In this document: piece by piece, positions 1 to 64,000 of the stretch
Layout: every line of letters begins with the position of its first letter
Position numbering within the stretch: position 1 is the stretch's first letter
Origin: Patescibacteria group bacterium
Lineage (GTDB): Bacteria > Patescibacteriota > Patescibacteriia > JACRDY01
Length of the DNA stretch: 64,000 bases
Direction of reading: 5' to 3'
Assembly (NCBI GenBank): GCA_041650515.1
Contig: JBAZLA010000001.1
Location: 18,710 to 82,709, forward strand
Translations under genes and position numbers: made by a program
Notes under the pieces: generated by a model
What the model saw: only the letters and a program-made list of their open reading frames with translations
Databases searched by the model: none
Told to the model about the DNA's origin: nothing

Positions 1-51
1 GCGCCACTTCTTGGCTACTTTAGCTTCTGTTTTTGGATCTACTTTTTCCAT
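1..51 (-). CDS. rpsQ: 30S ribosomal protein S17, N-terminal fragment running off the window edge (MEKVDPKTEAKVAKKWR...)
   Basis: Reverse-complement ATG at 49-51 sits 10 nt downstream of the rpmC stop, in the conserved L16-L29-S17 order. Only 17 aa are visible. Confidence 0.4.
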   Translation of the reverse strand, partial: MEKVDPKTEAKVAKKWR

Positions 52-60
52 ATTTTATCG

Positions 61-294
61 TTATTTAACTTCTGCGGTTTGGGATTTGGCTCCAGTTTTA
101 GACTCTAATTGTCGTTTGTTATTTAATTCGGTTAAAACCCGAGCAATACCCTGTTTAATCGTCCGAACCTCACGAACGTCTTTTAACTGCTTGTTAGCAA
201 CTTTAAATCTTAAATCACGCAACTTTTCTCGGCTAGCAGCTAATAATTTTTGTAGCTCAACCAAGTTCTTCTCTTTTATTTCTTTCATTTTCAT
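61..294 (-). CDS. rpmC: 50S ribosomal protein L29
   Basis: The 77-aa translation (KEIKEKNLVELQKLL...LRFKVANKQL) is a typical L29 and lies immediately downstream of rplP. Confidence 0.9.
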   Translation of the reverse strand: MKMKEIKEKNLVELQKLLAASREKLRDLRFKVANKQLKDVREVRTIKQGIARVLTELNNKRQLESKTGAKSQTAEVK

Positions 295-306
295 ATCGGT
301 AATCTC

Positions 307-711
307 TTATTTACTAATAATTTTAGTCCGAACTGGCAGCTTGTGCCCAGCTAAGGTCAAAGCTTCGGTAGCAATATCCGCCGCCACACCATCTAATTCT
401 AGGATGATCGTTCCTGGCTTAACCACGGCAACATAATGATCAACTGCGCCCTTACCGCCGCCCATCGGCACCTCAGCGCTCTTAGTGGTTATTGGCTTAT
501 CTGGAAAAACCCGAATCCATAGCTTACCACCACGTTTGATAAAATTGCTAACCACCCGACGAGACGCCTCTAACTGGCGCGCCGTCACCCATTTGGTATC
601 AAGCGCCTTTAATCCGAAGGAACCAAAATTCAACGCGATTTTAGAAGTCGCATTGCCCTTGGTCCGGCCCTTTTGCCATTTGCGGTGTTTAACTTTTTTT
701 GGCATTAACAT
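307..711 (-). CDS. rplP: 50S ribosomal protein L16
   Basis: Translation MLMPKKVKHRKWQKGR...GGGKGAVDHYVAVVKPG carries L16 signature motifs. Confidence 0.95.
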   Translation of the reverse strand: MLMPKKVKHRKWQKGRTKGNATSKIALNFGSFGLKALDTKWVTARQLEASRRVVSNFIKRGGKLWIRVFPDKPITTKSAEVPMGGGKGAVDHYVAVVKPGTIILELDGVAADIATEALTLAGHKLPVRTKIISK

Positions 712-749
712 ATTAAATCAAATATCCAAATAACAAATTTAATTAAGGA

Positions 750-1457
750 CTAATTCGCCTTTGGTAAAAAAGGTTTATTACTTTTTTTAAAATTCTCTGG
801 CTTTTCAACTGGCATTTGTTCTTTTAAGACTTCACCTTTATAAATCCAAACCTTTACACCAATAGCACCATAGATCGTCCGGGCAGCTCCTCGAGAATAA
901 TCAATCTCAGCTCGTAAAGTACTAAGTGGCAATTTGCCAGTGGTAAAAGTTTCCTCGCGGGCAATCTCAGCACCATTAAGTCGACCAGCAACAATCACTT
1001 TAACCCCTTGAGCACCAGCTCGCTCCACCCGACTAATTGACGATTTAACAGCCCGACGGAAAGGAATACGTTTTTCTAGGTCGGTAATAATGTCTTGCTG
1101 AACAATCCGGGCTGATAAAGAAGGCTTCGCCACTTCTTTAATATTCAAATTGATAATCATTTTCTGACTACCCAAAAATTGCTTCTTAACCTTTTTCTTC
1201 AGCTCTTCCACGCCCTGACCACCCCGACCGATAATAATACCCGGCTTGCCAGTAGCAATATTAATGTTTAGAGAACCACCCGTCCGTTCGATTACGATCC
1301 GATCCAAAGAAGCATTGCGTAATTCTTTTTCCAAAAATTTGCGAATCTTAATATCCTGCTCCAAGATTGCAGCGTAATTTTTGTCAGCAAACCAGCGTGA
1401 ATTCCAGTTATAATTCTGGCCGAGACGAAAAACTTTTGGATTAACCTTTTTACCCAT
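750..1457 (-). CDS. rpsC: 30S ribosomal protein S3
   Basis: Translation MGKKVNPKVFRLGQNYNWNSRWFA with KH and S3-C domains; conserved position in the operon. Confidence 0.95.
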   Translation of the reverse strand: MGKKVNPKVFRLGQNYNWNSRWFADKNYAAILEQDIKIRKFLEKELRNASLDRIVIERTGGSLNINIATGKPGIIIGRGGQGVEELKKKVKKQFLGSQKMIINLNIKEVAKPSLSARIVQQDIITDLEKRIPFRRAVKSSISRVERAGAQGVKVIVAGRLNGAEIAREETFTTGKLPLSTLRAEIDYSRGAARTIYGAIGVKVWIYKGEVLKEQMPVEKPENFKKSNKPFLPKAN

Positions 1458-1471
1458 AAAATATTAATTAA

Positions 1472-2074
1472 TTACATCCCTGACTTACGACTAAATAAAT
1501 TTTTGATCCGATTGCCGGCGGCTTTCTTAACCGCTCTTTTTTCCAAACTCTGTGGCTCGGCGCGTTTGCCCACTCGACGTTCATCAGACACTTCCGGCTT
1601 GACCTCTCGGCTATCATCATGAATCTCGGACTCAGTTTTCTCATATACTGCTTCACCTTTGGGCTTTTGATTAACTATTTCTAACTTCTTATCAGCCTTA
1701 TCTTGTTTGCCTTTTTCTTTAACTTCATGTTTTTTGGATGGCACCTTCTCGGCCAAAATAATCGACAGGTGGGTAGTTCTCTTTTTGATCGGAGTCGCTC
1801 GACCAAAAGCGCGTGGCCGCCAGCGTTTTAAACTCGGCCCTTGATCGGCGGTGATTTTGGCAATATACAAATTACTCTTTTCTAGTTTAAAATTATGTTC
1901 GGCGTTAGCTAAGGCTGATTTTAATAGTTTTCTAACTGGCCCAGCCGCGGCTTTATTAGTAAAAACTAACTGCGATAAAGCAATATTAACATCTAGCCCC
2001 CGAATCTTATCAATAACCAATCGGGTTTTCTGGGGCGACATTCTTAAATATCTAGCTTTAGCTTTGACTTCCAT
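1472..2074 (-). CDS. rplV: 50S ribosomal protein L22 with a roughly 90-aa Lys/Glu-rich C-terminal extension
   Basis: N-terminal 110 aa (MEVKAKARYLRMSPQKTRLVIDKIRG...) is canonical L22. The tail is low-complexity and charged. Confidence 0.9.
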   Translation of the reverse strand: MEVKAKARYLRMSPQKTRLVIDKIRGLDVNIALSQLVFTNKAAAGPVRKLLKSALANAEHNFKLEKSNLYIAKITADQGPSLKRWRPRAFGRATPIKKRTTHLSIILAEKVPSKKHEVKEKGKQDKADKKLEIVNQKPKGEAVYEKTESEIHDDSREVKPEVSDERRVGKRAEPQSLEKRAVKKAAGNRIKNLFSRKSGM

Positions 2075-2079
2075 AAAAT

Positions 2080-2409
2080 TTATTTACTAGCGGTAGCTGA
2101 AGCAACTTTTTTAACCTCTTGCTCCTTATCAGCCACTGCTTTAGCCTGTTCTTTAGCCATGCGACCACCATGGACTACAAACCTACGGGTTGAGGCAAAC
2201 TCACCTAAGCGGTGACCAACCATATTTTCAACTACTTTAATCTCAACATGGGTTTTGCCATTATGAACACCAAAAACATGACCAATCATCTCCGGTGTAA
2301 TGACCGCTGCCCGCGCCCAGGTTTTGATAACTGTGCCGGGTTTAATCCTGGCCACTTTCTTTAACAAGCGCTCGTCAACGTAAGGGCCTTTTTTTAGTGA
2401 TCTAGCCAT
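2080..2409 (-). CDS. rpsS: 30S ribosomal protein S19
   Basis: Translation [19 protein letters not shown]...[11 protein letters not shown] is canonical S19. Confidence 0.95.
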
Positions 2410-2416
2410 ATTTCAA

Positions 2417-3250
2417 TTATTTTTTACGTCGTTTAAGAATTAATCTGGTCGACCGGCGATTAACTTTACGGGTAGTATGACCCAAGGCTGGTTTGCCCCA
2501 AGGTGTCTTGGGATGTTTCAAACCAATTGGTGAGAGACCCTCACCACCACCATGAGGATGATCGACTGGGTTCATCGCTTTACCACGAACACTCGGTCTA
2601 ATTCCCATCAAACGTTTACGGCCAGCTTTACCAAGCCGCACGTGCCGATGATCAGGATTACTTAAAGTACCAACTGTGGCTAAACACTCTTTAGTGACTA
2701 AACGAACTTCACTTGAAGGTAATTTTAATTGAGCATAAGCACCTTCAACACCCATTAATTGAGCGTAGCTACCAGCCGAGCGAGCTAAACCGCCGCCCTG
2801 ACCAGGATTTAACTCAATATTATGAACCATCAGACCAACTGGAATAAATTCTAAAGGCATACAGTAACCAATCTCTGGTTTAATCGCTTTTTTTGAAGAA
2901 ATAACTAAATCACCGATCTTCAAGCCCTGGGGCACTAGAATATATCTTTTTTCACCATCTTTGTAAAATATCGCGCCAATTCGAGTCGAACGGTTAGGGT
3001 CATATTCAATAGTAGATAATCGGCCTTCAATATCAAATTTATCACGTTTAAAATCAATCTCCCGATAATAGCGCCGAGTGCCGCCACCTTGGTGACGAAC
3101 GGTAATTTTACCGGTATTATTACGACCAGCATTCTTGCGGTTAATTTTGGTTCTCGGTCTCAAGCTCCGCTTAACCGTAACATCACTAAAAGTATCAACC
3201 GATGTCTGACGGCGTGCTGGAGAGGTTGGTTTGTAAATTCTTAAGGCCAT
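2417..3250 (-). CDS. rplB: 50S ribosomal protein L2
   Basis: Translation MALRIYKPTSPARRQ...GGGEG. The supplied ORF extends further 5' (to 3331), but the conserved L2 N-terminus begins at the ATG at 3248-3250. Confidence 0.95.
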   Translation of the reverse strand: MALRIYKPTSPARRQTSVDTFSDVTVKRSLRPRTKINRKNAGRNNTGKITVRHQGGGTRRYYREIDFKRDKFDIEGRLSTIEYDPNRSTRIGAIFYKDGEKRYILVPQGLKIGDLVISSKKAIKPEIGYCMPLEFIPVGLMVHNIELNPGQGGGLARSAGSYAQLMGVEGAYAQLKLPSSEVRLVTKECLATVGTLSNPDHRHVRLGKAGRKRLMGIRPSVRGKAMNPVDHPHGGGEGLSPIGLKHPKTPWGKPALGHTTRKVNRRSTRLILKRRKK

Positions 3251-3267
3251 AATTCTAAATACTGTAT

Positions 3268-3699
3268 TTAAACTCCTTCGTAAACTTGAATTGTTTCCCC
3301 GGCTTTTAAGGTAATAACTGCCTTTTTCCAATCTTTGGTTTTACCAGTGGTTCGACCATAACGAACAGATTTACCCAGCAGTCTTATAATATTAACTTTA
3401 ACCGGTTTGACGCCATATAGAGCCACTATGGCTTTACTGATCTCCACTTTATTAGCCTGTGGTGCAACTTCAAAAACGTATTTACCTAGAGCGCCTAGGT
3501 TACTCACTTTCTCGGTCATGATTGGTCTGAGTAAATAACGATAAGCCTCTTTTGTATCTTCTTTAGAATGTTTAATCTCTTTCTTCTCGACCGGCGCAAC
3601 TGGTTTTTTAATTTCTGGTTTTTCCGTCACAACCTTAGCCGATTGGGCCTCGGTTTTGACTTTTTCGTCTTGCTTTTTAAACTTATTAAAAATTCCCAT
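3268..3699 (-). CDS. rplW: 50S ribosomal protein L23 with a Lys-rich N-terminal extension
   Basis: Core YRYLLRPIMTEKVSNL...VKPVKVNI is L23. The ATG lies 3 nt after the rplD stop. Confidence 0.85.
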   Translation of the reverse strand: MGIFNKFKKQDEKVKTEAQSAKVVTEKPEIKKPVAPVEKKEIKHSKEDTKEAYRYLLRPIMTEKVSNLGALGKYVFEVAPQANKVEISKAIVALYGVKPVKVNIIRLLGKSVRYGRTTGKTKDWKKAVITLKAGETIQVYEGV

Positions 3700-3701
3700 A
3701 T

Positions 3702-4448
3702 TTATTTTGCTTTCGTACGGACAAGTCGAGACTTGCCCCTACTTTCGACTTTCTTACTCGATTGTTTCTTTACTTTCACCATCGCTGGTTTAGCTGCTGG
3801 CTTGGCCTCTAATTTCAAACCTTGGCCGTATATTTTTTCAATCTCCTGCAAGGCCGCTTTAGAAATCAATAAAAACTTATATTTTAACAAATCAACAACA
3901 TTCAAACTATTTGCGCCCAAAGCATAAACTTTTTCTAGATTGTGAACCACCTGAACCAGCTTGGGATCAGTCGAAGCTAGCGCCAAACAAGTTTTTTGAT
4001 TTTTGACCGGTAATTTATTCAAAATTTGGTTTAGTAATTTAGTCTTCATCTCGGCTAGTTCCCACTTATCAACGACCACTAAATTATCGCTCTTGGCTTT
4101 ATCAGATAAAATCATTCGCAAAGCCTTATTCTTCATTTTTTGATTAATCTTAACCTTAAAATTACGTTCTTTGGTCGGACCAAAAGTAATACCGCCGCCC
4201 TTCCAGATTGGTGATCGACTAGAGCCATGACGCGCTCGGCCAGTGCCTTTCTGCTTCCAAGGTTTTTTACCGCCACCGCGAACGTCGCTCCGACCCTTAG
4301 TATGGGCCAAAACTTTTCGGGCGTTTTTTTCTTGAGCGATAACCACTTGGTGAATTACGGCGATATTTGGCTCAATATCAAATAAAACTGGATTTAATTC
4401 AATCTCTTCAACTTTATCACCGGCTAGATTGTAGACTGCTGTTTTCAT
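3702..4448 (-). CDS. rplD: 50S ribosomal protein L4 with a C-terminal Lys-rich tail
   Basis: Translation carries HTKGRSDVRGGGKKPWKQKGTGRAR, an L4 signature. Confidence 0.9.
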   Translation of the reverse strand: MKTAVYNLAGDKVEEIELNPVLFDIEPNIAVIHQVVIAQEKNARKVLAHTKGRSDVRGGGKKPWKQKGTGRARHGSSRSPIWKGGGITFGPTKERNFKVKINQKMKNKALRMILSDKAKSDNLVVVDKWELAEMKTKLLNQILNKLPVKNQKTCLALASTDPKLVQVVHNLEKVYALGANSLNVVDLLKYKFLLISKAALQEIEKIYGQGLKLEAKPAAKPAMVKVKKQSSKKVESRGKSRLVRTKAK

Positions 4449-4462
4449 AAAAATAAAAAAAC

Positions 4463-5098
4463 TTACTTTTTACCAGCTGCTGGTTTAGTCACTCGAATCT
4501 CTAATAAACCGTTCCGAGCGCCTGGTAGTGCTCCCTGGATATAAAGTAAATTCTTAGTCTGATCAATATCAATAATCTTTAAATTTTTGATTGTTACCCG
4601 CTCATCACCCATATGGCCGGCCATTCTTTTGCCTTTAAAAACCCGCTGGGGGCCAGTATCGCCGATTGAGCCAGGCATCCGGTTTTGGTCCTTATGACCA
4701 TGAGTTTTGTTCTGACAATGGAAGTGGTGACGCTTAACTACACCCTGGAAACCTTTACCCTTTGAAGTGCCAACCACCTGAACTACGTCGCCTTGGCTAA
4801 AATTAGCCACTGTTACCTTATCGCCGCGCTTAATTTCGGCTAATTTACTATCATTTTCCGCTCTAAATTCGCATAAATAAGCCAAATTCCCCAAATCTTT
4901 TGTATGACCAGCTTCTGACTTGGTCGGGTGTTTTTTAACTCCAAAACCAAGCTGAACGGCTTCATAAGTATCTTTCTCTTTGGTCCGAACTTGGGTAACC
5001 ACACATGGCCCAGCCAAAACCGCGGTCACCGGAGTAACGGTGCCGTCAGGGCTAAACTTCTGGGTCATGTTCACTTTTTTACCCAAAATCGCTTGCAT
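4463..5098 (-). CDS. rplC: 50S ribosomal protein L3
   Basis: Translation MQAILGKKVNMTQKF...FKGKRMAGHMG. The supplied ORF starts 11 codons earlier (5131); the conserved start is at 5098. Confidence 0.9.
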   Translation of the reverse strand: MQAILGKKVNMTQKFSPDGTVTPVTAVLAGPCVVTQVRTKEKDTYEAVQLGFGVKKHPTKSEAGHTKDLGNLAYLCEFRAENDSKLAEIKRGDKVTVANFSQGDVVQVVGTSKGKGFQGVVKRHHFHCQNKTHGHKDQNRMPGSIGDTGPQRVFKGKRMAGHMGDERVTIKNLKIIDIDQTKNLLYIQGALPGARNGLLEIRVTKPAAGKK

Positions 5099-5640
5099 AA
5101 GGCAAAGAAAAAAGCTAGTAACCTCTATCAATAATTAATTACCAATAAGGGTTACTAGCCTTAGCTTTTAAGGATATTTTTGGCTAAATTTAGCTAAATA
5201 TTTTCCTTTCTTGCCTCTAAAGACTAGCGTAGATTATCGCCTCGTAAGACTAACGTCACGGGGGAATTTGCTCCACTAATCCTCACTGGTAGCCACAGTA
5301 TAAAGCAAGATTAAAATGCTGTCAAGGAATAGTCCACAGTCCACAGTCCAAAACGGCTTTAATAAAGAAAAAACCGCCCCAAAGCGGATTTGTTATTGGC
5401 TCTGCCGACAGCCATCAGCTAACAGCCATCAGCTTATCAAAAACTCCACCATCGGCAGGCTGAAGATGATCTGGCTAAAAGCTAAGTGGGTGTCCGCAGT
5501 ACAGGCGCCACGGCGCTAGACAATGTGAGACTCCCATTACCAGATGATGACCCAGAACATAATCAACCCAAATGTCCGATAGTGAAGCTCGTCTTTATTA
5601 TACTCCTGCTGGTAAAAGGACGTCAACTTTGTTTAGTACA

Positions 5641-6222
5641 CAGTGCACAGTACCTAGTACACAGTTTAGCTAGATTTAATTATTTTTTTAGAACGATCTC
5701 ATCGTCGGGATATTAAGATACGATTGCTAATTAATAAACTAAAAACTATGACCACAAAAAGCTATCGTGACCTAATCGTTTGGCAAAAAAGTCTAAATTT
5801 GGTTTTAGCCACCTATGAATTGACTAAATGTTTCCCCAAAGAAGAACTTTTCGGGCTAACCACCCAAATCCGTCGGGCGGCTATTTCTATTCCTTCAAAC
5901 ATTGCCGAAGGCTACGGCCGCCGGTCTAACGGTGATTTTCGACGATTTCTCTTAATTGCCAAAGGATCCGCCCTAGAATTAGAGACTCAACTGCTAATAG
6001 CCAAGGAGTTAAAACTAACAGAAGACAACAAATTCACCAAAGCTGAATCATTACTAATTGAGGTGGCAAAATTACTTTACTGTTTTGTAAAAAAAATAAA
6101 ATAGGGATAAATACACAGTAACTAACTTCCCGAGTCAATTACAACCCCAGAGTTCCCTAGATAGACTTGGGAAGTTTAGTTTTTTCTAAAGTACTAGGTA
6201 CTGGGTACTAGGTACTAGTCAA
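5641..6222. mobile_element. Inverted-repeat cassette carrying four-helix-bundle gene 1; arms are GTACTAG/GTGCACA-type heptamer arrays
   Basis: Left arm cagtgcacagtacctagtacacag is the reverse complement of the right-arm type gtactaggtactgggtactaggtactag. Confidence 0.6.
5748..6104 (+). CDS. Four-helix-bundle protein of the 23S rRNA intervening-sequence family (TIGR02436-like, Avd-like fold)
   Basis: Translation MTTKSYRDLIVWQKS...IPSNIAEGYGRRS...ALELETQLLIAKEL is a hallmark of the family. ATG at 5748; the ORF finder begins at a TTG at 5724. Confidence 0.8.
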   Translation: MTTKSYRDLIVWQKSLNLVLATYELTKCFPKEELFGLTTQIRRAAISIPSNIAEGYGRRSNGDFRRFLLIAKGSALELETQLLIAKELKLTEDNKFTKAESLLIEVAKLLYCFVKKIK

Positions 6223-6291
6223 TAAAAAAAGGCGGGTGTTTAGTCCGCCAGGAAACGAAACGAATCGCCTCTCAGAAAATAATACTGCGGT

Positions 6292-6606
6292 TTAGGTCCA
6301 AAGCCGCTGGACCTGCCGCTTCAATGCACAGAGCCTCACATCCGGCTGACTACGCCGGAGGTGGTGAATGACACCAATCACGGTGCAAATCGCCGCTTGC
6401 CCGCGACCCGATTGAACCAAAGTCATAAAGGTCCGATGATCAACTTGCTGACCATTAACTTCGACTGGTTCTATTAACCTGCCCTCGATCAGAGCCACTG
6501 TGCCCGGATCGATCTCGATGGCTGGAAGACGACGGTGGCGCTGTTCCCCCGATCCTCTTAAAAGTTGAGAAATCGTGGTGCCACCTTGGGTGCCTGCGTC
6601 GGTCAT
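6292..6606 (-). CDS. Hypothetical 104-aa protein in a GC-rich segment, with a perfect SD (AAGGAGGGG) 6 nt before the ATG; immediately downstream of tRNA-Thr
   Basis: The only protein-like frame in this GC-rich stretch. It has a strong RBS, unlike native genes, and no recognisable family. Confidence 0.45.
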   Translation of the reverse strand: MTDAGTQGGTTISQLLRGSGEQRHRRLPAIEIDPGTVALIEGRLIEPVEVNGQQVDHRTFMTLVQSGRGQAAICTVIGVIHHLRRSQPDVRLCALKRQVQRLWT

Positions 6607-6686
6607 GTGCCCCTCCTTGTGTGCGGCTCATCAAGCCACACGTTTGTTGAACCATTTACTCCCTTGGGGGAGCTACCTACGATCAT

Positions 6687-6758
6687 AGACCCTGACAGGA
6701 TTCGAACCTGTGCGCAACCAGTACCAGTGGCTTGCTCTACCAACTGAGCTACAGGGTC
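6687..6758 (-). tRNA. tRNA-Thr, anticodon GGU
   Basis: Reverse complement folds as a cloverleaf. Acceptor GACCCUG/CAGGGUC, D-arm GCUC-AGUUGGUA-GAGC, anticodon arm AGCCA-CUGGUAC-UGGUU, T-arm ACAGG-UUCGAAU-CCUGU. 72 nt; no encoded CCA. Confidence 0.85.
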
Positions 6759-6762
6759 GTGA

Positions 6763-6869
6763 TAGTACATAGTACGTAGTACTTAGTACTTAGTACATGG
6801 AGTTTGAGACCAACCATTGTTGGGATATGACTCACTATGTACTGTGTACTAAGCACTACGTACTATTTA
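6763..6869. repeat. Long imperfect hairpin whose arms are tandem TAGTAC(N) heptamers (about 35-nt arms, about 33-nt loop), abutting the 5' side of tRNA-Thr
   Basis: Arm 1 is atagtacatagtacgtagtacttagtacttagtacat; the reverse complement of arm 2 is aaatagtacgtagtgcttagtacacagtacatagt. Confidence 0.8.
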
Positions 6870-6871
6870 TC

Positions 6872-6899
6872 AAAAAAACCGCCCTTTCTTTGGCGGCTT
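6872..6899 (-). terminator. Rho-independent terminator downstream of ndk
   Basis: On the minus strand: GCCGCC-AAAGAAAG-GGCGGU followed by UUUUUUU. Confidence 0.6.
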
Positions 6900-7128
6900 A
6901 GCTGTTGATTCTTGGAAACTTTTCCAAAATCTATCCTTGCTGTTTGCTAACCGCCATGCTGGTCTTCTTGTCAACCAAAACCAAAAAGTCCCAGCGAATA
7001 TCAGGGGTCTTAATGATCTGATTGTTCAAGATGGCAGTTAACATATTATTAATTCTATTGTAACAAACTCAAAATATCTGTCAATACAATTTTTACTATG
7101 TCGATTCGATCCCAACTATTCAACGGAC

Positions 7129-7719
7129 CTAGAACATGATGTCCTCTTCCGCTCGCTGATAATCATGAATCTCATTTTTGGGAAACCAATAATCTACTTC
7201 GTGCTCGGCTTCAGTCGGATCGCCAGAAGCGTGGACAATATTGCGGATCGCTCGTTTATCTGAATTGGCCAAAGTCGGCGAATCAACCGAATAGTCGCCA
7301 CGGATTGTTCCCATGTCGGCTTTACTCGGCAGAGTATGACCAGCGATTTTACGTACCATATCAATCGCGTGCAGGCCAGAAATAAGCACCGCCACCATTG
7401 GACCCGAGGTTAGATATTCTACATTCCAATCATAAACCTTGTTGCCAATCTTAAGCGGATCATCAGTGCCAATTTCTTTAATCGGATCTTTGCCATATTT
7501 AGCATAATTCTCCAGCGTTTTATTGCCCATGCCAATTAACCACGCTTCGGTGCCCGGATAATGTTTGCGGGCTTTTTCTTTACTGGCGACTAACATCTTA
7601 AGCGCAATAATTTTTAGACCCCGCTGCTCGATCCGGTGTAAAATATCACCGATCAAACCGCGCTTAACGCCGTCGGGCTTAACCAATAAAACTGTTTTTT
7701 CTTCGCGTGGACTAATCAT
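7129..7719 (-). CDS. ndk: Nucleoside diphosphate kinase with an internal insertion
   Basis: Translation LLVKPDGVKRGLIGDILHRIEQRGLKI...NIVHASG is an NDK signature. Confidence 0.9.
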   Translation of the reverse strand: MISPREEKTVLLVKPDGVKRGLIGDILHRIEQRGLKIIALKMLVASKEKARKHYPGTEAWLIGMGNKTLENYAKYGKDPIKEIGTDDPLKIGNKVYDWNVEYLTSGPMVAVLISGLHAIDMVRKIAGHTLPSKADMGTIRGDYSVDSPTLANSDKRAIRNIVHASGDPTEAEHEVDYWFPKNEIHDYQRAEEDIMF

Positions 7720-7794
7720 ATTTTTGCCAAAAATTAATTTTAAGTTGGCTCTATTATAGCAAAACTAGCCAAAGAGTCAAAATTAAAACCCAAT

Positions 7795-8060
7795 CCCATA
7801 ATTAATACGGTCGGGGGCTGGGGCGGATGCGGCGCGGAGCCGAAGTCTCCGTCTGGTCGATACTGTCCAGGAGACAAGGCGGGTAGACCGGACTGAGGAT
7901 GAACAATGAATCGCGCCTCAAGAGCCCCAGGACTTTTTTGCTACTTTTTTAGTCATAAAAAAGTAGATCATTACGGAGACGAGACAGGGATTCCTCCGCT
8001 TCACCCCGCCTGCGGCGGGGTCCGGTCGGAATGACAATTAAACAACCGATAACCCGCCGG
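7795..8060. repeat. GC-rich structured intergenic repeat, copy A of five
   Basis: Shares gggggctggggcg, aacaatgaatcgcgcct, a ctacttttttagtcataaaaaagtag hairpin, and a ggtcggaatgacaatt end with the copies at 10320, 38515, 42100 and 58888. Confidence 0.7.
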
Positions 8061-8103
8061 ATAGTTTAGATTCTTTTAATCCTCTCCATTTTACACTTAA
8101 ACC

Positions 8104-9414
8104 ATGCGACCAAAACACCTCCGTCTCATTTTAATCATGATCCTAATCATCGTCGCTAGTCTGCGCTACCTTTTTTGGTATCCCAAAATTACTCCCGATC
8201 AACTAGCTTACTATAACGATCAAGGTTCGACCACTTTTATCGGCTTGATAACCAGCGAACCTGAAAAAAATCTCAAAAACACCAAGCTAGTTGTCTCGGG
8301 GCAGGATTTAAAAGGTAAAGTTTTGATCACCACTTATCTCTGGCCAGAATATCATTATGGCGACCAATTAGAAATTAATTGCCGGCTTCAAGCGCCCCAA
8401 CCAATCGAGGATTTTGCTTATGACAAATATCTAGCTAAATCGCAAATTTATTCTCTTTGCTACCAGCCCCAAATCAAACTCCTAGCCCAAAATCAGGGCA
8501 ATCGGTTTTATAGTCAAATTTTAAAAGTGAAAAACCGCCTGGGCCAAACTATTGACCAGAGTTTGCCTAGTCCACAGTCAGCCCTGCTAAAAGCCCTACT
8601 CCTGGGCGACCGTGGCGATCTACCCCCAGAACTTACAGCGGCTTTTAGTCGAGTTAGTTTAACTCATATCATTGCCGTCTCTGGTTCGCACTTGGTAATA
8701 ATTATTGCCGTGTTAATGAATCTACTCTTGGGTCTAGGCCTACGCCGTAAAGTCGCCTTTTATTTTATTGTCTCAATTCTGATTACTTATACTTTGCTAG
8801 TCGGCGCGCCAGCTTCGGCGGTCCGCGCCACGATTATGGGTATTATGACGCTCTTGGCCCAACAAATCGGCCGGCTCAATCGTTCCAGCTGGTCGCTAAT
8901 CCTGACTGCTCTAGTGATGTTAGCCATCAACCCACTGCTGCTATTCTACGACGTTGGCTTCCAACTTTCTTTTCTCTCAGTCTGGGGCCTAATGAGTATC
9001 TCGCCTTTATTAGAAAAGTGGCTAATCAAAGTATCAATCCCCAACTGGTTAGGGTTAAAAGACTCTTTAATTATGACGCTGGCGGCCCAAATCGCCACTT
9101 TGCCATTAATTATTTACCAGTTTGGCCAAGCTTCCCTGGTCGCGCCACTAGCTAACCTATTAATTTTGCCAGCCGTGGAGCTAATTATGATCTTGGGGTT
9201 TGCCGCCACTTTTATCGGTCTAATTAATCTAACACTGGGACAAATCTTATTCTATTTAGAGTGGCCGCTACTACAATATTTTATTAAAACAACAGCCTGG
9301 CTAGCCAGCTGGCACTATTCAGCGCTAACCGGGATAAAAATCGGCTGGTGGTTTTTGATAGCTAGTTATAGAATCATCCTAATTATAAAACACGTAACCC
9401 AACATAAGACATAG
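8104..9414 (+). CDS. comEC: ComEC/Rec2 competence protein, N-terminal membrane channel part (DUF4131 plus Competence domain)
   Basis: Polytopic membrane protein; pairs with the downstream MBL-domain ORF. Confidence 0.8.
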   Translation: MRPKHLRLILIMILIIVASLRYLFWYPKITPDQLAYYNDQGSTTFIGLITSEPEKNLKNTKLVVSGQDLKGKVLITTYLWPEYHYGDQLEINCRLQAPQPIEDFAYDKYLAKSQIYSLCYQPQIKLLAQNQGNRFYSQILKVKNRLGQTIDQSLPSPQSALLKALLLGDRGDLPPELTAAFSRVSLTHIIAVSGSHLVIIIAVLMNLLLGLGLRRKVAFYFIVSILITYTLLVGAPASAVRATIMGIMTLLAQQIGRLNRSSWSLILTALVMLAINPLLLFYDVGFQLSFLSVWGLMSISPLLEKWLIKVSIPNWLGLKDSLIMTLAAQIATLPLIIYQFGQASLVAPLANLLILPAVELIMILGFAATFIGLINLTLGQILFYLEWPLLQYFIKTTAWLASWHYSALTGIKIGWWFLIASYRIILIIKHVTQHKT

Positions 9415-9449
9415 TTAATGACCCCATCCTGTTATATACTTCATATTAC

Positions 9450-10319
9450 GTGTTTTACAAAAACATGAACACCAAAAAAATTATTGCTTATCTATCTATT
9501 CTTCTCGCTCTGCTTGTCACTCTAACAGGCGGATTCTACTATTACCAAGCTAGCCAAATTCTTCGCGTCACCTTCTGTGATGTTGGCCAGGGCGACGCTA
9601 TTTTGATCCAAACGCCCCAACGACAGAATATTCTAATCGACGGCGGACCAGACAACTCGGTCCTCAATTGTTTAGGTAAAAACTTACCATTCTACGATCG
9701 CCAGCTAAGCTTGGTCATTCTTACTCACCCCCACGCCGATCACACCACTGGTTTAATCGAGGTTCTAAATCGCTACCAAGTTAAGCAAGTTTTACTAACT
9801 AAGACGAAATATTCTGATCCTATTTACAACCAACTGTTAAGTTTAATCCAACAAAAAAATATTCCGACCGTTGATCCCGCAAATCAGCCCAATTTTAATC
9901 TCAGCCAAAATATCAACCTGGCGACTCTTTATCCTTTAACCTCTTTAGTAGACCAAACCGTTGATAATATTAATAATACTTCCATCGTTAATAAGCTTAC
10001 TTATCAAAACATTTCCTTTCTATTTATGGGCGATCTAGAGGTGGCGGCCGAAAATGTCTTAATTCTTAATCAACCCAATCTAAAATCTGACGTTCTAAAA
10101 GTCGGCCACCACGGTAGCACCTCTTCCTCGGCGCCAGAATTTTTAAATTTAGTTAAACCCAGAATCGCTATTATCTCGGTCGGGGTAAAAAATACTTACA
10201 GCCTACCCAGTCTACGAACAATTAGGCGGCTAGAGAAACTTGGCAGTCAAGTTATCCAAACCAGCCTAAGTGGTGAGATAACAATCCAAAGTGACGGCCA
10301 AAAATTTTGGCTAAAATAA
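9450..10319 (+). CDS. ComEC C-terminal metallo-beta-lactamase domain protein (split comEC)
   Basis: Carries LTHPHADHTTGL and VGHHGS motifs, with an N-terminal TM anchor. Confidence 0.85.
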   Translation: MFYKNMNTKKIIAYLSILLALLVTLTGGFYYYQASQILRVTFCDVGQGDAILIQTPQRQNILIDGGPDNSVLNCLGKNLPFYDRQLSLVILTHPHADHTTGLIEVLNRYQVKQVLLTKTKYSDPIYNQLLSLIQQKNIPTVDPANQPNFNLSQNINLATLYPLTSLVDQTVDNINNTSIVNKLTYQNISFLFMGDLEVAAENVLILNQPNLKSDVLKVGHHGSTSSSAPEFLNLVKPRIAIISVGVKNTYSLPSLRTIRRLEKLGSQVIQTSLSGEITIQSDGQKFWLK

Positions 10320-10655
10320 AAGCAACCCGAGGAAGACGGCTTTGTCTTATTAGTTATATCGGCCGAATATCATCTTAATCCGTGAGGGTTTGGGGCTGGC
10401 ATGGAGCAAAGTCGAACTTCGACCTCTTCTGATTACACCGAAGAGCGAGGCGGGTTAGTCCGTAGACAGCTAAACAATGAATCGCGCCTTATGAACCCCA
10501 AAGGTTTTTTGGTCCGCCTAGACTTGCTAGGCGAGGCTGGTTACTTTTTTGACTCCAAAAAAGTGACATTTACCTTAATAAATATAGTTACAAAGGATGA
10601 TAATAATTAAAACAATATAAATAAACAAATCGCCCTACAAATACAAAACATTTTA
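10320..10655. repeat. GC-rich structured repeat, copy B, flanked by a 27-bp direct duplication (10307-10333 and 10656-10682) of the comEC 3' end
   Basis: ttggctaaaataaaagcaRcccgagga appears on both sides (26 of 27 identical). The interior shares the aacaatgaatcgcgcct and ttacttttttgactccaaaaaagtgac modules with copy A. Confidence 0.75.
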
Positions 10656-10715
10656 TTGGCTAAAATAAAAGCAGCCCGAGGATACCGGACTGCTTAAATT
10701 TTTCTAATAACTCAA

Positions 10716-11927
10716 TTACTTGGAAGCGCCGCTATAAGCGATTGATCGAACAATTGACCAATCATTAGTGCTACCAGACACCGGGGAGTGACCATAAAGC
10801 TGGCGGAAAATATTAATTGCGTTTTTCTCAGCCACCAACTCGTCGCGATCTGGGCTACGTAGCGCATAGGCCATATAGTGGATCGCCATATCATCAGCCA
10901 TTACCGAGAAAACGGGCAAACGGCGATAAATCTTTACAAATTGAGCAATCGCCCAACGTTCGCGATCTAAATTCCGCTGAACAGTCTTGTGGGCATTACA
11001 CATTCTAGCTACATCTTCCCAATCTAAATCGGTGTTAGGCATGCGACCAAAAACATTCTGAAAATCTAATATCACACCACCACGTTCACGCTCACCTAGG
11101 CTCTTAGCTTGGTCAGTAGTGCCATAAGCAATAAAGTGAACTACTTCCCAACCACCATTAGCACCACTTGGTAGGTGTTTGGTTAGACTAACATAGAGAT
11201 TTAAACCATTTAATTCAGCTTTCAAATCAGGAGTGGCCGGTCGCGCTGGCTGAGCATTACCATTACCAGTACCTTCTGGAGCGGCTGGCGTTGCTGGTGT
11301 TGCTGGAGCAGCCGGAACGGTTGTATCACCAGCGTTAGGTGGGGTTGATGGTAAAGTCGGTGCAGAATAGCTACCACCGCCACCGCCACCGCCGCTACCA
11401 CCACTACTAGTATAAACAGTAGAGCTAGGGACGTTAGAAATAGCACTGTAGTTATCATTATCATCAACTGTATAAATAGCAAAATAGTAGGTGTTACCAG
11501 AACTCAAACTAGTGACCGTTGCTGTATGCGTACCTTGAACAGCAACTGTCTCGCCCAAAGTACCTTCATCTTTATTGGCATCACCGCTACTGGTGGCATA
11601 ATAAAGTTCGTAATTTTCAAAATTATCTAGGTCTGTGCCATCAGCCGCCTCCGTCACTGCTGACCAGTTACAAGAAATTGTGGTACTGGTCGCGCCGTTA
11701 CAAGACAGATTGGTGACTGCCGCTGGAACATCTGAACTAGTTTCAAAACCATAACCATAGGTGTCACTAATCCAGCCGTAGCCGTAGCCAGATTGCTTTT
11801 CCGCGTAGGCATAATTGTAATAACCCGTAGCGGAAACAATAACTACAATCAAAGCCACTAGAAAAAATCTAGTTAAATTCTTTTCTTGTTTAAACCATTT
11901 TTGGGAAGCGCAAATGAGTTCTTTCAT
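10716..11927 (-). CDS. Membrane-anchored surface protein: fibronectin-III-like domain, Gly/Pro/Thr-rich linker and a conserved C-terminal domain of unknown function
   Basis: N-terminal TM, an SGGSGGGGGGGS run and PATPATPAAP repeats. Confidence 0.55.
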   Translation of the reverse strand: MKELICASQKWFKQEKNLTRFFLVALIVVIVSATGYYNYAYAEKQSGYGYGWISDTYGYGFETSSDVPAAVTNLSCNGATSTTISCNWSAVTEAADGTDLDNFENYELYYATSSGDANKDEGTLGETVAVQGTHTATVTSLSSGNTYYFAIYTVDDNDNYSAISNVPSSTVYTSSGGSGGGGGGGSYSAPTLPSTPPNAGDTTVPAAPATPATPAAPEGTGNGNAQPARPATPDLKAELNGLNLYVSLTKHLPSGANGGWEVVHFIAYGTTDQAKSLGERERGGVILDFQNVFGRMPNTDLDWEDVARMCNAHKTVQRNLDRERWAIAQFVKIYRRLPVFSVMADDMAIHYMAYALRSPDRDELVAEKNAINIFRQLYGHSPVSGSTNDWSIVRSIAYSGASK

Positions 11928-12195
11928 CTTCTTCTCCTAATCTACGCCGACCCCCCCATTAATTATTCCTAAAAATAACCAGGAGTGTCAGCCATAGGTA
12001 ATTTATTTTTTATATTTATACATTTATATTATATAACATTTAAATAAATAGAGCAAAGGTAGGCTCCAACACTTTATCCACAGCCACGCTTAAAGTGCAA
12101 CAATCTTTACTAAAATTCGTATTTTAGTTAAAATATTAATACTTTTAGCTAAAATAAGCCCCAAAATTACCATTTTAGGTCTAAAACCTCAAAAA

Positions 12196-13743
12196 ATGAC
12201 TACTAAACTCGCTAAAATTACTTTCGGCCTTTTGCTTTTTATCCTTATTGGCTATGGCTGTCTGTTACGTGTCTATCAATTAGATCAACAATCTTACTGG
12301 ATCGATGAGGGCTATACCCTCAATGCTGTTTTGGCTACTTTAGAACACGGCTACCCGATTCTTGACTCAGGCTATCACTATTCACGCGGCCTGCTTAATA
12401 CTTATCTCATTTCTCTAGCCACTAAAGTTGGCGGTTTTAACCCCTGGGCGACACGCAGCGTCGCCGTAGTTTTTGGCACCGCTTTTATTATCCTAATTTA
12501 TTATTTTACTAAAAAACTGTTTGATAAAAAAACCGCTGTCTTCACTGCTATTTTCGTAACTTTTTCTTACTGGGAGATTGCCTGGAGCCGCCAAGCCCGA
12601 ATGTATATCCAGCTCCAGTTTTTCTTTTTTCTCTCCCTCTATCTATTTTGGCTACTCTTAGAAAAATTTTCTTACAAAAGATTAATTATGCTAATCATCA
12701 GCACGCTGCTGGCGATCCTTAGCCATGCCTTAGGAATAATTTTACTAGCTATTTATATTATTTATCTACTATTGTATAAACTCTATCTTGACCTAGAAAA
12801 AAGGAAAAATAATAAAAAACTGAAAGAAATATTACCCATTTGGTGGGAAGAAATTAAGAATGTTAATATCTGGAAAATATTATCCGTCTTATTTTTGCTA
12901 ATCATACTATTAGCCTATACCCTGCCGCCAGTCTATAAAATTATTGCTAATTTAATATTAAAAAAATCCGACTACGTCGGCGGCGGCTATCAAAATTTTT
13001 TGATTCAAGAAATGAGATGGATTTTGATGCTAACAATGGTTGGCGCGCTGTGGGGTTTAATCAAAAAACAGTCTTTTTTAAATTCGCTGTTTTTAGTCCT
13101 CTCATACTTTGTACCATTTTTATTAATTACTTTGAGTACCGACTTGGGTCATTATCGTTATCTTTTCTTTATTTTGCCAATCTTATATATCTTTGCTGGT
13201 TATCTTATAAAAAACATCACCGAGCTTTTAATCAAACGACCAATTATCAACACTTTTTTATCTTTGCTCCTAGTTGCCATTATTATTAGCAACCAAGGCT
13301 TTGTTCTTTTACCTAAAACCTATTATCCTTTGGAACCCAAAACACCGATGCCTAATTTTAGTGGCGTCTACCAAATTATTAAAACAACCGGCTGGAACAA
13401 TCAATTGACCATTATCTCTCCCTTTCCCCAGATGGATAAAATTTATCTAGGCAAAAGTGATTATTTTTTGCCAATCAGTCTAACCGGAAAGGACAGCTCG
13501 CTAGAACAAGCACTACAACCAAACAAAAGGCAAGAAATATACACTGATGCTTGGGTAATTAATAATGAACAAGAACTAGAACAAATATTACGGAATTACC
13601 ATGGCTATATTATCTTTGATACTCTAGCCGAGGATCGACTTGGCCGCCCGATTATTGATTTAATCAGAAGCCAAATCCACACTAAACTTATCTGGAACGA
13701 CAGTCAAAATAAACAACAAAATATCTGGCTTTGGCAATTTTAA
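12196..13743 (+). CDS. GT-C fold membrane glycosyltransferase (PMT/ArnT family, polyprenyl-phosphate-sugar dependent)
   Basis: Polytopic, with an N-terminal DEGY-type loop motif typical of ArnT/PMT_2 enzymes. Confidence 0.65.
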   Translation: MTTKLAKITFGLLLFILIGYGCLLRVYQLDQQSYWIDEGYTLNAVLATLEHGYPILDSGYHYSRGLLNTYLISLATKVGGFNPWATRSVAVVFGTAFIILIYYFTKKLFDKKTAVFTAIFVTFSYWEIAWSRQARMYIQLQFFFFLSLYLFWLLLEKFSYKRLIMLIISTLLAILSHALGIILLAIYIIYLLLYKLYLDLEKRKNNKKLKEILPIWWEEIKNVNIWKILSVLFLLIILLAYTLPPVYKIIANLILKKSDYVGGGYQNFLIQEMRWILMLTMVGALWGLIKKQSFLNSLFLVLSYFVPFLLITLSTDLGHYRYLFFILPILYIFAGYLIKNITELLIKRPIINTFLSLLLVAIIISNQGFVLLPKTYYPLEPKTPMPNFSGVYQIIKTTGWNNQLTIISPFPQMDKIYLGKSDYFLPISLTGKDSSLEQALQPNKRQEIYTDAWVINNEQELEQILRNYHGYIIFDTLAEDRLGRPIIDLIRSQIHTKLIWNDSQNKQQNIWLWQF

Positions 13744-13795
13744 ATTAATTCGCTATAATAATTCTGCTATATTTTTTATAATTTAATATACTAAA

Positions 13796-15916
13796 ATGTT
13801 TAACCGTAAATCAACTGTTTATTTAATTTTTCCATTATTACTCATAATAAACCTGGTTTGGCTACTAGAAGATAAACAAATAGGATTATTAATTTTATTT
13901 ATTGGTCTACTGATCACTTGGTTAATTTCAGTTTTTTCCGATTTATCCAAAGGAAACAACGAAATTAAATTATTTGCCCAAAAAATAAAAAGATATTACC
14001 AACCACTATTTAAAAGCTTCAAACGTACTAAAAACAAAATAAAGCGTAGTTTAGATAAAGGAACCGCTAAAATTAACGAAACAGAGAAAAGTAAAAAGGA
14101 AAAATTTTCCACCCAATTCCCCCGCCTAAGCCAGAAGTTATTACTCGGAAAGATGCTAGGTTTAATCTATGTTGAAGCACCATATATTATATTATCAACT
14201 CTGTTGATCATCAGCGGAATAATCTTCATTATTTACCCCAATCACTATCTTGGGCTATTTTTCATGGGCATACTCATCTGGGGTAGCTGGCTGAGGAATC
14301 CCCAAATTTTGATTGTTGATAAGAAAGAAAAAATAGAAACCCCAAAAGTTAGAACCGCTTTTCTGATTATAACCTTAGTAATAATATTTATTGTTAGATT
14401 AATATTTATAAATTGGAGTAGCGGCTATGAATTTTTTCACTCTGGCGAATCGGGTTTTAATAGTCTAATCAAAAAATTTGCGGCGGGAGACTGGGGCGTA
14501 CTAGCTCGAAAATCTCAATCTATAATGATCTATTTATTTGGTATTTGGCAGATGATTATTAAAACGCTAAAAATAGATTCTTTAGTTGGACTAAGATTCA
14601 TAATTAATATTGCTACTTTTTTTAATGTTATTCTCACCTGGAAAATCGCTAGCCTGATATTTAGCAAACATCGCTTCAAAAAACCGATTGCCTACTTCAG
14701 CTTAGCCGCTATTGGTTTTAGTTATTTTATTATTTTTTACTCTAATTTAGTCAGGCCAGATATTATAATTTTATTAATTTATAATATATTATTTTATTAT
14801 ATTTTAAAAAAACAGAAGATATCCTTTGCGGTTACCGCTATTATCGCCGGCGTTTGCCTAGCCTTTAAAGGTAGCGGAATGCTTTTAATAATTATCAACT
14901 TGGCACTTTTTATCCTACTAACCTGGCAAAAAGAAAATTATAGAATTATAAAAATTTTATATCCCCGACATATTCTAGCAATAATTAATATCATTTTTAT
15001 CTCGCTTCTGGTCTACTATTTTCTGACCCCCTATCTTTATAATAACCCACTGAGAACCTTCGAGACTATTAATAAGGGGCTAGAACATTTTGGTACCGGC
15101 CATTACGGCCTCTTTCCAACTAATATCTCATTCCAGAGGATGATTCTCGACCGACTAGCAATATTGGGCTGGTCCTTCTCACCTTTTATTCTGCTGGCGA
15201 TACCAGGAGCTATTCTATATTTGGTCAAATGGCTACCAACTTCCATCAATAAAATAAAGGAAGCAACGACCCAAGAATTAATCAAAATTTCCTTGGCTTT
15301 TGGCGTAATAATTTTTCCGCTTTATATCGGTCAACAGGTAATTCAGTTCGGTCGCTATTATTTCCCCCTACTAACACTAATGATAATTTTCGCTAGCTAT
15401 ATCCTATGTGTTACTTTAAGAAATAAATATTTAATCATTCTAGCCTTACTGGCAATATTAGCCTTCAACTTTAGCTTTTATCCTCATCTTTTGAATAATT
15501 CCAGGATTGAGGCTAGCCAACTACTAGCGGAAATACCAAGCCAAAAAATATATCGTCTAATCAATACCTCTCGCCCCTGGCAGTATCCACCGGCAGGTGA
15601 TAAAAAGTACGTCTGGGTAGATAAAATTGGCAAAATACCAGATGGTGGATACCTCATTGTTCCACAACATAGTTACTATAAATTCTATAATTATCTAAAA
15701 AATCCTGAGCTTTATGCTCCAGGTGATTGGTATCCAGATGAAAAACCAGAACAAAAATATTTTAATAACTTCAATAAAATTTTTCAATTGAAACCAGTCA
15801 AAAAAACTGACAAAAAAAATTTCTTTTGGTTTTCCAACGATCAACTTCCCTATGATATCTGGTATATGACTCACCCTAATTACTATATCTATCATATTAA
15901 CCAGCATAATAACTAG
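13796..15916 (+). CDS. Large polytopic membrane protein, probably a second GT-C (PMT_2-like) glycosyltransferase
   Basis: Twelve or more TM segments with PMT_2-like loop composition. Weaker call. Confidence 0.5.
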   Translation: MFNRKSTVYLIFPLLLIINLVWLLEDKQIGLLILFIGLLITWLISVFSDLSKGNNEIKLFAQKIKRYYQPLFKSFKRTKNKIKRSLDKGTAKINETEKSKKEKFSTQFPRLSQKLLLGKMLGLIYVEAPYIILSTLLIISGIIFIIYPNHYLGLFFMGILIWGSWLRNPQILIVDKKEKIETPKVRTAFLIITLVIIFIVRLIFINWSSGYEFFHSGESGFNSLIKKFAAGDWGVLARKSQSIMIYLFGIWQMIIKTLKIDSLVGLRFIINIATFFNVILTWKIASLIFSKHRFKKPIAYFSLAAIGFSYFIIFYSNLVRPDIIILLIYNILFYYILKKQKISFAVTAIIAGVCLAFKGSGMLLIIINLALFILLTWQKENYRIIKILYPRHILAIINIIFISLLVYYFLTPYLYNNPLRTFETINKGLEHFGTGHYGLFPTNISFQRMILDRLAILGWSFSPFILLAIPGAILYLVKWLPTSINKIKEATTQELIKISLAFGVIIFPLYIGQQVIQFGRYYFPLLTLMIIFASYILCVTLRNKYLIILALLAILAFNFSFYPHLLNNSRIEASQLLAEIPSQKIYRLINTSRPWQYPPAGDKKYVWVDKIGKIPDGGYLIVPQHSYYKFYNYLKNPELYAPGDWYPDEKPEQKYFNNFNKIFQLKPVKKTDKKNFFWFSNDQLPYDIWYMTHPNYYIYHINQHNN

Positions 15917-15983
15917 TCCCCGATACCTTACTAACTAAAAAGAGAGCCAATGCTCTCTTTTTTTTGAAAAACCAATCAATTTT

Positions 15984-16853
15984 CTACCATTTCTTTTTAA
16001 AAATAGTAACCAAACCTGGCAAAGATAAAATAAAACCAATGATATAACCAATTAAACTATAAACTACAACAAATTCAATGGAAACTCCTAAAAAGATAAA
16101 CCATAAATATTCCCTCAGCCCATAACCATTAACCGAAACCGGCACCATCAAAGCTAGATGAACCAACGAAGCAAAAAATAATAACCTCAATAAACTAATA
16201 TTATAGCCAACTGTTTTAAACTCAATAAATGATATCAATACTAGTCCAATTGAATAAACAACTGACAAGATAAAGGGCAAAAAAAAGTTTAATTTCCAGA
16301 TCTTCATTAAATATAAATTGACCAATAAAACACCAATAAAGACTAACGCAATAATTATTAGATACAAAACTCTTATTTTAATTAACAACGCTGACACCAA
16401 TAGAACTAAAACTATGGACAACAAACCCAAAAGTCGATCATAAATCGAGGTAGCTAAAGCAACTTTCTTATCGGATATATAAATTAAACGGCCAGTCTCT
16501 TGACCCAAACCACCCGGTAAAATGAAATTGACTAGATTGGAAAAACGATTAATTAAATATAAGTTTAAAAAAGAAATACCGATCCCTTTTTTTCTTAAAA
16601 TAACCAGATAGCGTAAATTATATATTAAGGAAACTAAAAAAGTAACTAGTAGGGCGACAAAAAAATAACCAACATTTATTTTATAAAAAATATAAACTAA
16701 CTTCTGCCAATCAATCAAAGTAACAACATAAAATATAACCAAACAAGAAAAAATGACTTTAGAAATAAAAAATGGGAGGCGATATTTTTCTTTAAAAGCC
16801 TTAAATAGTGACAGTTTTTCAGAAAAATTTATTTGTCTAATTTTTTTTAACAC
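15984..16853 (-). CDS. Flippase-like membrane protein (lysylphosphatidylglycerol-synthase TM region / UPF0104 family)
   Basis: Eight-TM protein of the kind usually encoded next to GT2/GT-C glycosylation genes. Confidence 0.55.
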   Translation of the reverse strand: MLKKIRQINFSEKLSLFKAFKEKYRLPFFISKVIFSCLVIFYVVTLIDWQKLVYIFYKINVGYFFVALLVTFLVSLIYNLRYLVILRKKGIGISFLNLYLINRFSNLVNFILPGGLGQETGRLIYISDKKVALATSIYDRLLGLLSIVLVLLVSALLIKIRVLYLIIIALVFIGVLLVNLYLMKIWKLNFFLPFILSVVYSIGLVLISFIEFKTVGYNISLLRLLFFASLVHLALMVPVSVNGYGLREYLWFIFLGVSIEFVVVYSLIGYIIGFILSLPGLVTIFKKKW

Positions 16854-17637
16854 AAACGTAGATTTGATCCTTAGTAAAGTAATTAACTAAGGGCAGACTT
16901 GAAATAAACAACTCAACATAAAATAAAATCCGTGGCGGTAAGATAACAAAATTTTTGTAACCAGGAAAAAAAGTAAAATGATAAATTTTAATTATTTTAA
17001 ATCCGGTTTCATCTAATAACTTCCTAACTTCGCATTGACTCATAGTGCTAATAATCCGTCGTCGACCTAATCTAAGCGCCGCTAAATCATTCTTCAACGG
17101 CCACCTCATCACTTGATGCAATAGCCAAGCAATTACACCCATCAATGAATACCGATTCATATGATTATTAACCACTAAATAACCATCGCTAGACAGTTTA
17201 TTGTGTAACGCCCGTAATATATTTAAACGATTATTCGGTTCCAGATTAAGAATCAGACGAAAGGCCGTAACCAGCTCAAAATAATCATCCGGCAACGAAC
17301 CGCCGTTTTTAGTAATATCACCAACGATAAATTTGACTTCGGCTGATTTAATACTCTTTTGCGCTTCTTCAACCATCTGCGGCGATAAATCATAGCCAAT
17401 GTACGATCTAAATCTAAAATTTTGCGAGATAAACCTAATTATTCTACCTGTACCACAAGCAAAATCAAGGTAATTTTTATCTTGATTCTGTAGGTCATTA
17501 AAAATCTTGACTAAAAAATATTTTTCTAAATCAAAAATAAAATTCTCGAATCTATTGCCTATCCTTTTATTATAATTTAATCCAGCATCTGAGGATTGAG
17601 AATAAATTTTGGAATAATCTGAGTTGTAACCAATCAT
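16837..17637 (-). CDS. Class I SAM-dependent methyltransferase
   Basis: Motif I LDFACGTGR and motif II/III spacing. Confidence 0.8.
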   Translation of the reverse strand: MIGYNSDYSKIYSQSSDAGLNYNKRIGNRFENFIFDLEKYFLVKIFNDLQNQDKNYLDFACGTGRIIRFISQNFRFRSYIGYDLSPQMVEEAQKSIKSAEVKFIVGDITKNGGSLPDDYFELVTAFRLILNLEPNNRLNILRALHNKLSSDGYLVVNNHMNRYSLMGVIAWLLHQVMRWPLKNDLAALRLGRRRIISTMSQCEVRKLLDETGFKIIKIYHFTFFPGYKNFVILPPRILFYVELFISSLPLVNYFTKDQIYVCVKKN

Positions 17638-17638
17638 A

Positions 17639-18460
17639 TTAAAATGATATTCTATCTATGTTTCTCTTAAGCGCGGCAATAATGATATAAGACCATAATA
17701 ATATATATAAACGCTTTAACCAACTCAGTGGATCCTTGGCCATTGAGTATTTTTTAATATCCTCTAGTCTAGATCTAATAAATATATTTAACTTTTGGCC
17801 AGAAAATTTGCTAGTAGAATTTTCAAAATAACCAGTAAGAAAAGATAAAATTAACGGATAACGTCTAACTAGAAATAAATTATAAAAAATATTATAAGGA
17901 TACAGATTAAATAAAAATCTAGCTAAATCATAATAAGGAGAATTACGATATTGGAACTCATATATTGACGGATCAAAGATAAAAATTTTATCATTCATAA
18001 AACCAACATTTTTATTGTTTAAATCACCATGGCAATAACACAAATCGTCATTAACTTTTGACTGATTGTGCAAAGCGCTCAAATAGCCACCTAAATTATA
18101 AAAAACATCTTTTATCTTATTCTTATTATTAAAAAAATTAAAATTTTTAAGAAGAAAATTATTAAACTTGGTAAAATTAAAACATTCTTGGATATAGAAT
18201 AATTGATCTTTGTTGATATAAACTAATTTAGGAGTTATAACTAACGATGACTTAATATTATCTAGCCTCCCTAGGCCGGCCAGTTCTCGACTAAACATCT
18301 CGTTGGTTGAAATTGGCTCCAATGGATTACTATTTTCCTTATTGAGAAAAAACTTAGCTAAATAACTGGCGTCACCATCATTAAAATAATAAATGTTGGA
18401 AAAATACCCAGAGTGAACCAACTTACTGGGGAATTCTTTTTCTTGGTAATTAATAATCAT
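17639..18460 (-). CDS. Protein-kinase-like phosphotransferase (APH / choline kinase type)
   Basis: CHGDLNNKNV catalytic loop and DxS motif. The start is taken at the internal Met (METMIINYQ) just after the upstream stop. Confidence 0.6.
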   Translation of the reverse strand: MIINYQEKEFPSKLVHSGYFSNIYYFNDGDASYLAKFFLNKENSNPLEPISTNEMFSRELAGLGRLDNIKSSLVITPKLVYINKDQLFYIQECFNFTKFNNFLLKNFNFFNNKNKIKDVFYNLGGYLSALHNQSKVNDDLCYCHGDLNNKNVGFMNDKIFIFDPSIYEFQYRNSPYYDLARFLFNLYPYNIFYNLFLVRRYPLILSFLTGYFENSTSKFSGQKLNIFIRSRLEDIKKYSMAKDPLSWLKRLYILLWSYIIIAALKRNIDRISF

Positions 18461-18467
18461 TGTCTCT

Positions 18468-19790
18468 TTATTTGATTTCACAAACAGTATACAAATATTT
18501 ACCGCTCGGCGTTGGATCAATCTGATCAACAAAATTCCATTTAGTCCGGCAGTCAGCACCCATAAATAATTTAATTTTTTCTTCAATTCCTCGCATCTGG
18601 CTAGAGTTAGCCTCACCAACTATCTTTAACTCTACTAAATTATATTCTTTCTGGATTAATTGAAATTTTTTGATCCAATCTCTAAAAAATAACTGCTGAA
18701 TGATAAAATGAGTATGTTTTAATCCACCACTTTGAGTCTTAAAATAACCTAGGGTCCTACCAACAACATTATGTAAATTTAAATAAGATTTAGTCCGACT
18801 AAAATTATAATAAACCCCCGGTTGCGCTACGTCGCCCACTTCATATCGGATCAACGGCATCGAAAAATTATCCAAACAAGTAACAACTACTCTGCCCATA
18901 CCATCTCTCAAATCACTAATTTCAACTAGATGACGCCAGAAAAAAACTTGTAAATCAGAGTCGATTTTATCCTGAAAAGCAACTGCCCCTAATTCACGTG
19001 AACCGTACTGATTATAAACTGGACAATTGAAAGCCAGCTCAATTGACGATTTTATCTCCGGGTACAATGGACCAATACTAGTGACAATATATTTAGGAGA
19101 ATATAACTTGATATTATTAGCTGAAACAAATTTAGAAAATTCATATGTCGAGTCAACATAAGTCCAATAACTGACCGGTTTGAAGTTATTATTTAGCTCA
19201 ACTAATTCTTTCATTTTGTCAGAAGAAAAATTATAAGAATTTAAGAACCTCCTATTGTAAAGCCAATTTATGCAACGATCTCTAAGAGCTAAATTACCCT
19301 TGATAATATCCCGATCCGAGCCCCAAAGTTTAATTTCCTTGTCGCCTAAAGATTTACCTAATATTTCATTAAAATGAATCTTGGTAGCAATATTACTCTC
19401 ATCATAATAATGATCCTGTAAAAATTTTACCGGCTCACCAGTCGAACCGCCAGAAGTGTTTTGATAAAATTTTCTCTTTTGGTAGTCATCGGAATATAGA
19501 TTAGCTCCTTCTTGACGGATAATATCCTTAGTCAAAAGCGGTATCTGATTAAAGTTATCCAAATTAACCTGACCATTATCAACTACGCCGCTTTCAGACA
19601 AAATCTTATGGTAATAAGGAACGTGGTTATAGGCGTGAAGTAAAATTTCCTTTAATTTATCTTGCTGGTATTGCTGTTGTTTTGCCCCAGACATTTTTTC
19701 GAAACCATGCAGTAATCTCAAATTGGCCGGAATCTTGCTCCCGCTTAAATAAAACAAAAAGTAAATTATCGGCCTACGCCAGTTAAACAT
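18468..19790 (-). CDS. CapK/PaaK-family adenylate-forming enzyme (phenylacetate-CoA-ligase-like), paralog 1
   Basis: TSGGSTGEPVKF P-loop-like motif and PaaK-like length. Confidence 0.7.
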   Translation of the reverse strand: MFNWRRPIIYFLFYLSGSKIPANLRLLHGFEKMSGAKQQQYQQDKLKEILLHAYNHVPYYHKILSESGVVDNGQVNLDNFNQIPLLTKDIIRQEGANLYSDDYQKRKFYQNTSGGSTGEPVKFLQDHYYDESNIATKIHFNEILGKSLGDKEIKLWGSDRDIIKGNLALRDRCINWLYNRRFLNSYNFSSDKMKELVELNNNFKPVSYWTYVDSTYEFSKFVSANNIKLYSPKYIVTSIGPLYPEIKSSIELAFNCPVYNQYGSRELGAVAFQDKIDSDLQVFFWRHLVEISDLRDGMGRVVVTCLDNFSMPLIRYEVGDVAQPGVYYNFSRTKSYLNLHNVVGRTLGYFKTQSGGLKHTHFIIQQLFFRDWIKKFQLIQKEYNLVELKIVGEANSSQMRGIEEKIKLFMGADCRTKWNFVDQIDPTPSGKYLYTVCEIK

Positions 19791-19801
19791 AAAATAAAAA
19801 T

Positions 19802-21097
19802 TTATTTGACTTCGCTATAAGTGTAAAAATATTTCCCACTCTTTGAAGGGTTAATCTGATCAACAAAATTAAAATCCACACAACAATTCTGGCCAAAAAG
19901 AACTTTAATTTTATCCTTTATATTATCAATATCTTGATTGTTCGGTTCGCTAGCCAATACCACGTTGCAAATAATATAACTGCGATCTTTTTGAATCATT
20001 TGAAACTTTTTGATCCAATCTTTAAACCAAAACTGCCTAACTAAAATCCGAGCATTAATTATTTGCCCGCTCTCTGTTTTGAAATGAGAAATGGTTCGAC
20101 CAGTGACATCATCAAAAACTTTGATTAAATTATGATTATTAAAATGGCTAGCGGTGGGCGGAATAGCCGTATCACCAATTTTATATCTGATAATGGGCAT
20201 AGTAAAATTAACTAATAAAGTTACGACTACCTCGCCATCAATAACTTCTAAATAATGCAACGCTGGAAAGCCGTATAGTCCTTTATTTTGCTCAAGCTCA
20301 ATAGCGACACCGCCAACCTCCATTGAACCATATTGATTATAAACTGGGCAATGAAAAGCTTCTTGTGCTACCTGCCGAATCTCGGGGAAAAGGGTGCCGG
20401 CCGTGGAGATAATGAATTTAGGGGAATAAACTGACAAATTATTTTTTTTAATATAATTGGAAATAACATCTAAAGACTCAGCATAAGCCCACATTGAAAC
20501 CGGCTTAACTTTATTGATTGTCGCAATAAAACTAGCTAATTTTTGGTCGTCATATCTAAAAAAATTGAGAATCGTTCGATTGTAAAGAAAATTGATTATT
20601 CTCTCTTTCCAACTTAAAGAATTACGAAAAATATCGCGTTCCGATCCCCAAATTATTATTTCTGGTTCGCCAATTTTTTTGCCATAAATTTCGTGGTAAA
20701 AAATTTTTAAGGCAATACCCACTAACTCCCAATACTCTTGATCCTGTAAAAATTTTACCGGCTCACCAGTCGAACCGCCAGAAGTGTTTTGATAAAATTT
20801 TCTCTTTTGGTAGTCATCGGAATATAAGTTAGCTCCTTCTTGACGGATAATATCCTTAGTCAAAAGCGGTATCCGATTAAAGTTATCCAAATTAACCTGA
20901 CCATTATCAACTACGCCGCTTTCAGACAAAATCTTATGGTAATAAGGAACGTGGTTATAGGCGTGAAGTAAAATTTCCTCCAGTGCCGATCTTTGATCGA
21001 CCAAAGACATCCGACGCAATCTTTTTAAATTATCTGGAACTTTACTGCCAGTAATATACCAGAGGAAATAAATTATTATCTTACGCCAATTAAACAT
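19802..21097 (-). CDS. CapK/PaaK-family adenylate-forming enzyme, tandem paralog 2
   Basis: Shares a roughly 239-bp block, about 99% identical, with paralog 1 (19451-19689 against 20740-20978). Confidence 0.7.
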   Translation of the reverse strand: MFNWRKIIIYFLWYITGSKVPDNLKRLRRMSLVDQRSALEEILLHAYNHVPYYHKILSESGVVDNGQVNLDNFNRIPLLTKDIIRQEGANLYSDDYQKRKFYQNTSGGSTGEPVKFLQDQEYWELVGIALKIFYHEIYGKKIGEPEIIIWGSERDIFRNSLSWKERIINFLYNRTILNFFRYDDQKLASFIATINKVKPVSMWAYAESLDVISNYIKKNNLSVYSPKFIISTAGTLFPEIRQVAQEAFHCPVYNQYGSMEVGGVAIELEQNKGLYGFPALHYLEVIDGEVVVTLLVNFTMPIIRYKIGDTAIPPTASHFNNHNLIKVFDDVTGRTISHFKTESGQIINARILVRQFWFKDWIKKFQMIQKDRSYIICNVVLASEPNNQDIDNIKDKIKVLFGQNCCVDFNFVDQINPSKSGKYFYTYSEVK

Positions 21098-22211
21098 ATA
21101 ATTCTAGATATCTTTTTGCCACTTCTGGCCAACCAAATTTATTAACTATTGCTAAACTTTTAATAGACATATCCGATCTTTCTACCTCACTATTTTTTAA
21201 ACTTTGCAAAGCTTCAAAAATTGCTTTAGTATCACCTTGCTTTACTATTATACCATTATCTCTAACCAATTCATCTGTGCCACCGGTGTTGGTGACCACC
21301 ACCGGCAAACCTGAGGCCATGGCTTCCAAAAGTGTGTTACTCATTCCCTCATTAACTGAGGGCAAAACATAAACATCGCTTTGACGGTAAATCTCCGGTA
21401 ATTGGTCGTGACTGACGGCGCCAAAAAATTTAACACTTTGATCTTGATCCAAATCAACTACCTGTTTTCTGAGTGTAGCTTCTAAATTACCGCCGCCCAC
21501 AATTAATAACTGACAATCATTTTGCTGATTAAGTTTAGCAAAGGCCTCAATTAAATAATTAACGCCCTTGCGGGCGATTAACCGACCAACGTATAGAATA
21601 GTAAACTTGCTATTTTTGGTTTTAGGAACTGACTGAAACAAACCAACCTCGACACCGTTATAAACCACTTCCATCTTCTGCTTGGGTGCAGTTCTCAAAG
21701 CTAATTCCTTTAAACCCTGAGAGTTAGCCACCACTGCTTTAGCTCTTTGCCAAATCCGACGGCTCAACCACCTAAAAAACAATTTATCCAACCAATAGAA
21801 CCGCGAATTATAAAACGGCACGTCGCTACCACGCAAACTAACGATATAGGGTAAACCCAGCTTCATTGCCAGGTAGCCACTAGGAATACCAAAAAAAGCG
21901 TGGACTAAATCATACTTATTTTCTTCGATTAGCTTTTTACTAAACCAATAAGCTTGCCAAGAATAAGAGAGTAAATTAGCGTTGCTTTGGTAGTGGCGGT
22001 CGCCTTGCTTATTAATATCTAGATAATAAACGGTAATATTATCACTCGGTTTTTCTTCCCGATACTCGGCAATTGACGAAGTGACTAAATCAATTTGTAA
22101 ATCATTCTTCCTGGTAAACTCTTTGAGCAAAAAATAGGTGGCATTAGCCGCGCCACCACCAAGAGGAGGAAACTCATAGTTTAAAATCAAAACCCGCATT
22201 TTATCTTTCAA
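21090..22211 (-). CDS. Glycosyltransferase family 4
   Basis: GT-B fold with an EX7E-type C-terminal motif (EALQSLKNSE... region); glycosyltransferase group 1. Confidence 0.85.
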   Translation of the reverse strand: MKDKMRVLILNYEFPPLGGGAANATYFLLKEFTRKNDLQIDLVTSSIAEYREEKPSDNITVYYLDINKQGDRHYQSNANLLSYSWQAYWFSKKLIEENKYDLVHAFFGIPSGYLAMKLGLPYIVSLRGSDVPFYNSRFYWLDKLFFRWLSRRIWQRAKAVVANSQGLKELALRTAPKQKMEVVYNGVEVGLFQSVPKTKNSKFTILYVGRLIARKGVNYLIEAFAKLNQQNDCQLLIVGGGNLEATLRKQVVDLDQDQSVKFFGAVSHDQLPEIYRQSDVYVLPSVNEGMSNTLLEAMASGLPVVVTNTGGTDELVRDNGIIVKQGDTKAIFEALQSLKNSEVERSDMSIKSLAIVNKFGWPEVAKRYLELYV

Positions 22212-23142
22212 TAATTTCTTTAATACTATAAGTGCGATTATTATTGCGATGATATATCTTAACTGAAATATCCGCTAGGATCCCTGAGACAAACAGCTGA
22301 ATACCGAGTAAAATCATAAAGACGCCAACTAGTGGCCAAATGCGACCAGCCAAACTAATAATACCCAATATTCTGAGAATAAATAAAACCAACAAAATAA
22401 CTACACCAACAAAACTCATAGTTAAACCCAGTCCGCCAAAAAGATGCAATGGCCGATTAGAATATTTGCGCCAGAACCAAACTGACAACATATCCAAAAA
22501 ACCTTTAACCACTCGCCCTAGTTTATATTTAGTCACACCATGAATACGCGGCCGATGGTTAACTTTAATTTCAGCCACCCGATAACCTTGCCATTGTAAA
22601 ATAGCCGGAATAAACCGATGCATCTCACCATAGAGATCAACCTTCTCAAAACACTCGCGACGATAGGCTTTGAGCGTGCAGCCGGAATCGTGAATATGAT
22701 CATTAATCAAAACTTTACGTAAACCGTTGGCCCCTCGCGAACAAAATCTTTTCATTAATGAATCTTTTCGCTGCCAGCGCCAGCCCGAAACCACATCATA
22801 ACCTTCATTAACTTTTTGGAGTAAGAGTGGAATATCCGCCGGATCATTTTGTAAATCACCGTCTAATGTAACAACAATCTCGCCCTGAGCCATCTTAATC
22901 CCCGCGTCCAGCGCCGCCGTTTGACCAAAGTTTTTGCGAAAATTAATAATCTTGACTGGCGATAATTTTTTCATTTCATCCAAGCTCTTATCCGAACTGC
23001 CGTCATTAACAAAAATTATTTCAAACGGTTTGCCCAACTGCTGACAAACAGCCAAAATTTGTCGATGGAGCTCAACTACGTTGCCTTCTTCATTATAAAA
23101 AGGCACCACCACCGAGAGATAAATTTTATCTAAATTATCCAT
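22201..23142 (-). CDS. GT2 polyprenyl-phosphate glycosyltransferase (DPM1/ArnC-like) with a C-terminal TM pair
   Basis: VVVPFYNEE ... VNDGSSD ... LDGDLQND motifs. Confidence 0.85.
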   Translation of the reverse strand: MDNLDKIYLSVVVPFYNEEGNVVELHRQILAVCQQLGKPFEIIFVNDGSSDKSLDEMKKLSPVKIINFRKNFGQTAALDAGIKMAQGEIVVTLDGDLQNDPADIPLLLQKVNEGYDVVSGWRWQRKDSLMKRFCSRGANGLRKVLINDHIHDSGCTLKAYRRECFEKVDLYGEMHRFIPAILQWQGYRVAEIKVNHRPRIHGVTKYKLGRVVKGFLDMLSVWFWRKYSNRPLHLFGGLGLTMSFVGVVILLVLFILRILGIISLAGRIWPLVGVFMILLGIQLFVSGILADISVKIYHRNNNRTYSIKEIIER

Positions 23143-23154
23143 AATTTTGGTATT

Positions 23155-24123
23155 TTACTGCCTATTTATTTTATACCAACTGACAAATTTGTCCATGCCC
23201 TCTTCAATCGTCGTTTTGGGCTGATAACCTAACAATTTCTGGGCCTTTCTAATGTCAGCATAGGTAATATCAACGTCGCCCGGCTGCATTGGATATTGCT
23301 TAATATTAGCCTTTTTACCTAACAAACCCTCAACTATGGCAATAAAATGGCTCAACACCACCGGTTGGTTATTACCCAAATTGATTATCTCGTAACCGAA
23401 ATCTTTATCCAAACAGGCCACCACCCCGCTGACAATATCTTGGATATAGGTATAATCACGCTTAGTATCACCTTGACCAAATCTTTTTACTTCCTGACCC
23501 TGATCAATCCACTGGGTAAAAAGATAGGGCGCCATATCGGGACGACCGCGCTCACCATAGACAGTAAAAAAACGCAGGCCGATACAATTTAAACCAAACA
23601 AATGATGGTAGGTGTGAGCCAAAAGTTCCATGGCTTTTTTGGTCGCCGCGTAAGGTGAAATTGGATTATCAACTGGATCGGTTTCGCTAAAAGGAATTTT
23701 TTTGTTATTGCCATAGACTGATGACGACGAGGCAAAGATAAAATCTTTAATACCATTTTGCCGACACATTTCCAAGAGATTAGCTGTGCCCTCGACATTC
23801 ACTTTTTGATAAAGCAATGGATCGGCAATCGATGGCCGAACACCCGCCCGAGCCGCTAGATGAATAACCTTATCAAACTTATTAGTAAAAACCGATTTTA
23901 AAAAATCTAGGTCAGTAATATCGCCACGAAGCAGATGATGATTACTCTTACCTGAATTAATCGCTACATTTTGCTCCTTAAACGCCGGATTATAATAATC
24001 ATTAAAGTTATCCAAACAAAAAACTTCGTGGCCTTGATTAACCAAATAATCACAAACGTGAGAACCAATGAAACCAGCGCCGCCGGTAACTAAAACACGC
24101 ATATTATTAAATCTAAATGTCAA
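23155..24123 (-). CDS. NAD-dependent sugar-nucleotide epimerase, probably a UDP-glucuronate 4-epimerase
   Basis: GGAGFIGSH Rossmann motif and YxxxK. Sits adjacent to ugd. Confidence 0.8.
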   Translation of the reverse strand: MTFRFNNMRVLVTGGAGFIGSHVCDYLVNQGHEVFCLDNFNDYYNPAFKEQNVAINSGKSNHHLLRGDITDLDFLKSVFTNKFDKVIHLAARAGVRPSIADPLLYQKVNVEGTANLLEMCRQNGIKDFIFASSSSVYGNNKKIPFSETDPVDNPISPYAATKKAMELLAHTYHHLFGLNCIGLRFFTVYGERGRPDMAPYLFTQWIDQGQEVKRFGQGDTKRDYTYIQDIVSGVVACLDKDFGYEIINLGNNQPVVLSHFIAIVEGLLGKKANIKQYPMQPGDVDITYADIRKAQKLLGYQPKTTIEEGMDKFVSWYKINRQ

Positions 24124-24227
24124 AATCCCAATGTCAAATCAATATCAAATGATTAAAAGTCAAAAAAAATAATTATTTTGGATTTTGGATTTGATTTGAC
24201 ATTTGACCTTTGGATTTTGGCATTATA
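24124..24227. repeat. Long imperfect AT-rich palindrome between ugd and the epimerase
   Basis: aaatgtcaaaatcccaatgtcaaatcaa ... ttgatttgacatttgacctttggattttggcat. Confidence 0.6.
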
Positions 24228-25514
24228 TTACCTTCCAACACTCAAATATTTAAATCCTAACTTGGCCAATTCCGCCGGATCAAACATATTTCGACCATCA
24301 ATAATCAAGGGGTTTTTTATTAAACTCTTTAACTTCTGCCAATCCGGATTCTTAAACTCGTCCCATTCAGTAATAATTAACAAACAATCAACGTCGGCAG
24401 CGGCAGCGTATTTATCCGAACAGACTTCTACCTTAGGTGACAGATATCTCTGGGCATTAACCGCTGCTTCGGGGTCATAAACTTTAACTTGGGCCTCATT
24501 TTCGATCGCGCGATCAATAATCTCCAGAGCGACTGACTCACGAACATCATCAGTGTTGGGCTTAAATGCTAGCCCCCAAACACCAATTTTTTTGCCCGCT
24601 AAATCGCCAAGTTGATCTTTAATTTTTTGGAACAAAAGCCACTTCTGATTGTTGTTAACTTCAATCACCGCCCGGAGTAATTGGAAGGGATAGCCATGGC
24701 GACCGGCAATCTGATGCAACGCCCGGACGTCTTTAGGGAAACAACTGCCGCCGTAGCCGATACCAGCTTGTAAAAATTTGTGGCCAATCCGACTGTCTAA
24801 GCCCATTCCCTCCGCCACTTTTTCCACATCCGCTCCAACGCTCTCGCAAACATTGGCAATCTCATTAATAAAAGAGATTTTGGTAGCCAAAAAAGCATTA
24901 GAAGCATATTTAATCATCTCCGCGCTCGCTGGCGTGGTAAAAACTTTGGGACAATTAAAATTTTCATAAAGTTTATTCATCAACTCTTCACTCCTTTTTG
25001 AACTACAACCAACAACAATCCGGTCCGGCTGACGAAAATCTTCAATCGCTGAACCCTCGCGCAAAAATTCAGGGTTAGAAACAATATCAAACTCACCAGT
25101 ATAAAATTTGGCAATTTCTTTTCTAACTCGCTGCGCTGTGCCCACCGGCACCGTGCTTTTATCAATTACAACAACGTAATGATCCAAATTTTTACCAATT
25201 GCTTCCGCCGCGGTCATAACTTGGCTTAAATCAGCTTCACCGTTCTCTTTGGGTGGCGTACCCACCGCGATAAAAACTAGCTCGACATCCTTTAAAAAAT
25301 CTTTGAGCGAAGTGGAAAACATCAGCCGACCAGACTCAATATTTCTTTTTAAAATCTCTTCCAAACCCGGCTCAAAAAAAGGCACCTGATTGCTTTGGAG
25401 CTTTTTAATTTTGTTTTCATCAATATCAACGCAAGTCACTTGGTTATCTAGGTCAGCCAAACAAACGCCGGTCACTAAACCGACATAACCAGTACCAATA
25501 ACGACGATTTTCAT
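24228..25514 (-). CDS. ugd: UDP-glucose 6-dehydrogenase
   Basis: Translation MKIVVIGTGYVGLVTGVCLA... with the GGSCFPKD catalytic Cys motif. Confidence 0.9.
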   Translation of the reverse strand: MKIVVIGTGYVGLVTGVCLADLDNQVTCVDIDENKIKKLQSNQVPFFEPGLEEILKRNIESGRLMFSTSLKDFLKDVELVFIAVGTPPKENGEADLSQVMTAAEAIGKNLDHYVVVIDKSTVPVGTAQRVRKEIAKFYTGEFDIVSNPEFLREGSAIEDFRQPDRIVVGCSSKRSEELMNKLYENFNCPKVFTTPASAEMIKYASNAFLATKISFINEIANVCESVGADVEKVAEGMGLDSRIGHKFLQAGIGYGGSCFPKDVRALHQIAGRHGYPFQLLRAVIEVNNNQKWLLFQKIKDQLGDLAGKKIGVWGLAFKPNTDDVRESVALEIIDRAIENEAQVKVYDPEAAVNAQRYLSPKVEVCSDKYAAAADVDCLLIITEWDEFKNPDWQKLKSLIKNPLIIDGRNMFDPAELAKLGFKYLSVGR

Positions 25515-25665
25515 AATTTTAAATAATTAAATCTAAATTCCGACATCCAAACTCGCCAGATACTTATTCTATTTGAGTGCGAATTGATTGATCTTAATGC
25601 CCGGTGACTACGGCTTAATTTTGGCAGTCCTACACTCTGATTCTGATAATGAATCCGCGAATCTG

Positions 25666-25694
25666 TTGACAAATAAATCTTTATCTGTTACTAT
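25666..25694 (+). promoter_or_regulatory. Sigma70-like promoter TTGACA-17-TACTAT driving the small GC-rich gene
   Basis: Consensus -35 element, 17-nt spacer, TACTAT -10 element, then AAGGAGGG SD at 25729-25736. Confidence 0.5.
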
Positions 25695-25740
25695 AAAAAA
25701 TTCTAAATGTCTTTAATTCGTCTAAGATAAGGAGGGCATC

Positions 25741-26019
25741 TTGATACAAGTAGGAAGCACCGTGCGAATAAAGAGTCAGGAGGAGATCCAATCTCTTTGT
25801 GTATGGTCTGACCATTTGCTCTGTGATCCGGATTTGCCTCGGATTGATTTCTGTAGAACTGAGGATATCAGCAGCGGAAGCGTCAAAGCTGAAGGCATGG
25901 AGATTCATTGCGGGAAAACGACAACGATCGCGGCGGAAGACCGGGATGGTGGCTTTCGCTTGGCGATCGATGACAGGCGTCACTGTTGGTCAGCCAAGTG
26001 GCTGGAAGAAGTCGTATAG
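25741..26019 (+). CDS. Hypothetical 92-aa protein on the opposite strand to its neighbours; GC-rich, TTG start, strong SD, own promoter and terminator
   Basis: MIQVGSTVRIKSQEEIQSL... has no family recognised. A self-contained expression unit. Confidence 0.45.
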   Translation: MIQVGSTVRIKSQEEIQSLCVWSDHLLCDPDLPRIDFCRTEDISSGSVKAEGMEIHCGKTTTIAAEDRDGGFRLAIDDRRHCWSAKWLEEVV

Positions 26020-26047
26020 CCTCGCACTCGATGCTCACAACGCCCTT

Positions 26048-26078
26048 GCCTAGATGGAAACGTCTAGGCAATTTTTTA
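26048..26078 (+). terminator. Rho-independent terminator of the 92-aa gene
   Basis: gcctagatggaaacgtctaggc followed by aatttttt. Confidence 0.65.
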
Positions 26079-26109
26079 AATTTTAAAATGCAATAATATC
26101 TAATAAATA

Positions 26110-27369
26110 TTATGTACCGATTTCCCAACTCGTCAAATACTTCCGCTGCGCTGGTGTTAATTTATCAATATTAATCTTCATTGAAGCGAGTTTCATTCTG
26201 GCTACTTTATATTCTAATTCTGTCGGTAGATAGTGAACTTTATCACCCAATTTGCCATGGTTTTTAACAACATATTCCGAAGCTAACGCTTGAGTGGCAA
26301 AACTCATATCCATGACACAAGCCGGATGGCCTTCAGCCGCCGCTAGATTAATTAACCGACCTTCGGCTAACAAATTGATTTTATGGCCATTGCGCAAAGT
26401 GTATTCATCAACAAAGTTACGGACATTTTTACGAACTTTGACCGCCATTTTCTTAAGCGCCGGAATATCAATTTCCACATCAAAATGACCAGAATTGCAA
26501 ACTATCGCCCCGTCTTTCATTATTTTAAAATGCTCCCGACGAAGAACCGCAACATCACCGGTCAGGGTGCAAAACAGATCGCCTATCTTCGCCGCCCGAC
26601 TCATCGACATCACTTCAAAACCATCCATCGCCGCTTCAATGGCTTTAATTTCATCCACCTCAGTGACAATTACTTTGGCGCCCATCCCCCGCGCTCGCGA
26701 GGCAAAGCCGCGGCCGCACCAACCATAACCCGACACCACAACGTACTTGCCAGCCAATAGAATATCAGTCGCCCGGATAATACCATCAACAGTTGATTGG
26801 CCGGTGCCATAGCGATTATCAAACAGATTTTTGGTTTTAGCATCATTAACGGCAATTACTGGCAAAAGCAACCTACCCGCTCGCTCCATCGCTTTTAATC
26901 TGATAACCCCAGTCGTCGTTTCTTCCATACTGCCCAAGATATTCTTGGCCCAATCTCTATAGCCAGAATGCAAAAGCGAAATTAAATCCGCGCCATCATC
27001 CATTGTTACTACTGGCCGATGAACCAAAGCAGCTTTTAAATTTTGATAATAGCTAGCGCGATTTTCACCACAAACCGCAAAAGTGGGAATCTTATATTCT
27101 TTAACCAAGGCCGCTGCGACATCATCTTGGGTGGATAAGGGGTTAGAAGCACAAAGTAAAATATCAGCGCCGCCGGCTTTGAGTGTGCGGACTAAATTAG
27201 CCGTCTCGGCGGTGACATGTAGACAAGCTGACATCCTCTTACCTCGGAGCGGTTTAGTCCGAGAAAAACTGTCTCTAATCTGTTGCAAAACCGGCATATC
27301 GTGGTTGGCCCACTCGATGCGTTTTTTACCAACGCTGGCTAATTTTAAATCTTTGACATGGTACTTCAT
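26110..27369 (-). CDS. ahcY: Adenosylhomocysteinase
   Basis: Full-length SAH-hydrolase signature with an NAD-binding GYGWCGRG motif. Confidence 0.95.
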   Translation of the reverse strand: MKYHVKDLKLASVGKKRIEWANHDMPVLQQIRDSFSRTKPLRGKRMSACLHVTAETANLVRTLKAGGADILLCASNPLSTQDDVAAALVKEYKIPTFAVCGENRASYYQNLKAALVHRPVVTMDDGADLISLLHSGYRDWAKNILGSMEETTTGVIRLKAMERAGRLLLPVIAVNDAKTKNLFDNRYGTGQSTVDGIIRATDILLAGKYVVVSGYGWCGRGFASRARGMGAKVIVTEVDEIKAIEAAMDGFEVMSMSRAAKIGDLFCTLTGDVAVLRREHFKIMKDGAIVCNSGHFDVEIDIPALKKMAVKVRKNVRNFVDEYTLRNGHKINLLAEGRLINLAAAEGHPACVMDMSFATQALASEYVVKNHGKLGDKVHYLPTELEYKVARMKLASMKINIDKLTPAQRKYLTSWEIGT

Positions 27370-27388
27370 AATTTAATGATATTAATGG

Positions 27389-27483
27389 GTAGTATGCAGT
27401 ATGCGGTATACAGTATGCAAGGGTTGAGTGCCACAGTTAGTGAAAAATAAGCCCTGCATACTGCATACTGACCCCTGCATACT
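27389..27483. repeat. Hairpin element with AGTATGC heptamer arms, between ahcY and pfkB
   Basis: gtatgcagtatgcggtatacagtatgcaagggtt ... aagccctgcatactgcatactgacccctgcatac. Confidence 0.8.
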
Positions 27484-27488
27484 AATTT

Positions 27489-28424
27489 TTATAATTTCTC
27501 TTTAAAATTTTCCCGATACCGCTTTCCCAACTCCGACCAAGTAAATGAATGTGTCTGAGTGCCATACTTTTCAACGGTATAAACCGCCACCAACCCGGCT
27601 AACCGACCAGCTTTAGCTAAAGGCCAGCCCATCAACAAACCTTTGATCAAACCCGCCCGATAAGCATCGCCAGCACCAGTCGGGTCGCAGGTATTTTGGG
27701 GTTTAGCTGGAGGAATTTTTATCTTTTTACCTTGATGATAAATCTCCGAGCCTTGGCTACCTTTAGTAATGACTAGAATTTGAGTTAATTGGGCTAAACG
27801 TTTTTGATTAACTCTTAATCGCCGGCTAATCAACTGAATTTCATAATCATTACCAATTAAAACTTTAGATCCCTTAACGGCCGGCTTCAGTTCAACTGCG
27901 CTAAATAATGGCGTCACCTGACCCGGATCAAAAATATAAGGTACTTTTATTCGCCGATAAATTTTAGCATATTCTAACATTCTTGTCTTGTCATCAGGGG
28001 AGATAATGGCTAAATTTGGCTGTTTGACTTTCCTAACTATCGTCGGGTAATTTTTGACTACTGGACCGCCATAAAAAGCCGTCAGCTGGTTATCATCCTG
28101 ATCAGTAATAATCTGCGCCGTGGCGGTTAAATGGCCTCTAACTTTTTTGACCAGAGACAAATCAATCTTTTTACTTTTTAACCAATTTTTATACTTAGTA
28201 AAATCTTCACCAACCACACTAAGAATTGTCGACCGTTCTCTGAGTAAGGACAGATTATAAGCAATATTACCAGCTGTGCCACCAAAGCTTTCTTTTAATC
28301 CTTTAACTACAAAACAAACATTAAGAATATGAATCTTGTTTGGTAAAATATGATCGCCAAAACGACCTGGAAAATCCATTATCCGATCATAAGCGAGCGA
28401 ACCTGAAACTAAAATTTTAGACAT
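27489..28424 (-). CDS. PfkB-family carbohydrate/nucleoside kinase, plausibly an adenosine kinase
   Basis: GG motif and C-terminal DPTGAGDAYRAG anion-hole motif. Confidence 0.8.
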   Translation of the reverse strand: MSKILVSGSLAYDRIMDFPGRFGDHILPNKIHILNVCFVVKGLKESFGGTAGNIAYNLSLLRERSTILSVVGEDFTKYKNWLKSKKIDLSLVKKVRGHLTATAQIITDQDDNQLTAFYGGPVVKNYPTIVRKVKQPNLAIISPDDKTRMLEYAKIYRRIKVPYIFDPGQVTPLFSAVELKPAVKGSKVLIGNDYEIQLISRRLRVNQKRLAQLTQILVITKGSQGSEIYHQGKKIKIPPAKPQNTCDPTGAGDAYRAGLIKGLLMGWPLAKAGRLAGLVAVYTVEKYGTQTHSFTWSELGKRYRENFKEKL

Positions 28425-28430
28425 AAAACC

Positions 28431-28480
28431 GATGTCCGCTGTTCGCTAATGGCTCGCGAAATGCGAACCGCGAACCGCGG
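28431..28480. repeat. Short hairpin with GCGAACCGCGGACAGC-type arms (CGAACCG heptamer family)
   Basis: tgtccgctgttcgc...gcgaaccgcgaaccgcggacagc. Confidence 0.7.
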
Positions 28481-28484
28481 ACAG

Positions 28485-29186
28485 CTATTTAATTAACCCC
28501 TGCTTTCTCAAATATATTTCCGCCCGTTTTAAGTCATCCGGATAGCCGATGGGCAACCAATAATCAGTTTGGACGATTTTAACTGGATAACCATTAACCA
28601 TTTTAACGACTGTTTGTGGCAAGCCAAATTCTTTACCATCCTTAATCGGCGCTAAACTGTATTTAAAAACATTCTCATCCAAAACATAAAGGGCAGAATT
28701 AACTAGGCACTTAGTCCCAGGCATAAGTTCGGTTTCAACAATATCAATCAAATTACCAGCCTCATTAATCATCAAGGCGCCATAATTACGCAATTCTTCC
28801 GCCACAACTTCTTTAGCTAAGATACAGCGCTCTTGCGCTAAACATCGAACGACATCTTTGGCTTGATAAATATCATCCCCCATCAAAACTAAAAAGCGGC
28901 CCTTCAGTAATCCCCGACAACGCCATAGAGCATCGCCGGTACCTAATAATTCTGGCTGAATAACATAACTAATCTGGCGACCATCATATTCATTACCAAA
29001 ATATTTTTTGAGCTGCTCACCCAAATAACCCACCACCAAAATTACTTCATCAATTTCTTTAGGTAATTGCTCAATACTGTAGGCTAACAATGGCTTGCCT
29101 TGCACCGGCAGCATTGGTTTGGGTACTTCGTAAGTTAGGGGCCGCATTCGTACACCGGCACCAGCGGCTAGAATCACTGCTTGCAT
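28485..29186 (-). CDS. Sugar-phosphate nucleotidyltransferase (NTP_transferase family)
   Basis: MQAVILAAGAGVRMRPLT...KPML motif. Confidence 0.85.
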   Translation of the reverse strand: MQAVILAAGAGVRMRPLTYEVPKPMLPVQGKPLLAYSIEQLPKEIDEVILVVGYLGEQLKKYFGNEYDGRQISYVIQPELLGTGDALWRCRGLLKGRFLVLMGDDIYQAKDVVRCLAQERCILAKEVVAEELRNYGALMINEAGNLIDIVETELMPGTKCLVNSALYVLDENVFKYSLAPIKDGKEFGLPQTVVKMVNGYPVKIVQTDYWLPIGYPDDLKRAEIYLRKQGLIK

Positions 29187-32100
29187 TATTTTACTACTAT
29201 ATTAATCAACCGCCCGGGAACAAAAATCACTTTAACTATTTCTTTACCAGTTAAATAACTTTTTACTTTTGTATCCACTAAGACTAACTCTTTAGCCTCG
29301 GTTTCGCTAATATCCGCTTTGACTTGAATATTGGTTCGCATTTTGCCGTTAATCTGGATCACCAAAGTGATTTCTTCTTCCTTAACTAACTCCGGATCAT
29401 ACTTGGGCCAGCTCTGGCAAAAAATACTTTTTTGGTGACCAAGCGTTTGCCACAACTCTTCGGCTAAGTGGGGCGAAAACGGTGCCAAAATTTTTAAAAA
29501 CAATTCCAAATTTTCCTGACTGACTTCTTTGGCTTCTTGAAAACCATTGACCAAAATCATCATGGCCGAAATCGCGGTATTATAGCGCATGTTTTCAATA
29601 TCCTCAGTAACTTTTTTGATTGTTTGATGAACTAATTTGTCGCCTTGTACCTTGCTACTTGTTACTTTTTCTTGAAGCAACCAAACTTTATCCAAAAACC
29701 GCCGCACACCATTAATCCCTTTGGTACTCCAGGGCTTGGTGTCTTCAAGCGGCCCCATAAACATTTCATAGAGTCGCATGCTGTCCGCGCCAAAATCGCG
29801 AACCACATCATCGGGGTTAATCACATTACCACGCGATTTGGACATTTTTTGGCCGTCTTCGCCCAAGATCATGCCTTGGTTGCGAAGTTTGAGAAACGGT
29901 TCAGCAAAATTAATATAACCCAGATCATACAAAACTTTGGTAAAAAACCGCGCATACATCAAATGCAGTACCGCATGTTCCGCTCCGCCAACATAGAGAT
30001 CAACTGGTAGCCATTTATTAATTTCTTTCTGGCTAGCAAACTCTTTTTTGTTCTCTGGATCAGTGTAACGGAAATAATACCAAGATGAACAAACAAAAGT
30101 ATCCATAGTATCGGATTCGCGTTTGGCGGGAGCACCACAAACCGGACATTTAACATTGTGAAATTTTTTAGAATTGACCAACGGCGACTCACCAGTTGGT
30201 TTAAAATCAACATCATCTGGCAATAAAACTGGTAAATCTTTCTCTGGCACCGGGACTAAACCCGAATTAGAGCCTAAAGAAAATTCTTCTAAAATTTCTG
30301 GGAAAGACAACATTCCCACCCGGCGATTAGAATGACCACGGTTATTAAATATTCTCACCCGGGCGCCCAAAGGCTGATAATCTTTTTCGACCGCTAACGG
30401 AATATAAGGATCGTTGTCTGAAAGATAAATAACAATTTCTTTGGCTAGTTTTTTTACTCGGACTAAATCAATTTTAGCTTGATTAAAATGCTTGGCCGCC
30501 TCAATACTATTCACCTCGGCACCGGCCGTTCGCATATTGCTCCAATTCTCCTCACTCTGAGACGGACCGGTCGGCGCGACTAAAATTAATTTTTCTATTG
30601 GTAAACCAGTTACCTGAATATATTGGCAAACAGCCGGGGCGCTCAGGCTGTGAGCGACGATAAAAATTTTATCTTCTTTTTTAAAATTGAGACTCTGCAG
30701 CGCCGCCACCCACTCGGCAATTGTCGGCACGCTAGCATTAGGCAAAATTGGAATTAAAACTTCATAGCCGCTATTTTCTAGTTGCTCTTTGAGCCAAGGA
30801 AACCAATTATCGTTAGCGTGAGCATTAAGACCGTGGGTTAATAAAACCTTAGGTTTTTTCTGAGCACAATGATCACAATAAATCATCGGGATGGGCGCGC
30901 CCCAATAGCGCTGGCGCGATACCAGCCAATCGCGAAGTTTGTACTGCGTTTTTAACTGACCACCGACTTTTTGCGTAATTTTTTTCTTGGCTTCTTCACT
31001 GGTTAAACCATCAAACTCGCCGGAATTAATCATGGTGCCAGTGCCAACCCAACACTTATAAGCTAAATCGCTACTTAAATGGCCATAAGCGCCCGGGCTG
31101 GCCATGCCAGATTCTATCGGACTGGCTGCCATTAAACTTTCTGGTTTAATCACTTCAATTATCGGCAAACTAAATTTTTTGGCGAACTCATAGTCTCGTT
31201 CATCGTGCGCCGGCACCGCCATGATTGCTCCAGTGCCATAGCCAGTCAAGACATAATCAGCCACAAAAATCGGTATTTCTTTATTGGTTGCCGGATTGAT
31301 GGCTCTAATACCCTTTAATTCCACACCGGTCTTGGCTTTAGCTAAATCGGTTCTTTCGATTTCATTCTTCTTTTGGGCCAACTTAATGTATTGCTCAACT
31401 TCTTCCCAATTTTTAATTGCCAATTTTAAATTATTAATCAAACCATGCTCTGGCGCCAGCACCATATAAGTTACGCCAAAAAGTGTATCCGGCCGCGTGG
31501 TAAAAACTTTAATTTTTACTGGTTCGCGAACCGCGGACAGCGAACCGCGGACAGCGAATTCTAACTCTGCTCCCTCACTCCGGCCGATCCAATTTTTTTG
31601 CATCAGCTTAATCGGCTCGGGCCAATCAATTGTATCCAAATCATTGAGCAGTCTATCAGCATACTGAGTCACTTTAAAAAACCACTGCTCTAGGTCTTTT
31701 TGCACCACTTCGTTGTGACAACGTTCGCATTGACCGGCGACCACCTGCTCATTAGCTAGTACTGTCTGACAAGAATTACACCAATTAACTTTGGCTTTCT
31801 TTTTGTAAGCTAAACCGTTTTTATAGAGCAACAAAAAAAACCACTGCGTCCATTTGTAATATGCTGGATCAGAAGTTTTAATTTCGCGTGACCAGTCATA
31901 ACTCAGGCCCAGCGACTGGATCTGGCGTCGAAAAGTTTCAACACTTTTGTCAGTCGTTATCTGTGGATGAACTTTTTGCTTGATGGCAAAATTTTCCGCT
32001 GGTAGGCCAAAAGCATCCCAACCCATCGGGTGTAAGACATCATAACCATTGAGTCGCAGATAACGGGAATAAATATCCGTCGCGGTGTAACCCTCAGGAT

Positions 32101-32251
32101 GACCAACGTGTAAACCAGCGGCTGACGGATAAGGAAACATATCCAAAATATATTTTTTCTTTTGGGGACTCTTGGGCGCTTGGTTAATTTTCTCCTTAGC
32201 CCAATATTTCTGCCACTTGGCTTCTATCTCTTGATGAATATACTTATCCAT
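29186..32251 (-). CDS. leuS: Leucyl-tRNA synthetase carrying an inserted alpha/beta-hydrolase domain (YdeN/RBBP9 family, about 210 aa) in the zinc-knuckle region
   Basis: HVGH (HIGH) motif, TTRPDT editing motif, KMSKS motif. The insert VLLTHGLNAHANDNWFPWL...IVAHSLSAPA...LVAPTGP lies between CDHC and VPVPEKDLPVLLP. Confidence 0.95.
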   Translation of the reverse strand: MDKYIHQEIEAKWQKYWAKEKINQAPKSPQKKKYILDMFPYPSAAGLHVGHPEGYTATDIYSRYLRLNGYDVLHPMGWDAFGLPAENFAIKQKVHPQITTDKSVETFRRQIQSLGLSYDWSREIKTSDPAYYKWTQWFFLLLYKNGLAYKKKAKVNWCNSCQTVLANEQVVAGQCERCHNEVVQKDLEQWFFKVTQYADRLLNDLDTIDWPEPIKLMQKNWIGRSEGAELEFAVRGSLSAVREPVKIKVFTTRPDTLFGVTYMVLAPEHGLINNLKLAIKNWEEVEQYIKLAQKKNEIERTDLAKAKTGVELKGIRAINPATNKEIPIFVADYVLTGYGTGAIMAVPAHDERDYEFAKKFSLPIIEVIKPESLMAASPIESGMASPGAYGHLSSDLAYKCWVGTGTMINSGEFDGLTSEEAKKKITQKVGGQLKTQYKLRDWLVSRQRYWGAPIPMIYCDHCAQKKPKVLLTHGLNAHANDNWFPWLKEQLENSGYEVLIPILPNASVPTIAEWVAALQSLNFKKEDKIFIVAHSLSAPAVCQYIQVTGLPIEKLILVAPTGPSQSEENWSNMRTAGAEVNSIEAAKHFNQAKIDLVRVKKLAKEIVIYLSDNDPYIPLAVEKDYQPLGARVRIFNNRGHSNRRVGMLSFPEILEEFSLGSNSGLVPVPEKDLPVLLPDDVDFKPTGESPLVNSKKFHNVKCPVCGAPAKRESDTMDTFVCSSWYYFRYTDPENKKEFASQKEINKWLPVDLYVGGAEHAVLHLMYARFFTKVLYDLGYINFAEPFLKLRNQGMILGEDGQKMSKSRGNVINPDDVVRDFGADSMRLYEMFMGPLEDTKPWSTKGINGVRRFLDKVWLLQEKVTSSKVQGDKLVHQTIKKVTEDIENMRYNTAISAMMILVNGFQEAKEVSQENLELFLKILAPFSPHLAEELWQTLGHQKSIFCQSWPKYDPELVKEEEITLVIQINGKMRTNIQVKADISETEAKELVLVDTKVKSYLTGKEIVKVIFVPGRLINIVVK

Positions 32252-32253
32252 AA

Positions 32254-32514
32254 TTAGTTTAATTCCTGCTCCGCTTGTCTTAATTCTGCTAAACGTTTTT
32301 TGATCGCCTCAACATCATGCGGCTTAATGATATAATGATCAGGCATTTCTATGTCCTGAAAAATTACTTCAGCTTTATCAGCTAAATCAGGTAAATGCCG
32401 AACTAACTCTGTTTGGAGTTGAGATTTGGGCATATTAACAATTTCCATTAAAAACCGCTCCTGGGGACTTATTTTTTCGGTGTCACGGCCAGTTTCAGCA
32501 GTAGACATATTCAT
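32254..32514 (-). CDS. Hypothetical 86-aa protein upstream of leuS
   Basis: ORF only. Tightly coupled to leuS with a 2-nt gap. Confidence 0.35.
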   Translation of the reverse strand: MNMSTAETGRDTEKISPQERFLMEIVNMPKSQLQTELVRHLPDLADKAEVIFQDIEMPDHYIIKPHDVEAIKKRLAELRQAEQELN

Positions 32515-32583
32515 ATGATTAAAATAAGAATTAATTTATCTAAAATAAGCTAAATTTTAGCCTTAAATAAGAGTATTATTAGT

Positions 32584-33210
32584 TTAGCGGTTTTTAGCCT
32601 TTTTTGCAACCTCTTTAATCGGCCGAAAGCACTGGCGATGCAAGGGGCAAAGGCCGTATTTTTGGATCATTTCCTGATGAAGCTTGGTGCCATAACCTTT
32701 GTGCTGCTCAAAGCCGTATTCTGGGTATATTTTGGCTAAATTTAGCATTAAATCATCACGATAAACCTTGGCAATAATCGAAGCGGCCGCAACTGAAATC
32801 GAAACTTGATCCCCGCGAACCACGACTTTAAACGGCGTCCGAAAAGCAATCCGGCCAACATAGTCGGTCAAAATATAGTCGGGCTTAATTTGTAGGTTCT
32901 GGATTGCCCGCTTCATCGCGGTTTTATTAGCCATTTGCAAGCCCAGTTGATCAATTTCTTGGCTGCTGACTTCACCAATCGCCCAGGCAAGGCAATTCTC
33001 TTTTAGCCAACTACTTAGCTCTTGCCGCCGCTTTGGGGTTAATCGTTTAGAATCGCGAATTTCTTCACTAACAAAATTAGGAACATCTAAAATTATGGCG
33101 CCAGCCACCAACGGACCCGCCCATGGCCCCCGGCCCGCTTCATCAATGCCAGCGATCAAAGAATAACCTTGGCTGAGTAATTCGTTTTCGAGTTGGAAGG
33201 TTGGATTCAT
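32584..33210 (-). CDS. rnhB: Ribonuclease HII
   Basis: GIDEAGRGP active-site motif. Confidence 0.9.
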   Translation of the reverse strand: MNPTFQLENELLSQGYSLIAGIDEAGRGPWAGPLVAGAIILDVPNFVSEEIRDSKRLTPKRRQELSSWLKENCLAWAIGEVSSQEIDQLGLQMANKTAMKRAIQNLQIKPDYILTDYVGRIAFRTPFKVVVRGDQVSISVAAASIIAKVYRDDLMLNLAKIYPEYGFEQHKGYGTKLHQEMIQKYGLCPLHRQCFRPIKEVAKKAKNR

Positions 33211-33302
33211 GGTTAGATTATAACAAGAAAGCCAAAAAACAAAAAAGTAAAAAATGCGGGAATAAAAAATGGGAGGCGGACGACCGCGCTCCCGGGATGC
33301 AC

Positions 33303-33845
33303 TTATTCGGCTTTTTTGCTCAGGGTGATCCTCTTACACCCCTTGATGGCCGTGAGCCGATGGCGGCGTGGGATGGTCTTGGTGACCTTGTTTAGGACAG
33401 CCTCAAACTGCCCGGTGTCCCTGCCAACGCAACGGATAAAGGCCAGGTCATGATTCGCGACGAGTGTTCCAGCATCAACATCCAACACTGCCGCGAAAGT
33501 CAACACCGCCTCAAGCGGTATATCCTGCCAATCAGTAGATTCTCTCTCAATTGGAGAATCAGCTTCAAATTCCTCGGTGATGGTGGCGATCAAATCACCT
33601 CGAAGCACTGCCCAAAAAACAAAACCATCACCCAGTTTAGCTTCGATGCCAGCGTCGTCGAGAAGACGACAAAAATTTTCCACCTCTCGGAAGGTCAAAC
33701 TGCCGTACTTGTAACCCACTGACTTCACCGACGGCAAACCTTCCTGATCAGCCAAAAAGGCTAAAATCCTACGGCCGTGAGCTTTTGCCACTCTCGCCAG
33801 CTCTTCCAAATCCGCCAAACGGTAGTCTCTCCGATACTCTCTCAT
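33303..33845 (-). CDS. Hypothetical 180-aa protein; GC-rich, strong SD (AAAGGAGGA), own terminator
   Basis: Composition is clearly different from its neighbours. No family recognised. Confidence 0.45.
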   Translation of the reverse strand: MREYRRDYRLADLEELARVAKAHGRRILAFLADQEGLPSVKSVGYKYGSLTFREVENFCRLLDDAGIEAKLGDGFVFWAVLRGDLIATITEEFEADSPIERESTDWQDIPLEAVLTFAAVLDVDAGTLVANHDLAFIRCVGRDTGQFEAVLNKVTKTIPRRHRLTAIKGCKRITLSKKAE

Positions 33846-34013
33846 AGCATCCTCCTTTCCGACTAGTTGCCGGAAATCCGATTTGCCACCTACCCGGTAG
33901 CTGGGATCTGCTTTGTTTGAGCAGTATATTTATTCCTAACACAAATAATATAAAAAGTCAATGATAACAAAAAAACAAGATTTGTTCTCTTGCTTTCTTA
34001 TTTTCTTGTTTTT

Positions 34014-34304
34014 TTATTCTTTTTTCTCCGCACTAGCAATAATTGAATCAAAAAATTTTTCTACTGAATCATCGCCAAAAAAATCAACTTTTGATTTTAT
34101 CCCATCACATCCACTACCAATTAACACATGAAAAGCCAAGTAATCGCGAGCATCAGAATATTTAGCCAATAAGTCTCTAGCCAAATCATCAAATTTCGTC
34201 TGAGCTTCTTTGCGACCAATCATGTCACAAATCCGCTCATTCTTTGTCTTGAGATGCTCTAACATCATTTGTTGTTCTAACTCGGGATTTTCTGGATTAG
34301 TCAT
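34014..34304 (-). CDS. Hypothetical 96-aa acidic protein immediately downstream of gdhA
   Basis: ORF only. Confidence 0.35.
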   Translation of the reverse strand: MTNPENPELEQQMMLEHLKTKNERICDMIGRKEAQTKFDDLARDLLAKYSDARDYLAFHVLIGSGCDGIKSKVDFFGDDSVEKFFDSIIASAEKKE

Positions 34305-34308
34305 ATAT

Positions 34309-35634
34309 CTAATAGCCTCTAATTTTCATTGCTACCGCCACCCGCTTGATGCCCAAAATAAAAGCAGCGGTGCGCAGATCAATTTTCTTTTCTTTGGCGA
34401 TTGATTCAACACTAATAAAAGCTTTATCCATGACTACTTTTAGCCGTTTAGCCACTTCTTCTTCACTCCAATTTTCCCGATGCAGGTTTTGCAACCACTC
34501 AAAATAAGAAACCGTCACCCCGCCCGCATTAACCAAAACATCGGGGACAACAATTATCCCCCGCTTGTTTAATTTAACATCCGCTTCGGGCGTGGTTGGG
34601 CCATTGGCAATTTCCAAAATTACTTTAGCTTTGATCTTGCCGGCGTTTTGGGCCGTAATCTGATTTTCCAACGCCGCCGGGATCAAAATATCACACGGCA
34701 TTTCTAAAAGCTTGGCGCTAGCCATATGTTTATGTTCCACTTCATCACAAACCGAACCAGTGCAGTAATAACCATCAACCAAGCCTTTTTGTTTTTTAAT
34801 CTTCATTGTGCTTTCTGGGTGGAAAGAATCACCATTGGGTGAGTAGATACCGCCTTTAGAATCAGCTAAGCCAACTACACGGTAGCCAGCTCGATTAACC
34901 AGCTGAGCAATATGATAACCGGCATTACCAAAACCTTGGATAATCACTCGCAAACCACCTTTTGACTTTCGTACGGGCAAGTCGCGACTTGCCCCTGCTT
35001 TCATTTTCTTAACCACGTTTTCTAAAACATAGAACGCACCCTGAGCTGTCGCCGTATCGCGACCAAGCGACCCGCCGATTTCTACCGGTTTGCCGGTCAC
35101 AACGGCTGGTACTGGATAACCTTTAATTTTGGAGAACTCATCCATGATCCAAGCCATAATCTGCGGATTAGTATAAACATCGGGCGCCGGCACATCTTTA
35201 AGCGGGCCAATATATTCCTGAATCGCCTGAACATAGCCTCGAGTCATCCGTTCCAGCTCGCCAACGGACATTTTTTTGGGATCAACTTTGATCCCGCCTT
35301 TACCGCCGCCAAAGGGGATATCCACCACGGCGCATTTGACCATCATCCAAAAAGCCAAGGCCTTAACCTCATTAATATCCGATTGCGGATAATAACGGAT
35401 GCCACCCTTAAACGGACCACGAGCATCATTATACTGCACCCGATAGCCTTCAAAATTCTTGATCTGGCCATTATCCATCTTAACTGGCACAGTAAAATGT
35501 AACGCTCGCTTGGGTGAACGAAGTTTATCCAAAATCTCCGGATCAAGATCAAGATATTTGGCAGCCAAGTCTAGTTGTTTTAAAGCGTTGGTAAATGGGT
35601 TGGCAGTTCGCGGTTCGCGGTTCGCGGTTCGCAT
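34309..35634 (-). CDS. gdhA: Glutamate dehydrogenase
   Basis: Lys-Gly active-site region KGGIRY...GGGKGG. The first 12 codons, starting at the ATG at 35632-35634, lie within the (GCGAACC)n repeat and encode RTANREPRTANP. Confidence 0.9.
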   Translation of the reverse strand: MRTANREPRTANPFTNALKQLDLAAKYLDLDPEILDKLRSPKRALHFTVPVKMDNGQIKNFEGYRVQYNDARGPFKGGIRYYPQSDINEVKALAFWMMVKCAVVDIPFGGGKGGIKVDPKKMSVGELERMTRGYVQAIQEYIGPLKDVPAPDVYTNPQIMAWIMDEFSKIKGYPVPAVVTGKPVEIGGSLGRDTATAQGAFYVLENVVKKMKAGASRDLPVRKSKGGLRVIIQGFGNAGYHIAQLVNRAGYRVVGLADSKGGIYSPNGDSFHPESTMKIKKQKGLVDGYYCTGSVCDEVEHKHMASAKLLEMPCDILIPAALENQITAQNAGKIKAKVILEIANGPTTPEADVKLNKRGIIVVPDVLVNAGGVTVSYFEWLQNLHRENWSEEEVAKRLKVVMDKAFISVESIAKEKKIDLRTAAFILGIKRVAVAMKIRGY

Positions 35635-36120
35635 ATACAAAGTTTAGAAAATTTTAATATTGAATATTTTATACTAGTTTTATTAACTAATTAGCAAATA
35701 CAACTTTATGATGATTAAATCATACAAAGACCTACTCGTCTGGCAGGTAGGAATTGAGCTAGTAATAGCTACCTATGAGCTAACAGAGCAATTCCCGAAA
35801 AAAGAACAATTTGGACTAACCTCGCAGATTAGAAGAGCCTCAATCTCTATCCCATCTAATGTCGCCGAGGGTTATCAACGTAAAACTGATGGGGAACTTT
35901 TACGTTTCTTATTGATTGCTCTCGGTTCGGCCTCTGAACTAGAAACTCAACTTTTTTTAGCCAAAAAATTGAAAATGACATCCGAGGAATACTTTCTAAG
36001 AATAGATAATTTGTTAACACGAGTACTCCAGCTTACCAACTCTTTTATCAATAAACTACGCAAGGATACCGGGCGAACAGCGAACCGCGGCCAGCGAACC
36101 GCGGCCAGCGAACCGCAACA
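35595..36120. mobile_element. Inverted-repeat cassette carrying four-helix-bundle gene 2; left arm (GCGGTTC)x3-4, right arm (CAGCGAACCGCGGC)x3
   Basis: The flanks are reverse-complementary heptamer arrays. The cargo gene is antisense to both neighbours. Confidence 0.65.
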
Positions 36121-36133
36121 AACTAACCGCTGA
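35708..36133 (+). CDS. Four-helix-bundle protein of the 23S rRNA IVS family, copy 2
   Basis: MMIKSYKDLLVWQVG...IPSNVAEGYQRKT...ASELETQLFLAKKL is paralogous to the 5748..6104 product. The C-terminal 20 aa are encoded by the flanking repeat. Confidence 0.8.
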   Translation: MMIKSYKDLLVWQVGIELVIATYELTEQFPKKEQFGLTSQIRRASISIPSNVAEGYQRKTDGELLRFLLIALGSASELETQLFLAKKLKMTSEEYFLRIDNLLTRVLQLTNSFINKLRKDTGRTANRGQRTAASEPQQTNR

Positions 36134-37328
36134 CCTTTAAATATTGCTCCAGCCCCCGGGCAAACACCATCATCGCTTCTTTTAACTCCTTAGTATTCAA
36201 AACGTAAGCGATTCTAATTTCATTTTGGCCTTTGCCCGGCGTGGAATAAAAATCCTCGGCTGGCGTGACCATTACTGTTTTACCTTGATAATTAAATTTG
36301 GTCAACAGCCATTTGACTAAATCCTCACTATTTCGGACTGGCAACCCGACTATCAGATAAAAGGTGGCTTCCGGCTGGAATAAAGTTAACCCCGGTATTT
36401 TCTCAAGTTCACCATAAACAACATCGCGACGCCGGCGGTATTCTAAATTAAGCTTTTTAATATACTGCTTGCTATTTTTCAATACAGGCACAAAAGCCAA
36501 CTGCTCTAACGTGGGTGAAGAAAGCCGCGCCTGAGCGAATTTTAAAATATTAGCCATCAGCTCTTTATTCGACGAAATTAAACAGCCAACGCGAGAGCCA
36601 CAAGCCGAAAACTTTTTAGACACGCTGTCAGTAACAATCACCTGCTGACGAACGGCTGGAAAGTCCAACAAACTCGGTGCTCGCTGGCCAATAAAAGTTA
36701 GCTCACGGTAGGTTTCGTCAGCGATAATAAACAACCCGCGCTTTTTAGCAACTTTGACTAAAACACTTAATTCTTTTTTGCTGTAAATCCGGCCAGTCGG
36801 ATTATTAGGATTGATAATTACAATTGCTTTGGTCCGACGGGTAATCTTTTTTCTCAACTCCGCCGCGCTGGGTAGACTAAAATTATTATCTAGTTTTAAA
36901 GTGATCGGCACCAGCTTTACCCCAGTCATTTTGGCAAAACTTTTGTAGCTAGAATAACCTGGCTCAAAAATAATTATTTCATCACCCGGATCAGCCACGG
37001 CCAGCAAACTAAAAATAATTGCCTCACTGCCGCCAGTGGTGATCATAATATCTTCGGTCTTAACTCTGATTCCCCAATCAGCATAAAACTTTTGCCAGGC
37101 TTGCCGCGCGGTTAGGTAACCCAGTGATGGCGCGTAAGGAATTAATCTGTCTTTTTTCTGAAGTTTCAAAATCTCTTGCCAAACCGAAACCGGTGGCAAA
37201 ATATCGGGCTGACCAATATTAAGCTTAAAAATCTTAAGCCCTTTTTTTTCGGCTGCCTCAGCTAGGGGCAAAAATTTACGGATTGGCGAAGCAATGGTTT
37301 GTCGTGCCCGTTTAGAAGTTTGTAACAT
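36123..37328 (-). CDS. Class I/II PLP-dependent aminotransferase (Asp/Ala aminotransferase-like)
   Basis: NPNNPTG ... SVSKKFSACGSRVG carries the Lys-containing motif. Confidence 0.85.
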   Translation of the reverse strand: MLQTSKRARQTIASPIRKFLPLAEAAEKKGLKIFKLNIGQPDILPPVSVWQEILKLQKKDRLIPYAPSLGYLTARQAWQKFYADWGIRVKTEDIMITTGGSEAIIFSLLAVADPGDEIIIFEPGYSSYKSFAKMTGVKLVPITLKLDNNFSLPSAAELRKKITRRTKAIVIINPNNPTGRIYSKKELSVLVKVAKKRGLFIIADETYRELTFIGQRAPSLLDFPAVRQQVIVTDSVSKKFSACGSRVGCLISSNKELMANILKFAQARLSSPTLEQLAFVPVLKNSKQYIKKLNLEYRRRRDVVYGELEKIPGLTLFQPEATFYLIVGLPVRNSEDLVKWLLTKFNYQGKTVMVTPAEDFYSTPGKGQNEIRIAYVLNTKELKEAMMVFARGLEQYLKVSG

Positions 37329-37338
37329 ATCTATTATA

Positions 37339-37432
37339 AAGTATGCGGCATACAGTATTTAGCATGCAGACGTCGGATACCACCGTTCCTAAAAAATGAT
37401 CCCTACATACTGCATACCGCATACTGTATACT
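37339..37432. repeat. Hairpin element with AGTATGC heptamer arms, between the aminotransferase and trxB
   Basis: agtatgcggcatacagtat...tacatactgcataccgcatactgtatac. Confidence 0.8.
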
Positions 37433-38393
37433 ATTTTTTCTTCTTGCCCCAATCAGGCAAAATCGTCTTACCAGTGGTTTTGGAAATATAATTAGAAGCA
37501 GCCAGCGCGGCTTTGGCACCATCGCCAGCGGCGATAACAATCTGTTTGTAAGGCGAAGTGGTTACATCACCCGCCGCAAAAATACCCGCTTGATTAGTCT
37601 GACCTCGCTCATCAACAATAATTTGGCCGGCTTCAGTAAGATCAATTAAACCTTTTAGCCAATCGGTTTTGGCAATATGTCCGATCTCCAAAAAAGTTCC
37701 ATCGACGGCCAACTCAAAATCAGCTTTTTGACCGGTTTTATCCTGAATAACAATTTTTTCTAATTTTTTATCACCTTTAAATCCAACTATATCAACGTCC
37801 AAAATCTTCTCTAGATTATCAAAAGTATCTAAACGTTCAACCAAAATAGAGTCGGCGACAAAAACTTCGCGCCGATGGAGTAGATAAACTTTTTTAGCGA
37901 TTTTGGTTAGCTCAATTACCGCCCCAATAGCTGAATTACCGCCCCCGACCACCGCTACTGTCTTACCCTTGTAGAACGGCGCATCACAAGTGGCACAAAA
38001 AGAAATACCCCGGCCCTTAAATTGTTCCTCGCCAGTAACGCCCAAACCACGGGGCGTCAAACCAAAAGCCAAAATAATCGCTACAGTGGTAAACTCTCCC
38101 GTATTGGTTCTGACTTGATAACCACCATCAATCAGCTCAATCTTTGTCACTTGGTCAAAAACAAACTGGCCGCCAAATTTTTCCACCTGCTGACGCATTT
38201 TAGTGATCAACTCTGGTCCAGAAATAAGGTCTAGGCCTGGATAATTCTCAATCTCGTGAGTCATCGCTACTTGGCCACCAAGGTCTTGAGCGATAATTAG
38301 CGTCTTTAGCTCTTTGCGTAAAGTATAAACCGCGGCGGTCAAACCCGCTGGCCCACCGCCAATAATTATCACTTCATATCGAATATTAGACAT
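37431..38393 (-). CDS. trxB: Thioredoxin-disulfide reductase
   Basis: GGGPAG FAD motif, CATCD redox site and GGGNSA NADPH motif. Confidence 0.9.
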   Translation of the reverse strand: MSNIRYEVIIIGGGPAGLTAAVYTLRKELKTLIIAQDLGGQVAMTHEIENYPGLDLISGPELITKMRQQVEKFGGQFVFDQVTKIELIDGGYQVRTNTGEFTTVAIILAFGLTPRGLGVTGEEQFKGRGISFCATCDAPFYKGKTVAVVGGGNSAIGAVIELTKIAKKVYLLHRREVFVADSILVERLDTFDNLEKILDVDIVGFKGDKKLEKIVIQDKTGQKADFELAVDGTFLEIGHIAKTDWLKGLIDLTEAGQIIVDERGQTNQAGIFAAGDVTTSPYKQIVIAAGDGAKAALAASNYISKTTGKTILPDWGKKKK

Positions 38394-38514
38394 ACAAAAA
38401 ATTTAATGTTAGTAATAAGCAGTTTACTACATTTAACCTTTTAATTCAAGAATTCAGCGATTTTTGGGCATCCCAAAGGTTCTCTACGAATATAACGCCT
38501 CAAAGTTCTAAATC

Positions 38515-38745
38515 CATTTGGGGTCTGGGGCGCCCGCCTACCCGCTTCGACTCGAATCGGGGCGAGGACTCGACATCTAGTCGAGGCTGGGATGCGGAGC
38601 GGAGGAATGACAACCACACAAAACCTGCTCTAAGTCATTCATTACACTCAGAATAAACTCCGTCGAAGGGGTCGGGATGACAATAAAAATAAAGTCGGTG
38701 AAATTTACCCTGGATGAGTACAGCGAAGCAAAACTGGTCGTAACA
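38515..38745. repeat. GC-rich structured repeat, copy C
   Basis: gggtctggggcgcccgcctacccgc...ggcgaggactcg...ggaggaatgacaacc...ggggtcgggatgacaat. Confidence 0.65.
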
Positions 38746-38754
38746 ACAATAACA

Positions 38755-38780
38755 AAAAAGCGGCTCAACACCGCTTTTTA
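38755..38780 (-). terminator. Rho-independent terminator after trxA; symmetric, so potentially bidirectional
   Basis: aaaaagcggctcaacaccgcttttt. Confidence 0.65.
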
Positions 38781-38796
38781 AACCTTGAAGCGTTCT

Positions 38797-39123
38797 TTAT
38801 TTAACAATCTTTTCCAACTTCTCCCGGAGAGCTTCTTTAGATTGAACACCAATCATCCGCTCGATTTCCTTACCTTGATTAAAAATAATTAAAGTCGGCA
38901 CTGACATCACGCCATATTTTTCTGCCGTCTGCGGGGCTTGGTCAACATCGAGTTTAGCAATCTTAACCTGCTTATCTGCCAGCTCTTTAGCTAATTCATC
39001 AACAATCGGCCCTAACATCTGACAAGGCCCACACCAAACTGCAAAAAAATCAATTAACACTGGCACGGTCGATTTGAGCACTTCGGCCTCAAAATTATTA
39101 TCAGTTAAATTTATTTCGGACAT
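38797..39123 (-). CDS. trxA: Thioredoxin
   Basis: WCGPC active site. Confidence 0.9.
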   Translation of the reverse strand: MSEINLTDNNFEAEVLKSTVPVLIDFFAVWCGPCQMLGPIVDELAKELADKQVKIAKLDVDQAPQTAEKYGVMSVPTLIIFNQGKEIERMIGVQSKEALREKLEKIVK

Positions 39124-39173
39124 ACTTTTAGCAATTAATAATTAGTAACTAAAAATAGTTTAGCCGCTAACCA

Positions 39174-41174
39174 CTACTTTACCCGCTTCTCAATTCTTTC
39201 CTCGCTGTAAACTTCCAGGATATCGCCAACCATTAGCTCCGTTTTGCCTTCAAGCCTGATACCACAATCTGAGCCGCGCTCAACGTCTTTGACTTCTTCT
39301 TTACCAGCCTGCAGGCCGACAACGCGCAGCCGTTCCAAATCAAGGTCATTGCGCTTGAGCCGGACTTTAGCGCCGTTCTCTATTTTACCATTTTTTACCT
39401 TGCCGCCAATAATCTGATTATTTTTTACTTTCTTAAAAATCGCTAGAACTTCAACCTTGCCCATCTCTATCTCCCGAATCTCCACCTCAATCATCGAGTT
39501 AAGTCGCTCTTTAACTAAGTCTAAAAGTTCATAAATAATTTTGAAAGTTTTAACTTCAATATGTTTTTCTTTAGCAATCTCCACCGCAATCGGCTGAACC
39601 AAAACGTTAAACCCCAACACTAAAGCATCCTGGCCCTCAGCTTGTAAAACATCGGTCTCGGTGATATTACCTAACCCTCGACCAATAACTTTGTAGTTTA
39701 ATCCTTCAGGAAACTCCAGTTTTTCCAAAGACTCAACGATCGCTTCGGCCGAACCCAGGACATCAGTTTTTAAAATAAGTTTTAATACTTTACTTTTTTT
39801 GTCTTCTTCCTCGTCCGACTGGCTAGTCGACACCGCTGCTTTTGGTTCAGCCGGAGCAACCCTCTTGTTTTTTCTAACTTCCAGACTCTTGGTTTCGGTG
39901 ACTATCTCAATAATATCACCAACTTGCGGCGGCAATTTCCAGCCCAAAATCTTGACCGGCATACCCGGCGGCGCTTTGGTGACATCTTTACCTTGCCAAT
40001 CGCGCATCGCCCGCACTTTACCATAAAAAACACCGCCAACACTTAGAACATCATTAACCTGTAAAGTGCCACACTTAACTAACGCTGTACCAACTGCCCC
40101 TTCATTACGATCCAAATGGGCCTCAATCACCACGCCAACAGCTAACCGATCATAATCAGCGGTCATCTTGTCCTTCTCCATATCAGCAACTAAAAGAATA
40201 GTTTCCAAAAGCTGATCAATGTTCTGGCGCTGTTTAGCCGAAATCGGCACGCAGACCACCTGACCGCCCCAATCCTCAGGCAATAAATTTTCCCGCGCTA
40301 AATCTTGCTTAACTTTTTCAATATTGGCTTCGGGCTTATCAATTTTATTGATCGCTACCACAAAAGGTATCTTAACCGCTTGGATAATTCTAATAGCCTC
40401 AATCGTTTGCGGCTTAATCCCATCATCAGCCGCCACCACCAAAATAGCCACATCCGCTACCTTGGCGCCACGCGACCGCATGGAGGTAAAAGCTTCGTGA
40501 CCGGGCGTATCAATGAACGTAATCGCCCGACCATTTTTAGTTGCCTGATAAGCACCAATATGTTGGGTGATACCACCAAACTCTTTATCAACCACATTAG
40601 TTTGTCTAATTGCATCGAGTAATTTAGTCTTGCCGTGATCAACGTGGCCCATTACCACGACGATTGGCGGCCGCGGTCGCAGATTGCTCTGATCACCGGC
40701 CGCTAAAATTTCTTTTAATTTATCGTCATTAGATAAATCAGCTAATTCATCAGGCGCCTCGGTTTTTTCTACTTTGAGGCCCAAATCTTCAGCAATGATG
40801 GCTGCCGTGTCAAAATCAATTCGCTCGTTAAGCGTCGCTAAAATGCCGTTACCCATTAATTCTTTAATCACCTGATTGATTGGCAAACCAATCTTCTCGG
40901 CAAACTCTTTAACGGTTAAAATTGCCGGCAAAACAATCGGCCCACTCTGTTCCATCTGCTGTTTGCGTTCTTCTATTTGTTTTTGCTTGAGCTCAGCTAA
41001 TTTTTTGGCCTCATAGGCGCGATAGAGCCGGGGCCATTCTTTAAGAATTTTTTGGGCCACCCGCGGATCAATCTTAATCGCCCGCTGACCAATATCAAAA
41101 CCAAACTGCGGCAACAGCTCGAATAATTCTTTAGTATTGACTCTTAATTTGCGGGCTAATTCAGTAACATTCAT
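39174..41174 (-). CDS. infB: Translation initiation factor IF-2
   Basis: GHVDHGKT, DTPGH and NKID G-domain motifs plus C-terminal beta-barrels. Confidence 0.95.
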   Translation of the reverse strand: MNVTELARKLRVNTKELFELLPQFGFDIGQRAIKIDPRVAQKILKEWPRLYRAYEAKKLAELKQKQIEERKQQMEQSGPIVLPAILTVKEFAEKIGLPINQVIKELMGNGILATLNERIDFDTAAIIAEDLGLKVEKTEAPDELADLSNDDKLKEILAAGDQSNLRPRPPIVVVMGHVDHGKTKLLDAIRQTNVVDKEFGGITQHIGAYQATKNGRAITFIDTPGHEAFTSMRSRGAKVADVAILVVAADDGIKPQTIEAIRIIQAVKIPFVVAINKIDKPEANIEKVKQDLARENLLPEDWGGQVVCVPISAKQRQNIDQLLETILLVADMEKDKMTADYDRLAVGVVIEAHLDRNEGAVGTALVKCGTLQVNDVLSVGGVFYGKVRAMRDWQGKDVTKAPPGMPVKILGWKLPPQVGDIIEIVTETKSLEVRKNKRVAPAEPKAAVSTSQSDEEEDKKSKVLKLILKTDVLGSAEAIVESLEKLEFPEGLNYKVIGRGLGNITETDVLQAEGQDALVLGFNVLVQPIAVEIAKEKHIEVKTFKIIYELLDLVKERLNSMIEVEIREIEMGKVEVLAIFKKVKNNQIIGGKVKNGKIENGAKVRLKRNDLDLERLRVVGLQAGKEEVKDVERGSDCGIRLEGKTELMVGDILEVYSEERIEKRVK

Positions 41175-41246
41175 TAAGGCTGGATTATTTTAAATTAAGT
41201 ATAAATAAGTTTATCTTGTTTGCAGTGATAAGTCAATTAAGATATT

Positions 41247-41945
41247 ATGAGAACGAATATGTTTATACTTATCAATAAACCCGCCGGTTGGACATCGCAT
41301 GACGTGATTGGCCGGCTGCGCCGGATTACTGGCGAAAAACGCATTGGCCACGCCGGCACGCTTGACCCCTTTGCCACCGGTCTTTTGATTGTGGCCATTA
41401 GTCGCGAATCAACCAAACAAATCGATCAATTTGTAAAACTAAACAAAGAATATCTAGCCACAATTAAACTCGGCGCGACTACTGATACTTATGATAAAAC
41501 TGGAAAGATACAGAAAAGCAAAGAAGCAATAAAACAAGAAAACAAAAATATTAAAAAGGCTTTAGAATCGTTCATTGGCCCCCAGTTGCAGATCCCGCCA
41601 ATGTTTAGCGCCAAAAAAGTAAACGGCAAAAAACTCTACGAATTGGCCCGACGAGGCAAGGAAATTGAGAGAAAACCGAGCCAGATTAATATTACTGATT
41701 TAGAAATTATTGACTATCACTGGCCGGATTTGAAAATTAAAGTTAACTGCTCCTCTGGCACCTATATCCGCAGCTTGGCCCATGATCTGGGAATTAAGCT
41801 GGGTTGCGGCGGGTATTTAGAAGAATTAACTCGAACTAAAATTGGTAATTTTGATTTAAAAAATGCAATTACTCTAGATAAATTAACACCGGAAAACTGG
41901 CAAACGCTAGTTCATAGTACAGAGTACACAGTACCCAGTATCTAA
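41247..41945 (+). CDS. truB: tRNA pseudouridine(55) synthase
   Basis: HAGTLDP catalytic Asp motif. The last roughly 10 codons overlap an AGTACAN heptamer array. Confidence 0.9.
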
Positions 41946-42026
41946 ATTCCCTCTTTTTTATTATAATACCCCATTCCTTAAGAAAACTGGGGGTATTAGT
42001 ATCTATGTATTATGTACTCTGTATGG
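41913..42026. repeat. Heptamer-arm hairpin (AGTACAG/AGTACAC units) spanning the truB 3' end
   Basis: catagtacagagtacacagtacccagtatc ... gtattagtatctatgtattatgtactctgtatgg. Confidence 0.6.
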
Positions 42027-42030
42027 AGTT

Positions 42031-42062
42031 TACCCTGAGCAAAGCGAAGGGTACTATTTTTA
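42031..42062 (+). terminator. Rho-independent terminator of truB
   Basis: taccct-gagcaaagcga-agggta followed by ctattttt. Confidence 0.6.
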
Positions 42063-42099
42063 TAAATGAAGAAGGACCTTTCGCGTGGTTAGCTAGGGT

Positions 42100-42235
42100 C
42101 CTTCGTTAATGGCATTTTGGCCGTGAACGCTGGCCCGCCTAGACTCGCGTCTGGCGAGGCTGGGAAGCGTTTCTGGCACTGGACTAAGCTCAGCAAGCGG
42201 GGGCTGAACTCAGACCGAGTAGGTGCCGCTGTGAT
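42100..42235. repeat. GC-rich structured repeat, copy D
   Basis: ggcccgcctagactcgcgtctggcgaggctgg is shared with copies B and C. Confidence 0.6.
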
Positions 42236-43089
42236 CAGGGCACCGACGGCGGAACAATGGAAAAGCCGATGGTCCAGTACGTTCTCTGATAGTACTGTTT
42301 GTCGGGTTCCTGTTCCGTGGTTGGCATGTCCTCGTTGAAACCGCGGAGACGGCGATAGGCCTCGCGGTTGTCCGGATCGGTGTAATGGGCGACGTCAACG
42401 AGTGCGCCGCCCCACAACCGTAGCCTCCAGCCCGTGCTGGGATAAGCCAGGTTGAACCCGATGGTCGGACCGACGAGAAATTTCCACCCCTCGTCGTCCG
42501 GAAGAAACTTGCAGGCGGTCTCCTCGTCGATCACGTCGTGATCGACGCGTTCGAGGATGGCGCGCTCGCTGGCCGTTTGGTAGTGGTACCATCTGGCCAT
42601 GACGCCGAGGAAGGCAATGCGGTGGATCTCGTACCCCGAGCGGGCTTCGAGCAGGATCCGCTCCAAGGGCTCGTTGCCGTAATCGGGCATGTAGTGCCCG
42701 TCCACGGCGAATTCAAACCCATGAGTGGTCACGAAGACTCCCGGATGGAGATCAAACGTGACTGCCATGGCGCCAGCGCCGCCCACCCCGCCGAAGAGGT
42801 GGACATTGAGGATTCCGCTGAACCCGCGATAGACCATTCCCAGGCCACCTTGGGTCAACGGATATGCCCCATCCAGGTCGAAGTACATCGGATCATCCCA
42901 GTTATGAGAGATGACGACCCGACCTTCGAGGGCCAACGCGACGTTGTGCGGCCCATCCTTGGACAGGTAATACATCGCGTCAATGTCCGCGATGATCGGG
43001 CCGGCCTTCTCGCTCTCGGCGTGGGCGATGGTGGCGGTGAACAGGATGGACAACAGGACGATACAGACGATACAAATGATGCGTTTCAT
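42235..43089 (-). CDS. Secreted beta-rich protein, possibly outer-membrane-barrel-like, with a signal peptide; GC-rich, strong SD (AAGGAG)
   Basis: MKRIICIVCIVLLSILFTATIAHA signal peptide. The mature part is Gly/Tyr/Trp/Asp-rich with alternating hydrophobicity. Estimated at about 60% GC against about 40% in the flanks, by eye. Confidence 0.5.
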   Translation of the reverse strand: MKRIICIVCIVLLSILFTATIAHAESEKAGPIIADIDAMYYLSKDGPHNVALALEGRVVISHNWDDPMYFDLDGAYPLTQGGLGMVYRGFSGILNVHLFGGVGGAGAMAVTFDLHPGVFVTTHGFEFAVDGHYMPDYGNEPLERILLEARSGYEIHRIAFLGVMARWYHYQTASERAILERVDHDVIDEETACKFLPDDEGWKFLVGPTIGFNLAYPSTGWRLRLWGGALVDVAHYTDPDNREAYRRLRGFNEDMPTTEQEPDKQYYQRTYWTIGFSIVPPSVP

Positions 43090-43099
43090 GGGTTGCTCC

Positions 43100-43363
43100 T
43101 TATCGCTTTTCGGTGATAGTGTCGTCAGATTCGATCTTTCTTACCCGGACTATGACTAACCGGGTAATAGCCATAACGGCCAGGCTGATGCCCAACCAGA
43201 TTGCCGCGTCGGCCCGCTGCCCGCTGATAAAAATCAGTCGCAGCAGGTGCTGGAACGCGCACGGGAACATCAGAACGAATATGACCCAACAAATTTGGGC
43301 AGTGATTCTCAAAAACATGACTTGCCTCCGTTGATTCGTGTGATTCGTGTTATCTTTGAACAA
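43100..43363 (-). CDS. Small (87-aa) two-TM membrane protein, co-oriented with the secreted-protein gene; GGAGG SD
   Basis: ORF with an SD 6 nt upstream, in a GC-rich context. Confidence 0.4.
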   Translation of the reverse strand: MFKDNTNHTNQRRQVMFLRITAQICWVIFVLMFPCAFQHLLRLIFISGQRADAAIWLGISLAVMAITRLVIVRVRKIESDDTITEKR

Positions 43364-43573
43364 ACCTGACGGTTTGTCCGTTTTTTCCGCTATATGTAAG
43401 CAGATTCAAAATCTGCCTATTGGAAGGTACAATCACCCTCGCTTTAGCCTGAAATGGCTAATTTGAGTGTGACAATATATAATAGCATAGTTTGAGATAA
43501 AAGTCAATGAAAACCACCAAAAAACAGCTTAATTTAGCTATTTTTTGGGTTTTGACAGCCTAAAATAGCAACG

Positions 43574-43687
43574 GTGCGGGCCCAATCCCGGACACCCCCT
43601 CCTAACCTCCCCCTTTGCAGGGGGAGGGCCGGTCTCCTCCCCTGCTAAGGGGAGGAACAAGGTGGGGTGTCCGGGATTGGGCCTGCA
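43574..43687. repeat. Palindromic multi-hairpin GC element (25-nt outer inverted repeat enclosing cctcccccTTTGCAgggggagg and ctcctccccTGCTAAggggaggaa hairpins)
   Basis: Outer arms gtgcgggcccaatcccggacacccc / ggggtgtccgggattgggcctgcac. Related to the element at 56758-56878. Confidence 0.75.
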
Positions 43688-43702
43688 CCGACGTTAGCAT
43701 TT

Positions 43703-43726
43703 CAAAAAACGGTCCTTTCGGGCCGT
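43703..43726 (-). terminator. Rho-independent terminator of purH; A-run/hairpin/T-run, possibly bidirectional
   Basis: aaaaaacggtcctttcgggccgt. Confidence 0.55.
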
Positions 43727-43757
43727 CTACTGTGTACTGGGTACTCGGTACTATGGA
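43727..43757. repeat. Tandem heptamer array (GTACTGN)x4 between the purH stop and its terminator
   Basis: ctactgtgtactgggtactcggtactatggac. Confidence 0.7.
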
Positions 43758-43762
43758 CTAAA

Positions 43763-45331
43763 TTAATGTTTAAACGCCCTAATCCCAGTGAAAACCATCA
43801 CCAAACCCTGTTCATCCGCCGCTTTGATTACTGTTTCGTCATTAATCGACCCACCCTGTTGGGCGATAACCGCCACACCGGCTTTAGCAATCAATTCGAT
43901 ACTATCAGGAAATGGAAAAAAACTATCTGAACAAAGCACGCTGCCTTTAACCTTATCACCAGCTTTTTTAATCGCAATCTCCACCGAATCAACTCGCGAC
44001 ACCTGACCGCAACCCACGCCGAGCGTGGTTTTATTTTGGGAGATTAAAATAGCGTTAGAATTCATATTCTTCATCACTTGCCAGTTAAATAATATTTCCT
44101 CAATCTGGGCTTTAGTCGGTTGATTTTCAGTTACTACCTTCAAGTCCTCTTTTTTCAAATGATAAGTGTCATAATCTTGAATCAACATCCCACCCTCTAC
44201 TTGCCGCAGGTTTAAACCGATCTTTTCTGATTTAATTTCTCCCAGCTCAAGAATTCTAATATTCTTTTTTTGCTGCAAAATTTCTAGCGCCCCAGCTTCG
44301 TAGCTTGGCGCCATCACTATTTCGGCAAACACTTTATTGATCGCTTCAGCGATTTTTTTGGTTAGTGGCCGGTTGAGCGCGATTACCCCGCCAAAAGCCG
44401 ACTTACTATCCGCGTCATAAGCTTGCTGAAAAGCAATATCAATATTTTGGTGGACTGATACGCCGCAGGGGTTACCATGTTTAACCACCACCGCCACTGG
44501 CTCAATAAATTCTTTAACAATATTTAGAGTGCGATCGGCATCAACAATATTATTAAACGACAATTCTTTGCCGTGCAAAATTTTAGCGTTAATCACATTA
44601 CAGCCACTATTATCAATCTCTTTATACGCCGCGGCGGCTTGATGCGGGTTTTCACCATAACGACAGTCATAAAACTTTTGATAATTTAAATTGAGTTGAG
44701 CGGGAAATTTGCTATCGGTCACCGGCCACCGGCCACCGGCTGATAGATAATTATAAATTGTTGAATCATAAAGCGCCGTATGAGCAAAAGCGCGTTGCAT
44801 CAATTGCTCACGCAGTTCATAGCTCAAGCCGCCTTTAGTTTTGAGCTCGGCCAACACTTCCGCGTAGTCCGCCGGATCAACCACCACGCCAACCCAGCCA
44901 CAATTCTTGGCCGCGGCGCGCACCATGGTCGGTCCGCCAATATCAATATTTTCAATCACTTCATCCAAACTAACGCCGGACTTCTTAATCACTTGCGAAA
45001 ATGGATAGAGATTAACCACCACTAGATCAATAAATTCGATCCCCTGACTTTTGGCCACGACTTGGTGCTCTTTATTGTCGCGCAAGGCTAAAATGCCACC
45101 GTGAATCTTGGGGTGCAAGGTTTTGACCCGACCGTCCATCATCTCGGGAAAACCAGTGTAGTCGCTGACTTCTTTAACCTTGATTTTAGCTTCTTTTAAT
45201 TTTTTAAATGTCCCGCCGGACGACAAAATCTCCACGCCCATCTTATCTAGCTCTTGAGCGAACTCGACTATGCCGGTCTTATCAAAAACTGAGATAAGAG
45301 CGCGTTTGATTTGAACTAGTGATTGATTCAT
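43763..45331 (-). CDS. purH: Bifunctional AICAR transformylase / IMP cyclohydrolase
   Basis: MGS-like and AICARFT domains. Contains an in-frame (CACCGGC)x3 array at 44710-44730, encoding GGRWPVT. Confidence 0.95.
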   Translation of the reverse strand: MNQSLVQIKRALISVFDKTGIVEFAQELDKMGVEILSSGGTFKKLKEAKIKVKEVSDYTGFPEMMDGRVKTLHPKIHGGILALRDNKEHQVVAKSQGIEFIDLVVVNLYPFSQVIKKSGVSLDEVIENIDIGGPTMVRAAAKNCGWVGVVVDPADYAEVLAELKTKGGLSYELREQLMQRAFAHTALYDSTIYNYLSAGGRWPVTDSKFPAQLNLNYQKFYDCRYGENPHQAAAAYKEIDNSGCNVINAKILHGKELSFNNIVDADRTLNIVKEFIEPVAVVVKHGNPCGVSVHQNIDIAFQQAYDADSKSAFGGVIALNRPLTKKIAEAINKVFAEIVMAPSYEAGALEILQQKKNIRILELGEIKSEKIGLNLRQVEGGMLIQDYDTYHLKKEDLKVVTENQPTKAQIEEILFNWQVMKNMNSNAILISQNKTTLGVGCGQVSRVDSVEIAIKKAGDKVKGSVLCSDSFFPFPDSIELIAKAGVAVIAQQGGSINDETVIKAADEQGLVMVFTGIRAFKH

Positions 45332-45376
45332 AGATATTACTGTTCGCTAACTGCGATTTGTTTAAATTACTATTTA

Positions 45377-45892
45377 TTAATATCGTTTTTTATACTCACT
45401 CAAATGAAACAACAAAGATGAAGTAAAATTATTGTTTAATTTTGCTTCCAACTTCAGTTTATCAGTATCAACAAAAAAACATCTCGCCACTTCGTTCGGA
45501 TCAGGTCTAAATGGACCAGAGTCGACTATTCTAAAAACAGTGTGTAGCTCATGTTCTTGATCATTCTTATACTGTACTTTATACAACTCTTCAAATCTAA
45601 CATCTTTAAAAGGCTTTTTACTACTATATAACTCTTCCCAATACTCTCGTTGTGCCCCCACTAAATAAGTTTCCCCTGCTGCCACATGGCCACCGGGGAA
45701 ACAAAATTTACCTGGATTGGATCCCTTAGTAGCGCTACGTTTAGTAACTAGAATCTTCTTGAGAGAATCATCTTCAAAAACTAAAAGAGCGCTTCCTCGA
45801 TGGAGCAGATAATCAGCATGACATTTAGACCTTAACGCCTGACCAGTTACCTGGTCGTTCTGGTTGACAACATCAACTAATTCGTCGGACAT
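45377..45892 (-). CDS. NUDIX hydrolase
   Basis: Nudix box GGHVAAGETYLVGAQREYWEELY. Confidence 0.8.
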   Translation of the reverse strand: MSDELVDVVNQNDQVTGQALRSKCHADYLLHRGSALLVFEDDSLKKILVTKRSATKGSNPGKFCFPGGHVAAGETYLVGAQREYWEELYSSKKPFKDVRFEELYKVQYKNDQEHELHTVFRIVDSGPFRPDPNEVARCFFVDTDKLKLEAKLNNNFTSSLLFHLSEYKKRY

Positions 45893-45897
45893 AATTA

Positions 45898-46851
45898 TTA
45901 TTTAACGCAATCTTTTAGAATTTTAAACACCTTCTTACTAGCATCCATTTCTGCTTCGACGCCTATCGGCAATATAGTACTCGGACATTTGTGCCCAAAC
46001 TCATAAATCTTTAATATCGGAAAATTATAATCTTTAGTTATATCCAATAAAATATTCTCAAAAAGTATTCTACCACCATCGGGACGAAACTCCTTTTGTT
46101 GGTGATCGAGATGATAATAATCACCAACGATAATCCCATTAATTTTATCAAAAATTCCCGCTTGCTTGTACTGAGTCAATAGCCAGATTGATTTTTTGAT
46201 ATTTATATCATACTCCTCCATTAATAAAATAGAATCTCTAACATCAGGAAAATATTTGGTGCCAAGAAGTTTTAAAAAACAAATAATATTACCGCCCAAC
46301 ATTTTTCCCGTCGCTTTGCCCTGGCGGACAGTTTGCCATTTGGATATTTGACCAACATTTAAATCACCATCAATCAATCTTTTTTTAAACTCGTCTTGAG
46401 AAAATTTAGAATCAAAATATTCATTTTTATTACCCACCTTAGCATCGGGACCGTGCATCGTGACTAGCCCCGTCATTTTATAAATCGCGTTAAGAAAAAC
46501 CGTGTTGTCGCTCAACCCGATAAATATTTTAGGATTGTTTTTTATCATTGTAAAATCTAAATAATCCAGAACTTGATTAGCCGTATTACCGCCCGTGGCA
46601 CACCAAATAGCCTGGACCCTATGATCAGCAAAAAATTTATTAATATCATCCGCCTTTTCTTGTGGAGTACCAGCGGAAATACCATATTTATCAATCTTTC
46701 TGGCATTTTTGCCCCAAACAGCATTCAACCCAAAATCTTGCTTAAGTATATTAATGGCATTATCAACCAATTTTTCTTTACCTTTATTTAAAAAACTAGA
46801 AGGACAAACCAAACCTATAGTATCACCTCTTTTTAATCTTTTCGCTAACAT
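45898..46851 (-). CDS. LD-carboxypeptidase (peptidase S66, LdcA-like)
   Basis: GDTIGLVCPSS ... AIWCATGGNTAN motifs. The start is taken at the internal Met MLAKRLKRGD. Confidence 0.75.
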   Translation of the reverse strand: MLAKRLKRGDTIGLVCPSSFLNKGKEKLVDNAINILKQDFGLNAVWGKNARKIDKYGISAGTPQEKADDINKFFADHRVQAIWCATGGNTANQVLDYLDFTMIKNNPKIFIGLSDNTVFLNAIYKMTGLVTMHGPDAKVGNKNEYFDSKFSQDEFKKRLIDGDLNVGQISKWQTVRQGKATGKMLGGNIICFLKLLGTKYFPDVRDSILLMEEYDINIKKSIWLLTQYKQAGIFDKINGIIVGDYYHLDHQQKEFRPDGGRILFENILLDITKDYNFPILKIYEFGHKCPSTILPIGVEAEMDASKKVFKILKDCVK

Positions 46852-46856
46852 AAATA

Positions 46857-47531
46857 TTATTTTAATCCGTCTATCCACTGATCAAATCTTCCACCGACTT
46901 CTTCCAGATGTCCGTTAAAATCATGATCACCGCCTTTTATAATATGCATTTCTTTCGGCCCGGACAGTTTATTAAATAACATCTGCTGGTGCGCTGGCGA
47001 AACAATCTTATCACTATCGCCAACTAGCATCAAAACAGGCATAGTGAGCTGGTCGGCCTTGGGCAATAAATCATATTTTAGCCGATCAACCGCATGCGAC
47101 CAGGGCAGTTTTCTAACTTGGCCAGGGACGGTCGTGCTTTCCCTAATCTGCCAGCCGCTCTCTTCCCAGTCTTTAAGTTGCTCCGGCGTGTACATTTCCA
47201 GGCTTAGTTTACCAGAAACCATGCTAGATATTAGGGCCAAGACTCTGACTTTGGTTGGATTATTCTCGGCATAAAAGCCAACACACAGACCACCCATGCT
47301 GCTGCCGGCTAAACAAAAAGGCTCTTGATACCACGATTGGGTCTTAGCCCAATTTATTACATCTTCCAAATCTTCATAGTAATTAGTCACCGTGGCGTCT
47401 TCATAATTGCCATCGCTTTCACCACAGGAATTGGTAGAATCAAAGCGCACTACGGTGTAACCGTTATTTCGGGATGCTTTTGCAAAAGTAGCCACCATCG
47501 GTCGTTCTTTAAATCCGCCCAAACCGTGCAT
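46857..47531 (-). CDS. Alpha/beta hydrolase (GSSMGG nucleophile elbow). The 5' end is probably frameshifted, with an N-terminal roughly 30 aa in another frame at about 47535-47619
   Basis: An upstream frame encodes MEKMNIQNRHGQKVVVLVEEAQDQKGLALL, which would join to MHGLGGFKE after a 1-nt shift in a T3 run. Confidence 0.65.
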   Translation of the reverse strand: MHGLGGFKERPMVATFAKASRNNGYTVVRFDSTNSCGESDGNYEDATVTNYYEDLEDVINWAKTQSWYQEPFCLAGSSMGGLCVGFYAENNPTKVRVLALISSMVSGKLSLEMYTPEQLKDWEESGWQIRESTTVPGQVRKLPWSHAVDRLKYDLLPKADQLTMPVLMLVGDSDKIVSPAHQQMLFNKLSGPKEMHIIKGGDHDFNGHLEEVGGRFDQWIDGLK

Positions 47532-47623
47532 AATAAAGCTAGGCCTTTTTGATCTTGCGCCTCTTCAACCAGAACAACCACTTTTTGCCCATGACGATTT
47601 TGAATATTCATTTTCTCCATATA

Positions 47624-48202
47624 TTACTCTTTGGCCCAAAAATCAATATTAAAATCTTTTAGCTTCTCCACTATACTGGCGATTGGCAACCCGACGATGG
47701 CATAAAAATCACCTTCCATTTTATCGATCAACAGACCACCAATCTCCTGTAGGGCATAAGCACCCGCTTTATCCAATATACCACTATGCTGCAAATAACT
47801 ATCAACTATCTTGTCATCTAACTTTTTAAAATAAACTTTTGCTTGGCTAAAATCAGAAAATTCTTGGCTGTCTCTAATAAGACTAAACCCAGTGTACACC
47901 AGATGACTTCGGCCGCTTAGTTTCTGCAACATGACTTTAGCCTCGGCAATATCGCGCGGTTTACCAATTACTTCGTTGCCTAAAACAACAATCGTGTCAC
48001 CGCCCAGTACTACCCGACCGGGATTTTTAGCAGCCACGGTTCGAGCTTTGCCTAAAGATAAAAATTTAACTAGCTCTGATGGCTCTAAATTCAGAGTCAT
48101 ATCTTCTTCGTAGTCGCTCGGTATTACTTCAAAATCGATGCCCATTTTCTCTAAGACCATCTGCCGCCGGGGCGAGATTGAGGCTAAGATGATCTTATCC
48201 AT
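47624..48202 (-). CDS. maf: Maf-like nucleoside triphosphate pyrophosphatase
   Basis: MDKIILASISPRRQ...GGDTIV motifs. Confidence 0.9.
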   Translation of the reverse strand: MDKIILASISPRRQMVLEKMGIDFEVIPSDYEEDMTLNLEPSELVKFLSLGKARTVAAKNPGRVVLGGDTIVVLGNEVIGKPRDIAEAKVMLQKLSGRSHLVYTGFSLIRDSQEFSDFSQAKVYFKKLDDKIVDSYLQHSGILDKAGAYALQEIGGLLIDKMEGDFYAIVGLPIASIVEKLKDFNIDFWAKE

Positions 48203-48208
48203 AATAAT

Positions 48209-48823
48209 TTATTTAATCACCACCTGGCCATCAACAACGTTGATTTTACCTTCAGCAAAAAGCCGAACGGCTCGACAAATTACATCTTGCTCGGCCGCCT
48301 GGACTTTGTTTTTGAGTGACTCAACAGTTTCATCGGACGCGACATCAACTTCTTGCTGCAAAATAATTGGCCCAGCATCAGCTTGCTCGGTAATAAAATG
48401 CAAAGTACAGCCGGTTTTTTTAACGCCAGCCTTGAGTACTTCTTCGTGGACATTCTTATCCATACCGCCAGCAAAAGCGGGCAAAAGCGACGGATGAATG
48501 TTCATGGTTTTATTACCCCAAGCATCCACAAACGACTTGGATAAAAAGCGCATATAGCCGATTAGTAGAACCAGATCAATTTTTTTCTCGGCCAACACCC
48601 TTATTAATTCGCGATCAAACTCCTCGCGGCTCTTGCCGGTGCCATTAATAAAAATCGCTTCGATATTATTTTGCCCAGCTCGGGCTAGGGCGCCCGAGTC
48701 AGCTTTATTGGAAATAAAACAAACAACCTCAGCTGGAATTTTACCGGCCTGAGTTTCTATAATTAACTGCTGCGAGGAAGTGGCATTAGTGGAGGCTAAG
48801 ATAGCGACCCGCAGTTTAGACAT
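48209..48823 (-). CDS. purN: Phosphoribosylglycinamide formyltransferase
   Basis: Formyl_trans_N fold with the NIHPSLLP motif. Confidence 0.9.
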   Translation of the reverse strand: MSKLRVAILASTNATSSQQLIIETQAGKIPAEVVCFISNKADSGALARAGQNNIEAIFINGTGKSREEFDRELIRVLAEKKIDLVLLIGYMRFLSKSFVDAWGNKTMNIHPSLLPAFAGGMDKNVHEEVLKAGVKKTGCTLHFITEQADAGPIILQQEVDVASDETVESLKNKVQAAEQDVICRAVRLFAEGKINVVDGQVVIK

Positions 48824-48883
48824 ATTTAATAAAATTTTTAAATCTATTTAATATCCAATATTCCACACTATTAATAGGGTTGT

Positions 48884-48952
48884 GGGCCTACGCCTGGCGG
48901 CGATATTTAGGGTTGACTCCTGAATACGGGGGTTCGATTCCCCCTGGGTCCA
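48884..48952 (+). other. tRNA-like fragment: intact T-arm (GGGGG-TTCGATT-CCCCC) and acceptor strand with a GGGCCTA 5' partner, but no canonical D-arm or anticodon arm (69 nt); probably a tRNA 3'-half remnant or integration scar
   Basis: gggcctacg...acgggggttcgattccccctgggtcca. No cloverleaf could be completed. Confidence 0.4.
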
Positions 48953-48960
48953 CGCCCCGA

Positions 48961-48990
48961 TTGACAAAGTGATAAAACTAACGATATAAT
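48961..48990 (+). promoter_or_regulatory. Near-perfect sigma70 promoter TTGACA-18-TATAAT with no plus-strand gene downstream
   Basis: ttgacaaagtgataaaactaacgatataat. Confidence 0.5.
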
Positions 48991-48997
48991 AATGATG

Positions 48998-49050
48998 GAG
49001 TCAACCTTGAATACCGCTCAAATCCCCGGCAACGGGGATTTGTTTTGTTT
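48998..49050 (+). ncRNA. Candidate roughly 50-nt small RNA bounded by the consensus promoter and a strong terminator
   Basis: Transcribed region gagtcaaccttgaataccgctc, then terminator aatccccggcaacggggatt plus tgttttgtttt (49021-49050). Its 5' part is reverse-complementary to gttgactcc in the upstream tRNA-like fragment. Confidence 0.3.
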
Positions 49051-50360
49051 TAGCTTTTTAACTCTTCAATATGATCAACCCGCTTTTGCAGTAATGCAGC
49101 CGTACCAATATCTTTTCGATAAAAAATTTTACCCTTGACCGCGGCCACACCAGACTGAGCGATCCTTTCGGCGTCAGCTAAAGTACCAGCCACACCCACC
49201 ATCGCTACCGCGCGCGAACCAGTCATTATCATTTGACCATTTTGTTCCTCAACTGAACCTAAATACATTTTAACGTTTCGAGGAACTGAGCTTAAATCAA
49301 TTGGCTCGCCTTTAAGTGGCGCATCGGGATAACCCTCGGGCACAACATATTTACACACCGTCGCCTGTTCGGAAAATTCTAACTTGATTTTACCTAAAGT
49401 GCCACTAATAATCCGCTGGCAGACTTCTACCAAATCGCTAGCCAGAATCGGCATAATATTCTCGGCCTCGGGATCGCCAAACCGGGCGTTATACTCAATC
49501 AACCGTACGCCATCTTTGGTCACAATAAAACCGCCGTACATTACACCTTTATAAAATTTTCCAGTTTCTTGTTTTATCGCCGCGGCCATCTGACGCGTGA
49601 TCTCTAAACCGACGTTAACATCTTCTGTCTTTAAAAACGGTAATAAATGGTTGGCGTCAGTGTATGAACCCATGCCGCCGGTATTTGGTCCTTGGTCGCC
49701 ATCATAAGCCCGCTTGTGATCCTGGGCCGGTGGCGTCGCTAGTACTGTTACTCCATCAGTTAAACACTGCAAAGAAAATTCTTCACCAACAAATTTTTCT
49801 TCAACCACCACGGCGCCATCTTCTTTAATACATTCCACGGCGTAGTCAAAGCCATCATCAATCCCTTGCAAATGTTCGCCAACTACTTTAACGCCTTTAC
49901 CGCCATGCAAACCATCGGCCTTGACTACAAACTGACCACCGAGCGACTGCATAAATTCTTTGATGCCAATAGTGGACTTAAAAACCTGATAGCGTGGATT
50001 GCCCGGGATATTATATTTTTTCATCAGATTGCGCGTAAATGATTTGGAAGTTTCTAGTTGCGCTAATTCTTGATATGGACCGACGGATGGGATACCGGCT
50101 TTTTCTAAGGCATCAACGACGCCAGTCGAAAGCGGCGCTTCGGGACCCATGATGCTAAAATTAATTTGATTATCCTGAGCAAATTTAACAATTTTATCCA
50201 ATTCGCTATATTTACCAACCTCAAACTTCTCCGACAACGAGATTAAACCCGGATTGCGGCTGGATAAATAAGTAAATAATTTAATATTTTGAGGCGAACG
50301 CTTGAGCGCTTCGGCTATCGCGTGCTCCCGGGCGCCATTACCCACGAGTAGAATATTCAT
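49050..50360 (-). CDS. purD: Phosphoribosylamine-glycine ligase
   Basis: ATP-grasp fold, full-length PurD. Confidence 0.95.
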   Translation of the reverse strand: MNILLVGNGAREHAIAEALKRSPQNIKLFTYLSSRNPGLISLSEKFEVGKYSELDKIVKFAQDNQINFSIMGPEAPLSTGVVDALEKAGIPSVGPYQELAQLETSKSFTRNLMKKYNIPGNPRYQVFKSTIGIKEFMQSLGGQFVVKADGLHGGKGVKVVGEHLQGIDDGFDYAVECIKEDGAVVVEEKFVGEEFSLQCLTDGVTVLATPPAQDHKRAYDGDQGPNTGGMGSYTDANHLLPFLKTEDVNVGLEITRQMAAAIKQETGKFYKGVMYGGFIVTKDGVRLIEYNARFGDPEAENIMPILASDLVEVCQRIISGTLGKIKLEFSEQATVCKYVVPEGYPDAPLKGEPIDLSSVPRNVKMYLGSVEEQNGQMIMTGSRAVAMVGVAGTLADAERIAQSGVAAVKGKIFYRKDIGTAALLQKRVDHIEELKS

Positions 50361-50377
50361 ATTCGTAACATATACAT

Positions 50378-50474
50378 TAGTATGCAGGGATAAGTATGTA
50401 GTATGCAGGGGTTAATCCCCACGAATGGCGGGGCCTAAACCCTGCATACTACATACTATATACTAGATACTGAC
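50378..50474. repeat. Hairpin element with AGTATGC heptamer arms, between purD and purF
   Basis: agtatgcagggataagtatgtagtatgcaggggtt ... aaccctgcatactacatactatatactagatact. Confidence 0.8.
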
Positions 50475-51968
50475 CTAAAACATCATCTGCTCATTAAGCG
50501 GGATTTTATCTTGTTTAGCCTTATCGGCTGAACGCTCTTCTTCAATCTGCTGTAAGACCTTTTCATCAACATCGCCAGTTGGGTATTCACCACTAAAGCA
50601 GGCTGTGCAGAGTTTAATAATTTTATGATCGCCTTTACGAGTAACCGCCTCAACTAAATCACTTAAATCCTGATAAATCAAAGCATCAGCGCCAATACTT
50701 TTACAGATTTCTTCTTCGTTTAGATTATTAGCAACAAATTCCGCCCGGGTCGGCATATCAATGCCATAGACACACGGCCAGCGTAAGGCTGGCGCGGTCG
50801 AAGCCAGATAAACTTTTTTGGCACCATGTTTACGCACCAGACTAACAATCTGCTGTGAAGTATTACCACGAACGATACTGTCATCAACAATCAAAACATT
50901 CTTATCATTAATCTCTAGATCAATCGGCGATAGTTTGTGACGGACTGATTTTTTACGTTCAGCCTGACCAGGCATAATAAAGGTGCGGCCAATAAACTGA
51001 TTTTTGACTAAACCTTCAGTATAACGGACACCCAGATTATGGGCACAAGACAACGCCGCCACATTAGCCGTCGAGGGTGCAGGTATTACTACATCAATCG
51101 GCAAGTCGGGGTAGAGTTTCCTGATTTTATTAGCTAAATTTTGGCCCATGCGCAGCCGTGCTCGATGAACGCTCACCCGATCCAACATGGCATCCGGTCG
51201 CGCGAAATAGACATACTCAAAAATACAAGGTCGGCGTTCTTTCTGACCAACAATCTTGCTGTGGACTTCGTGTTTGGTATCAATGAAGATCACCTCACCT
51301 GGCTCAACATCACGAACATACTCAAACCCCAAAATATTAAACATCGTGTTTTCGGAAGCAAAAATATATTCGATTTGAAAATCTTTTTCCCGTTTACCCA
51401 TCACTAGTGGCTTGATGCCATAAGGATCGCGAAAAACCAACAAACCTTTATTAGCAATATAAGCTACCGAAGAATAAGCACCTTTAGCTCTTCTATAAAT
51501 CGTTTCCACGGCTTTAAAAACATCAGCCTCAAAATTTTTACCATTATTCCGGCGCAGACCATCTGCGAGAAGATTAAGCAAAATTTCGGCGTCACAGTTA
51601 GAGTTAACATGACGGAGATCTTTCTCACTTAGTTCTTGCTTTAACTGAGTAAAATTATGGAGGTTGCCATTATGAGCTAAGGTGATACCATAGGGCGACT
51701 CAACATAGAACGGCTGAGCGTCTTCATAATTATTTCCACCAACAGTAACGTAACGAACATGACCAATACCCACATTACCTTTAAGCCGCATAACGTCTTT
51801 CTCCCGAAAAATATCACGCACTAAACCCAACCCTTTTTTCATATGAAACTGACCATCAAAAGTACAGATGCCACAAGCATCTTGACCGCGATGTTGTAAA
51901 GCTAAAAGACCATCATAGATATCAACCACTGCGTCTTTATTAGCCATGATCCCGACGATACCACACAT
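50475..51968 (-). CDS. purF: Amidophosphoribosyltransferase
   Basis: N-terminal MCGIVGI nucleophile plus a PRTase domain. Confidence 0.95.
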   Translation of the reverse strand: MCGIVGIMANKDAVVDIYDGLLALQHRGQDACGICTFDGQFHMKKGLGLVRDIFREKDVMRLKGNVGIGHVRYVTVGGNNYEDAQPFYVESPYGITLAHNGNLHNFTQLKQELSEKDLRHVNSNCDAEILLNLLADGLRRNNGKNFEADVFKAVETIYRRAKGAYSSVAYIANKGLLVFRDPYGIKPLVMGKREKDFQIEYIFASENTMFNILGFEYVRDVEPGEVIFIDTKHEVHSKIVGQKERRPCIFEYVYFARPDAMLDRVSVHRARLRMGQNLANKIRKLYPDLPIDVVIPAPSTANVAALSCAHNLGVRYTEGLVKNQFIGRTFIMPGQAERKKSVRHKLSPIDLEINDKNVLIVDDSIVRGNTSQQIVSLVRKHGAKKVYLASTAPALRWPCVYGIDMPTRAEFVANNLNEEEICKSIGADALIYQDLSDLVEAVTRKGDHKIIKLCTACFSGEYPTGDVDEKVLQQIEEERSADKAKQDKIPLNEQMMF

Positions 51969-52050
51969 AATATAGTAAATTTAAGAATTAAGATTCAAGA
52001 TCAAAGAAAAATTAACATCCTTAGATCGTAAATTTTGAATCCTAAATTTA

Positions 52051-53424
52051 CTATTTAACCAACCTCTTTACTAACTCAACTGATAAACCAATATATGTCT
52101 CCGGGGTTAGCTCTAATAACTTTTCTTTCTCTTTTTTATCAATCTCTAAACCCTTAATGAACTGGCACATTATTTCTTTTGTCACTTTCTCGCCCCGCGT
52201 TAGTTCTTTCAACTTTTCATACGGTTTCTGATAGCCAAGCTTACGCAGAGTGGTTTGGACGGCTTCAGCTAGAACTTCCCAATGGTTATCTAGCTCAACC
52301 CGAATACTCTTGGTATCAACCTCTAATTTTTCTAAACCAGTCAAAGTATTTTGATAAGCAACTAAACTATAAGCTAAAGCCACACCCTGATTACGTGAAA
52401 CAGTACTGTCGGTTAAATCGCGCTGCAACCGGCTAACCGGCAGTTTATCCGCCATAAACCGCAGTAGGCTATTGGCTAACCCCAGATTACCTTCGCTGTT
52501 TTCAAAATTAATCGGATTGACCTTGTGGGGCATAGTTGAAGAGCCAACTTCGCCGGCTTTCTTGTGTAGCTTAAAAACACCACGGCTAATATAGAGCCAC
52601 ATATCTTGATCCAAGTCTTTGACTATATTATTAGTCCGAGCAATGGCATCATACATCATCGCACTAACATCGTGTGATTCAATCTGGGTGGTAAGTAAAT
52701 TGGGGTTAAAACCCAGCAACTTAATAAAACGCTCAGAAAATTTGAGCCAATCAACCTGCGGGTAAACTAAATTAGCCGCCGCGTAATTACCCACGGCGCC
52801 ATTAAGTTTACCTTCTAATTTAATTGCTCGCAGCTGGTCTAGACTGCGCGACAAACGAGAATAAAATACGGCCATTTCTTTACCCAGAGTCGTTGGTGTC
52901 GCGGGCTGGCCATGGGTTAGGGCTAATAACGCCACACCACGGTTGGCCTGAGCTAATCTTTTGATTACTTTTAAAATATCCTCAATAGCTGGAATAATCT
53001 CTTTTTCTACTCCGTTCCGGAGCATCAAAGTATAAGCTAAATTATTAACATCTTCGCTAGTTAGGCCAAAATGAACAAACTCTAAATTCTTGGTTATTTT
53101 TAGCGCGGTCAATTTTTCTTTAATAAAATATTCCACTGCCTTAACATCATGATTAGTGGTTTTCTCAATCTCCTTGATTCGTTCCGCGTCGGCTAGACAA
53201 AACTTAATATACAAGTTGACTATTTTTTTAGTCTCCTGACTATTATACCTTTTAACTTCTTTGATCTGTGGTTCCCGACCCAAGGCTAATAAATATTCAA
53301 CTTCAACCAACACTCGATATTTCATTAAAGCACCTTCACAAAAATAACCAGCTAATTTACCGATTTGATTAGCATAGCGGCCATCAAGGGGAGAAATTGT
53401 CTGAAGCGAATTTAAGGTCGACAT
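52051..53424 (-). CDS. purB: Adenylosuccinate lyase
   Basis: Lyase_1 fold with the SSTMPHKVNP signature. Confidence 0.95.
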   Translation of the reverse strand: MSTLNSLQTISPLDGRYANQIGKLAGYFCEGALMKYRVLVEVEYLLALGREPQIKEVKRYNSQETKKIVNLYIKFCLADAERIKEIEKTTNHDVKAVEYFIKEKLTALKITKNLEFVHFGLTSEDVNNLAYTLMLRNGVEKEIIPAIEDILKVIKRLAQANRGVALLALTHGQPATPTTLGKEMAVFYSRLSRSLDQLRAIKLEGKLNGAVGNYAAANLVYPQVDWLKFSERFIKLLGFNPNLLTTQIESHDVSAMMYDAIARTNNIVKDLDQDMWLYISRGVFKLHKKAGEVGSSTMPHKVNPINFENSEGNLGLANSLLRFMADKLPVSRLQRDLTDSTVSRNQGVALAYSLVAYQNTLTGLEKLEVDTKSIRVELDNHWEVLAEAVQTTLRKLGYQKPYEKLKELTRGEKVTKEIMCQFIKGLEIDKKEKEKLLELTPETYIGLSVELVKRLVK

Positions 53425-53433
53425 ATATTCTAA

Positions 53434-53883
53434 TTAAAATTTAGCCTTCATCTTTTTAATCGCCGCGTTGGTTTTCGTTTTTAACTTTTTATCGGCTAAA
53501 CCCAAAATGCGAATCGCGGCCAAAGCGGCGTTAGCCGGATCAAGCACCATCAAGACCGGAGTATCAGAGGGCATCTGCAAAGTTGAATGCATATTTAATA
53601 AACAATCTTCTTTGGATTTAAACGGCGGACAGGCAATCACCGGATGGATTGAATTAGCCGCCACCACACCGGACAGACCATTGGACCGGCCGGCAATCGT
53701 AATATAGCAAATCGCTTCATCACTCGTATTATGTTTTCTAATAATAGCTAAGACTTTCTCCGGCACTTTATGCGCCGAAGCCACGTGTAGAGCGTGTTTA
53801 ACGCCAAATTGGTTTAAAACGGAAATAATTTTTTGGGCGTGCTCTTTATCAGACTCACTGCCCATGATTATTGGGACTAACAT
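53434..53883 (-). CDS. purE: N5-CAIR mutase / PurE
   Basis: IIMGSESD ... AGRSNGL motifs. Confidence 0.9.
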   Translation of the reverse strand: MLVPIIMGSESDKEHAQKIISVLNQFGVKHALHVASAHKVPEKVLAIIRKHNTSDEAICYITIAGRSNGLSGVVAANSIHPVIACPPFKSKEDCLLNMHSTLQMPSDTPVLMVLDPANAALAAIRILGLADKKLKTKTNAAIKKMKAKF

Positions 53884-53895
53884 AAGTTTAAAAAA

Positions 53896-54384
53896 TTAAT
53901 TGATTTCTTCAAAATCACCGGTTTTAGTATTTTTGGTTACCTTACCGCCGACAAAACATTTACCATTCATAGTGACATAAGCGCCGAAGGGTAATGTTTG
54001 GACAAAAGCCATAGCACAGCCTAGATTAAATAAACCATCAGAACTACCAAAGGCGTATGGCGACATTGCCCCAGTCAAAACAATAGTCTTGTCCTTAACA
54101 TTCTCGTTCAAAAGCCTGGCTGTATCTTCCATATGGCTAGTGCCGTGGGTAACAATAATTTTATCCTCCGGGCATTCTTTGCATTGCTTCACAATTAATT
54201 GCTGATCTTCGGCAGTCATATTTAGACTATCGATCAACATTAAATTCTTAACCTCAACCTCAATGCGGCATCTGCCCCGAACTAACATCTGGGGTAAGTG
54301 AGTTTCTTTAAAGACCAATTTTTCCGTTATCTCATCATATTCCTTATCAAAAGTCCCGCCGGTAACAAAAATTTTGATTTTCAT
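53896..54384 (-). CDS. Single-domain L-asparaginase-like protein (N-terminal catalytic domain only, 162 aa) embedded in the pur cluster
   Basis: VTGGTFD (Thr nucleophile), THGTSHMEDTA and LTGAMSP motifs of the asparaginase/GatD family. No C-terminal domain. Confidence 0.55.
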   Translation of the reverse strand: MKIKIFVTGGTFDKEYDEITEKLVFKETHLPQMLVRGRCRIEVEVKNLMLIDSLNMTAEDQQLIVKQCKECPEDKIIVTHGTSHMEDTARLLNENVKDKTIVLTGAMSPYAFGSSDGLFNLGCAMAFVQTLPFGAYVTMNGKCFVGGKVTKNTKTGDFEEIN

Positions 54385-54431
54385 AGATTTTGATTAAATT
54401 CGCTGATTAAAGAACTCTAAATGAATCTTCA

Positions 54432-55409
54432 TTATACCTTACCGAAGTACTTCCGTAAATTCTGCTCTAGCCGCTGATTGGTATCTAAACCGGCGATTGG
54501 AAATTCAAAATTTTGGCCGGTTAATTTTTCATAAATATCAATATAGCGATAAGATAATTCAATCACTAAATCGTCCGGCGCTTCGGGCAAAACTTCGTCT
54601 TTGTACGGATCACAGTGCTCGCGAAACCACAACCGTAAAAATTCTTTATCAAAATATTCTGGCTCTTGGCCGGCCTTAACCCGTTCTTCGTAGCTATTTA
54701 AAACCCACCAACGCGATGAATCCGGCGTATGAATCTCGTCAACCAAAATTATCTGGCCATCAGACGTTTTACCAAACTCATATTTAGTATCCACCAAAAT
54801 TAAACCAGCTTTAGCCGCTAATTCCTGCCCGCGCGCAAAAAGCTGACGAGTGTAATCTGCCGCTTTATCCCAATCTTCTTGGCTCATTAGACCTTCGCTG
54901 ATAATTTCGGCTGACGAAATTTTGCGATCATGCTCATCTGATTTAGTCGTCGGTGTAATCAGCGGCTGATCAAATTTTTGATTTTTCTTTAAACCATCAG
55001 GCAAAACATTGCCACAAAATTGCCGTTCACCTTTTCCATAGGCCGTCCAAACTGCCGTGCTGGTCACACCGGTTAAATAACCGCGAATTACAAACTCCAC
55101 GGGAAAAATTTGGCACTTTTTACCCACTGTGACGTTGGGATCAGGCACAGCAAAAACGTGATTTGGCACAATATCTCTAGTTTGTTCGAACCACCAGGCT
55201 GAGGTTAAATTTAAAACTTGGCCTTTAAATGGCACCGAAGCCAAAATCCGATCAAAAGCTGACTGCCGATCGGTGGTAACTAGAACTAATTTATCCCCCA
55301 AATCATAAGTATCGCGCACTTTGCCGCGACGTTTACTACCTAGCCACGACAAATCTGTCTCAGTTAGACAATTTTTTAGACTGGCTTTGATTAGTTCCTT
55401 CTTATTCAT
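54432..55409 (-). CDS. purC: SAICAR synthetase (long form)
   Basis: GKVRDTYDLGDKLVLVTTDRQSAFD motif. Confidence 0.9.
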   Translation of the reverse strand: MNKKELIKASLKNCLTETDLSWLGSKRRGKVRDTYDLGDKLVLVTTDRQSAFDRILASVPFKGQVLNLTSAWWFEQTRDIVPNHVFAVPDPNVTVGKKCQIFPVEFVIRGYLTGVTSTAVWTAYGKGERQFCGNVLPDGLKKNQKFDQPLITPTTKSDEHDRKISSAEIISEGLMSQEDWDKAADYTRQLFARGQELAAKAGLILVDTKYEFGKTSDGQIILVDEIHTPDSSRWWVLNSYEERVKAGQEPEYFDKEFLRLWFREHCDPYKDEVLPEAPDDLVIELSYRYIDIYEKLTGQNFEFPIAGLDTNQRLEQNLRKYFGKV

Positions 55410-55421
55410 AATTCGTAATTC

Positions 55422-56750
55422 TTAATTCGTAATTATTTTCTGTATTTCCTGTGAATAAGGATTAGCTAAAATATTTTTTTGAATTACTTCTTGAATCTTA
55501 TTTTCTGGACCAGTTAATTGCCATAGGGTGCGCTTGGTGACCCTACCCACACCTTTAATACCCAGCCGCTCGGTCAAGGTCCCGAGTTTACTTTGGCCAA
55601 TCACATCATCTTTATATTTAACTAAATAATTGGCCGCCTGATTCACTATTTCGGCTTGATCTATATCTGACCAACTACCATCTTTATTAAATTTTTTAAG
55701 TCCAGCGGGAAATTTAACGTAAGCAATTTCCTTACTGGTATTAAGCAGTTCATTTGATAAAATAATTTCCTTGATGAGCTGTCGACTGTTGGCTGTTGGC
55801 TGTTGGCTAAGCTCAACTTCCCAGTGACTTTTCTTTTTAATATCAACATCGGTATAACCTAGACGTTTAACCGCGCTATCCAGCGTCCGCGCCTCATTAT
55901 CAGTAATAATTAAATCCACAAAAATCTCCACCGAGTTCGGCGCCGGTTGATAAACCGACAACTCACTAACCTCTTTAGGCTGGTATTCTAACTTTTGACT
56001 TTTGACTTTTGACTTTTGACTTATATATTCCCGCAAGCTCTCAAAAATACACTGCCCGTCAGCCGTCCGCTCGGGGTGCGGCATAATCGCCATGACATTA
56101 CCCACGGGATTGCAAACAGCGGCTAAATTGTAAATCGCGCCATTGGGGTTAGTGGGAAAATCTTCTTTAATCTGACCCTGCTCGTCACAGTAGCGCCAAA
56201 CAGTCTGACCGTTCTGAATCAATTCTTGGAGTAAACTTTCTTCCATCATAAACCGACCTTCACCATGAGCCACCGGTAAACGAAAACGATGTTCTTTTTC
56301 TATATTATAGTTAAAAGCACAGCGACCCTTGGGCACGTCATTCTTAATATTAACCCAGGTGTTATAGAAACCAGTTCCCAGCACTTTGCCGTCTTGGATC
56401 CGTTTATTAACTGCCAGTGCCGCGGCTAATTTCTCGCCGGTCACTCCTGGCACTAAGCCAGATTCCAGAACAATCTGAGCACCATTACAAATCCCTAATA
56501 CTGGCTTACCCTTAACGGCTTGCGACTTAATCACCGCCATCAATGGATCAAGCGAGGCAATCATTCCCGACCGCACCCGGTCTTCATAACTAAAACCGCC
56601 GGGGATGATATAACCGTCGTAATTATCTAGTTTGCTATAATCATCATTCCAACGAAAAAACTCACCCTGCATGCCCGCAGCGTTAACCGCCCGCCGAGTT
56701 TCATACTCGCAGTTTAGACCGGGAAATTGAATTATGGCAATTTTGATCAT
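55422..56750 (-). CDS. purQ: FGAM synthase PurQ (glutaminase) fused to C-terminal PurS-like domain(s)
   Basis: N-terminus IKIAIIQFPGLNCEY with the GICNGAQ Cys motif. C-terminus VEIFVDLIITDNEARTLDSAVKRLGY...ANPYSQE is PurS-like. The linker is encoded by a (CTTTTGA)x4 array. The true start is the ATG at 56750; the supplied ORF runs on into the palindromic element. Confidence 0.85.
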   Translation of the reverse strand: MIKIAIIQFPGLNCEYETRRAVNAAGMQGEFFRWNDDYSKLDNYDGYIIPGGFSYEDRVRSGMIASLDPLMAVIKSQAVKGKPVLGICNGAQIVLESGLVPGVTGEKLAAALAVNKRIQDGKVLGTGFYNTWVNIKNDVPKGRCAFNYNIEKEHRFRLPVAHGEGRFMMEESLLQELIQNGQTVWRYCDEQGQIKEDFPTNPNGAIYNLAAVCNPVGNVMAIMPHPERTADGQCIFESLREYISQKSKVKSQKLEYQPKEVSELSVYQPAPNSVEIFVDLIITDNEARTLDSAVKRLGYTDVDIKKKSHWEVELSQQPTANSRQLIKEIILSNELLNTSKEIAYVKFPAGLKKFNKDGSWSDIDQAEIVNQAANYLVKYKDDVIGQSKLGTLTERLGIKGVGRVTKRTLWQLTGPENKIQEVIQKNILANPYSQEIQKIITN

Positions 56751-56757
56751 ATCTTTA

Positions 56758-56878
56758 GTCCCTCCCCTTTCTAAGGGGAGGGCAGGTGGGGTTGGCCGAG
56801 GTTTCGGTGGTAGTTCTAAGATAATTACCACCTTAGTCTCCGGCAACCTCCCCTAGCCCCTCCTTGGAAAGGAGGGGA
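56758..56878. repeat. Palindromic multi-hairpin GC element, second copy of the 43574 family
   Basis: ccctccccTTTCTAaggggaggg and ccccTCCTTGGAAAggagggg hairpins, and shared aaggggaggNcaRggtggggt. Confidence 0.7.
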
Positions 56879-56882
56879 ATAT

Positions 56883-57899
56883 TTAAATAATATTTACTTT
56901 CCCACTACCTTTTACCACCTCACCCAGTTCGTAACTATTAATATCTCTAAACTCTAATTTCGTTTCTTTATCAACTATCAAAACCAAACCAATACCCATA
57001 TTAAAAACGTGATACATCTCCGATTCTATAACATTGCCAGTCTGCTGGATTAGGTCAAAAATTGGTAATACTGGCCAGCTACCTTTTTTAATCTGAACAT
57101 CAACCCCAGTAGGTAAAGTCCGGGGAATATTCTCAACAAACCCGCCGCCAGTGATATGAGCCATACCTTTGATTTGATCTAAAACCGACAAAATATACTT
57201 AGTATAATTAATGTGCGGCGCTAATAAAGCTTCACCAACGGTGACGTTTAAGCCTGCTGGTTGATCAGTAACTTTAAACCCGCCGACTTCAAGCAACACT
57301 TTGCGGGCTAGTGAATAGCCATTGGTGTGAAGTCCTGACGAAGGCAAACCAATCAGTTTATCACCGGGTTTAATGTTCCTGCCATCAATAATTTGTGATT
57401 TTTCAACAATGCCCATAATACAACCGGCAATATCATGTTCACCCGGCAAATAAACTCCGGGCATCTCGGCTGTCTCGCCGCCGATTAAAGAAACTCCAGC
57501 CTCGCAGCATTCGTCCACCATGCCTTTAATAATTTGCTCAAAAATATCTGGGCTTAATTTAGCCGTGGCGACGTAATCCAAAAAAGTTAAAGGTTTGGCG
57601 CCCTGAACTAAAATATCATCACAACAATGCGCCACAATATCCCGGCCAACCGTATCGTATTTCTGCATCAGCTGCGCCACTTTAAGCTTGGTACCCACAC
57701 CGTCGACTGATTGAACTAACACTGGTTCTTTATAATCTTTAGCTATTTGGCTCAGATCAAACATCGCGCCAAAAGTGCCTAAACCCGTCACCACACCAGC
57801 ACCAAAAGTAGTTTTGACCATGTCTTTTATCCGCCGAACACTCTCGTTACCAGCATCAATATCCACTCCGGCGTCTTTGTAAGAAATTGTTTTAGACAT
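56883..57899 (-). CDS. purM: AIR synthetase
   Basis: AIRS and AIRS_C domains; DAGVDIDAG N-terminal motif. Confidence 0.95.
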   Translation of the reverse strand: MSKTISYKDAGVDIDAGNESVRRIKDMVKTTFGAGVVTGLGTFGAMFDLSQIAKDYKEPVLVQSVDGVGTKLKVAQLMQKYDTVGRDIVAHCCDDILVQGAKPLTFLDYVATAKLSPDIFEQIIKGMVDECCEAGVSLIGGETAEMPGVYLPGEHDIAGCIMGIVEKSQIIDGRNIKPGDKLIGLPSSGLHTNGYSLARKVLLEVGGFKVTDQPAGLNVTVGEALLAPHINYTKYILSVLDQIKGMAHITGGGFVENIPRTLPTGVDVQIKKGSWPVLPIFDLIQQTGNVIESEMYHVFNMGIGLVLIVDKETKLEFRDINSYELGEVVKGSGKVNII

Positions 57900-57900
57900 A

Positions 57901-58887
57901 TTATAATAGTTCTTTGATCTCCTTAATTATATTTTCATCAACTTCTAAGTAACCTTTCTTTAAATTTTCTTTTCTAATTCTAGCGCTTTGTTCACCGGGC
58001 AGAAATATTTCCTTGACTCCCGGCGCTTTGCGCGAATTTTTCACTTCCTTAATTAACTTTTTGATCTCTCCGCCAAATTCGCCCAGTGGTATAAATACCT
58101 GCGGATCAAAACAGAAAAACAAAAATCCACGGGTAGTATTGGGTTCAATTTTAAACATACTACGGGTTAATATCTCCATCATTAATCCTAAAGCATATCC
58201 TTTATGACCGTCCCGGCCATCCAGGGGCAACAAAGCGGTAACGAGGTTTGGATCGGTTGTCAGCTGGCCATCTTTATCCAAGGCAGTATCGGTCGGTATT
58301 TTTTGGCCTATTTTAGCCGCTAAACGCACTTTACGCATGGCGATCTTAGACGTGGCAATATCCATCACAACCGGCGCATCTTTAGCCGGTATGCCGATAG
58401 CAATCGGGTTAGTACTTAAGACGGCATCGATCCCGCCCACTGGCGCTACTAACGGTCCGCCGCCATAATTAAAAACAAAACCAACTAGATTATTTTCCGC
58501 CATCATTTGCGCGTAAGTTCCCGGGACTAGATAAGAATGCATATTATAAATTCCCATCATGGCTATGCCATTCTGGCGAGCTTTCTCCATTAAAACCGGC
58601 ACATATTGCTTGCAAACTATCTGACCCAAGTTTTTCTGACCATCAATATATAAATAACTTTCCGTCTCTTTAATAATTTTTGCCTCGCCCTCGGGTTCAA
58701 TCTTTTTGGCCACAAAACCTTTGAATGAATTAAGGCCATGGCAAGTCCGGCCAGATATTTCATTACCCAAACACTCATCAACTACTGTTTCAGCGTCTTG
58801 GGCGCTCAGACCTTTCTTGATTAAAACCGCCAGACACATCTTTTTTATTTCTTCAATTTTGATCTTCATAAATGTCGCTGTTCGCAA
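57901..58887 (-). CDS. Ldh_2-family (malate / L-lactate / sulfolactate-type) NAD(P)H dehydrogenase
   Basis: Length and motifs (HGLNSF...GGGP...) fit PF02615. Confidence 0.7.
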   Translation of the reverse strand: MRTATFMKIKIEEIKKMCLAVLIKKGLSAQDAETVVDECLGNEISGRTCHGLNSFKGFVAKKIEPEGEAKIIKETESYLYIDGQKNLGQIVCKQYVPVLMEKARQNGIAMMGIYNMHSYLVPGTYAQMMAENNLVGFVFNYGGGPLVAPVGGIDAVLSTNPIAIGIPAKDAPVVMDIATSKIAMRKVRLAAKIGQKIPTDTALDKDGQLTTDPNLVTALLPLDGRDGHKGYALGLMMEILTRSMFKIEPNTTRGFLFFCFDPQVFIPLGEFGGEIKKLIKEVKNSRKAPGVKEIFLPGEQSARIRKENLKKGYLEVDENIIKEIKELL

Positions 58888-59020
58888 TTTGTTGTTTTGT
58901 CATCCCGAGCGAAGTCGAGGGATCTAATCTAAAGTACCAGCCAAAGTTTAATATCATTTTAGATTCCTCCACTCCCTCGATGGTCATCGGGGTCGGTCGG
59001 AATGACATTTTAATAAACGG
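58888..59020. repeat. GC-rich structured repeat, copy E, with long imperfect inverted arms
   Basis: gtcatcccgagcgaagtcgagggatctaatctaaa ... tttagattcctccactccctcgatggtcatcggggtcggtcggaatgac. The 3' module matches copy A. Confidence 0.7.
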
Positions 59021-59024
59021 CAAA

Positions 59025-61376
59025 CTATAATTTACTTCTTAACCCCTCCAGCCAAACTCGGGCCATTGTTGAAATATCTAAATTAATCCAATCATTAATT
59101 TTAAACTGACCATCAGCTGTGGTCTGACCCAGCTTCTGGGCTTGAACACCAAATTGGTTCATGATATCTTTAAACTTTTTTTCATCACTGACTTCGCAAA
59201 CAAACCCACCCGTTTCGGAAAATAGAAACTCAAAATTTTTGACTTTTGACTTTTGACTTTTGACTTCTATTCCCATCCGCTTTTCTCCGTGTCCGCCAAA
59301 ACACATCTCCGCTAATGTCGTCACTATTCCACCATCAGAAATATCGTGGCAAGCATTCACCACGCCCTGACTAATACTCTCCGCCACCGCCCAAATCTGA
59401 TTTTGGACCTGGGTAAAATCCGGTTTGGGTAGATTAGCCCCGAGCTCACCAATCAAATCATAAAGCACTGAACCGCCGAGCTCATCTTTTCTTTCACCAA
59501 CTAAATAAATCGCGCTACCCGGTTTTTTAAACTCCATGGTGACGGCTTGATTATAATCAGCTAACCGACCAACACAAGCAATAATCGGCGACGGCGCCAC
59601 GCTACCATTTTTTGATTCATTATAAAAACTAACATTACCCGAAATAATTGGGACAGCATTTTCTGGATATTCTTTGAGGTGTATACCTTTGCACGCCTCG
59701 GCCACGCCTTTGGTGCCTTGGACAAACTCCCACATCTGCTCGGGCTTTTCAGGATTACCAAAACAAAGACAATCCGTAATACATTGTGGTGTCGCGCCCA
59801 CCGCCGCCACATTGCGCATGGCTTCACAAACCGCGTTGGCACCGCACCAATAAGCATCAATCAGGCCATAACGGGGGTTGTGATCAACGGCTAGTGCCAT
59901 ACCCACTTTTTTGATCTCGTCAGGCCATTCTGGCTCTAAAAATGGCGCCAAAACACCGGCATCAGCTTGGCCCGACTCAATAATAGTTTGGCCTTGAACC
60001 TGCTTATCATATTGCTCATAAACTGCTAGGCGCGAGGCCACATTCTCGTGGGCCAAAACGTCTAGAACAGTTTTATTCAAATCTAAATTAGCTAATTTGC
60101 TAGAATCTGGTTCGGTCAAATTTTTCGTCCCCGGCAAATACTCGCGATTGTAAAGCAGACCTTCAGTCACCTGCTTACTTGGCGCATCAACTATTTTGGT
60201 GCCTTGATAATAGACCACATAATTACCATTGGTCACTTTGCCAATCACTGACGCCTGCGCGCCTTCGGATACTTTAGGCAGCGCCCAGCGCTCATTATAA
60301 TGAGAAACAATTAACGACGTAACATCAGGATGAGCTACCCACATAAACCGTTCTTGTGTTTCGGAACATAAAACCACCGATGGGTGTAAACCAGCCATCG
60401 AAATATGAACTTTTTCTAAATCAATATCCGCTCCCATCCCGGCACTATCCACTAGCTCAACCGAAGCACAACAAACACCGCCGGCGCCTAAATCTTTAAA
60501 ACCAACTTTAGCTAACAAATTTTTTTCTTTCAAAATTTTAAAAAGTTCGTAGGTGCTCTCAAGTAAATGACGTTTTAAAAAAGCATTGGGCTCCTGCACT
60601 GCGCCTTTATTTTGTTCTTTCTGCGTTTCGTCCAGCTCGAGTGAAGCAAACGATGCGCCACCAAAGCCAGAATTATCAGTCGGCTTGCCAACCAAAATGA
60701 TGTCATAACCTAGACTGTCTTTTGGCGCGCGAGAATGAATAACGTCGGATTCTCTTATCACCCCAATTGAGACAACGTTTACCAAACAATTGTCATTATA
60801 TGATGGATGGTAATATAGATCGCCAGCAATATTGGGTACGCCAATCGGGTTGCCATAGCCAGCAATGCCGCTAACCACGCCATCGTGAATCCATTTAGTT
60901 TTGTGAGTTTTAATATCGCCAAAACGAAGCGGATCAGCGCAAGCAATTACCTTGCCACCCATACAGATAACATCGCGGACAATACCGCCAATGCCGGTAG
61001 CCGCGCCTTCGTAGGGCACAATCTGCGAGGGATGGTTATGACTTTCATGAGAAATAATAATGCCATAACGATCACCATTGTTATCGCGAGCGATTTCAAT
61101 AATCCCCGAGTCCTCTTGTGGCCCAAGAATAACATTTGGCGCATCAGTGACAAACTGCTTAAGATGGGGCCGGGAACTTTTATATGAACAATGCTCGCTG
61201 CCTTCAATCCCCCAAACAACGGCTTCAGTCAGGGTTGGCGGTCGCTTAAGAATCTCAGTCTCAACTTTGCGCGCTTCAGCCACAGTTAAAGCAATGCCGT
61301 ATTTTTTTAGCATTTGTTTTACCTCATCATCCGAGTATTTGCTGAATTCGAGAATTGTTTCTTGAAATTGACTCAT
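59025..61376 (-). CDS. purL: FGAM synthase II (PurL, small form)
   Basis: Two AIRS and AIRS_C repeats. Contains an in-frame (TTTTGAC)x4 array at 59236-59267, encoding EVKSQKSKVK. Confidence 0.95.
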   Translation of the reverse strand: MSQFQETILEFSKYSDDEVKQMLKKYGIALTVAEARKVETEILKRPPTLTEAVVWGIEGSEHCSYKSSRPHLKQFVTDAPNVILGPQEDSGIIEIARDNNGDRYGIIISHESHNHPSQIVPYEGAATGIGGIVRDVICMGGKVIACADPLRFGDIKTHKTKWIHDGVVSGIAGYGNPIGVPNIAGDLYYHPSYNDNCLVNVVSIGVIRESDVIHSRAPKDSLGYDIILVGKPTDNSGFGGASFASLELDETQKEQNKGAVQEPNAFLKRHLLESTYELFKILKEKNLLAKVGFKDLGAGGVCCASVELVDSAGMGADIDLEKVHISMAGLHPSVVLCSETQERFMWVAHPDVTSLIVSHYNERWALPKVSEGAQASVIGKVTNGNYVVYYQGTKIVDAPSKQVTEGLLYNREYLPGTKNLTEPDSSKLANLDLNKTVLDVLAHENVASRLAVYEQYDKQVQGQTIIESGQADAGVLAPFLEPEWPDEIKKVGMALAVDHNPRYGLIDAYWCGANAVCEAMRNVAAVGATPQCITDCLCFGNPEKPEQMWEFVQGTKGVAEACKGIHLKEYPENAVPIISGNVSFYNESKNGSVAPSPIIACVGRLADYNQAVTMEFKKPGSAIYLVGERKDELGGSVLYDLIGELGANLPKPDFTQVQNQIWAVAESISQGVVNACHDISDGGIVTTLAEMCFGGHGEKRMGIEVKSQKSKVKNFEFLFSETGGFVCEVSDEKKFKDIMNQFGVQAQKLGQTTADGQFKINDWINLDISTMARVWLEGLRSKL

Positions 61377-61435
61377 CTTTAACTTGATTTTTTAGAAAAA
61401 TTTGCTAAGGTTCTAATTAATCATTGGAGGGGCAC

Positions 61436-61696
61436 ATGATAGTCATCAAAGGATTGTTGCTAGCCATCGGAATAGTCGCCAGTGTCGCCATACTATATGT
61501 GGTGGCCATTCGGCCAAAAAAGACAGTACCCCGCTGGAGTGGTGTGGTCATTCTCATCGGCGGAATTGCCTTAATTGGACTGGCATTCCTGCTCGAAAAA
61601 GATTCAACCATACACCTTTCCACCTGTAGCGGCATAATCGGCGTAATCTTCACCCTCGGAGGAGGCATCCACACTCTTTTCTGGGGTAAAGATTAA
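61436..61696 (+). CDS. Small (about 86-aa) three-TM membrane protein on the opposite strand, with SD GGAGGGG and its own terminator
   Basis: ATG at 61436 is preceded by ggaggggcac, the same 14-nt context as the 6292..6606 gene. Terminator actacc-atcccaa-cggtagt plus T7 at 61695-61723. Confidence 0.45.
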   Translation: MIVIKGLLLAIGIVASVAILYVVAIRPKKTVPRWSGVVILIGGIALIGLAFLLEKDSTIHLSTCSGIIGVIFTLGGGIHTLFWGKD

Positions 61697-61720
61697 ACTA
61701 CCATCCCAACGGTAGTTTTT

Positions 61721-61723
<3 letters not shown>
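61695..61723 (+). terminator. Rho-independent terminator; overlaps the purA stop and is probably bidirectional
   Basis: aaactaccatcccaacggtagttttttt. Confidence 0.6.
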
Positions 61724-63040
<1,317 letters not shown>

Positions 63041-63081
63041 TTACATCCTGCAGAGACGACTCGCGAGTTGCCTCTACAAGT

Positions 63082-63972
63082 TTATTTTAATTTAATTAGG
63101 CTACATGTCTCGGCCACCCGAACCGTATTAGCTAATAATTTCGCCACTGTCACCGGCCCAACCCCACCGGGAGTTGGCGTTACCAGACTAGCTTTTTTAT
63201 TGACAGTTTCAAACTCAATATCGCCATACATCTGGCCATCAACAAAACAAACGCCAGCATCAATCACCACCGCCCCTTCCCTAATCATCTCGCCGGTTAG
63301 TAAATTGTGTTTACCTACACCAGTAAAAATAATATCAGCATTTTTGGTAAACACTGACAGATCGGGTGTTGATCGGTTGCAAATTGATAGTGTCACTGGC
63401 TCATGCGCTAACATTGATGAGAGCGGCTTACCAATTAGTTCGCCCCGCCCCAGCATCACTACATATTTACCGATCCAGTCGATTTGATGATATTTCAAAA
63501 ATTCCAACATCGCGCTCGGTGTCGGCGGCAAAACCGTACTCTGGTTAAATAAAAGTTTACCCAAATTAAAAAAAGTCAAACAATCAACATCAACCTCGGG
63601 GTTGATACAATTGATGACCTTTTTACTAGCAATGTGTGCCGGTAGCGGCAATTGAACAATCAAGCCGGACAATTTATTCTCCGTCTGTATTTTTTGAATC
63701 TGACCAATCAGCGCCTCGGTCGTAATCGTAGTAGGGAATTCATAAAGCAAAAAATTAATCCCCACCTCGGCGCAAGCTTTACCTTTGTTGCGGACATAAG
63801 TCTGCGATGGTTTATCCTCACCAACCAAGACAACAGCCAGGCTAACTTCTATTCCTTGTTCGTTTAAAAGGGCCACCCGTTTTTTAAGGTCGGCCAAAAT
63901 TTCAGCAGCAATTTTTTTACCATCGGCAACAATCGCCATGCAGTTTAATTTATTGGCTAAGAACGCCTTCAT
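63082..63972 (-). CDS. folD: Methylenetetrahydrofolate dehydrogenase / cyclohydrolase
   Basis: THF_DHG_CYH domains. The conserved start is probably the internal Met MAIVADGKKIA at 63939. Confidence 0.9.
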   Translation of the reverse strand: MKAFLANKLNCMAIVADGKKIAAEILADLKKRVALLNEQGIEVSLAVVLVGEDKPSQTYVRNKGKACAEVGINFLLYEFPTTITTEALIGQIQKIQTENKLSGLIVQLPLPAHIASKKVINCINPEVDVDCLTFFNLGKLLFNQSTVLPPTPSAMLEFLKYHQIDWIGKYVVMLGRGELIGKPLSSMLAHEPVTLSICNRSTPDLSVFTKNADIIFTGVGKHNLLTGEMIREGAVVIDAGVCFVDGQMYGDIEFETVNKKASLVTPTPGGVGPVTVAKLLANTVRVAETCSLIKLK

Positions 63973-64000
63973 TATAGAATAAAATTAGCCAAAAGCCAAG

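Follow-up and report, generated by a model that had tools for sequence, protein, structure and literature searches.

Heptamer-armed hairpins in the window

The window, i.e., the whole 64-kb stretch of DNA that was analyzed, is part of a 472,517-bp ENA contig, and was found to contain eight hairpins with heptamer arms: six that had been proposed in a first-pass annotation, and two more that were recovered by an inverted-repeat search (no strand is assigned to the hairpins themselves). Hairpin hp27389 (27389-27483) fills the gap between pfkB (stop at 27489) and ahcY (start at 27369), and consists of a 5′ arm of (YAGTATG)n, a 3′ arm of (CATACTR)n, and a center of about 35 nt with a small apical stem. 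The short, GC-rich hp28431 (28431-28484), with GTTCGC / GCGAACC units, is located between the stop of a nucleotidyl-transferase gene (28485) and the pfkB start (28424). The arms of hp6763 (6763-6869) are (TAGTACN)5; this hairpin is located immediately downstream of an intrinsic terminator (6874-6900), and 4 nt upstream of a tRNA-Thr(GGT) gene (6687-6758, minus strand). TACTAT motifs terminate the 3′ arm of the hairpin, and precede the tRNA 5′ end by 5 and 12 nt.

Arms of the AGTATGC type form hp37339 (37339-37432), and hp50378 (50378-50474). In the former, the upstream gene has its TAG stop codon (37431-37433) within an arm, with the next start codon 10 nt off, and the latter fills the gap between purF (stop at 50475) and purD (start at 50360). 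Hairpin hp41913 (41908-42026) combines AGTACNN arms with a long AT-rich center; the truB ORF continues through its left arm, which encodes the last ~10 codons, to a stop at 41943-41945, and the flanking genes are convergent. One of the two additional hairpins (24116-24224) is built of the AT-rich heptamers AAATGTC / AAAATCC and their complements, and fills the gap between UDP-glucose dehydrogenase and epimerase genes. The other, hp51972 (51972-52054), has (TTAAGAN)n arms, and separates the start of purF (51968) from a gene that ends at 52051, with a TAG stop codon again located within an arm.

Inspection of the six originally proposed loci revealed in each a left run of heptamers, a center of 20-60 nt, and a reverse-complementary right run. 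RNA folding z-scores, calculated against 200 dinucleotide shuffles per locus, were -10.1 (6759-6872), -7.5 (28425-28484), -7.1 (50374-50478), -6.2 (27385-27487), -4.75 (37335-37436), and -2.9 (41910-42030); all six fold far better than shuffles, and are imperfect hairpins, as first described. The arms had been described as 3 to 5 tandem heptamers of the AGTATGC, TAGTACN, and CGAACCG types, and were seen as such by TRF and by our own scan, which counted 15 period-7 arrays in the window versus 0-2 for each of the remaining periods between 4 and 12. Period 7 is thus specifically enriched. Inverted arm pairs were recovered at hp6763, hp27389, hp37339, and hp50378.

Independent Logan assemblies (sample SRR8542065) matched the window at 99.99-100% across hp6763, hp27389, hp28431, and one of the gene-carrying cassettes described below (cassette 1). 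Since four elements were reproduced in contigs assembled separately, from a second sample, the arrays are not assembly artefacts, a possibility that had been named at the outset. The best relatives of the pfkB gene beside hp27389 are Patescibacteria MAGs with 64-66% identity, and the NCBI record of the PF05635 proteins of the cassettes reads “Patescibacteria group bacterium”. A cyanobacterial source, at first suggested by the 41% GC and the heptamers, was rejected on the basis of this homology. Close strain variants were sought for presence or absence of the elements and for target-site duplication, and identical proteins were carried only by same-strain contigs; the nearest species for a strain comparison has only 64-66% pfkB identity.

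Placement between genes

Seven of the eight hairpins are located between co-directional minus-strand genes. The cargo-less hairpins of this genome start 0-5 nt past a stop codon, and end 3-19 nt short of the next start. The first-pass placement in gaps between co-directional genes is accordingly correct except at 41913-42026, with its convergent neighbors and its truB-coding left arm. Hairpin hp6763 takes up the entire space between the intrinsic terminator and tRNA-Thr (6759-6872). Because no other room is left before the tRNA gene, any tRNA promoter would have to be inside the hairpin, and the tRNA-Thr promoter may be located there.

A role as terminator or attenuator, which had been offered as one reading of the hairpins, is unlikely. 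No U-tract follows the stem on the sense strand at any of the six originally proposed loci, and a terminator scan of 24000-43999 listed none of the five hairpins of that range, whereas ordinary intrinsic terminators are present elsewhere in the genome, at 6874-6900, 6225-6250, and 43703-43726. Since no U-tracts follow the stems on the transcribed strand, the hairpins are not canonical terminators.

A dispersed family with shared centers

The three AGTATGC hairpins could be aligned over their full length with 77% column identity, including the central GCAGGGG...CCAC...CCCTGC. The hairpin centers alone are more similar than shuffles (z 3.1-5.8), and this extends to comparisons of AGTATGC with TAGTACN hairpins. 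A second Patescibacterium from the same sample (L083) contains a hairpin with AGTACNN arms between cofD and glmS (7948-8035), and the motif CCCAACAAYGGTKGG is common to the centers of this hairpin and hp6763, in sense orientation, at different loci of different genomes. The sharing of non-repetitive centers across copies indicates that the hairpins are dispersed copies, rather than independent products of slippage, and their original description as a family is thus upheld, with loop motifs common across arm types and genomes. Compensatory changes among the three AGTATGC hairpins were found in only 3 of 35 pairs, a figure drawn from too few sequences for covariation.

PF05635 cassettes

The family PF05635 is 23S_rRNA_IVP (23S rRNA intervening-sequence protein), a four-helix bundle. 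Two cassettes in the window carry a PF05635 gene between inverted heptamer arrays. Cassette 1 (5629-6222, plus strand) is bounded by (AGTACNN)n at 5629-5665 and (NNGTACT)n at 6189-6222; its PF05635 gene (5748-6104; E = 1.6e-39) is antisense to its neighbors, and has its own terminator-like stem. Cassette 2 (35598-36116, plus strand) is bounded by (GGTTCGC)n at 35598-35632, and by (GCGAACC / GCGGCCA)n at 36073-36116; its PF05635 gene (35711-36133; E = 7e-35) runs antisense to the genes on either side, which encode an aminotransferase and a glutamate dehydrogenase. The first-pass statement that the hairpin units also flank these cassettes was found to hold for TAGTACN and CGAACCG, but the window contains no AGTATGC-armed cassette. 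The PF05635 protein of L083 is 81% identical to that of cassette 1, and its gene has other neighbors, TAGTACN arms, and a homologous sub-terminal spacer.

To extend the comparison beyond the window, JGI metagenomes were scanned with a PF05635 alignment, which yielded 80 loci, and 63 genes with usable flanks. Reverse-complementary period-7 arrays were present on both sides of 23 of the 63 PF05635 genes, and an array was present on at least one side in 42. Among control ORFs, such pairs bracketed none of 62 other ORFs in the same loci, and 5 of 970 ORFs in pfkB loci. The density of period-7 arrays was 2.97 per kb within 200 nt of PF05635 genes, compared to 0.17 per kb beyond 400 nt. Period-8 arrays were also enriched near PF05635 genes, by ~25-fold (0.81 versus 0.03 per kb). 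Inverted arrays with an 8-nt period were seen at L083:12029-12124. An Rfam search of the window matched only tRNA-Thr and no rRNA, and rRNA was detected in none of 20 heptamer-armed PF05635 cassettes. In the metagenomes, 34 of 46 PF05635 cassettes are co-directional with both neighbors, whereas both window cassettes are antisense.

Bracketed PF05635 genes were also found in annotated genomes of cultured bacteria, with the unit (TTAGCTG)n in Calothrix PCC 7716, (AGTCAGG)n in Nostoc punctiforme, (GGCAGAA)n in Stanieria, and (GGTTYAA)n in Riemerella. These findings show that inverted heptamer arrays specifically bracket PF05635 genes in at least three phyla: Patescibacteria, Cyanobacteriota, and Bacteroidota. 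In Xanthomonas campestris ATCC 33913, a GGGAATC array (622956-622983) lies between accB (XCC0517) and XCC0516, on one side only, and overlaps the XCC0516 start codon; it is number 15 in the supplement of Rehm et al. (PMC4692102). The pentameric crystal structure of the PF05635 protein XCC0516 is available as PDB entry 2GSC. On plasmid pANA02 of Anabaena sp. 90 (L171, 1340-2060), a PF05635 gene bracketed by (CAGGTGA)x10 and (CTGTCAC)n is located between cas6 and cas4 of a type I-D system, and looks like an insertion into the cas operon. PF05635 genes inside cas operons were noted by Zhang and Ye 2013 (PMC3936711); the inserted appearance of the bracketed Anabaena gene calls a Cas-associated reading of such genes into question.

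PF13366 (GxxExxY) was considered as a second general cargo and rejected. There is one clear case (L003; see below), and three plasmid genes have no adjacent inverted heptamer arrays; one of these three, from Persicobacter, has only distant GGATTNN / AATCCNN arrays.

Relation to known elements

The closest parallel is provided by the intervening sequences (IVS) of 23S/16S rRNA, with which the present elements share complementary termini that form a long stem (a terminal inverted repeat of ~25-30 bp in the IVS), an optional PF05635 ORF within it, and a sporadic, selfish-looking distribution. In Coxiella, a PF05635 ORF is located in a 28-bp stem that is cut by RNase III (PMC4990558), and IVP ORFs also occur in CPR rRNA insertions (PMC11270868). 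The present elements differ in that they lie in intergenic gaps of protein-coding operons, and not in rRNA helices, consistent with the Rfam results above, and in that tandem heptamers make up their arms. For the IVS, excision by RNase III is documented (PMC4990558), whereas for the present hairpins it is only predicted.

In the strict sense, a MITE has target-site duplications and a transposase-bearing parent. Like MITEs and REP/REPIN sequences, the present elements are short, non-coding, hairpin-forming intergenic repeats with terminal inverted repeats, many copies (eight hairpins in 64 kb), and larger gene-carrying relatives; the only larger relatives seen bear PF05635 or, once, PF13366. 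However, base inspection revealed no recurrent direct duplication beside the eight hairpins and both cassettes, gene tables covering ~60% of the window listed no transposase domain, and the annotated parts of the window showed no RAYT transposase or REP association. The arms are, moreover, internally repetitive, and not conserved in sequence between lineages. With neither target-site duplications nor a recombinase or transposase partner, the case for mobility is the distribution of the elements. The suggestion that the hairpins are MITE-style derivatives of the cassettes is therefore partly supported, in that they form a family, share arm units with PF05635 cassettes of an architecture found across phyla, and occupy gaps that are either empty or filled in relatives, although either form may have given rise to the other; a MITE in the strict sense is not supported, given that no duplications and no transposase-bearing parent were seen, and that the cargo is a four-helix-bundle protein.

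Short tandemly repeated repetitive arrays of the STRR type, the TAACTGA repeats of Beggiatoaceae (MacGregor 2015, PMC4679880), and the GGGAATC repeats of Xanthomonas consist, as do the hairpin arrays, of tandem 7-nt units that are mainly intergenic and comprise several families per genome. Heptamer arrays of Xanthomonas and Nostoc were described by Rehm 2015 (PMC4692102), and the repeats of STRR-type systems change fast, in 7-nt steps (PMC4679880, PMC4692102). The present host is, however, a Patescibacterium, and not a heterocystous cyanobacterium as in the original definition of STRR, and the present arrays are inverted into hairpins, and associated with PF05635 genes. A limited literature search did not find this association stated. 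Heptamer repeats and IVS-like elements were known already; the present hairpins are set apart from them by the inverted pairing of heptamer arrays, and by the association with PF05635.

Paired sites on opposite strands were described in Geobacter metallireducens (Aklujkar 2009, PMC2700814), in classes 1-3, with 3-5 tandem 7-, 8-, or 9-mers separated by a variable distance, between genes such as proB/proA; the class 3 unit is MTYCTGA (reverse complement TCAGRAK). These resemble the present hairpins as opposite-strand pairs of 3-5 tandem short units between genes, but were read as IHF/HU global-regulator sites, were reported without cargo genes, and belong to another phylum.

A proposed selfish insertion family

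On balance, we lean towards the reading that the hairpins are cargo-less members of a selfish palindromic insertion family, built like the 23S rRNA IVS. We infer that they represent the ORF-less form of the PF05635-cassette design. The elements would be co-transcribed with the host operon, and the 25-35-bp stem would then be cut by RNase III, as IVS stems are; such a cut would remove the element at the RNA level, and separate the neighboring cistrons. By analogy, the RNase III step probably applies, as it fits both the anatomy of the hairpins and the IVS precedent (PMC4990558). The co-directional majority of the metagenomic cassettes would, like IVS, be transcribed from the host operon, and hairpins may be tolerated in operon gaps because their stem is processed. 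Replication slippage would allow the arrays to grow, shrink, and change their unit, while template switching, or selection for the stem, would keep the arms complementary. Counting against this reading are the missing target-site duplications and recombinase or transposase partner, the scant covariation, the antisense orientation of both window cassettes relative to their operons, the AT-rich cargo-less pairs that have no NAG core (see below), and the solo and in-frame arrays (see below), which fit general slippage equally well.

The pfkB-ahcY junction and possible host functions

Across Patescibacteria, pfkB and ahcY share a conserved junction. It measures 0-40 nt in many relatives (L005, L007, L012, L014, L015, L017, L019, L026, L031, L032, and L035), whereas in the window and in L004, L009, L010, L013/L040, and L024 it is filled by heptamer hairpins whose units are unrelated. 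The L001 junction contains a solo array, and in L003 a gene of the PF13366 nuclease fold is enclosed by (TACGAAT)n and the complementary array. A comparison of presence and absence in relatives, as had been recommended, thus found the orthologous gaps either empty or filled, in other species rather than in close strains. Palindromic elements of several kinds thus seem to favor this junction as a hot spot. Just downstream of pfkB, unrelated hairpins with the motif tgtcattgcgagc...gcaatgaca were seen in L011 (~11020-11180), L023 (~10960-11110), and L029 (~10920-10970).

The recurrence of hairpins at this junction in several distant lineages would also be expected if they served the host as RNA structures, i.e., as intercistronic stabilizers or processing signals, like REP in E. 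coli operons. They might, for instance, set the relative expression of neighboring genes by blocking 3′ exonucleases, by occluding the next ribosome-binding site, or by carrying a promoter, and we regard these routes, like a host-serving role as such, as doubtful. The exact fill of the operon gaps, and the position of hp6763, which must contain any tRNA-Thr promoter, agree with such a role. However, the short junctions show that 0-40 nt suffice in many relatives, the unit sequences vary between lineages, no heptamer hairpin was found in the tightly packed ribosomal-protein operon, and the same arms carry selfish-looking cargo genes.

Size classes, arm polarity, and the heptamer-binding idea

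In the pooled set, the gaps between paired arms fall into two size classes. Cargo-less pairs have a center of 7-105 nt, with a small apical stem, and cargo-size pairs have a center of 290-716 nt, usually with a PF05635 gene; at loci that were not chosen for PF05635, the cargo-less pairs are several-fold commoner. The arms mostly contain ~3.5-4.5 units, with a median of 28 nt. Of 72 inverted period-7 pairs, 44 have AG without CT in the 5′ arm unit, versus CT without AG in 4 (p = 1.5e-9), and GG prevails over CC by 27 to 4. Since a hairpin reads alike on both strands, this polarity is a property of the element, and not of gene orientation. The trinucleotide NAG recurs in each unit of the 5′ arm in most elements, and is present in the 5′ arm of 39 of 43 cargo-size pairs, and of 52 of the 72 pairs overall. 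An AT-rich composition with no NAG core was found in 14 of 29 cargo-less pairs; with about half of its members lacking NAG, this class may be heterogeneous. The STRR unit sequences of Mazel 1990 reportedly have CAG/TAG-containing cores as a rule. Stop codons in all frames were considered as the cause of TAG cores and rejected, since only part of the units carry TAG, and most carry CAG.

A regular NAG core in arms of ~3.5-4.5 units could also mean that the arrays are bound by an oligomeric protein, which would recognize one core in every 7 nt of nucleic acid. Such a binder, which we consider rather improbable in either of its variants, might act on DNA as a nucleoid protein, as was proposed for Geobacter, or on single-stranded RNA as a ring protein, with the hairpin switching between bound and paired states. 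HutP binds (UAG-N4)x3, and TRAP binds (G/U)AG repeats, which lends the idea a precedent. PF05635 crystal entries contain five chains each (2GSC, 2RLD), five four-helix bundles assemble in Xcc0516 according to Lin 2006, as cited in PMC10053308, and the paired tandem 7/8/9-mers of G. metallireducens were interpreted as regulator sites (PMC2700814). Against the idea, many cargo-less hairpins are devoid of NAG, and the sequence of PF05635 does not co-vary with the units beyond near-identical pairs. Array units differ at nearly every PF05635 locus, and proteins at 75% identity are found with unrelated units. Co-evolution of protein and unit was accordingly rejected: units are common only to pairs at ≥80% identity, which gives no support for sequence-specific recognition beyond NAG. 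A link between heptamer arrays and PF05635 pentamers is offered here purely as a hypothesis.

Slippage, and other repeats of the window

Some arrays of the window have no inverted partner. A solo (AGTACNN)4 array (43728-43760, minus strand) lies between the purH stop (43763) and the intrinsic terminator of purH (43703-43726), and another solo array follows a stop codon at L164:3767-3794. In the LeuRS gene, there is an in-frame array of GCGAACCGCGGACA x2.4 (31525-31558, minus strand); the encoded residues, AVRGSLSAVREP, belong to a variable loop that precedes the VFTTRPDT motif.

It is very unlikely that the hairpins are only microsatellite-like products of in-place replication slippage, which is known to favor 7-nt units, made palindromic via template switching; in that case there would be neither an element nor mobility, and a shared mutational bias would be all that connects them to the cassettes. 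In many bacteria, heptamers outnumber other long simple repeats (Mrazek 2007, as cited in PMC4679880), and the solo and in-frame arrays and the rapid turnover of units, with unrelated units at 75% protein identity, are in line with this, but slippage does not account for non-repetitive loop sequence common to copies across genomes and loci, for the 44-to-4 polarity of the 5′ arms, for the bimodal gap sizes, or for reverse-complementary array pairs that flank PF05635 genes ~70-fold more often than control ORFs.

Several further repeats were seen in the window. In-frame heptamer or 14-mer arrays also occur in PurL (59237-59266) and PurH (44716-44740), and the gene table lists a PF06821 Ser_hydrolase match within the 1021-aa LeuRS. 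A minus-strand ORF of 474 aa (55422-56846) encodes PurQ (GATase_5), apparently fused to a PurS-like sequence, the PurS part being assigned by inspection of the translation. In the region of this ORF (55404-56060), in-frame linkers are encoded by (CAAAAGT)n (KSKVKSQK) and (CCAACAG)n (SQQPTANSRQ), and a third array, (TACGAAT)n, overlaps the purC start codon. A GC-rich palindrome at 43572-43690, with 52-nt arms that are 81% complementary and have no heptamer periodicity, adjoins a terminator and the solo AGTACNN array; by its looks, it belongs to another family of repeats. The region from a terminator to cassette 1 (5331-5630) contains an (AGTCCAC)3 array, a ACAGCCATCAGCTA x2 array, and ~190 nt with no ORF or Rfam match, and might represent a decayed element or an RNA that has escaped annotation. 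A 241-bp segment is duplicated at 98.8% identity (19411-19651 and 20739-20979), inside two adjacent CapK_C-family genes.

Significance

Catalogues of heptamer repeats date back to 1990 for cyanobacteria, with Xanthomonas, Beggiatoaceae, and Geobacter added later; to our knowledge, no origin or function has been accepted for these repeats, and we know of no role for PF05635, a very abundant family with solved structures, outside diversity-generating retroelements. It is conceivable, though we hold it to be a long way from established and on present evidence unlikely, that STRR, the Xanthomonas GGGAATC arrays, the Geobacter paired sites, and the CPR hairpins are footprints of one unrecognized, cross-phylum class of element. 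Its signature would be inverted (NAGNNNN)n, and its usual passenger a pentameric, Avd-like PF05635 protein that putatively reads the arrays on RNA or single-stranded DNA, one subunit per unit, and might thereby aid the maintenance, processing, or spread of the element.

The association described here gives the heptamer-repeat puzzle and the PF05635 puzzle each a testable partner. It also advises caution against reading PF05635 genes in cas operons as Cas-associated. In the streamlined CPR genome that contains the window, the operon gaps are populated by empty hairpins.

Follow-up and report, generated by a model that had tools for sequence, protein, structure and literature searches.

A complete Ser-Asp-His hydrolase of the YdeN/RBBP9 family was found to be nested in frame in the leucyl-tRNA synthetase (LeuRS) of a Patescibacteria group bacterium. 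The leuS gene that encodes it lies in the window, the whole stretch of 64,000 nucleotides that was analysed and whose numbering is used below. Judging from the sequences compared, such nesting of small hydrolases in LeuRS is widespread and recurrent in Patescibacteria (CPR). Few enzymes are as conserved as the aminoacyl-tRNA synthetases, in which new catalytic domains are rare; earlier cases pointed to fidelity mechanisms or moonlighting. Our literature search on LeuRS with a hydrolase or domain insertion in CPR/Patescibacteria returned no description of one, and the nesting is apparently undescribed so far.

The host LeuRS

The gene and its landmarks are as follows.

29186..32251, minus strand: leuS coding sequence, bacterial-type LeuRS of 1021 aa; the sole long open reading frame there, uninterrupted
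32099..32110, minus strand: HIGH motif, as HVGH (aa 48-51)
31718..31780, minus strand: ZN1 zinc module, CNSC...CERC (aa 158-178), not disturbed by the insertion
30968..31597, minus strand: CP1 editing domain (aa 219-428; PF13603, E=5.9e-62)
31073..31135, minus strand: disordered loop in CP1, site S2 (aa 373-393)
30866..30877, minus strand: first ZN2 knuckle, CDHC (aa 459-462; C459, C462)
30137..30148, minus strand: second ZN2 knuckle, CPVC (C702, C705), 39 aa past the insert
30134..30148, minus strand: CPVCG segment (aa 702-706)
29834..29848, minus strand: KMSKS motif (aa 802-806)

The whole protein scored 1044 bits against the TIGR00396 leuS_bact model (cutoff 548), which places it among the class Ia bacterial LeuRS, and it matched the LeuRS of Thermus thermophilus (1h3n) with an E of 4e-232. 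Both the HIGH and the KMSKS signatures were found. In CP1, the T-rich motif FTTRPDTL (aa 250-257) and VPAHDERD (aa 346-353) were intact, and T251, T252, D255, T256, and D350 were invariant across 55 aligned LeuRS. All eight zinc cysteines were present, with C459 and C462 of the first ZN2 knuckle conserved in at least 90% of the same 55 sequences. The two ZN2 knuckles align with C439/C442 and C484/C487 of the T. thermophilus enzyme, respectively. An AF2 model of the full-length protein, including the insert, had a pLDDT of 87.8 and well modelled junctions; its sole stretch with a pLDDT below 50 was the S2 loop, the position at which other Patescibacteria LeuRS hold NUDIX or hydrolase domains. 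Thus, leuS apparently encodes a LeuRS that works, as far as leucylation and editing can be judged from intact motifs.

Position and borders of the insert

The insert and the motifs that mark it and its downstream flank were located as follows.

30263..30862, minus strand: insert, YdeN/RBBP9-type alpha/beta serine hydrolase with short linkers (aa 464-663), 200 aa, in frame
30791..30838, minus strand: THGLNAHANDNWFPWL motif (aa 472-487), in the insert
30563..30583, minus strand: LVAPTGP motif (aa 557-563), in the insert
30242..30256, minus strand: VPVPE (aa 666-670), in the downstream flank

Aligned with T. thermophilus LeuRS, the query showed a clean break, with residue 443 of that enzyme matching both residues 463 and 664 of the query and with the flanks aligning unbroken, so that the insertion site maps, on the reference structure, to residue 443 after the first CxxC of ZN2, and the insert begins one residue after this CxxC. 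This agrees with the proposal in an earlier note on this DNA that a domain of roughly 210 aa had entered between CDHC and the VPVPE...CPVCG segment; the domain insertion stands, and the length is corrected to 200 aa. The hallmark motifs that the note had named, THGLNAHANDNWFPWL together with AHSLS and LVAPTGP, are all in the leuS insert, whereas the range that it had given, 29830-30500, is displaced by about 360 nt from the true one (30263-30862), spans only about 80 C-terminal residues of the insert together with the second zinc knuckle and KMSKS, and leaves these three motifs outside. The insert carries the linkers AQKKP on its N side and SLGSNS on its C side, and is followed by GLVPV.

The insertion had also been placed in the zinc knuckle of LeuRS, and a zinc module is indeed the site, the module being ZN2 and not the mobile ZN1. 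ZN2 is part of the static, rigid core of LeuRS, unlike ZN1, which is mobile and gates catalysis. ZN1 has been described as a mobile switch of LeuRS (PMC13454842). All inserts at the ZN2 site have one junction pattern, CxxC-[AK]xxKx-beta1. The GC content of the insert was 0.420, compared with 0.423 for the rest of leuS, and both its GC and GC3 were inside the range seen for the gene, indicating no compositional anomaly. No flanking repeats or target-site duplications were seen at the insert borders.

Identity and fold of the insert

Pfam assigned the insert to PF06821. The gathering cutoff of 22 was exceeded both within the whole protein (66.8 bits, E=3e-18) and when the insert was scanned alone (71.5 bits, E=1e-19), the latter match extending over positions 1-168 of the 172 in the profile. 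In a PDB sequence search, the insert matched YdeN (1uxo) with an E of 6.6e-15 and RBBP9 with about 1e-3, and in a profile search the values were 1.5e-34 and 2e-27, respectively. Its AF2 model was a compact, lid-less alpha/beta hydrolase with a pLDDT of 92.8 and a pTM of 0.90. YdeN and RBBP9 ranked first among the structural matches of this model, the top eight Foldseek matches being 1uxo, RBBP9 (9fcr, 7oex, and 2qs9), and the YdeN-like 3bdv at TM scores of 0.65-0.77, normalised to the query length. The YdeN/RBBP9-type hydrolase suspected earlier was thus identified concordantly by Pfam, PDB sequence search, profile search, and AF2 with Foldseek. No model in PADLOC or NCBIfam matched the insert, and alpha/beta-hydrolase families were its only matches in Pfam and Foldseek, with no homology to CP1, INS/YbaK, AlaX, or DTD.

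LeuRS is known for lineage-variable insertions, and it could be argued that no foreign domain is present and that either the leucine-specific domain or ZN2 has grown in length or a misassembly or frameshift has produced the extra residues. Both the HMM results and the fold match YdeN/RBBP9 strongly, which excludes an expanded leucyl-specific domain without hydrolase similarity. Moreover, the leucine-specific domain, which in T. thermophilus occupies residues 577-634 (or 582-636) before KMSKS, is absent here, query residues 799-802 bridging residues 581-637 of that enzyme; its site is thus empty and lies elsewhere, the insert being located in ZN2 about 140 aa upstream of KMSKS. An assembly accident as the origin of the fusion was rejected, because an identical protein is already on record from a MAG contig of 472 kb (ENA, NCBI, and JGI sources) and the architecture recurs in over 50 homologues found in other assemblies; the open reading frame is, in addition, uninterrupted. 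We regard this explanation as having virtually no chance of being correct.

Catalytic residues

The predicted catalytic residues are encoded at the following positions.

30647..30649, minus strand: codon of Ser535, predicted nucleophile, in the AHSLS elbow
30641..30655, minus strand: AHSLS nucleophile elbow (aa 533-537; family consensus GHSxG)
30410..30412, minus strand: codon of Asp614, predicted catalytic acid (SDNDPY)
30332..30334, minus strand: codon of His640, predicted catalytic base (NRGHS)

The triad S535/D614/H640, the intactness of which had been an outstanding question, is present and aligns to the family columns of PF06821; D614 aligns with the second D of 'SKDDQIVP' in YdeN and with D138 of RBBP9. 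An HG oxyanion motif was found at aa 473-474. The nucleophile Ser was found in all 53 copies embedded in LeuRS and in all 45 free-standing homologues. Among the embedded copies, the catalytic Asp was conserved in 49 of 53 and the catalytic His in 48 of 53 by HMM alignment, the other five being trimmed gaps, and the His in 100% by MAFFT alignment. This retention of the triad suggests selection on catalysis. The elbow of the query is exceptional, in that Gly is found at position 533 in 91% and at position 537 in 98% of the embedded copies and the query alone among them has Ser at 537. Although both residues that substitute in AHSLS for those of GxSxG are small, this departure from the Gly533/Gly537 rule raises the possibility that the query copy is less constrained. 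No conserved acidic residue equivalent to Glu108 of RBBP9, the alpha-amine anchor, could be aligned in the embedded clade, the loop there having a query-specific insertion.

These data also bear on a suggestion of the earlier note, namely that the insert is a decayed intein-like or other selfish mobile invader, now an inert spacer. Such an origin would fit the patchy occurrence of the insert, in which close relatives differ although the gene is essential and conserved and which resembles the distribution of inteins, and the in-frame transposase domain found in some LeuRS. However, Pfam detected no Hint, intein, or endonuclease families, and the first residue of the insert is Ala and its last two are Asn-Ser, with Gly next in the host, the insert having neither Cys, Ser, or Thr as the first residue nor a His-Asn end followed by one of them. 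The conserved triad of an ordinary enzyme, the fold modelled with high confidence, and the borders and composition described above are also contrary to it. We therefore consider a decayed invader very improbable.

Distribution, turnover, and host specificity

A survey of relatives with and without the insert indicated that, among the 120 Patescibacteria LeuRS closest to the query, 52 have the hydrolase, at no fewer than four different sites (about aa 242, about aa 370, about aa 430, and aa 462), and one LeuRS has two copies. Inserts of at least 100 aa were absent from 46 of the 120, whereas 51 had one, 22 had two, and 1 had three. Other LeuRS hold unrelated domains at the two CP1-domain sites, namely NUDIX, Ham1, an ANT(2'')-like nucleotidyltransferase, and an IS200-type Y1 transposase; NUDIX domains with an intact Nudix box account for 18 of 31 site-2 inserts. 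LeuRS pairs that are 88-93% identical were found to differ in the presence of an insert, indicating that it is dispensable in some lineages. The divergence of the hydrolase was correlated with that of its host at r=0.84 at site 2 and r=0.43 at site 3.

The variable inserts in near-identical LeuRS and the unrelated domains in CP1 would fit a passenger, an active housekeeping hydrolase unrelated to leucylation, for which the surface loops of LeuRS are permissive landing pads and an essential, constitutively expressed host replaces the promoter of its own in a reduced genome. The location of the insert in the rigid ZN2 core, away from the moving parts of the enzyme, the many LeuRS without a large insert, and the existence of free-standing hydrolase-NUDIX fusions outside LeuRS all point in the same direction. 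On the other hand, HMMER, run exhaustively with the insert as query, yielded 1882 relatives, and among the best 150 of these, all 22 hosts of at least 450 aa were LeuRS or LeuRS fragments, with no other synthetase and no other large protein as host. Since a single hydrolase family occupies at least four LeuRS positions and has no other large host among these best 150 relatives, permissiveness alone hardly explains the pattern. In a neighbour-joining tree, which is weak evidence, the embedded copies were mostly apart from the free-standing ones. Overall, a passenger is a serious candidate, to which we give somewhat less than an even chance.

Other searches were less productive. When the insert alone was used in a word-indexed search, all matches were free-standing hydrolases and even the query protein was missed; this search is uninformative on fusions. 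The alignment of the ZN2 junction, used as a profile, gave only 7 matches, mostly fragmentary, and when genome contigs were searched with it, ordinary LeuRS saturated the result and the hydrolase was found in none of the 80 loci listed. In gene neighbourhoods, leuS was not found near free-standing homologues, indicating no linkage. One candidate for a split LeuRS (P0170) was rejected; its leuS is broken into pieces by several changes of frame, which probably arose as artefacts of assembly or sequencing.

Possible function

The explanation that we prefer, a working LeuRS with an active nested hydrolase as an added, tethered activity linked to LeuRS, is in our estimation evenly balanced between being right and being wrong. 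The domain probably folds independently on the static LeuRS surface and is catalytically active, with S535 as the nucleophile, D614, H640, and the HG oxyanion motif. The domain would then add a second, tethered hydrolytic activity beside the CP1 editing site and would not replace CP1. The earlier note had suggested an editing, deacylation, or moonlighting role, which stays a hypothesis. Candidate substrates could be aminoacyl-tRNA, aminoacyl nucleotides, or peptides with a hydrophobic residue at the N terminus. We tentatively favor small alpha-aminoacyl esters or amides as the substrate class, itself a rather doubtful assignment, on the model of RBBP9, whose acyl-enzymes carry single hydrophobic amino acids. 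RBBP9 is an aminopeptidase and acts only where the alpha-amine is free (PMC8866121); it reportedly also activates valacyclovir, in which a nucleoside analogue is esterified with an amino acid, according to work cited in PMC7730578. The editing motifs of CP1 being intact, there is no evident proofreading gap for the hydrolase to fill.

A point against the preferred explanation is that the acceptance of unrelated domains at the CP1 sites agrees equally well with permissive loops and with a LeuRS-specific function. The AHSLS elbow, the lack of an aligned counterpart of RBBP9 Glu108, the dispensability of the insert in some lineages, and the free-standing homologues without linkage to leuS also count against it.

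A bolder proposal, which we regard as improbable, is that the LeuRS of Patescibacteria carries small-molecule hydrolases as modules, YdeN-type esterase/amidase, NUDIX, Ham1, and nucleotidyltransferase being swapped among at least four loops and the YdeN-type module being a new quality control or self-protection device in cis, built on an alpha/beta hydrolase, for proofreading or immunity, and unrelated to known editing domains. Such a module might remove aberrant aminoacyl esters, or species that resemble aminoacyl-adenylates, at the synthetase, and its targets might include antibiotics that mimic leucyl-adenylate.

The finding is of importance in that one hydrolase family has entered LeuRS at at least four positions with its triad kept, in a phylum whose members are ultra-small and depend on hosts. 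If its activity is tied to leucylation, it would represent a class of hydrolysis not seen before in association with synthetases. Otherwise, this would be a clear natural case of essential-gene loops as expression platforms in reduced genomes, and the insertion-tolerant LeuRS sites mapped here would be of use for engineering. The uncharacterised bacterial YdeN family would also gain its first functional context.

Comparison with known systems

The closest relatives are YdeN of Bacillus subtilis (1uxo) and human RBBP9 (2qs9, 7oex, and 9fcr), which the insert resembles in fold, size (about 185 aa), and the order of Ser, Asp, and His, and with which it has the NWFPWL and SxxDPY motifs in common. 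However, these proteins are free-standing, whereas the insert is nested inside another enzyme; the motif after beta5 is LVAPT in the insert, VSGF in YdeN, and VSAY in RBBP9; and the AHSLS elbow is unlike the GHSxG of the family, with no equivalent of RBBP9 Glu108 identified. Inteins in essential genes are likewise in frame in a conserved essential gene and patchy in close relatives, but the insert has no Hint domain or splicing residues and is an ordinary enzyme, presumably retained in the mature protein. A class Ia synthetase with an extra small-molecule-modifying domain is also represented by NCBIfam NF040702 (isoleucine--tRNA ligase, N-acetyltransferase domain-containing), in which the host, IleRS, and the domain, GNAT, both differ from LeuRS and the hydrolase. 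The trans-acting YbaK/ProXp, AlaX, DTD, and Pth may have aminoacyl ester hydrolysis as a chemistry in common with the insert, although they are not serine alpha/beta hydrolases and have no sequence or fold kinship to it. Finally, CP1 of LeuRS, IleRS, and ValRS and INS of ProRS are, as predicted also for the insert, independently folding hydrolytic domains in a synthetase body that leave the host active; they are, however, of ancient origin, are found throughout their lineages, and do not belong to the alpha/beta hydrolases, whereas the insert, for which an editing role is hypothetical, is lineage-restricted, easily lost, and located in ZN2.

A serine hydrolase domain nested in leucyl-tRNA synthetase

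The leucyl-tRNA synthetase (LeuRS) encoded by leuS is a bona fide bacterial-type enzyme, scoring 1044 bits against TIGR00396 (cutoff, 548) and matching Thermus thermophilus (Tth) LeuRS (1h3n) with E=4e-232. A MAG contig of 472 kb, labelled 'Patescibacteria group bacterium', is on record with an identical protein. The alignment to Tth LeuRS paired residues 1-463 with Tth 1-443 and residues 664-799 with Tth 443-581. Because it resumes at Tth 443, aa 464-663 represent a clean insertion of 200 aa, slightly smaller than the roughly 210 aa of the hydrolase insertion proposed in the earlier note, the presence of which was confirmed. All the motifs quoted for that proposal were found in the ORF, jointly spanning 30134-30877, so that the range of 29830-30500 assigned to them was off by about 360 nt; of the insert, only the C-terminal third falls in that range, along with KMSKS and the second zinc knuckle.

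Features of leuS and its product (catalytic and zinc-binding elements intact)
29186..32251, minus strand: leuS, a single long ORF of 1021 aa
aa 48-51: HIGH motif (HVGH), intact
aa 158/161/175/178: cysteines of the first zinc module (ZN1), intact
FTTRPDTL and VPAHDERD: motifs of the editing domain (CP1), intact
aa 459/462/702/705: cysteines of the second zinc module (ZN2), intact
aa 459-462: CDHC
aa 464-663 (30263-30862, minus strand): clean 200-aa insertion, at the break in the Tth LeuRS alignment
aa 472-487: THGLNAHANDNWFPWL
aa 533-537: AHSLS
aa 557-563: LVAPTGP
aa 666-670: VPVPE
aa 702-706: CPVCG
aa 802-806: KMSKS motif, intact

The insert starts one residue past the first CxxC of ZN2 (Tth C439/C442), and the second knuckle (Tth C484/C487) lies 39 aa downstream of it. 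Figures of Neisseria gonorrhoeae LeuRS group Zn2 with the aminoacylation domain as a static part (PMC9424281), and activation and transfer are gated by ZN1, the mobile ZN domain (PMC13454842); the module holding the insert is the static Zn2 element, not mobile ZN1. The GC content (0.420) and GC3 (0.385) of the insert were both within the range of the remaining leuS, and no repeats were found flanking it. An intein-like invader, as also suggested earlier, was rejected, with neither an intein-type family nor splicing residues in the insert.

The insert is a genuine PF06821 (Ser_hydrolase) domain, which on its own matches the profile with E=1e-19 over positions 1-168 of 172. A PDB sequence search retrieved Bacillus subtilis YdeN (6.6e-15) and RBBP9 (~1e-3), a family-profile search gave 1.5e-34 and 2e-27, respectively, and the AF2 model of the insert (pLDDT 92.8, pTM 0.90) had as top Foldseek matches in the PDB YdeN 1uxo, RBBP9 9fcr/7oex/2qs9 and YdeN-like 3bdv. 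The putative catalytic residues S535, D614 and H640 are all present, as is an HG motif at 473-474. Judged against embedded relatives, which have Gly at 533 in 91% and at 537 in 98%, the AHSLS nucleophile elbow is slightly atypical, although both substitutes are small residues. The triad is conserved across the embedded copies: Ser was present in 53/53, Asp in 49/53 and His in at least 48/53.

The full-length AF2 model (pLDDT 87.8, pTM 0.77) contained a sole disordered stretch (pLDDT below 50), aa 373-393. This loop (31073-31135, minus strand) lies within CP1 at a site (S2 below) that holds NUDIX or hydrolase domains in other Patescibacteria LeuRS, exceeds its T. thermophilus counterpart by about 18 aa, and may be what is left of a lost insert. 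The leucine-specific domain (Tth residues 582-636) is absent from the alignment; it is missing at the KMSKS region (29834-29860, minus strand) here and in all 120 relatives examined, most of which have 96 aa between the second zinc knuckle and KMSKS (96-116 aa overall).

Other features observed in the window
29645-30010, plus strand: 121-aa ORF with a TTG start on the strand opposite leuS, almost certainly a product of chance
33303-33845, minus strand: 180-aa ORF without a recorded Pfam family, adjoining the RNase HII gene, in a patch of raised GC, ~0.49-0.52 (0.41 for the window)
6687-6758, minus strand: tRNA-Thr(GGT); ARAGORN and Rfam detected no other RNA gene in the window

Recurrent insertion among related LeuRS

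We surveyed the 120 LeuRS most similar to the query, all organism-labelled members of which belong to Patescibacteria/CPR lineages. Inserts of at least 100 aa were absent from 46, single in 51, double in 22 and triple in 1. The survey, which the earlier note had proposed, found LeuRS both with and without the insert, the YdeN-type hydrolase being carried by 52/120.

Insertion sites of the hydrolase (query numbering)
S1, ~aa 242: start of CP1, 22 copies
S2, ~aa 370: loop in CP1, 19 copies
S3, aa 462: ZN2 site, the query's own type, 11 copies
S4, ~aa 430: end of CP1, 1 copy (P0108, sequence read)

One LeuRS, P0086, has two hydrolase copies, and a fifth site, near aa 30, is suggested by one fragment. 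A junction, CxxC-[AK]xxKx-beta1, is common to all S3 inserts and therefore suggests a single origin of the ZN2-site type. Another leuS of the ZN2-site type is broken up into five short ORFs on a 22.8-kb contig (L087 4004-7041), which probably reflects assembly frameshift errors rather than a truly split LeuRS.

Other LeuRS carry a Ham1 domain or an IS200-type Y1 transposase at S1 and an ANT(2'')-like nucleotidyltransferase or NUDIX at S2; of the 31 non-hydrolase S2 inserts, 18 contain a canonical Nudix box. Two or three nested domains occur at once in P0048, P0086, P0059 and relatives: P0048 (1311 aa) combines a 156-aa insert of no identified family at S1 with NUDIX at S2 and the hydrolase at S3, and a clade of ~1200-aa LeuRS has Ham1 at S1 and the hydrolase at S2. 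The Y1 domain (PF01797, E ~1e-15) is in-frame at the start of CP1 in P0054 (aa 273-387) and P0066 (aa 263-368), both from other Patescibacteria, with the HUH (HVH) and tyrosine ('Y..NNP') motifs present. It may represent an element, domesticated or still mobile, within an essential gene.

Presence and absence of inserts were scattered across a neighbour-joining tree of the LeuRS core. Inserts differ even between nearly identical LeuRS: P0050, with an S2 hydrolase, and insert-free P0126 share 92% identity; P0146, with a hydrolase at S1, and P0112, with a different insert at S2, share 93%; and the pair P0056 and P0073 share 88%. In P0126, the short loop at S2 shows weak similarity to the central part of the hydrolase, which suggests loss through internal deletion. 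Evolution has been faster in the hydrolase domains than in the core (mean identity, 33-43% versus 62-69%), and the divergence of these domains follows that of the host (r=0.84 at S2 and 0.43 at S3). The simplest reading is that of old insertions, passed down with the gene and often lost; the trees are crude, and transfer between sites or alleles could have occurred.

With the insert as query, HMMER was run exhaustively over 1.84 billion representatives and yielded 1882 relatives. In the top 150 of these, every protein of at least 450 aa (22 in all) was a LeuRS or LeuRS fragment, and the remaining multidomain hosts (446 aa or less) showed no LeuRS similarity, only one (P0248) having a second Pfam domain, NUDIX. 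The nearest relative of the query's hydrolase was another S3 copy, in P0047 (53% identity), and the best free-standing protein was 36% identical. The association of this hydrolase family with LeuRS is recurrent and LeuRS-specific. Free-standing hydrolase-NUDIX fusions outside LeuRS were also observed (P0020, P0022, P0026 and P0248; 305-367 aa); the two families are found together inside LeuRS as well, a hint of a common pathway. The P0022 gene (L005 6001-7005) adjoins a GNAT acetyltransferase gene, with integrase and TnpV genes a few kb off in that locus.

Possible function and comparison with known systems

Functional information for the YdeN/RBBP9 family comes from RBBP9 only. RBBP9 has aminopeptidase activity: its acyl-enzymes carry a single amino acid, hydrophobic or aromatic, whose alpha-amine must be free (PMC8866121). 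A study cited in PMC7730578 (Shenoy et al. 2020) reportedly found that RBBP9 also activates valacyclovir, a prodrug that is an ester of valine. By analogy with this chemistry, alpha-aminoacyl esters or amides, species made by a synthetase, would be the most plausible substrates. No conserved counterpart of RBBP9 Glu108 was found in alignments of the embedded domains, which counts against this reading. With LeuRS apparently intact and the hydrolase fold and triad intact, we infer that the insert is probably an active hydrolase tethered on the static LeuRS surface, which would act alongside the intact CP1 editing site without replacing CP1. The main rival reading is nearly as likely: the hydrolase would be a passenger, unrelated to leucylation and housed in insertion-tolerant loops encoded by an essential gene. 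Close relatives can do without the insert, and unrelated domains occupy the CP1-domain sites S1 and S2; both observations count against a tie to LeuRS chemistry.

No description was found in a paper library searched for LeuRS together with CPR/Patescibacteria, hydrolase or domain insertion, and the sequences have been public for years, annotated plainly as leucine--tRNA ligase. The main interest lies in the lineage-wide, multi-site and multi-domain pattern revealed. The insert is not an intein, and it is unrelated to the CP1 and INS editing domains, whose nesting logic is similar; the known kind to which the query belongs is the synthetase with a nested accessory domain.

Follow-up and report, generated by a model that had tools for sequence, protein, structure and literature searches.

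How a small gene of the PF05635 family came to lie antisense between gdhA and an aminotransferase gene, enclosed by inverted arrays of 7-nt units that run into coding sequence, is the question raised by positions 35595-36120 of a 64,000-nucleotide stretch of a Patescibacteria group bacterium, which is called the window in the following. PF05635 is a very common family, of which metagenomes contain thousands of copies and the genomes of cyanobacteria and Bacteroidota many copies each, and since the 1990s no function beyond its presence in rRNA intervening sequences (IVSs) has been assigned to it. Tandem repeats of heptamers, too, have long been known from some bacterial genomes without an explanation. 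The explanation that we consider best, and to which we give roughly an even chance, is that 35595-36120 represents a hairpin cassette of the IVS type that lies outside rRNA. The features on which the analysis builds are listed in Table 1.

Table 1. Features of the bundle-gene cassette, its neighborhood and related arrays, in window coordinates.
Feature	Position	Strand	Basis
Cassette 1: left arm 5635-5665 (AGTACAC type), right arm 6191-6218 (GTACTAG x4)	5635-6218	+	
Cassette 1 ORF, 118 aa	5748-6104	+	PF05635, E 1e-39
ORF-less small hairpin from the unit of the 35595-36120 arms (GCGAACCGCGGACAGC), pfkB / NTP-transferase gap	28434-28480		
Solo array GCGAACCGCGGACA x2.4, unit of the 35595-36120 arms, inside leuS	31525-31558	-	
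gdhA, Glu/Leu/Phe/Val dehydrogenase, 10-residue array-derived N-terminal insertion	34309-35634	-	Pfam; N-termini of relatives
Left arm, (GGTTCGC)x5	35598-35632		TRF and inverted-repeat search; sequence; N-terminal comparison
AT-rich leader, 75 nt, left arm to ORF	35633-35707	+	Leader alignment
Four-helix-bundle protein gene, PF05635 / TIGR02436, 141 aa	35708-36133	+	Pfam; NCBIfam; PDB match; alignment
Right arm, alternating GCGAACC / GCGGCCA units, 14-mer x2.8	36073-36116		Sequence; repeat searches
Class I/II aminotransferase	36123-37328	-	Pfam; tblastn against relatives
ORF-less inverted heptamer hairpin, AGTATGC / CATACTG type, 48-nt loop, trxR-aminotransferase gap	37335-37432		

The bundle gene described by the first-pass annotation was confirmed by profile searches, in which the encoded protein matches PF05635 with an E-value of 7e-35 (119.8 bits, cut-off 33.8; residues 7-111 on profile positions 1-105 of 106), TIGR02436 with 2e-34 (118.1 bits, cut-off 24) and NF008911 with 137.6 bits at a cut-off of 137. 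All 22 invariant columns of the homologue alignment are kept, and the family motif G-x2-R-x3-S-x3-N-x2-E (PMC3936711) is present as GLTSQIRRASISIPSNVAEG. At the sequence level the protein matches the solved structures 2GSC (E 1e-21), which originates from Xanthomonas, and 2RLD, and for each of these entries five chains are listed, fitting pentamers. The C-terminal tail RTANRGQRTAASEPQQTNR, comprising about 20 residues from ~122 to 141, is encoded by the right array, as had been proposed, and it occurs in none of the homologues, which are typically 112-137 aa long and cover ~82% of the query. A link of the bundle family to HEPN proteins obtained no support in a literature search. Searching metagenome contigs with the 141-aa protein returned a single locus. 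As the region is identical in the ENA assembly and in the Logan assembly of another run, the cassette is not an assembly artefact; the two contigs carrying the exact proteins are 100% identical, leaving nothing to read on array-length polymorphism.

The arms are clearly delimited by repeat searches. TRF reports the left arm as (GGTTCGC)x5.0 and the right arm as (CAGCGAACCGCGGC)x2.8 with 100% matches at 36078-36116; read as a period-7 row, the right array covers 36073-36113, and a decayed continuation reaches ~36128, covering the final two codons of the aminotransferase gene together with its stop. An inverted-repeat search aligns 35598-35632 with 36080-36114 over 35 nt at 80% complementarity and a distance of 447 nt, and the resulting score of 35 stands against a single control gene among 168 scoring 32 or higher. 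Predicted folds of 35585-36135 pair the arms on both strands in the MFE as well as the centroid structure, with z-scores of -4.4 on the plus and -6.3 on the minus strand, and none of 100 shuffled sequences was equally stable. The units run head-to-tail, and a test for a CRISPR array found no spacers between the repeats. Rfam matched neither the arms nor the GC-rich sequence close to cassette 1.

On the minus strand the left arm reads (GCGAACC)n and is predicted to encode GDH residues 1-12 (MRTANREPRTAN), with its outermost unit, GGTTGGC, spanning the conserved A-N-P codons. While GDH relatives begin with M-x(1-4)-NPF, the predicted product of the window begins with M-RTANREPRTA-NPF; no start other than the ATG at 35634 retains the conserved N-terminus, and two independent gene calls from two assemblies both give 441 aa. 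The earlier reading of the left array as the N-terminus of gdhA agrees with these data. The further claim that the arrays spill into both adjacent coding sequences holds for gdhA but not for the aminotransferase gene, which is touched by the decayed end only, the second coding sequence entered by an array being the bundle gene itself.

A comparison of this junction with related genomes, which the first-pass annotation had suggested, supports an insertion. In the three nearest relatives (L001, L002 and L003) trx, trxR and gdhA are contiguous, and tblastn searches against these genomes found trx and trxR and neither the aminotransferase nor the bundle gene. Since trxR abuts gdhA in all three, the segment is an insertion relative to them. 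In the window, the aminotransferase gene is bounded by an ORF-less heptamer hairpin on one side and by the cassette on the other, and L002 carries an ORF-less heptamer hairpin exactly at the trxR/gdhA junction. A genome contig search with the GDH returned relatives of at most 58% identity, so that the comparison does not extend to an empty site at the strain level.

Whether the arrangement is due to chance can be judged from other members of the family. The first-pass annotation had argued from a second cassette in the window, of the same build and with another arm unit, that it is not. Cassette 1 is indeed built in this way, with an inverted-repeat score of 32-34, and its arms have no sequence in common with those at 35595-36120. 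Calling enclosure at an inverted-repeat score of at least 28, locus-specific inverted arms were found in 31 of 43 non-redundant PF05635 loci (72%) compared to 2 of 168 control genes from the same loci (1.2%), and this score was reached in 19 of 1806 cross-locus arm pairings, so that the build is not a product of chance. The arm period is 7 or 14 nt in 25 of the 31 cassettes and 8 nt in the other 6, and arm self-identity amounts to 0.62 at lag 7, 0.58 at lag 14 and 0.25 at other lags. The median distance from the domain end to the start of the right arm is 4 nt, a G-rich 5' arm is seen in 35 of 38 cassettes, and the unit differs from cassette to cassette, even within one genome. Enclosed genes occur in five phyla and also on viral contigs and plasmids; ~40 of 49 plasmid matches to PF05635 are cyanobacterial, and 7 of 10 plasmid copies examined (cyanobacteria, Riemerella, Azospirillum) have such arms. 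In either orientation, cassettes are located within conserved operons (ruvC/yebC, trmD/KH, moxR/DUF58, T4SS, cas6/cas4), and a further one has been reported at cmr3/cmr2 (PMC3936711).

As an IVS-type element, the cassette would be a small autonomous unit in which a conserved AT-rich leader and the PF05635 ORF occupy the loop of a long hairpin, whose arms would be formed by reverse-complementary tandem arrays of 7-nt units. Together with the aminotransferase gene and the ORF-less heptamer hairpin it would have been inserted into an ancestral trx-trxR-gdhA string in this Patescibacteria lineage. A message reading through from the aminotransferase gene to gdhA would let the arms pair as an imperfect ~35-bp duplex, of the kind that RNase III excises from 23S rRNA for IVS-borne bundle genes, and because of this resemblance the element could be clipped from its host RNA. 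The arms may behave as unstable microsatellites that grow by slippage, and such growth may have extended them into gdhA at its 5' end and into the bundle gene at its 3' end; in both genes they would be translated without harm. As the core, consisting of leader and ORF, is homologous between cassettes while the arms are site-specific, the core, which probably carries no fixed terminal repeats of its own, most likely occupies or rebuilds pre-existing heptamer hairpins. This homology includes the leader at 35633-35707, which has the motif GTTTAGAA..TTTTAAT in common with three other CPR cassettes; the four leaders show 68% mean column identity, whereas the arms of these cassettes share nothing. 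The leader presumably holds the cassette's own promoter as well as the gdhA promoter on the opposite strand, so that bundle gene and gdhA would both be expressed from between the arms. Bacteroidota-type cassettes have TAnnTTTG boxes, the Bacteroidota-type promoter, at the equivalent place inside the arms; a sigma-70 scan of the 35633-35707 leader did not exceed the shuffle background.

The closest known counterparts are the ORF-bearing IVSs in the 23S rRNA of Coxiella burnetii, Leptospira, Xanthomonas and Brucella and in the 16S and 23S rRNA of CPR bacteria (bioRxiv 10.1101/2024.02.27.582315), which contain the same PF05635 protein, there called S23p, in the loop. The Coxiella 23S IVS combines a homologous ORF with a 28-bp stem of terminal inverted repeats, tandem heptamers of variable copy number and excision by RNase III (PMC4990558), and with 428-444 nt it is close in size to the ~520 nt of the cassette; a long stem closed by terminal inverted repeats is thus common to both. 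The cassette differs in being located between protein-coding genes rather than in an rRNA helix (Rfam finds no rRNA in the window), in its antisense orientation to the host transcript, and in arms that consist wholly of heptamer arrays and are, by prediction, partly translated into two proteins. It is by likeness to the rRNA IVSs only that we infer RNase III cleavage of the cassette RNA; no rnc gene is present in the window. Further points speak against the IVS reading. If the cassette promoter lies inside the arms, the cassette's own mRNA has one arm only; cleavage in the left arm would remove gdhA codons 1-12 from the read-through transcript; and the heptamer periodicity and the G-rich polarity of the 5' arm are unaccounted for by an RNase III stem. 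Mismatches between the arms, counted on the sense strand, comprise 31 G.U and 22 A.C, and without a bias to G.U, selection of the stem at the RNA rather than the DNA level is unproven.

A rival explanation is a two-component system resembling RAYT and REP elements, which we regard as unlikely overall, although it retains an appreciable share of the probability. According to this explanation the bundle protein binds units of 7-8 bp with about one protomer per unit and, acting on DNA, preserves or multiplies arrays of its own unit, the repeat-flanked gene being the master copy, and ORF-less hairpins and in-gene arrays its dispersed offspring. The relative bAvd is a nucleic-acid-binding pentamer, which is consistent with such a role, as is the fact that each cassette has its own unit. 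Of 31 loci, 8 have further arrays of the cassette's unit beyond the cassette itself, compared to 3 of 155 cross controls. In the window the unit of the 35595-36120 arms recurs in the pfkB / NTP-transferase gap and inside leuS (Table 1), and GCGAACCGCGG has 11 matches at up to one mismatch where 0.64 are expected, all but one of them within 28.4-36.1 kb; AGTAC/AGTAT-type arrays resembling the arms of cassette 1 occupy 6 further sites. Moreover, the taxa known for heptamer repeats (Nostocales, Xanthomonas, Bacteroidetes, Beggiatoaceae; PMC4692102, PMC4679880) overlap those rich in PF05635. Like REP/REPIN sequences and their RAYT, the cassette places a gene between inverted short repeats that recur as hairpin doublets between other genes of the genome. 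The cargo is, however, a helical bundle of 120 aa rather than an HUH (Y1) transposase, it has no known catalytic motif, and the repeats form tandem microsatellite arrays instead of a fixed palindrome of 20-35 nt. No recombinase gene was found nearby, several arrays of the window (ACTTTTG, CGGCCAC, GCTGTTG, ATTCGTA) have no cassette of their own unit within the 64 kb, and heptamer arrays can arise by polymerase slippage alone, a hypothesis cited in PMC4692102.

Another reading has the bundle gene as an ordinary small resident gene in intergenic space, in a genome whose junctions are generally occupied by heptamer hairpins made by slippage, which may serve as terminators or insulators, with no functional link between gene and arrays. 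The window contains 22 period-7 arrays of at least 2.8 copies compared to 1-2 at each of the periods 5, 6, 8 and 9, a wide spread that the first-pass annotation had overlooked, and most of them do not adjoin a bundle gene. Many gene junctions of the window contain ORF-less hairpins, as do junctions of the relatives L001 and L002, and control flanks in PF05635-bearing loci are slightly enriched at lag 7 (12.1 vs ~10.5). Nevertheless, the absence of a link is improbable and, given the counts of enclosed loci, control genes and cross-locus pairings reported above, strongly disfavoured; the occurrence of enclosure in five phyla, on viral contigs and on plasmids, the short distance from domain end to right arm, and a pairing that is not local and spans ~440 nt around the ORF weigh against it as well.

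Mobility had been the central proposal of the first-pass annotation, and its part concerning an insertion relative to the three relatives stands, whereas transposase, target duplication and shared arms, which would mark a mobile family, were not found. A classical transposon with terminal inverted repeats, or a MITE-like element whose ends are recognised by a transposase in trans, would agree with the inverted ends, the small size and the sites between genes and inside operons. It would also agree with three loci (L107, L109, L112) where identity is 95-100% for the cassette and 67-90% for the flanking genes, a difference that lateral spread would produce. We consider it very improbable, since the arms differ wholly between copies, even in one genome, and since neither transposase nor integrase nor reverse transcriptase was found among the ~55 ORFs of the window, the bundle protein being the only ORF of the element. 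A search for a target-site duplication in the 14 nt outside either arm of 30 cassettes gave a mean longest common substring of 3.43 nt compared to 3.12 nt in mismatched pairs. Alignment of the two cargo proteins, which had been suggested as a check, does not help this proposal either: they are 58% identical, which excludes recent copying within the genome. Finally, Chryseobacterium species have one common cassette at moxR/DUF58 with conserved arms and decay in some of them, which is vertical inheritance followed by decay. This is, in another lineage, the pattern that the first-pass annotation had named as pointing to an old structural gene rather than an insertion. A second ORF of 116 aa on some Chryseobacterium contigs, considered as an insertion polymorphism of the bundle gene, encodes an unrelated protein. 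That the gene is the accessory (Avd) gene of a diversity-generating retroelement is hardly credible, since beyond the relatedness of PF05635 and bAvd in family and four-helix-bundle fold, and a weak bAvd match of the cassette 1 protein (E 2.7e-4; 21.8 bits, below the cut-off of 40), the 35708-36133 protein does not match bAvd, no reverse transcriptase was found among the window ORFs, and the heptamer arrays are the only repeats, with no template/variable repeat pair seen.

That most of the PF05635 relatives examined, from several phyla, are enclosed in this way may connect the family with the excess of 7-base repeats in some bacteria, which has long lacked an explanation. Known examples include the STRR of Calothrix and Nostoc, GGGAATC in Xanthomonas, GGGGATT in Nostoc and TAACTGA in Beggiatoaceae, cyanobacteria and Bacteroidetes. 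As in the window, these are intergenic tandem 7-mers whose length varies between relatives and for which no mechanism is known; they are often paired in convergent inverted orientation, with 70 such pairs in X. campestris (PMC4692102), and an occasional array lies within an ORF (PMC4679880). In contrast to the window, where units vary by locus and paired arrays have a PF05635 gene between them, one unit dominates per genome in these cases and no associated gene has been reported, and Patescibacteria are not among the taxa described. A literature search for PF05635, TIGR02436 or S23p in connection with heptamer or STRR repeats found no such link. We tentatively propose, well short of even chances, that PF05635 bundle genes and tandem arrays of heptamers, or at times of octamers, constitute one widespread system in which the genes are enclosed by inverted arrays of their own unit and the units spread to nearby junctions and coding sequences. 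If true, the family would be the missing partner behind the heptamer-repeat excess known in cyanobacteria since 1990 (STRR) and reported later for Xanthomonas, Beggiatoaceae and Bacteroidetes, with an extension to Patescibacteria, and the rRNA IVSs would be the special case of an element that landed in an rRNA hairpin. The regular locus-specific enclosure, the fixed polarity with the G-rich arm first and the nearby arrays of the same unit join two unexplained features in a single hypothesis that can be tested.

Several arrays of the window form ORF-less hairpins or lie within coding sequence, with units common to the two cassettes. The periodicity of leuS at 31406-31432 and of its L001 equivalent, considered as another array, reflects the conserved peptide NLKLxIKNW. 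The leuS array at 31525-31558 is predicted to be translated as FAVRGSLSAVREP in a variable loop, and it is of practical concern for annotation that arrays extend the N- or C-terminus or add to a loop in GDH, LeuRS, PurH, PurL and TruB.

Inverted heptamer arrays around a four-helix-bundle gene lying antisense to its neighbours, as reported by the first-pass annotation, were confirmed by the sequence, the repeat search and the profile match (see table). The encoded protein, named by NCBI "four helix bundle protein [Patescibacteria group bacterium]", also matches PDB 2GSC, the Xanthomonas protein XCC0516. The segment is present in a 472.5-kb Patescibacteria contig (ENA ERZ27247363), and an identical copy is an 8.5-kb contig of the Logan assembly of SRR8542065. 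On either strand the predicted folds, MFE as well as centroid, pair the arms (z -4.4 and -6.3), which are 35 nt long and 80% complementary. The spill-over of the arrays into two coding sequences, also claimed previously, is seen upon comparison with homologues of each protein. All GDH relatives start with M-x(1-4)-NPF, while the predicted translation in the window starts with M-RTANREPRTA-NPF; because none of the later gdhA starts retains the conserved N-terminus, the 10-residue insertion is predicted to be the product of the left array. The right array encodes a tail of ~20 residues which is unique to the window's bundle protein compared with its homologues, typically of 112-137 aa and covering ~82% of the query. 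Since the arms are mirror images, RTANR is contained in both array-encoded peptides.

Table. Heptamer arrays and neighbouring genes in the window (paired positions, left/right array)
Feature	Position	Strand	Remark
Cassette 1	5635-6218		PF05635 cassette
tRNA-Thr gene	6687-6758	-	
ORF-less hairpin	6762/6834 (6762-6866)		score 46, loop 36-39 nt; best of window
ORF-less hairpin	24130/24175		
ORF-less hairpin	27391/27454		
ORF-less hairpin	28434/28455		
leuS	29186-32251	-	
In-gene array	31525-31558		leuS; read through
gdhA	34309-35634	-	antisense to bundle ORF
Left arm, (GGTTCGC)x5	35598-35632		tandem/inverted-repeat search
Bundle-protein ORF	35708-36133	+	141 aa; PF05635 E 7e-35 over full domain; TIGR02436
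Right arm, (CAGCGAACCGCGGC)x2.8	36073-36116		tandem/inverted-repeat search
Class I/II aminotransferase	36123-37328	-	antisense to bundle ORF
ORF-less hairpin	37335/37406 (37335-37432)		next to aminotransferase segment
ORF-less hairpin	41916/42007		array 41916-41940 lies in truB 3' end; read through
In-gene array	44716-44740		purH; read through
ORF-less hairpin	50390/50445		
In-gene array	55778-55808		purQ-like gene (474 aa); read through
In-gene array	55991-56022		purQ-like gene (474 aa); read through
In-gene array	59237-59266		purL; read through

Enclosure by inverted arrays is a property of the PF05635 family. Loci were collected by exact-protein look-ups (CPR, Nomurabacteria, Chryseobacterium), from one JGI locus and by a viral-contig scan (54 loci), and removal of proteins >85% identical left 43. 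When the 160-nt upstream flank was scored against the reverse-complemented 160-nt downstream flank, the threshold of at least 28 was reached by the own arms in 31/43 loci, compared with 4/43 in direct orientation, 2/168 for other genes of the same loci and 19/1806 for the left arm of one locus against the right arm of another. Arm self-identity is 0.62 at lag 7, 0.58 at lag 14 and ~0.25 at other lags; 25 of the 31 cassettes are heptameric and six octameric, and the unit differs at every locus. Arms have a median length of 28 nt, the left arm stopping 0-101 nt ahead of the ORF and the right arm beginning a median of 4 nt past the domain end, so that array-encoded C-termini are common. Of 38 cassettes (loci L083-L169), 35 combine a G-rich 5' arm with a C-rich 3' arm (G 409 vs C 154; p 7e-8), a polarity which, given the inverted repeat, is true of both strands. 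Several left arms finish with a Shine-Dalgarno-like GGAG directly before the ATG, their right arms then being anti-SD-like. One locus (L142, 3-734) holds a tandem pair of bundle genes with common ACGTTGA arrays.

Within the window, 22 period-7 arrays of at least 2.8 copies were found by TRF, vs 1-2 at periods 5, 6, 8 and 9. These comprise the two ORF-bearing pairs of cassette 1 and the cassette under study, 6-7 ORF-less hairpins at gene junctions with loops of 26-67 nt, and solo arrays within leuS, purH, a purQ-like gene, purL and the truB 3' end. Arrays in housekeeping coding sequences are perfect or near-perfect heptamers and are read through; the leuS array is translated as FAVRGSLSAVREP in LeuRS, and ACTTTTG x4.3-4.6 is a unit common to two different purine genes. 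The unit of the cassette under study is found again at 28434-28480 and within leuS; GCGAACCGCGG, allowing at most one mismatch, was observed 11 times in the window (0.64 expected), and AGTAC/AGTAT-type units, as in the arms of cassette 1, occupy six more sites. Period-7 arrays are abundant also in the relatives L001, L002 and L004. The best hairpin of the window is flanked by the tRNA-Thr gene and, on its other side, by a terminator-like stem. Near this tRNA gene, the flanks of cassette 1 (~5200-5620 and 6240-6680) are GC-rich (50-57% vs 41% overall); they contain no convincing ORF, remained without an Rfam hit at a cut-off as lax as E 0.1, and may be unrecognised structured RNAs.

The analysis shows the anatomy, the predicted base-pairing of the arms, their periodicity and polarity, conservation throughout the family, and units dispersed nearby. 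A mechanism can be proposed by analogy to PF05635-bearing intervening sequences (IVSs) of rRNA, which RNase III excises (PMC4990558). In read-through RNA the arms would fold into a duplex of the RNase III type, and a cassette promoter may lie in the leader; at the corresponding place, Bacteroidota-type cassettes show -7 boxes. This model leaves the 7-nt period and the G-rich-first order unaccounted for. The main rival, a partnership of protein and repeat at the DNA level resembling RAYT/REP (a transposase gene with dispersed palindromic repeats), would account for the periodicity and the dispersal of the arrays. The cassette is most suitably classed as a hairpin cassette of the IVS type which, unlike an rRNA IVS, is sited outside rRNA. 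Heptamer repeats were described as unexplained in Xanthomonas and Nostoc (PMC4692102) and in Beggiatoaceae, cyanobacteria and Bacteroidetes (PMC4679880), as was the STRR of Calothrix, and the PF05635 family is nowhere mentioned in these papers. No paper tying the family to heptamer repeats was found in the open-access literature searched, the nearest statement there being a mention of three heptamers in the Coxiella IVS (PMC4990558); the family-wide link, absent from the searched literature, merits follow-up.

By comparison with the nearest relatives, the cassette is a local insertion. In the three nearest relatives (L001-L003; GDH 55-58% identical) trx-trxR-gdhA is uninterrupted, and aminotransferase and bundle gene are absent from this stretch; the window has an additional ~2.1 kb there, consisting of the ORF-less hairpin 37335-37432, the aminotransferase and the cassette. 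The trxR|gdhA gap is 6 nt in L001, and in L002 an ORF-less heptamer hairpin (2548-2650; AAAGTTA/TTTTGAC) lies exactly at this junction, up to the gdhA start codon. L001 (OZ246416.1), a heptamer-array-rich 886-kb chromosome whose label "uncultured Gammaproteobacteria" is probably wrong, is syntenic with the window over IF2-trx-trxR-gdhA...leuS, including a Ser_hydrolase (alpha/beta hydrolase) domain inserted in LeuRS (residues 470-655 in the window; gene at 9077-12643 in L001).

Cassettes interrupt conserved operons in both orientations, with a further case in PMC3936711, and are known on plasmids, on viral contigs and in rRNA (PMC4990558; bioRxiv 10.1101/2024.02.27.582315). In three IMG/VR contigs (L107, L109, L112) the cassettes at ~1940-2400 are 95-100% identical and the flanking genes 67-90%, suggesting either recent lateral cassette exchange or unusually strong constraint on the cassette. 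The earlier proposal of a mobile family rather than chance holds in part: the cassettes form a family not attributable to chance, and the one studied here is inserted locally, but a transposon is not demonstrable, since cassettes gave neither shared ends nor target duplications, profile searches of the window ORFs found no recombinase, and the two bundle proteins of the window are 58% identical. At moxR|DUF58 of Chryseobacterium the history is vertical: two species have the full cassette, whose divergence rate equals that of its flanks. Decay stages of one orthologous cassette (L158, 3583-3789; L160, 3542-3703) include a truncated ORF of 68 aa in C. taihuense and, in C. turcicum, arm remnants only, with unrelated sequence in place of the ORF. 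Among four CPR cassettes the leaders can be aligned (68%), but the arms have no common sequence; the core (leader and ORF) is therefore homologous, and arms are replaced or rebuilt per site.

A tblastn search of a plasmid collection returned 49 records, ~40 of them cyanobacterial, and heptamer arms are present in seven of ten copies examined (N. punctiforme, T. variabilis, Calothrix, Geminocystis, Stanieria, Riemerella, Azospirillum). In the Nostoc 7120 plasmid copy the left flank is missing owing to an IS. On a Pseudanabaena galeata plasmid (L168; NZ_CP112875.1, 46.0-46.8 kb) cas6 and cas4 are separated by a bundle gene whose arrays are long and direct, not inverted, with (AAAGCTA)x18 upstream and (AAAAGCC)x10 downstream.

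Follow-up and report, generated by a model that had tools for sequence, protein, structure and literature searches.

A GC-rich islet of two ORFan genes between truB and purH in a Patescibacteria genome, probably of foreign origin

In a Patescibacteria genome of ~41% GC, how does a short GC-rich stretch with two genes come to lie between truB and purH, and what might these genes do? An earlier note on this DNA had described a high-GC island of 1.6 kb, acquired or possibly created by a chimeric assembly join, that encodes an outer-membrane-like exported protein and a small membrane protein. Our analysis shows that the island is real and indicates that it is probably a genomic islet acquired too recently for its base composition to have approached that of its host. 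Coordinates refer to the window, by which we mean the whole 64,000-nt stretch of DNA analysed; some comparisons cover 82 kb of the same genome.

Extent and composition of the island

The island sits in a 1.8-kb, repeat-filled spacer separating the convergent genes truB and purH. A two-boundary likelihood change-point analysis places this foreign DNA at 42118..43265, with 59.7% GC compared with 42.4% in the flanks, and the GC step at its truB-side border (42118/42119) is sharp. GC reaches 0.60–0.63 in 400-nt windows of the island, against a mean of 0.41 for the window, and the island's 1222 nt at GC ≥ 0.58 form the longest such run in the window, where the runner-up measures 368 nt. Under a host-trained third-order Markov model the island has a z of -5.0 and is the segment least like the host in the window; all of the 12 least host-like 1150-nt windows overlap it.

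The GC profile, the change-point, and the Markov score thus confirm a high-GC island far above chance, but the compositional island is ~1.15 kb long, not 1.6 kb. On the purH side, positions 43345..43560 form an AT-rich, host-like spacer (GC 0.23–0.43 in 30-nt windows), in which the island operon has its putative promoter and 5' UTR, and the palindrome at 43572–43690 is a separate element.

Two genes in one operon

The larger gene, orf284 (42235..43089, minus strand; NCBI accession MFA5075850.1, locus tag WC480_00305), is truly coding: it shows codon-position periodicity (chi-square p = 1.5e-17), and a stop-free run of at least 285 codons has a probability of 0.0025 in random sequence of island composition. 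It is 59.8% GC, with GC1/2/3 of.60/.41/.775. Its GC3 is the highest of 91 ORFs in 82 kb, compared with 0.404 ± 0.045 in the host (21 genes), and its R/(R+K) is 0.73 vs 0.33 in the host.

The predicted product is exported. Residues 1–24 (MKRIICIVCIVLLSILFTATIAHA, encoded by 43018..43089, minus strand, and followed by ES) comprise MKR, 18 hydrophobic residues, and an AHA / ES cleavage site with A-x-A at -3 to -1. Hydropathy peaks at 2.95 over residues 4–22, and this signal peptide is the only segment of the protein above 1.6 (19-residue Kyte-Doolittle mean); there is no lipobox. The Sec signal peptide with an AHA site that the earlier note had proposed is therefore present by a rule-based reading of hydropathy and A-x-A. 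The mature chain would comprise 260 aa (29 kDa, pI 4.8) with 10.8% Gly, 13.5% aromatic residues, little Lys, and one of the three Cys of the full-length protein.

The smaller gene, orf72 (43100..43318, minus strand), was identified from ORF and gene calls and from hydropathy as encoding a predicted small ORFan membrane protein. Its 72 aa include two hydrophobic segments and end in a charged tail, RKIESDDTITEKR, in agreement with the membrane protein already suggested. At 50.7% GC (GC3 0.66) it falls short of the ~60% GC that had been ascribed to both genes and that holds for orf284. The two genes form one minus-strand operon with a 10-nt gap and orf284 downstream. Both have the canonical Shine-Dalgarno (SD) sites claimed for them, and at the correct spacing: AAGGAG for orf284 (43096..43101, minus strand), which overlaps the TAA stop codon of orf72, and GGAGG for orf72 (43325..43329, minus strand).

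Candidate signals for transcription lie on either side of the pair. A promoter-like site ~160 nt upstream of orf72 (43479..43507, minus strand) consists of TTGACT, a 17-nt spacer, and TG-TATTAT, with 10 of 12 consensus matches, although promoter-like sites in the region are no more numerous than in shuffles. Downstream, the 3' UTR of orf284 (42119..42234, minus strand) is GC-rich and structured (fold z -3.1; local fold z -4.9 and -5.0) and contains copy D of a GC-rich repeat. It is followed by a hairpin, GAAGGACC...GGTCCTTC, and a U-rich run (42071..42104, minus strand; fold z -4.25), the likely terminator of the island operon. Transcription would begin in the AT-rich spacer at the TTGACT/TATTAT-like site (43479–43507) and stop at the hairpin (42071–42104), and the two genes may be translationally coupled via their strong SD sites. 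After export by Sec, the orf284 product would either be set free or stay at the cell surface, possibly with orf72 as its membrane partner.

Acquisition from an unsampled donor

The island is set apart from the host by its GC, GC3, Arg/Lys usage, fit to a tetranucleotide model, and strong SD sites. These five compositional and SD signatures, including the Markov z of -5.0 and a GC3 of 0.78 vs 0.40, bear out the acquisition that had been suggested from the sequence, and we regard acquisition as well supported. In the simplest model, ~1.15 kb from an unsampled donor of ~60% GC would have inserted between truB and purH. Horizontal transfer and genomic islands have been reported as common in Patescibacteria, where they may make up as much as 13% of the length of a genome (PMC12455944), and horizontal acquisition here is an ordinary kind of event.

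Gene, domain, and database searches yielded no donor, homolog, integrase, or transposase for the island. Convincing target-site duplications are likewise absent, the direct repeats found being weak (15 nt, 80% identity), and the island is not next to a tRNA, the sole tRNA of the window being at 6687–6758. In scans of genome contigs with truB and of metagenomes with purH, the closest truB is 65–66% identical and the closest purH 54% identical; the relatives found are all distant and lack truB-purH adjacency, and no empty truB-purH site was recovered among them. One related CPR locus (L009) carries an unrelated GC-rich, SD-led enzyme gene.

By these sequence searches, orf284 and orf72 are complete ORFans. 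Each matched itself alone in a word-indexed search of 5.8 billion proteins. A full phmmer search of orf284 against 1.84 billion representatives returned itself and a 2742-aa cadherin-like protein (E 5e-10), a match that we rejected as spurious because six near-identical 209-aa repeats each weakly match the same ~40 residues. Neither protein matched a Pfam or NCBIfam family (for orf284, none even at E ≤ 10), PADLOC gave no match, and PHROGs gave no significant one, the best being a family of unknown function for orf72 (E = 0.16). A phmmer search of PDB produced a spurious BurrH match only; tblastn against the PLSDB plasmids and INPHARED phages, together with a scan of IMG/VR, detected no match to the island proteins; and no alternative reading frame of the island matched a family. 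AlphaFold2 single-sequence models of orf284 reach a pLDDT of only 39.6 (full-length) and 35.5 (mature), so that the function of the pair is a matter of pure inference. Our committed guess is that the two are accessory cell-envelope or surface proteins of a new family, and not a porin. As an exported ORFan, orf284 may reasonably be considered for a part in cell-surface biology or in interaction with a host, and two expressed-looking genes without a relative in ~15 billion proteins suggest that ultra-small episymbionts draw on unsampled gene pools.

Outer-membrane and phage-lysis interpretations

The porin-like character first attributed to orf284 raises the possibility of a diderm-type outer-membrane beta-barrel (porin/OmpW/MipA-like) that was taken from a Gram-negative donor. 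In a CPR cell it would either have no function or serve a new purpose, for instance after delivery to the outer membrane of the cell's host. The Sec signal peptide, acidic pI, Gly and aromatic content, single mature Cys, and low Lys of the protein are consistent with a barrel, as are ~12 stretches that by eye alternate between hydrophobic and polar residues, and a hydrophobicity autocorrelation with the same signs as in OmpA (positive at lag 2, negative at lag 3, positive at lag 4). A mature size of 260 aa also suits barrels of 10–12 strands. However, the outer-membrane protein (OMP) families of Pfam and NCBIfam are unmatched even at E ≤ 10, as is PDB, and the C-terminus ...FSIVPPSVP (YWTIGFSIVPPSVP) has no terminal aromatic beta-signal; the outer-membrane label is not upheld. 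The beta-moment (z 0.6) and lag-2 autocorrelation (z 0.6–1.2) are not significant, in a test that is weak because OMP controls reach a lag-2 z of just 0.6–3.1, with OmpA and OmpX barely significant. The low-confidence AlphaFold models contain four helices, and zero homologs in billions of proteins would be unusual for OMP families. The general view is that CPR bacteria have neither an outer membrane nor the BAM machinery; no BamA/Omp85 gene occurs in the 82 kb of genome seen. We consider a barrel unlikely.

It is also quite unlikely, in our estimation, that a phage or ssDNA mobile element of a GC-rich host left the pair behind as a remnant or 'moron', with orf72 holin-like and orf284 an exported lysis or surface-modifying protein. 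The layout of orf72 does resemble a class II holin (~70 aa, two TM segments, charged C-terminus) directly upstream of an exported protein, complete ORFan status is typical of phage genes, and the pervasive predicted nucleic-acid structure (z about -6) recalls single-stranded replicons. Against this, neither protein has a significant PHROG (the E = 0.16 of orf72 being the best), INPHARED, PLSDB, and IMG/VR are all unmatched, orf284 has no muralytic domain, and nearby phage genes, an integrase, and att-like repeats are absent.

A class of SD-led, GC-elevated genes

The island is not the only part of this genome in which raised GC3 and strong SD sites coincide. Nine Pfam-less ORFs in the 82 kb combine a GC3 of at least 0.53 (0.53 to 0.78) with a strong SD, the islet being the most extreme, and the association between SD and GC3 is significant (Fisher p = 5e-10). 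The 63 genes with an SD of less than 5 nt, core genes among them, have a GC3 of no more than 0.47 throughout, and the SDs of orf284 and orf72 are at least 5 nt long. Because the core genes (about 60) lack SD sites, accessory or foreign genes can be told apart almost perfectly in this genome by a strong SD combined with raised GC3, and we suggest the combination as a simple, cheap new marker of such genes in an SD-poor genome.

Members of the class also share an excess of predicted mRNA structure (mean z about -3 vs -0.4 for 13 host genes, p = 0.001). For the orf284 mRNA, the predicted structure greatly exceeds expectation (z about -6), and the sense strand of the island folds at z -3.5 to -6, the antisense strand at -2.3. 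Base pairs in the island are short-range, with a median span of 26–28 nt, and the fold is not rod-like; a viroid- or Obelisk-like rod was rejected because of this short range. The excess mRNA structure is outside what the simple acquisition model explains.

These shared features could mean that the island is native, an extreme member of a class of small genes with elevated GC, SD sites, and structured mRNAs under a special translational regime; consistent with this, none of the nine members (0/9) is associated with mobility genes. However, the GC3 of orf284 and its use of Arg over Lys point to long evolution in a GC-rich background. The members show no paralogy that we could find, and unrelated genes whose GC3 is spread from 0.53 to 0.78 fit independent acquisitions at different stages of drift. 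Moreover, related CPR loci mostly lack such genes, that of locus L009 being an enzyme gene of another kind. A native origin therefore seems to us quite improbable.

Flanking repeats and a possible gene-capture element

The earlier note had described the island as bracketed by structured repeats and heptamer hairpins. All of these elements are present and structured, but they are not the borders of the island, as they belong to host-wide families that recur in the window. On the truB side, a heptamer (GTACNNN) hairpin (41908..42025, plus strand; z -3.0) has a left arm that encodes the last ~12 codons of truB. On the purH side, a heptamer array (43727..43760, plus strand), in which the pattern GTACNNNGTACNNNGTAC has 15 matches vs 0.04 expected, is the inverted partner of 41908–41940; the resulting 33-nt inverted repeat (41908–41940 / 43728–43760) is 88% complementary. 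Overlapping this array is an intrinsic-terminator-like hairpin of purH (GACGGCCCGAAAGGACCGUUUUUU; 43701..43732, minus strand). Next to it lies the palindromic element (43572..43690), with 52-nt arms and two CCTCCCC-N-GGGGAGG mini-hairpins (dG -102 kcal/mol, z -9.8). Further copies of the GGGGAGG palindrome at 56761–56781 and in two other loci (L010 and L023) mark it as part of a host or wider repeat family.

GC-repeat D has a 30-nt motif, at 42142–42169, in common with 38567–38596 (z 6.4); its family shares short motifs only, and a MAFFT alignment was uninformative. No Rfam family matched the island at the gathering score or at E ≤ 5, and the palindrome gave a generic hairpin-type match only. 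None of these repeats, be it heptamer hairpin, GGGGAGG palindrome, or GC repeat, marks an end of the island; all are resident families that occupy the host's intergenic DNA in general. The heptamer inverted repeat was considered as the termini of the island, an idea weakened by the local partner of the truB-side arm (42000–42025) and by the genome-wide occurrence of the arrays.

The arrays are mostly intergenic tandem 7-mers with many sequence variants in one genome, and none like those flanking the island was found in the 160 other loci compared. All three of the long-loop heptamer inverted repeats seen enclose accessory genes, both IVP genes in the window lie between inverted repeats of 32–35 nt, and of the five ORFs with the highest GC3 in the 82 kb, four are within 1.2 kb of a GTAC-type array. 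A tie to GC-rich IMG/VR phages that bear GTAC-heptamer arrays was rejected, as these have no protein or DNA similarity to the island. Conceivably, as the enclosed accessory genes, the closeness of high-GC3 ORFs to arrays, and the statistical coherence of the nine-ORF class hint, the island is the cargo of an undescribed cassette whose heptamer hairpin arms (IVS-/MITE-like) serve to capture or insert SD-led, GC-rich ORFans with structured mRNAs. Heptamer hairpins would then occur empty (6765–6863, 50377–50475) or loaded with IVP genes (5629–6222, 35598–36114), and 41908–43760 would be a hairpin loaded with foreign genes. We regard this as very doubtful; if correct, genes would be captured here much as in an integron, but with no recombinase nearby.

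Assembly chimera and non-coding RNA

The chimeric join raised as a possibility in the earlier note, or a GC-rich contaminant stitched into a CPR contig, would account for the sharp compositional step at 42118/42119. Two contigs of the independent Logan assembly do break here: one (L164) equals window positions 40623–42162 at 100% identity, spanning the truB-side border and reaching 44 nt into the island, the other (L002) equals 42135–44938 at 100% identity, spanning the purH-side border, and they share just 28 nt (42135–42162) inside GC-repeat D. This overlap implies that the Logan assembly graph forks at the truB-side border, perhaps owing to a repeat or to strain heterogeneity.

However, each border is crossed by one of these contigs, and an ENA MEGAHIT k141 contig is identical over the island, differing from the window at 47538 and 52397 only, so that both junctions are reproduced exactly. 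A false join with k=141 needs shared 140-mers at both borders, and the window has no such repeat, which argues against a chimera. The contig that holds the island is continuous over 472 kb, with host sequence in its usual gene order on both sides, and all contigs on record that encode orf284 have an identical CPR context. A chimera is thus highly improbable; we treat the island as a true insertion in a CPR metagenome-assembled genome, which is not contamination and should not be trimmed as a GC outlier.

The idea that a large, structured non-coding RNA accounts for the GC-rich stretch, with ORFs there by accident, can practically be dismissed: GC-rich islands in AT-rich genomes are often RNA genes and the sense strand folds better than the antisense, but the three-base periodicity and 285-codon ORF, the correctly spaced SD and ATG sites, the textbook signal peptide, the lack of an Rfam match even at E ≤ 5, and the short-range pairing all speak against it.

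Comparison with known systems

The island pair can be compared with cassettes of a class II holin and an exported or SAR endolysin, with which it shares a small two-TM, charged-tail protein upstream of an exported one and apparent translational coupling, but no significant match links it to a PHROG, a Pfam holin, or a muralytic domain, and it lacks a phage context. Similarly, orf284 resembles OMP beta-barrels (OMP_b-brl, OmpA-, OmpW-, and MipA-like) in its signal peptide, acidic Gly- and aromatic-rich composition, compatible size, and by-eye alternation, and differs from them in having no HMM match, beta-signal, or significant amphipathic periodicity, in its poor but helical models, and in its CPR host.

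For the flanking repeats, the closest precedents are heptanucleotide tandem repeats, known from cyanobacteria (STRR) and as the TAACTGA arrays of Beggiatoaceae (PMC4679880). Like these, the CPR arrays are short tandem 7-mers, mostly intergenic, with many variants; unlike them, they are often paired in inverted orientation, which gives long hairpins (z -7 to -8), and whole genes lie between some of the pairs. A second precedent is the intervening sequence of 23S rRNA that encodes an IVP (PF05635), since the island likewise lies between the arms of a 33-nt inverted repeat. In contrast to such intervening sequences, the CPR elements lie outside rRNA and have heptamer arrays as arms. The cargo of the island shows no relation to IVP, and a local partner exists for the truB-side arm as well.

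The reading that we prefer, a recently acquired islet, finds its counterpart in the genomic islets described for Patescibacteria (PMC12455944). The island differs from these in its tiny size (1.15 kb, two genes), its completely unsampled donor, and its lack of an integrase or transposase, a tRNA target, and flanking direct repeats. It shares with them an atypical GC, codon usage, and oligonucleotide signature, homolog-less genes without assigned function, and an intergenic position amid housekeeping genes.

The truB-purH islet

The convergent genes truB (41247-41945, plus strand) and purH (43763-45331, minus strand) are separated by a 1.8-kb spacer with a strikingly GC-rich centre, where GC reaches 0.60-0.63 in 400-nt windows, compared with an average of 41% for the window. 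Positions 42001-43000 form the only 1-kb bin in the window with GC > 0.5, and the longest stretch with GC >= 0.58 is 42070-43291 (1222 nt; the runner-up is 368 nt). Two-boundary likelihood change-point analysis places the island at 42118-43265 (59.7% versus 42.4% GC). When a third-order Markov model is trained on the remainder of the window, the island scores z = -5.0, and the 12 windows of 1150 nt that are least like the host all overlap it, so the GC and oligonucleotide profiling called for in an earlier note singles out the island as the least host-like segment. The high-GC island described there is real, but it spans about 1.15 kb rather than 1.6 kb. Positions 43345-43560 are AT-rich and host-like, and the GC-rich palindrome (43572-43690) is an element of its own.

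The islet contains two minus-strand ORFs, orf284 (42235-43089) and orf72 (43100-43318). The former is a genuine coding sequence: its GC1/2/3 values are 0.60/0.41/0.775 (chi-square p = 1.5e-17), a 285-codon stop-free run is seen in 0.25% of random sequences with the island composition, and its other reading frames have no family matches. It is also compositionally foreign to the host, with the highest GC3 of 91 ORFs when the window is extended to 82 kb (0.775 versus 0.404 +/- 0.045 in host genes; maximum 0.46, n = 21) and an R/(R+K) of 0.73 versus 0.33 in host proteins. At NCBI it is a "hypothetical protein" from a Patescibacteria MAG (MFA5075850.1; WC480_00305), while orf72 has no gene call.

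The predicted Sec/SPase-I signal of orf284 is of the textbook type, as previously noted: the N-terminus reads MKRIICIVCIVLLSILFTATIAHA followed, after the predicted cleavage site, by ESEK, and includes the sole hydrophobic segment of the protein. The mature product (260 aa, 29 kDa, pI 4.8) contains 10.8% Gly, 13.5% aromatic residues, and 1.9% Lys. The small orf72 product combines two hydrophobic helices with a charged tail; its gene is only 51% GC (GC3 0.66), and not about 60% as had been estimated for both genes.

Both ORFs have strong, correctly spaced Shine-Dalgarno (SD) sites, GGAGG for orf72 and AAGGAG for orf284. Because AAGGAG overlaps the stop codon of orf72, the two genes look translationally coupled. 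Upstream, a promoter-like TTGACT-17-TG-TATTAT (43479-43507, minus strand) matches the consensus, a kind of site no commoner here than in shuffles. The stable hairpin at 42071-42104 (z -4.25) could serve as the operon terminator.

Homology and possible function of the islet proteins

Searched against 5.8 billion clustered proteins, orf284 and orf72 each matched only themselves, and neither had a match in Pfam, NCBIfam, PHROGs, PADLOC, PDB, PLSDB plasmids, INPHARED phages, or IMG/VR. A full HMMER scan of 1.84 billion representatives with orf284 returned itself and one 2742-aa cadherin-like protein, in which six nearly identical 209-aa repeats each weakly match the same ~40 residues; we rejected this candidate as repeat-inflated. 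Two AlphaFold2 runs of orf284 without an alignment gave pLDDT values of 39.6 and 35.5, too low to warrant comparing folds.

The earlier note had read orf284 as an outer-membrane, porin-like protein. By eye, the mature sequence does have an OMP-like composition and about a dozen runs alternating hydrophobic and polar residues. However, the HMM search against OMP families proposed at the time gave nothing even at E <= 10, the C-terminus (...FSIVPPSVP) does not finish in an aromatic beta-signal residue, and the poor-quality models place helices at 142-181 and 242-252. The beta-hydrophobic moment and lag-2 autocorrelation are not significant (z 0.6-1.2), in a weak test for which the controls OmpA and OmpX score z 0.6-3.1. 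The outer-membrane interpretation is unproven, not supported by these results, and in our judgment unlikely. A phage-type pair, with orf72 as a holin preceding an exported protein, fits the layout of the two genes but finds neither family support nor phage context, and we consider it quite improbable.

Nor is the island likely to be the chimeric join once suspected; at the level of the assemblies, that possibility is effectively excluded. The window differs from the 472,517-bp ENA MEGAHIT contig k141_1064255 by one indel (47538) and one SNP (52397), both far from the island. Two Logan contigs from run SRR8542065, built with a different assembler, agree across it at 100% identity: L164 (window 40623-42162) carries IF2', truB, the heptamer hairpin, and 44 nt of the island, and L002 (42135-44938) continues through the remainder of the island, the spacer, and the palindrome into 1.2 kb of purH. 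Every recorded contig that encodes orf284 shows the same context, self-comparison found no 140-mers shared at the two borders (the prerequisite of a false join at k = 141), and a chimera would not resume the original host genome 1.15 kb further on. One caveat is that the Logan contigs end and overlap by 28 nt (42135-42162) inside GC-repeat D, the GC-rich repeat copy at the island's left edge; this is a fork in that assembly graph, which may stem from strain heterogeneity or from another copy of the repeat.

Foreign GC, GC3, Arg/Lys usage, and Markov signature instead support the acquisition that had been suggested. These observations favor a small islet of ORFan genes gained by horizontal transfer, which is an ordinary kind of thing; its interest lies in the total absence of relatives and in its predicted exported product. 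It also exposes a genome-wide pattern, in which an SD-less core contrasts with SD-led, GC-rich, structure-rich ORFans among heptamer-array hairpins.

The host and a class of SD-led ORFs

Judged by its truB, IF2, ComEC, T4SS pilin, and ribosomal genes, the host belongs to Patescibacteria, and the best truB matches are Falkowbacteria-like MAGs. The closest truB is only 65-66% identical, and the closest purH among the JGI metagenome contigs scanned only 54%; species-representative genomes share the IF2-truB adjacency but not truB-purH. From 43763 to 63972, and running on into locus L167 just past the window end, lies a large gene cluster for de novo purine biosynthesis that is nearly complete (purH, purN, purD, purF, purB, purE, purC, purQ, purM, purL, purA, folD). 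Nucleotide synthesis is usually absent in CPR bacteria.

The 74 genes called across 82 kb (the window with loci L165 and L167) fall into a two-class structure. In 63 genes, core genes included, the SD match is shorter than 5 nt and GC3 is 0.28-0.47; most of these, almost every core gene among them, lack any SD-like match and lie behind AT-rich upstream regions. In nine Pfam-less ORFs with GC3 >= 0.53, in contrast, GGAGG or AGGAGG precedes the ATG by 4-6 nt in every case (Fisher p = 5e-10). These are orf72, orf284, 6292-6606 (minus), 33303-33845 (minus), and 61424-61696 (plus) in the window, and 2998-3315, 3735-3974, 4913-5335, and 8456-8770 (minus) in L167. They are unrelated to one another, and four encode membrane or exported proteins.

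The orf284 mRNA is predicted to be unusually structured (MFE -372 kcal/mol), compared with -335 +/- 11 for dinucleotide shuffles (z -3.45) and -328 +/- 7 kcal/mol for codon permutations (z -5.96). For comparison, z is -2.3 on the antisense strand, +0.9 to -1.9 in five host genes, and +1.0 to -1.3 in seven GC-rich control genes. The excess takes the form of local hairpins all along 43030-42386 and peaks in the 3' UTR; a viroid- or Obelisk-like origin was rejected, as the fold is not rod-like. Under a codon-permutation null, excess folding is likewise seen in the remaining eight SD-led ORFs (mean z -2.7, versus -0.42 for thirteen small host genes), and pooling all nine, orf284 included (mean z ~-3.1), gives a Mann-Whitney p = 0.001 against those thirteen. 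One possibility is that the ORFs share a type of donor; another is that strong SDs make up for mRNA structure in a host where translation otherwise begins on AT-rich leaders free of it.

The SD-led class is most simply read as the product of repeated gains from donors that use SDs and are richer in GC, the truB-purH islet being its largest and least host-adapted case. Frequent horizontal transfer has been reported in Patescibacteria (PMC12455944). A related CPR genome of 43% GC (CAYHBZ010000002.1, locus L009; labelled "Gammaproteobacteria", by appearance a mislabel) encodes at 11291-12115 a 274-aa inositol-monophosphatase-like protein with a strong SD. This gene (GC 0.60-0.66, GC3 0.72) is unrelated to the islet genes and looks like an independent acquisition in the same clade, still at donor-like composition.

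Repeat families around the islet

Repeats had been thought to bracket the island, but none of the flanking elements marks a compositional boundary, and all belong to host repeat families. A 33-nt inverted repeat (88% complementary) encloses the island; because its truB-side arm also pairs locally with 42000-42025, the enclosure may be coincidental. The palindrome at 43572-43690 (dG -102 kcal/mol, z -9.8) holds CCTCCCC-N-GGGGAGG mini-hairpins (43606-43655), which recur at 56761-56781 in the element 56759-56880. Such mini-hairpins (spacing N(3-9); 3 in the window versus 0 expected) are components of larger intergenic elements that are GC-rich and palindromic; more of the mini-hairpins lie in an unrelated CPR locus (L010 6445-6465) and a Verrucomicrobia locus (L023 4780-4799). 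GC-repeat D, which has no Rfam match, shares a 30-nt motif with 38567-38596. Two further GC-rich intergenic elements, 7811-7938 and 38520-38610, are moderately structured (plus-strand z -2.4 and -2.6), have the motif GGATGCGGnGCGGAG in common, and have no Rfam match even at E <= 5; the former finishes, like a small-RNA gene, with a closing stem and then a run of T.

GTACNNN arrays lie at 5636-5660, 6191-6215, 6765-6796, 6839-6863, 41910-41941, and 43727-43758 (15 pattern matches in the window versus 0.04 expected), and neither they nor other heptamer arrays were found in 160 other loci compared. Arrays of many other units, among them AGTCCAC, GTATGCA, CGCGAAC, TTTTGAC, TGTTGGC, and TAATTCG, are abundant, mostly intergenic or at gene 3' ends. 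Heptamer arrays of all types occupy 5327-5354, 5636-5660, 6188-6224, 6760-6863, 27388-27419, 28455-28486, 35598-35636, 36073-36116, 37402-37434, 41907-42025, 43723-43760, 50377-50475, 55401-55437, 55778-55811, 55985-56026, and 59233-59270. They often form inverted pairs that yield long, very stable hairpins (6760-6870, z -7.7; 50370-50480, z -7.1).

A CGCGAAC-type array (31525-31545) lies within the leucyl-tRNA synthetase ORF (29186-32251, minus strand, 1021 aa), which also has a Ser_hydrolase (PF06821) match inserted between its tRNA-synt_1 segments. Many (CTGAGTA)n or GTAC-type arrays occupy short gaps directly upstream of ORFs in several GC-rich (0.59-0.65) IMG/VR viral contigs (L169, L174, L229, L231 [IMGVR_UViG_3300035125_000073]; L175; L180), one of which has a CCCCAAT (STRR1-like) array too; none of these contigs is similar to the island.

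The heptamer arrays resemble the cyanobacterial STRR and the TAACTGA arrays of Beggiatoaceae (PMC4679880), but occur here in a CPR genome. Both genes of the 23S-rRNA-IVP family in the window (PF05635, four-helix-bundle) are enclosed by 32-35-nt inverted heptamer arrays of the GTAC and CGCGAAC types (5629-6222 and 35598-36116), and in truB, as in the second IVP gene, the C-terminal codons are supplied by the arrays themselves. The layout of these enclosed genes resembles the IVS cassette, here outside rRNA.
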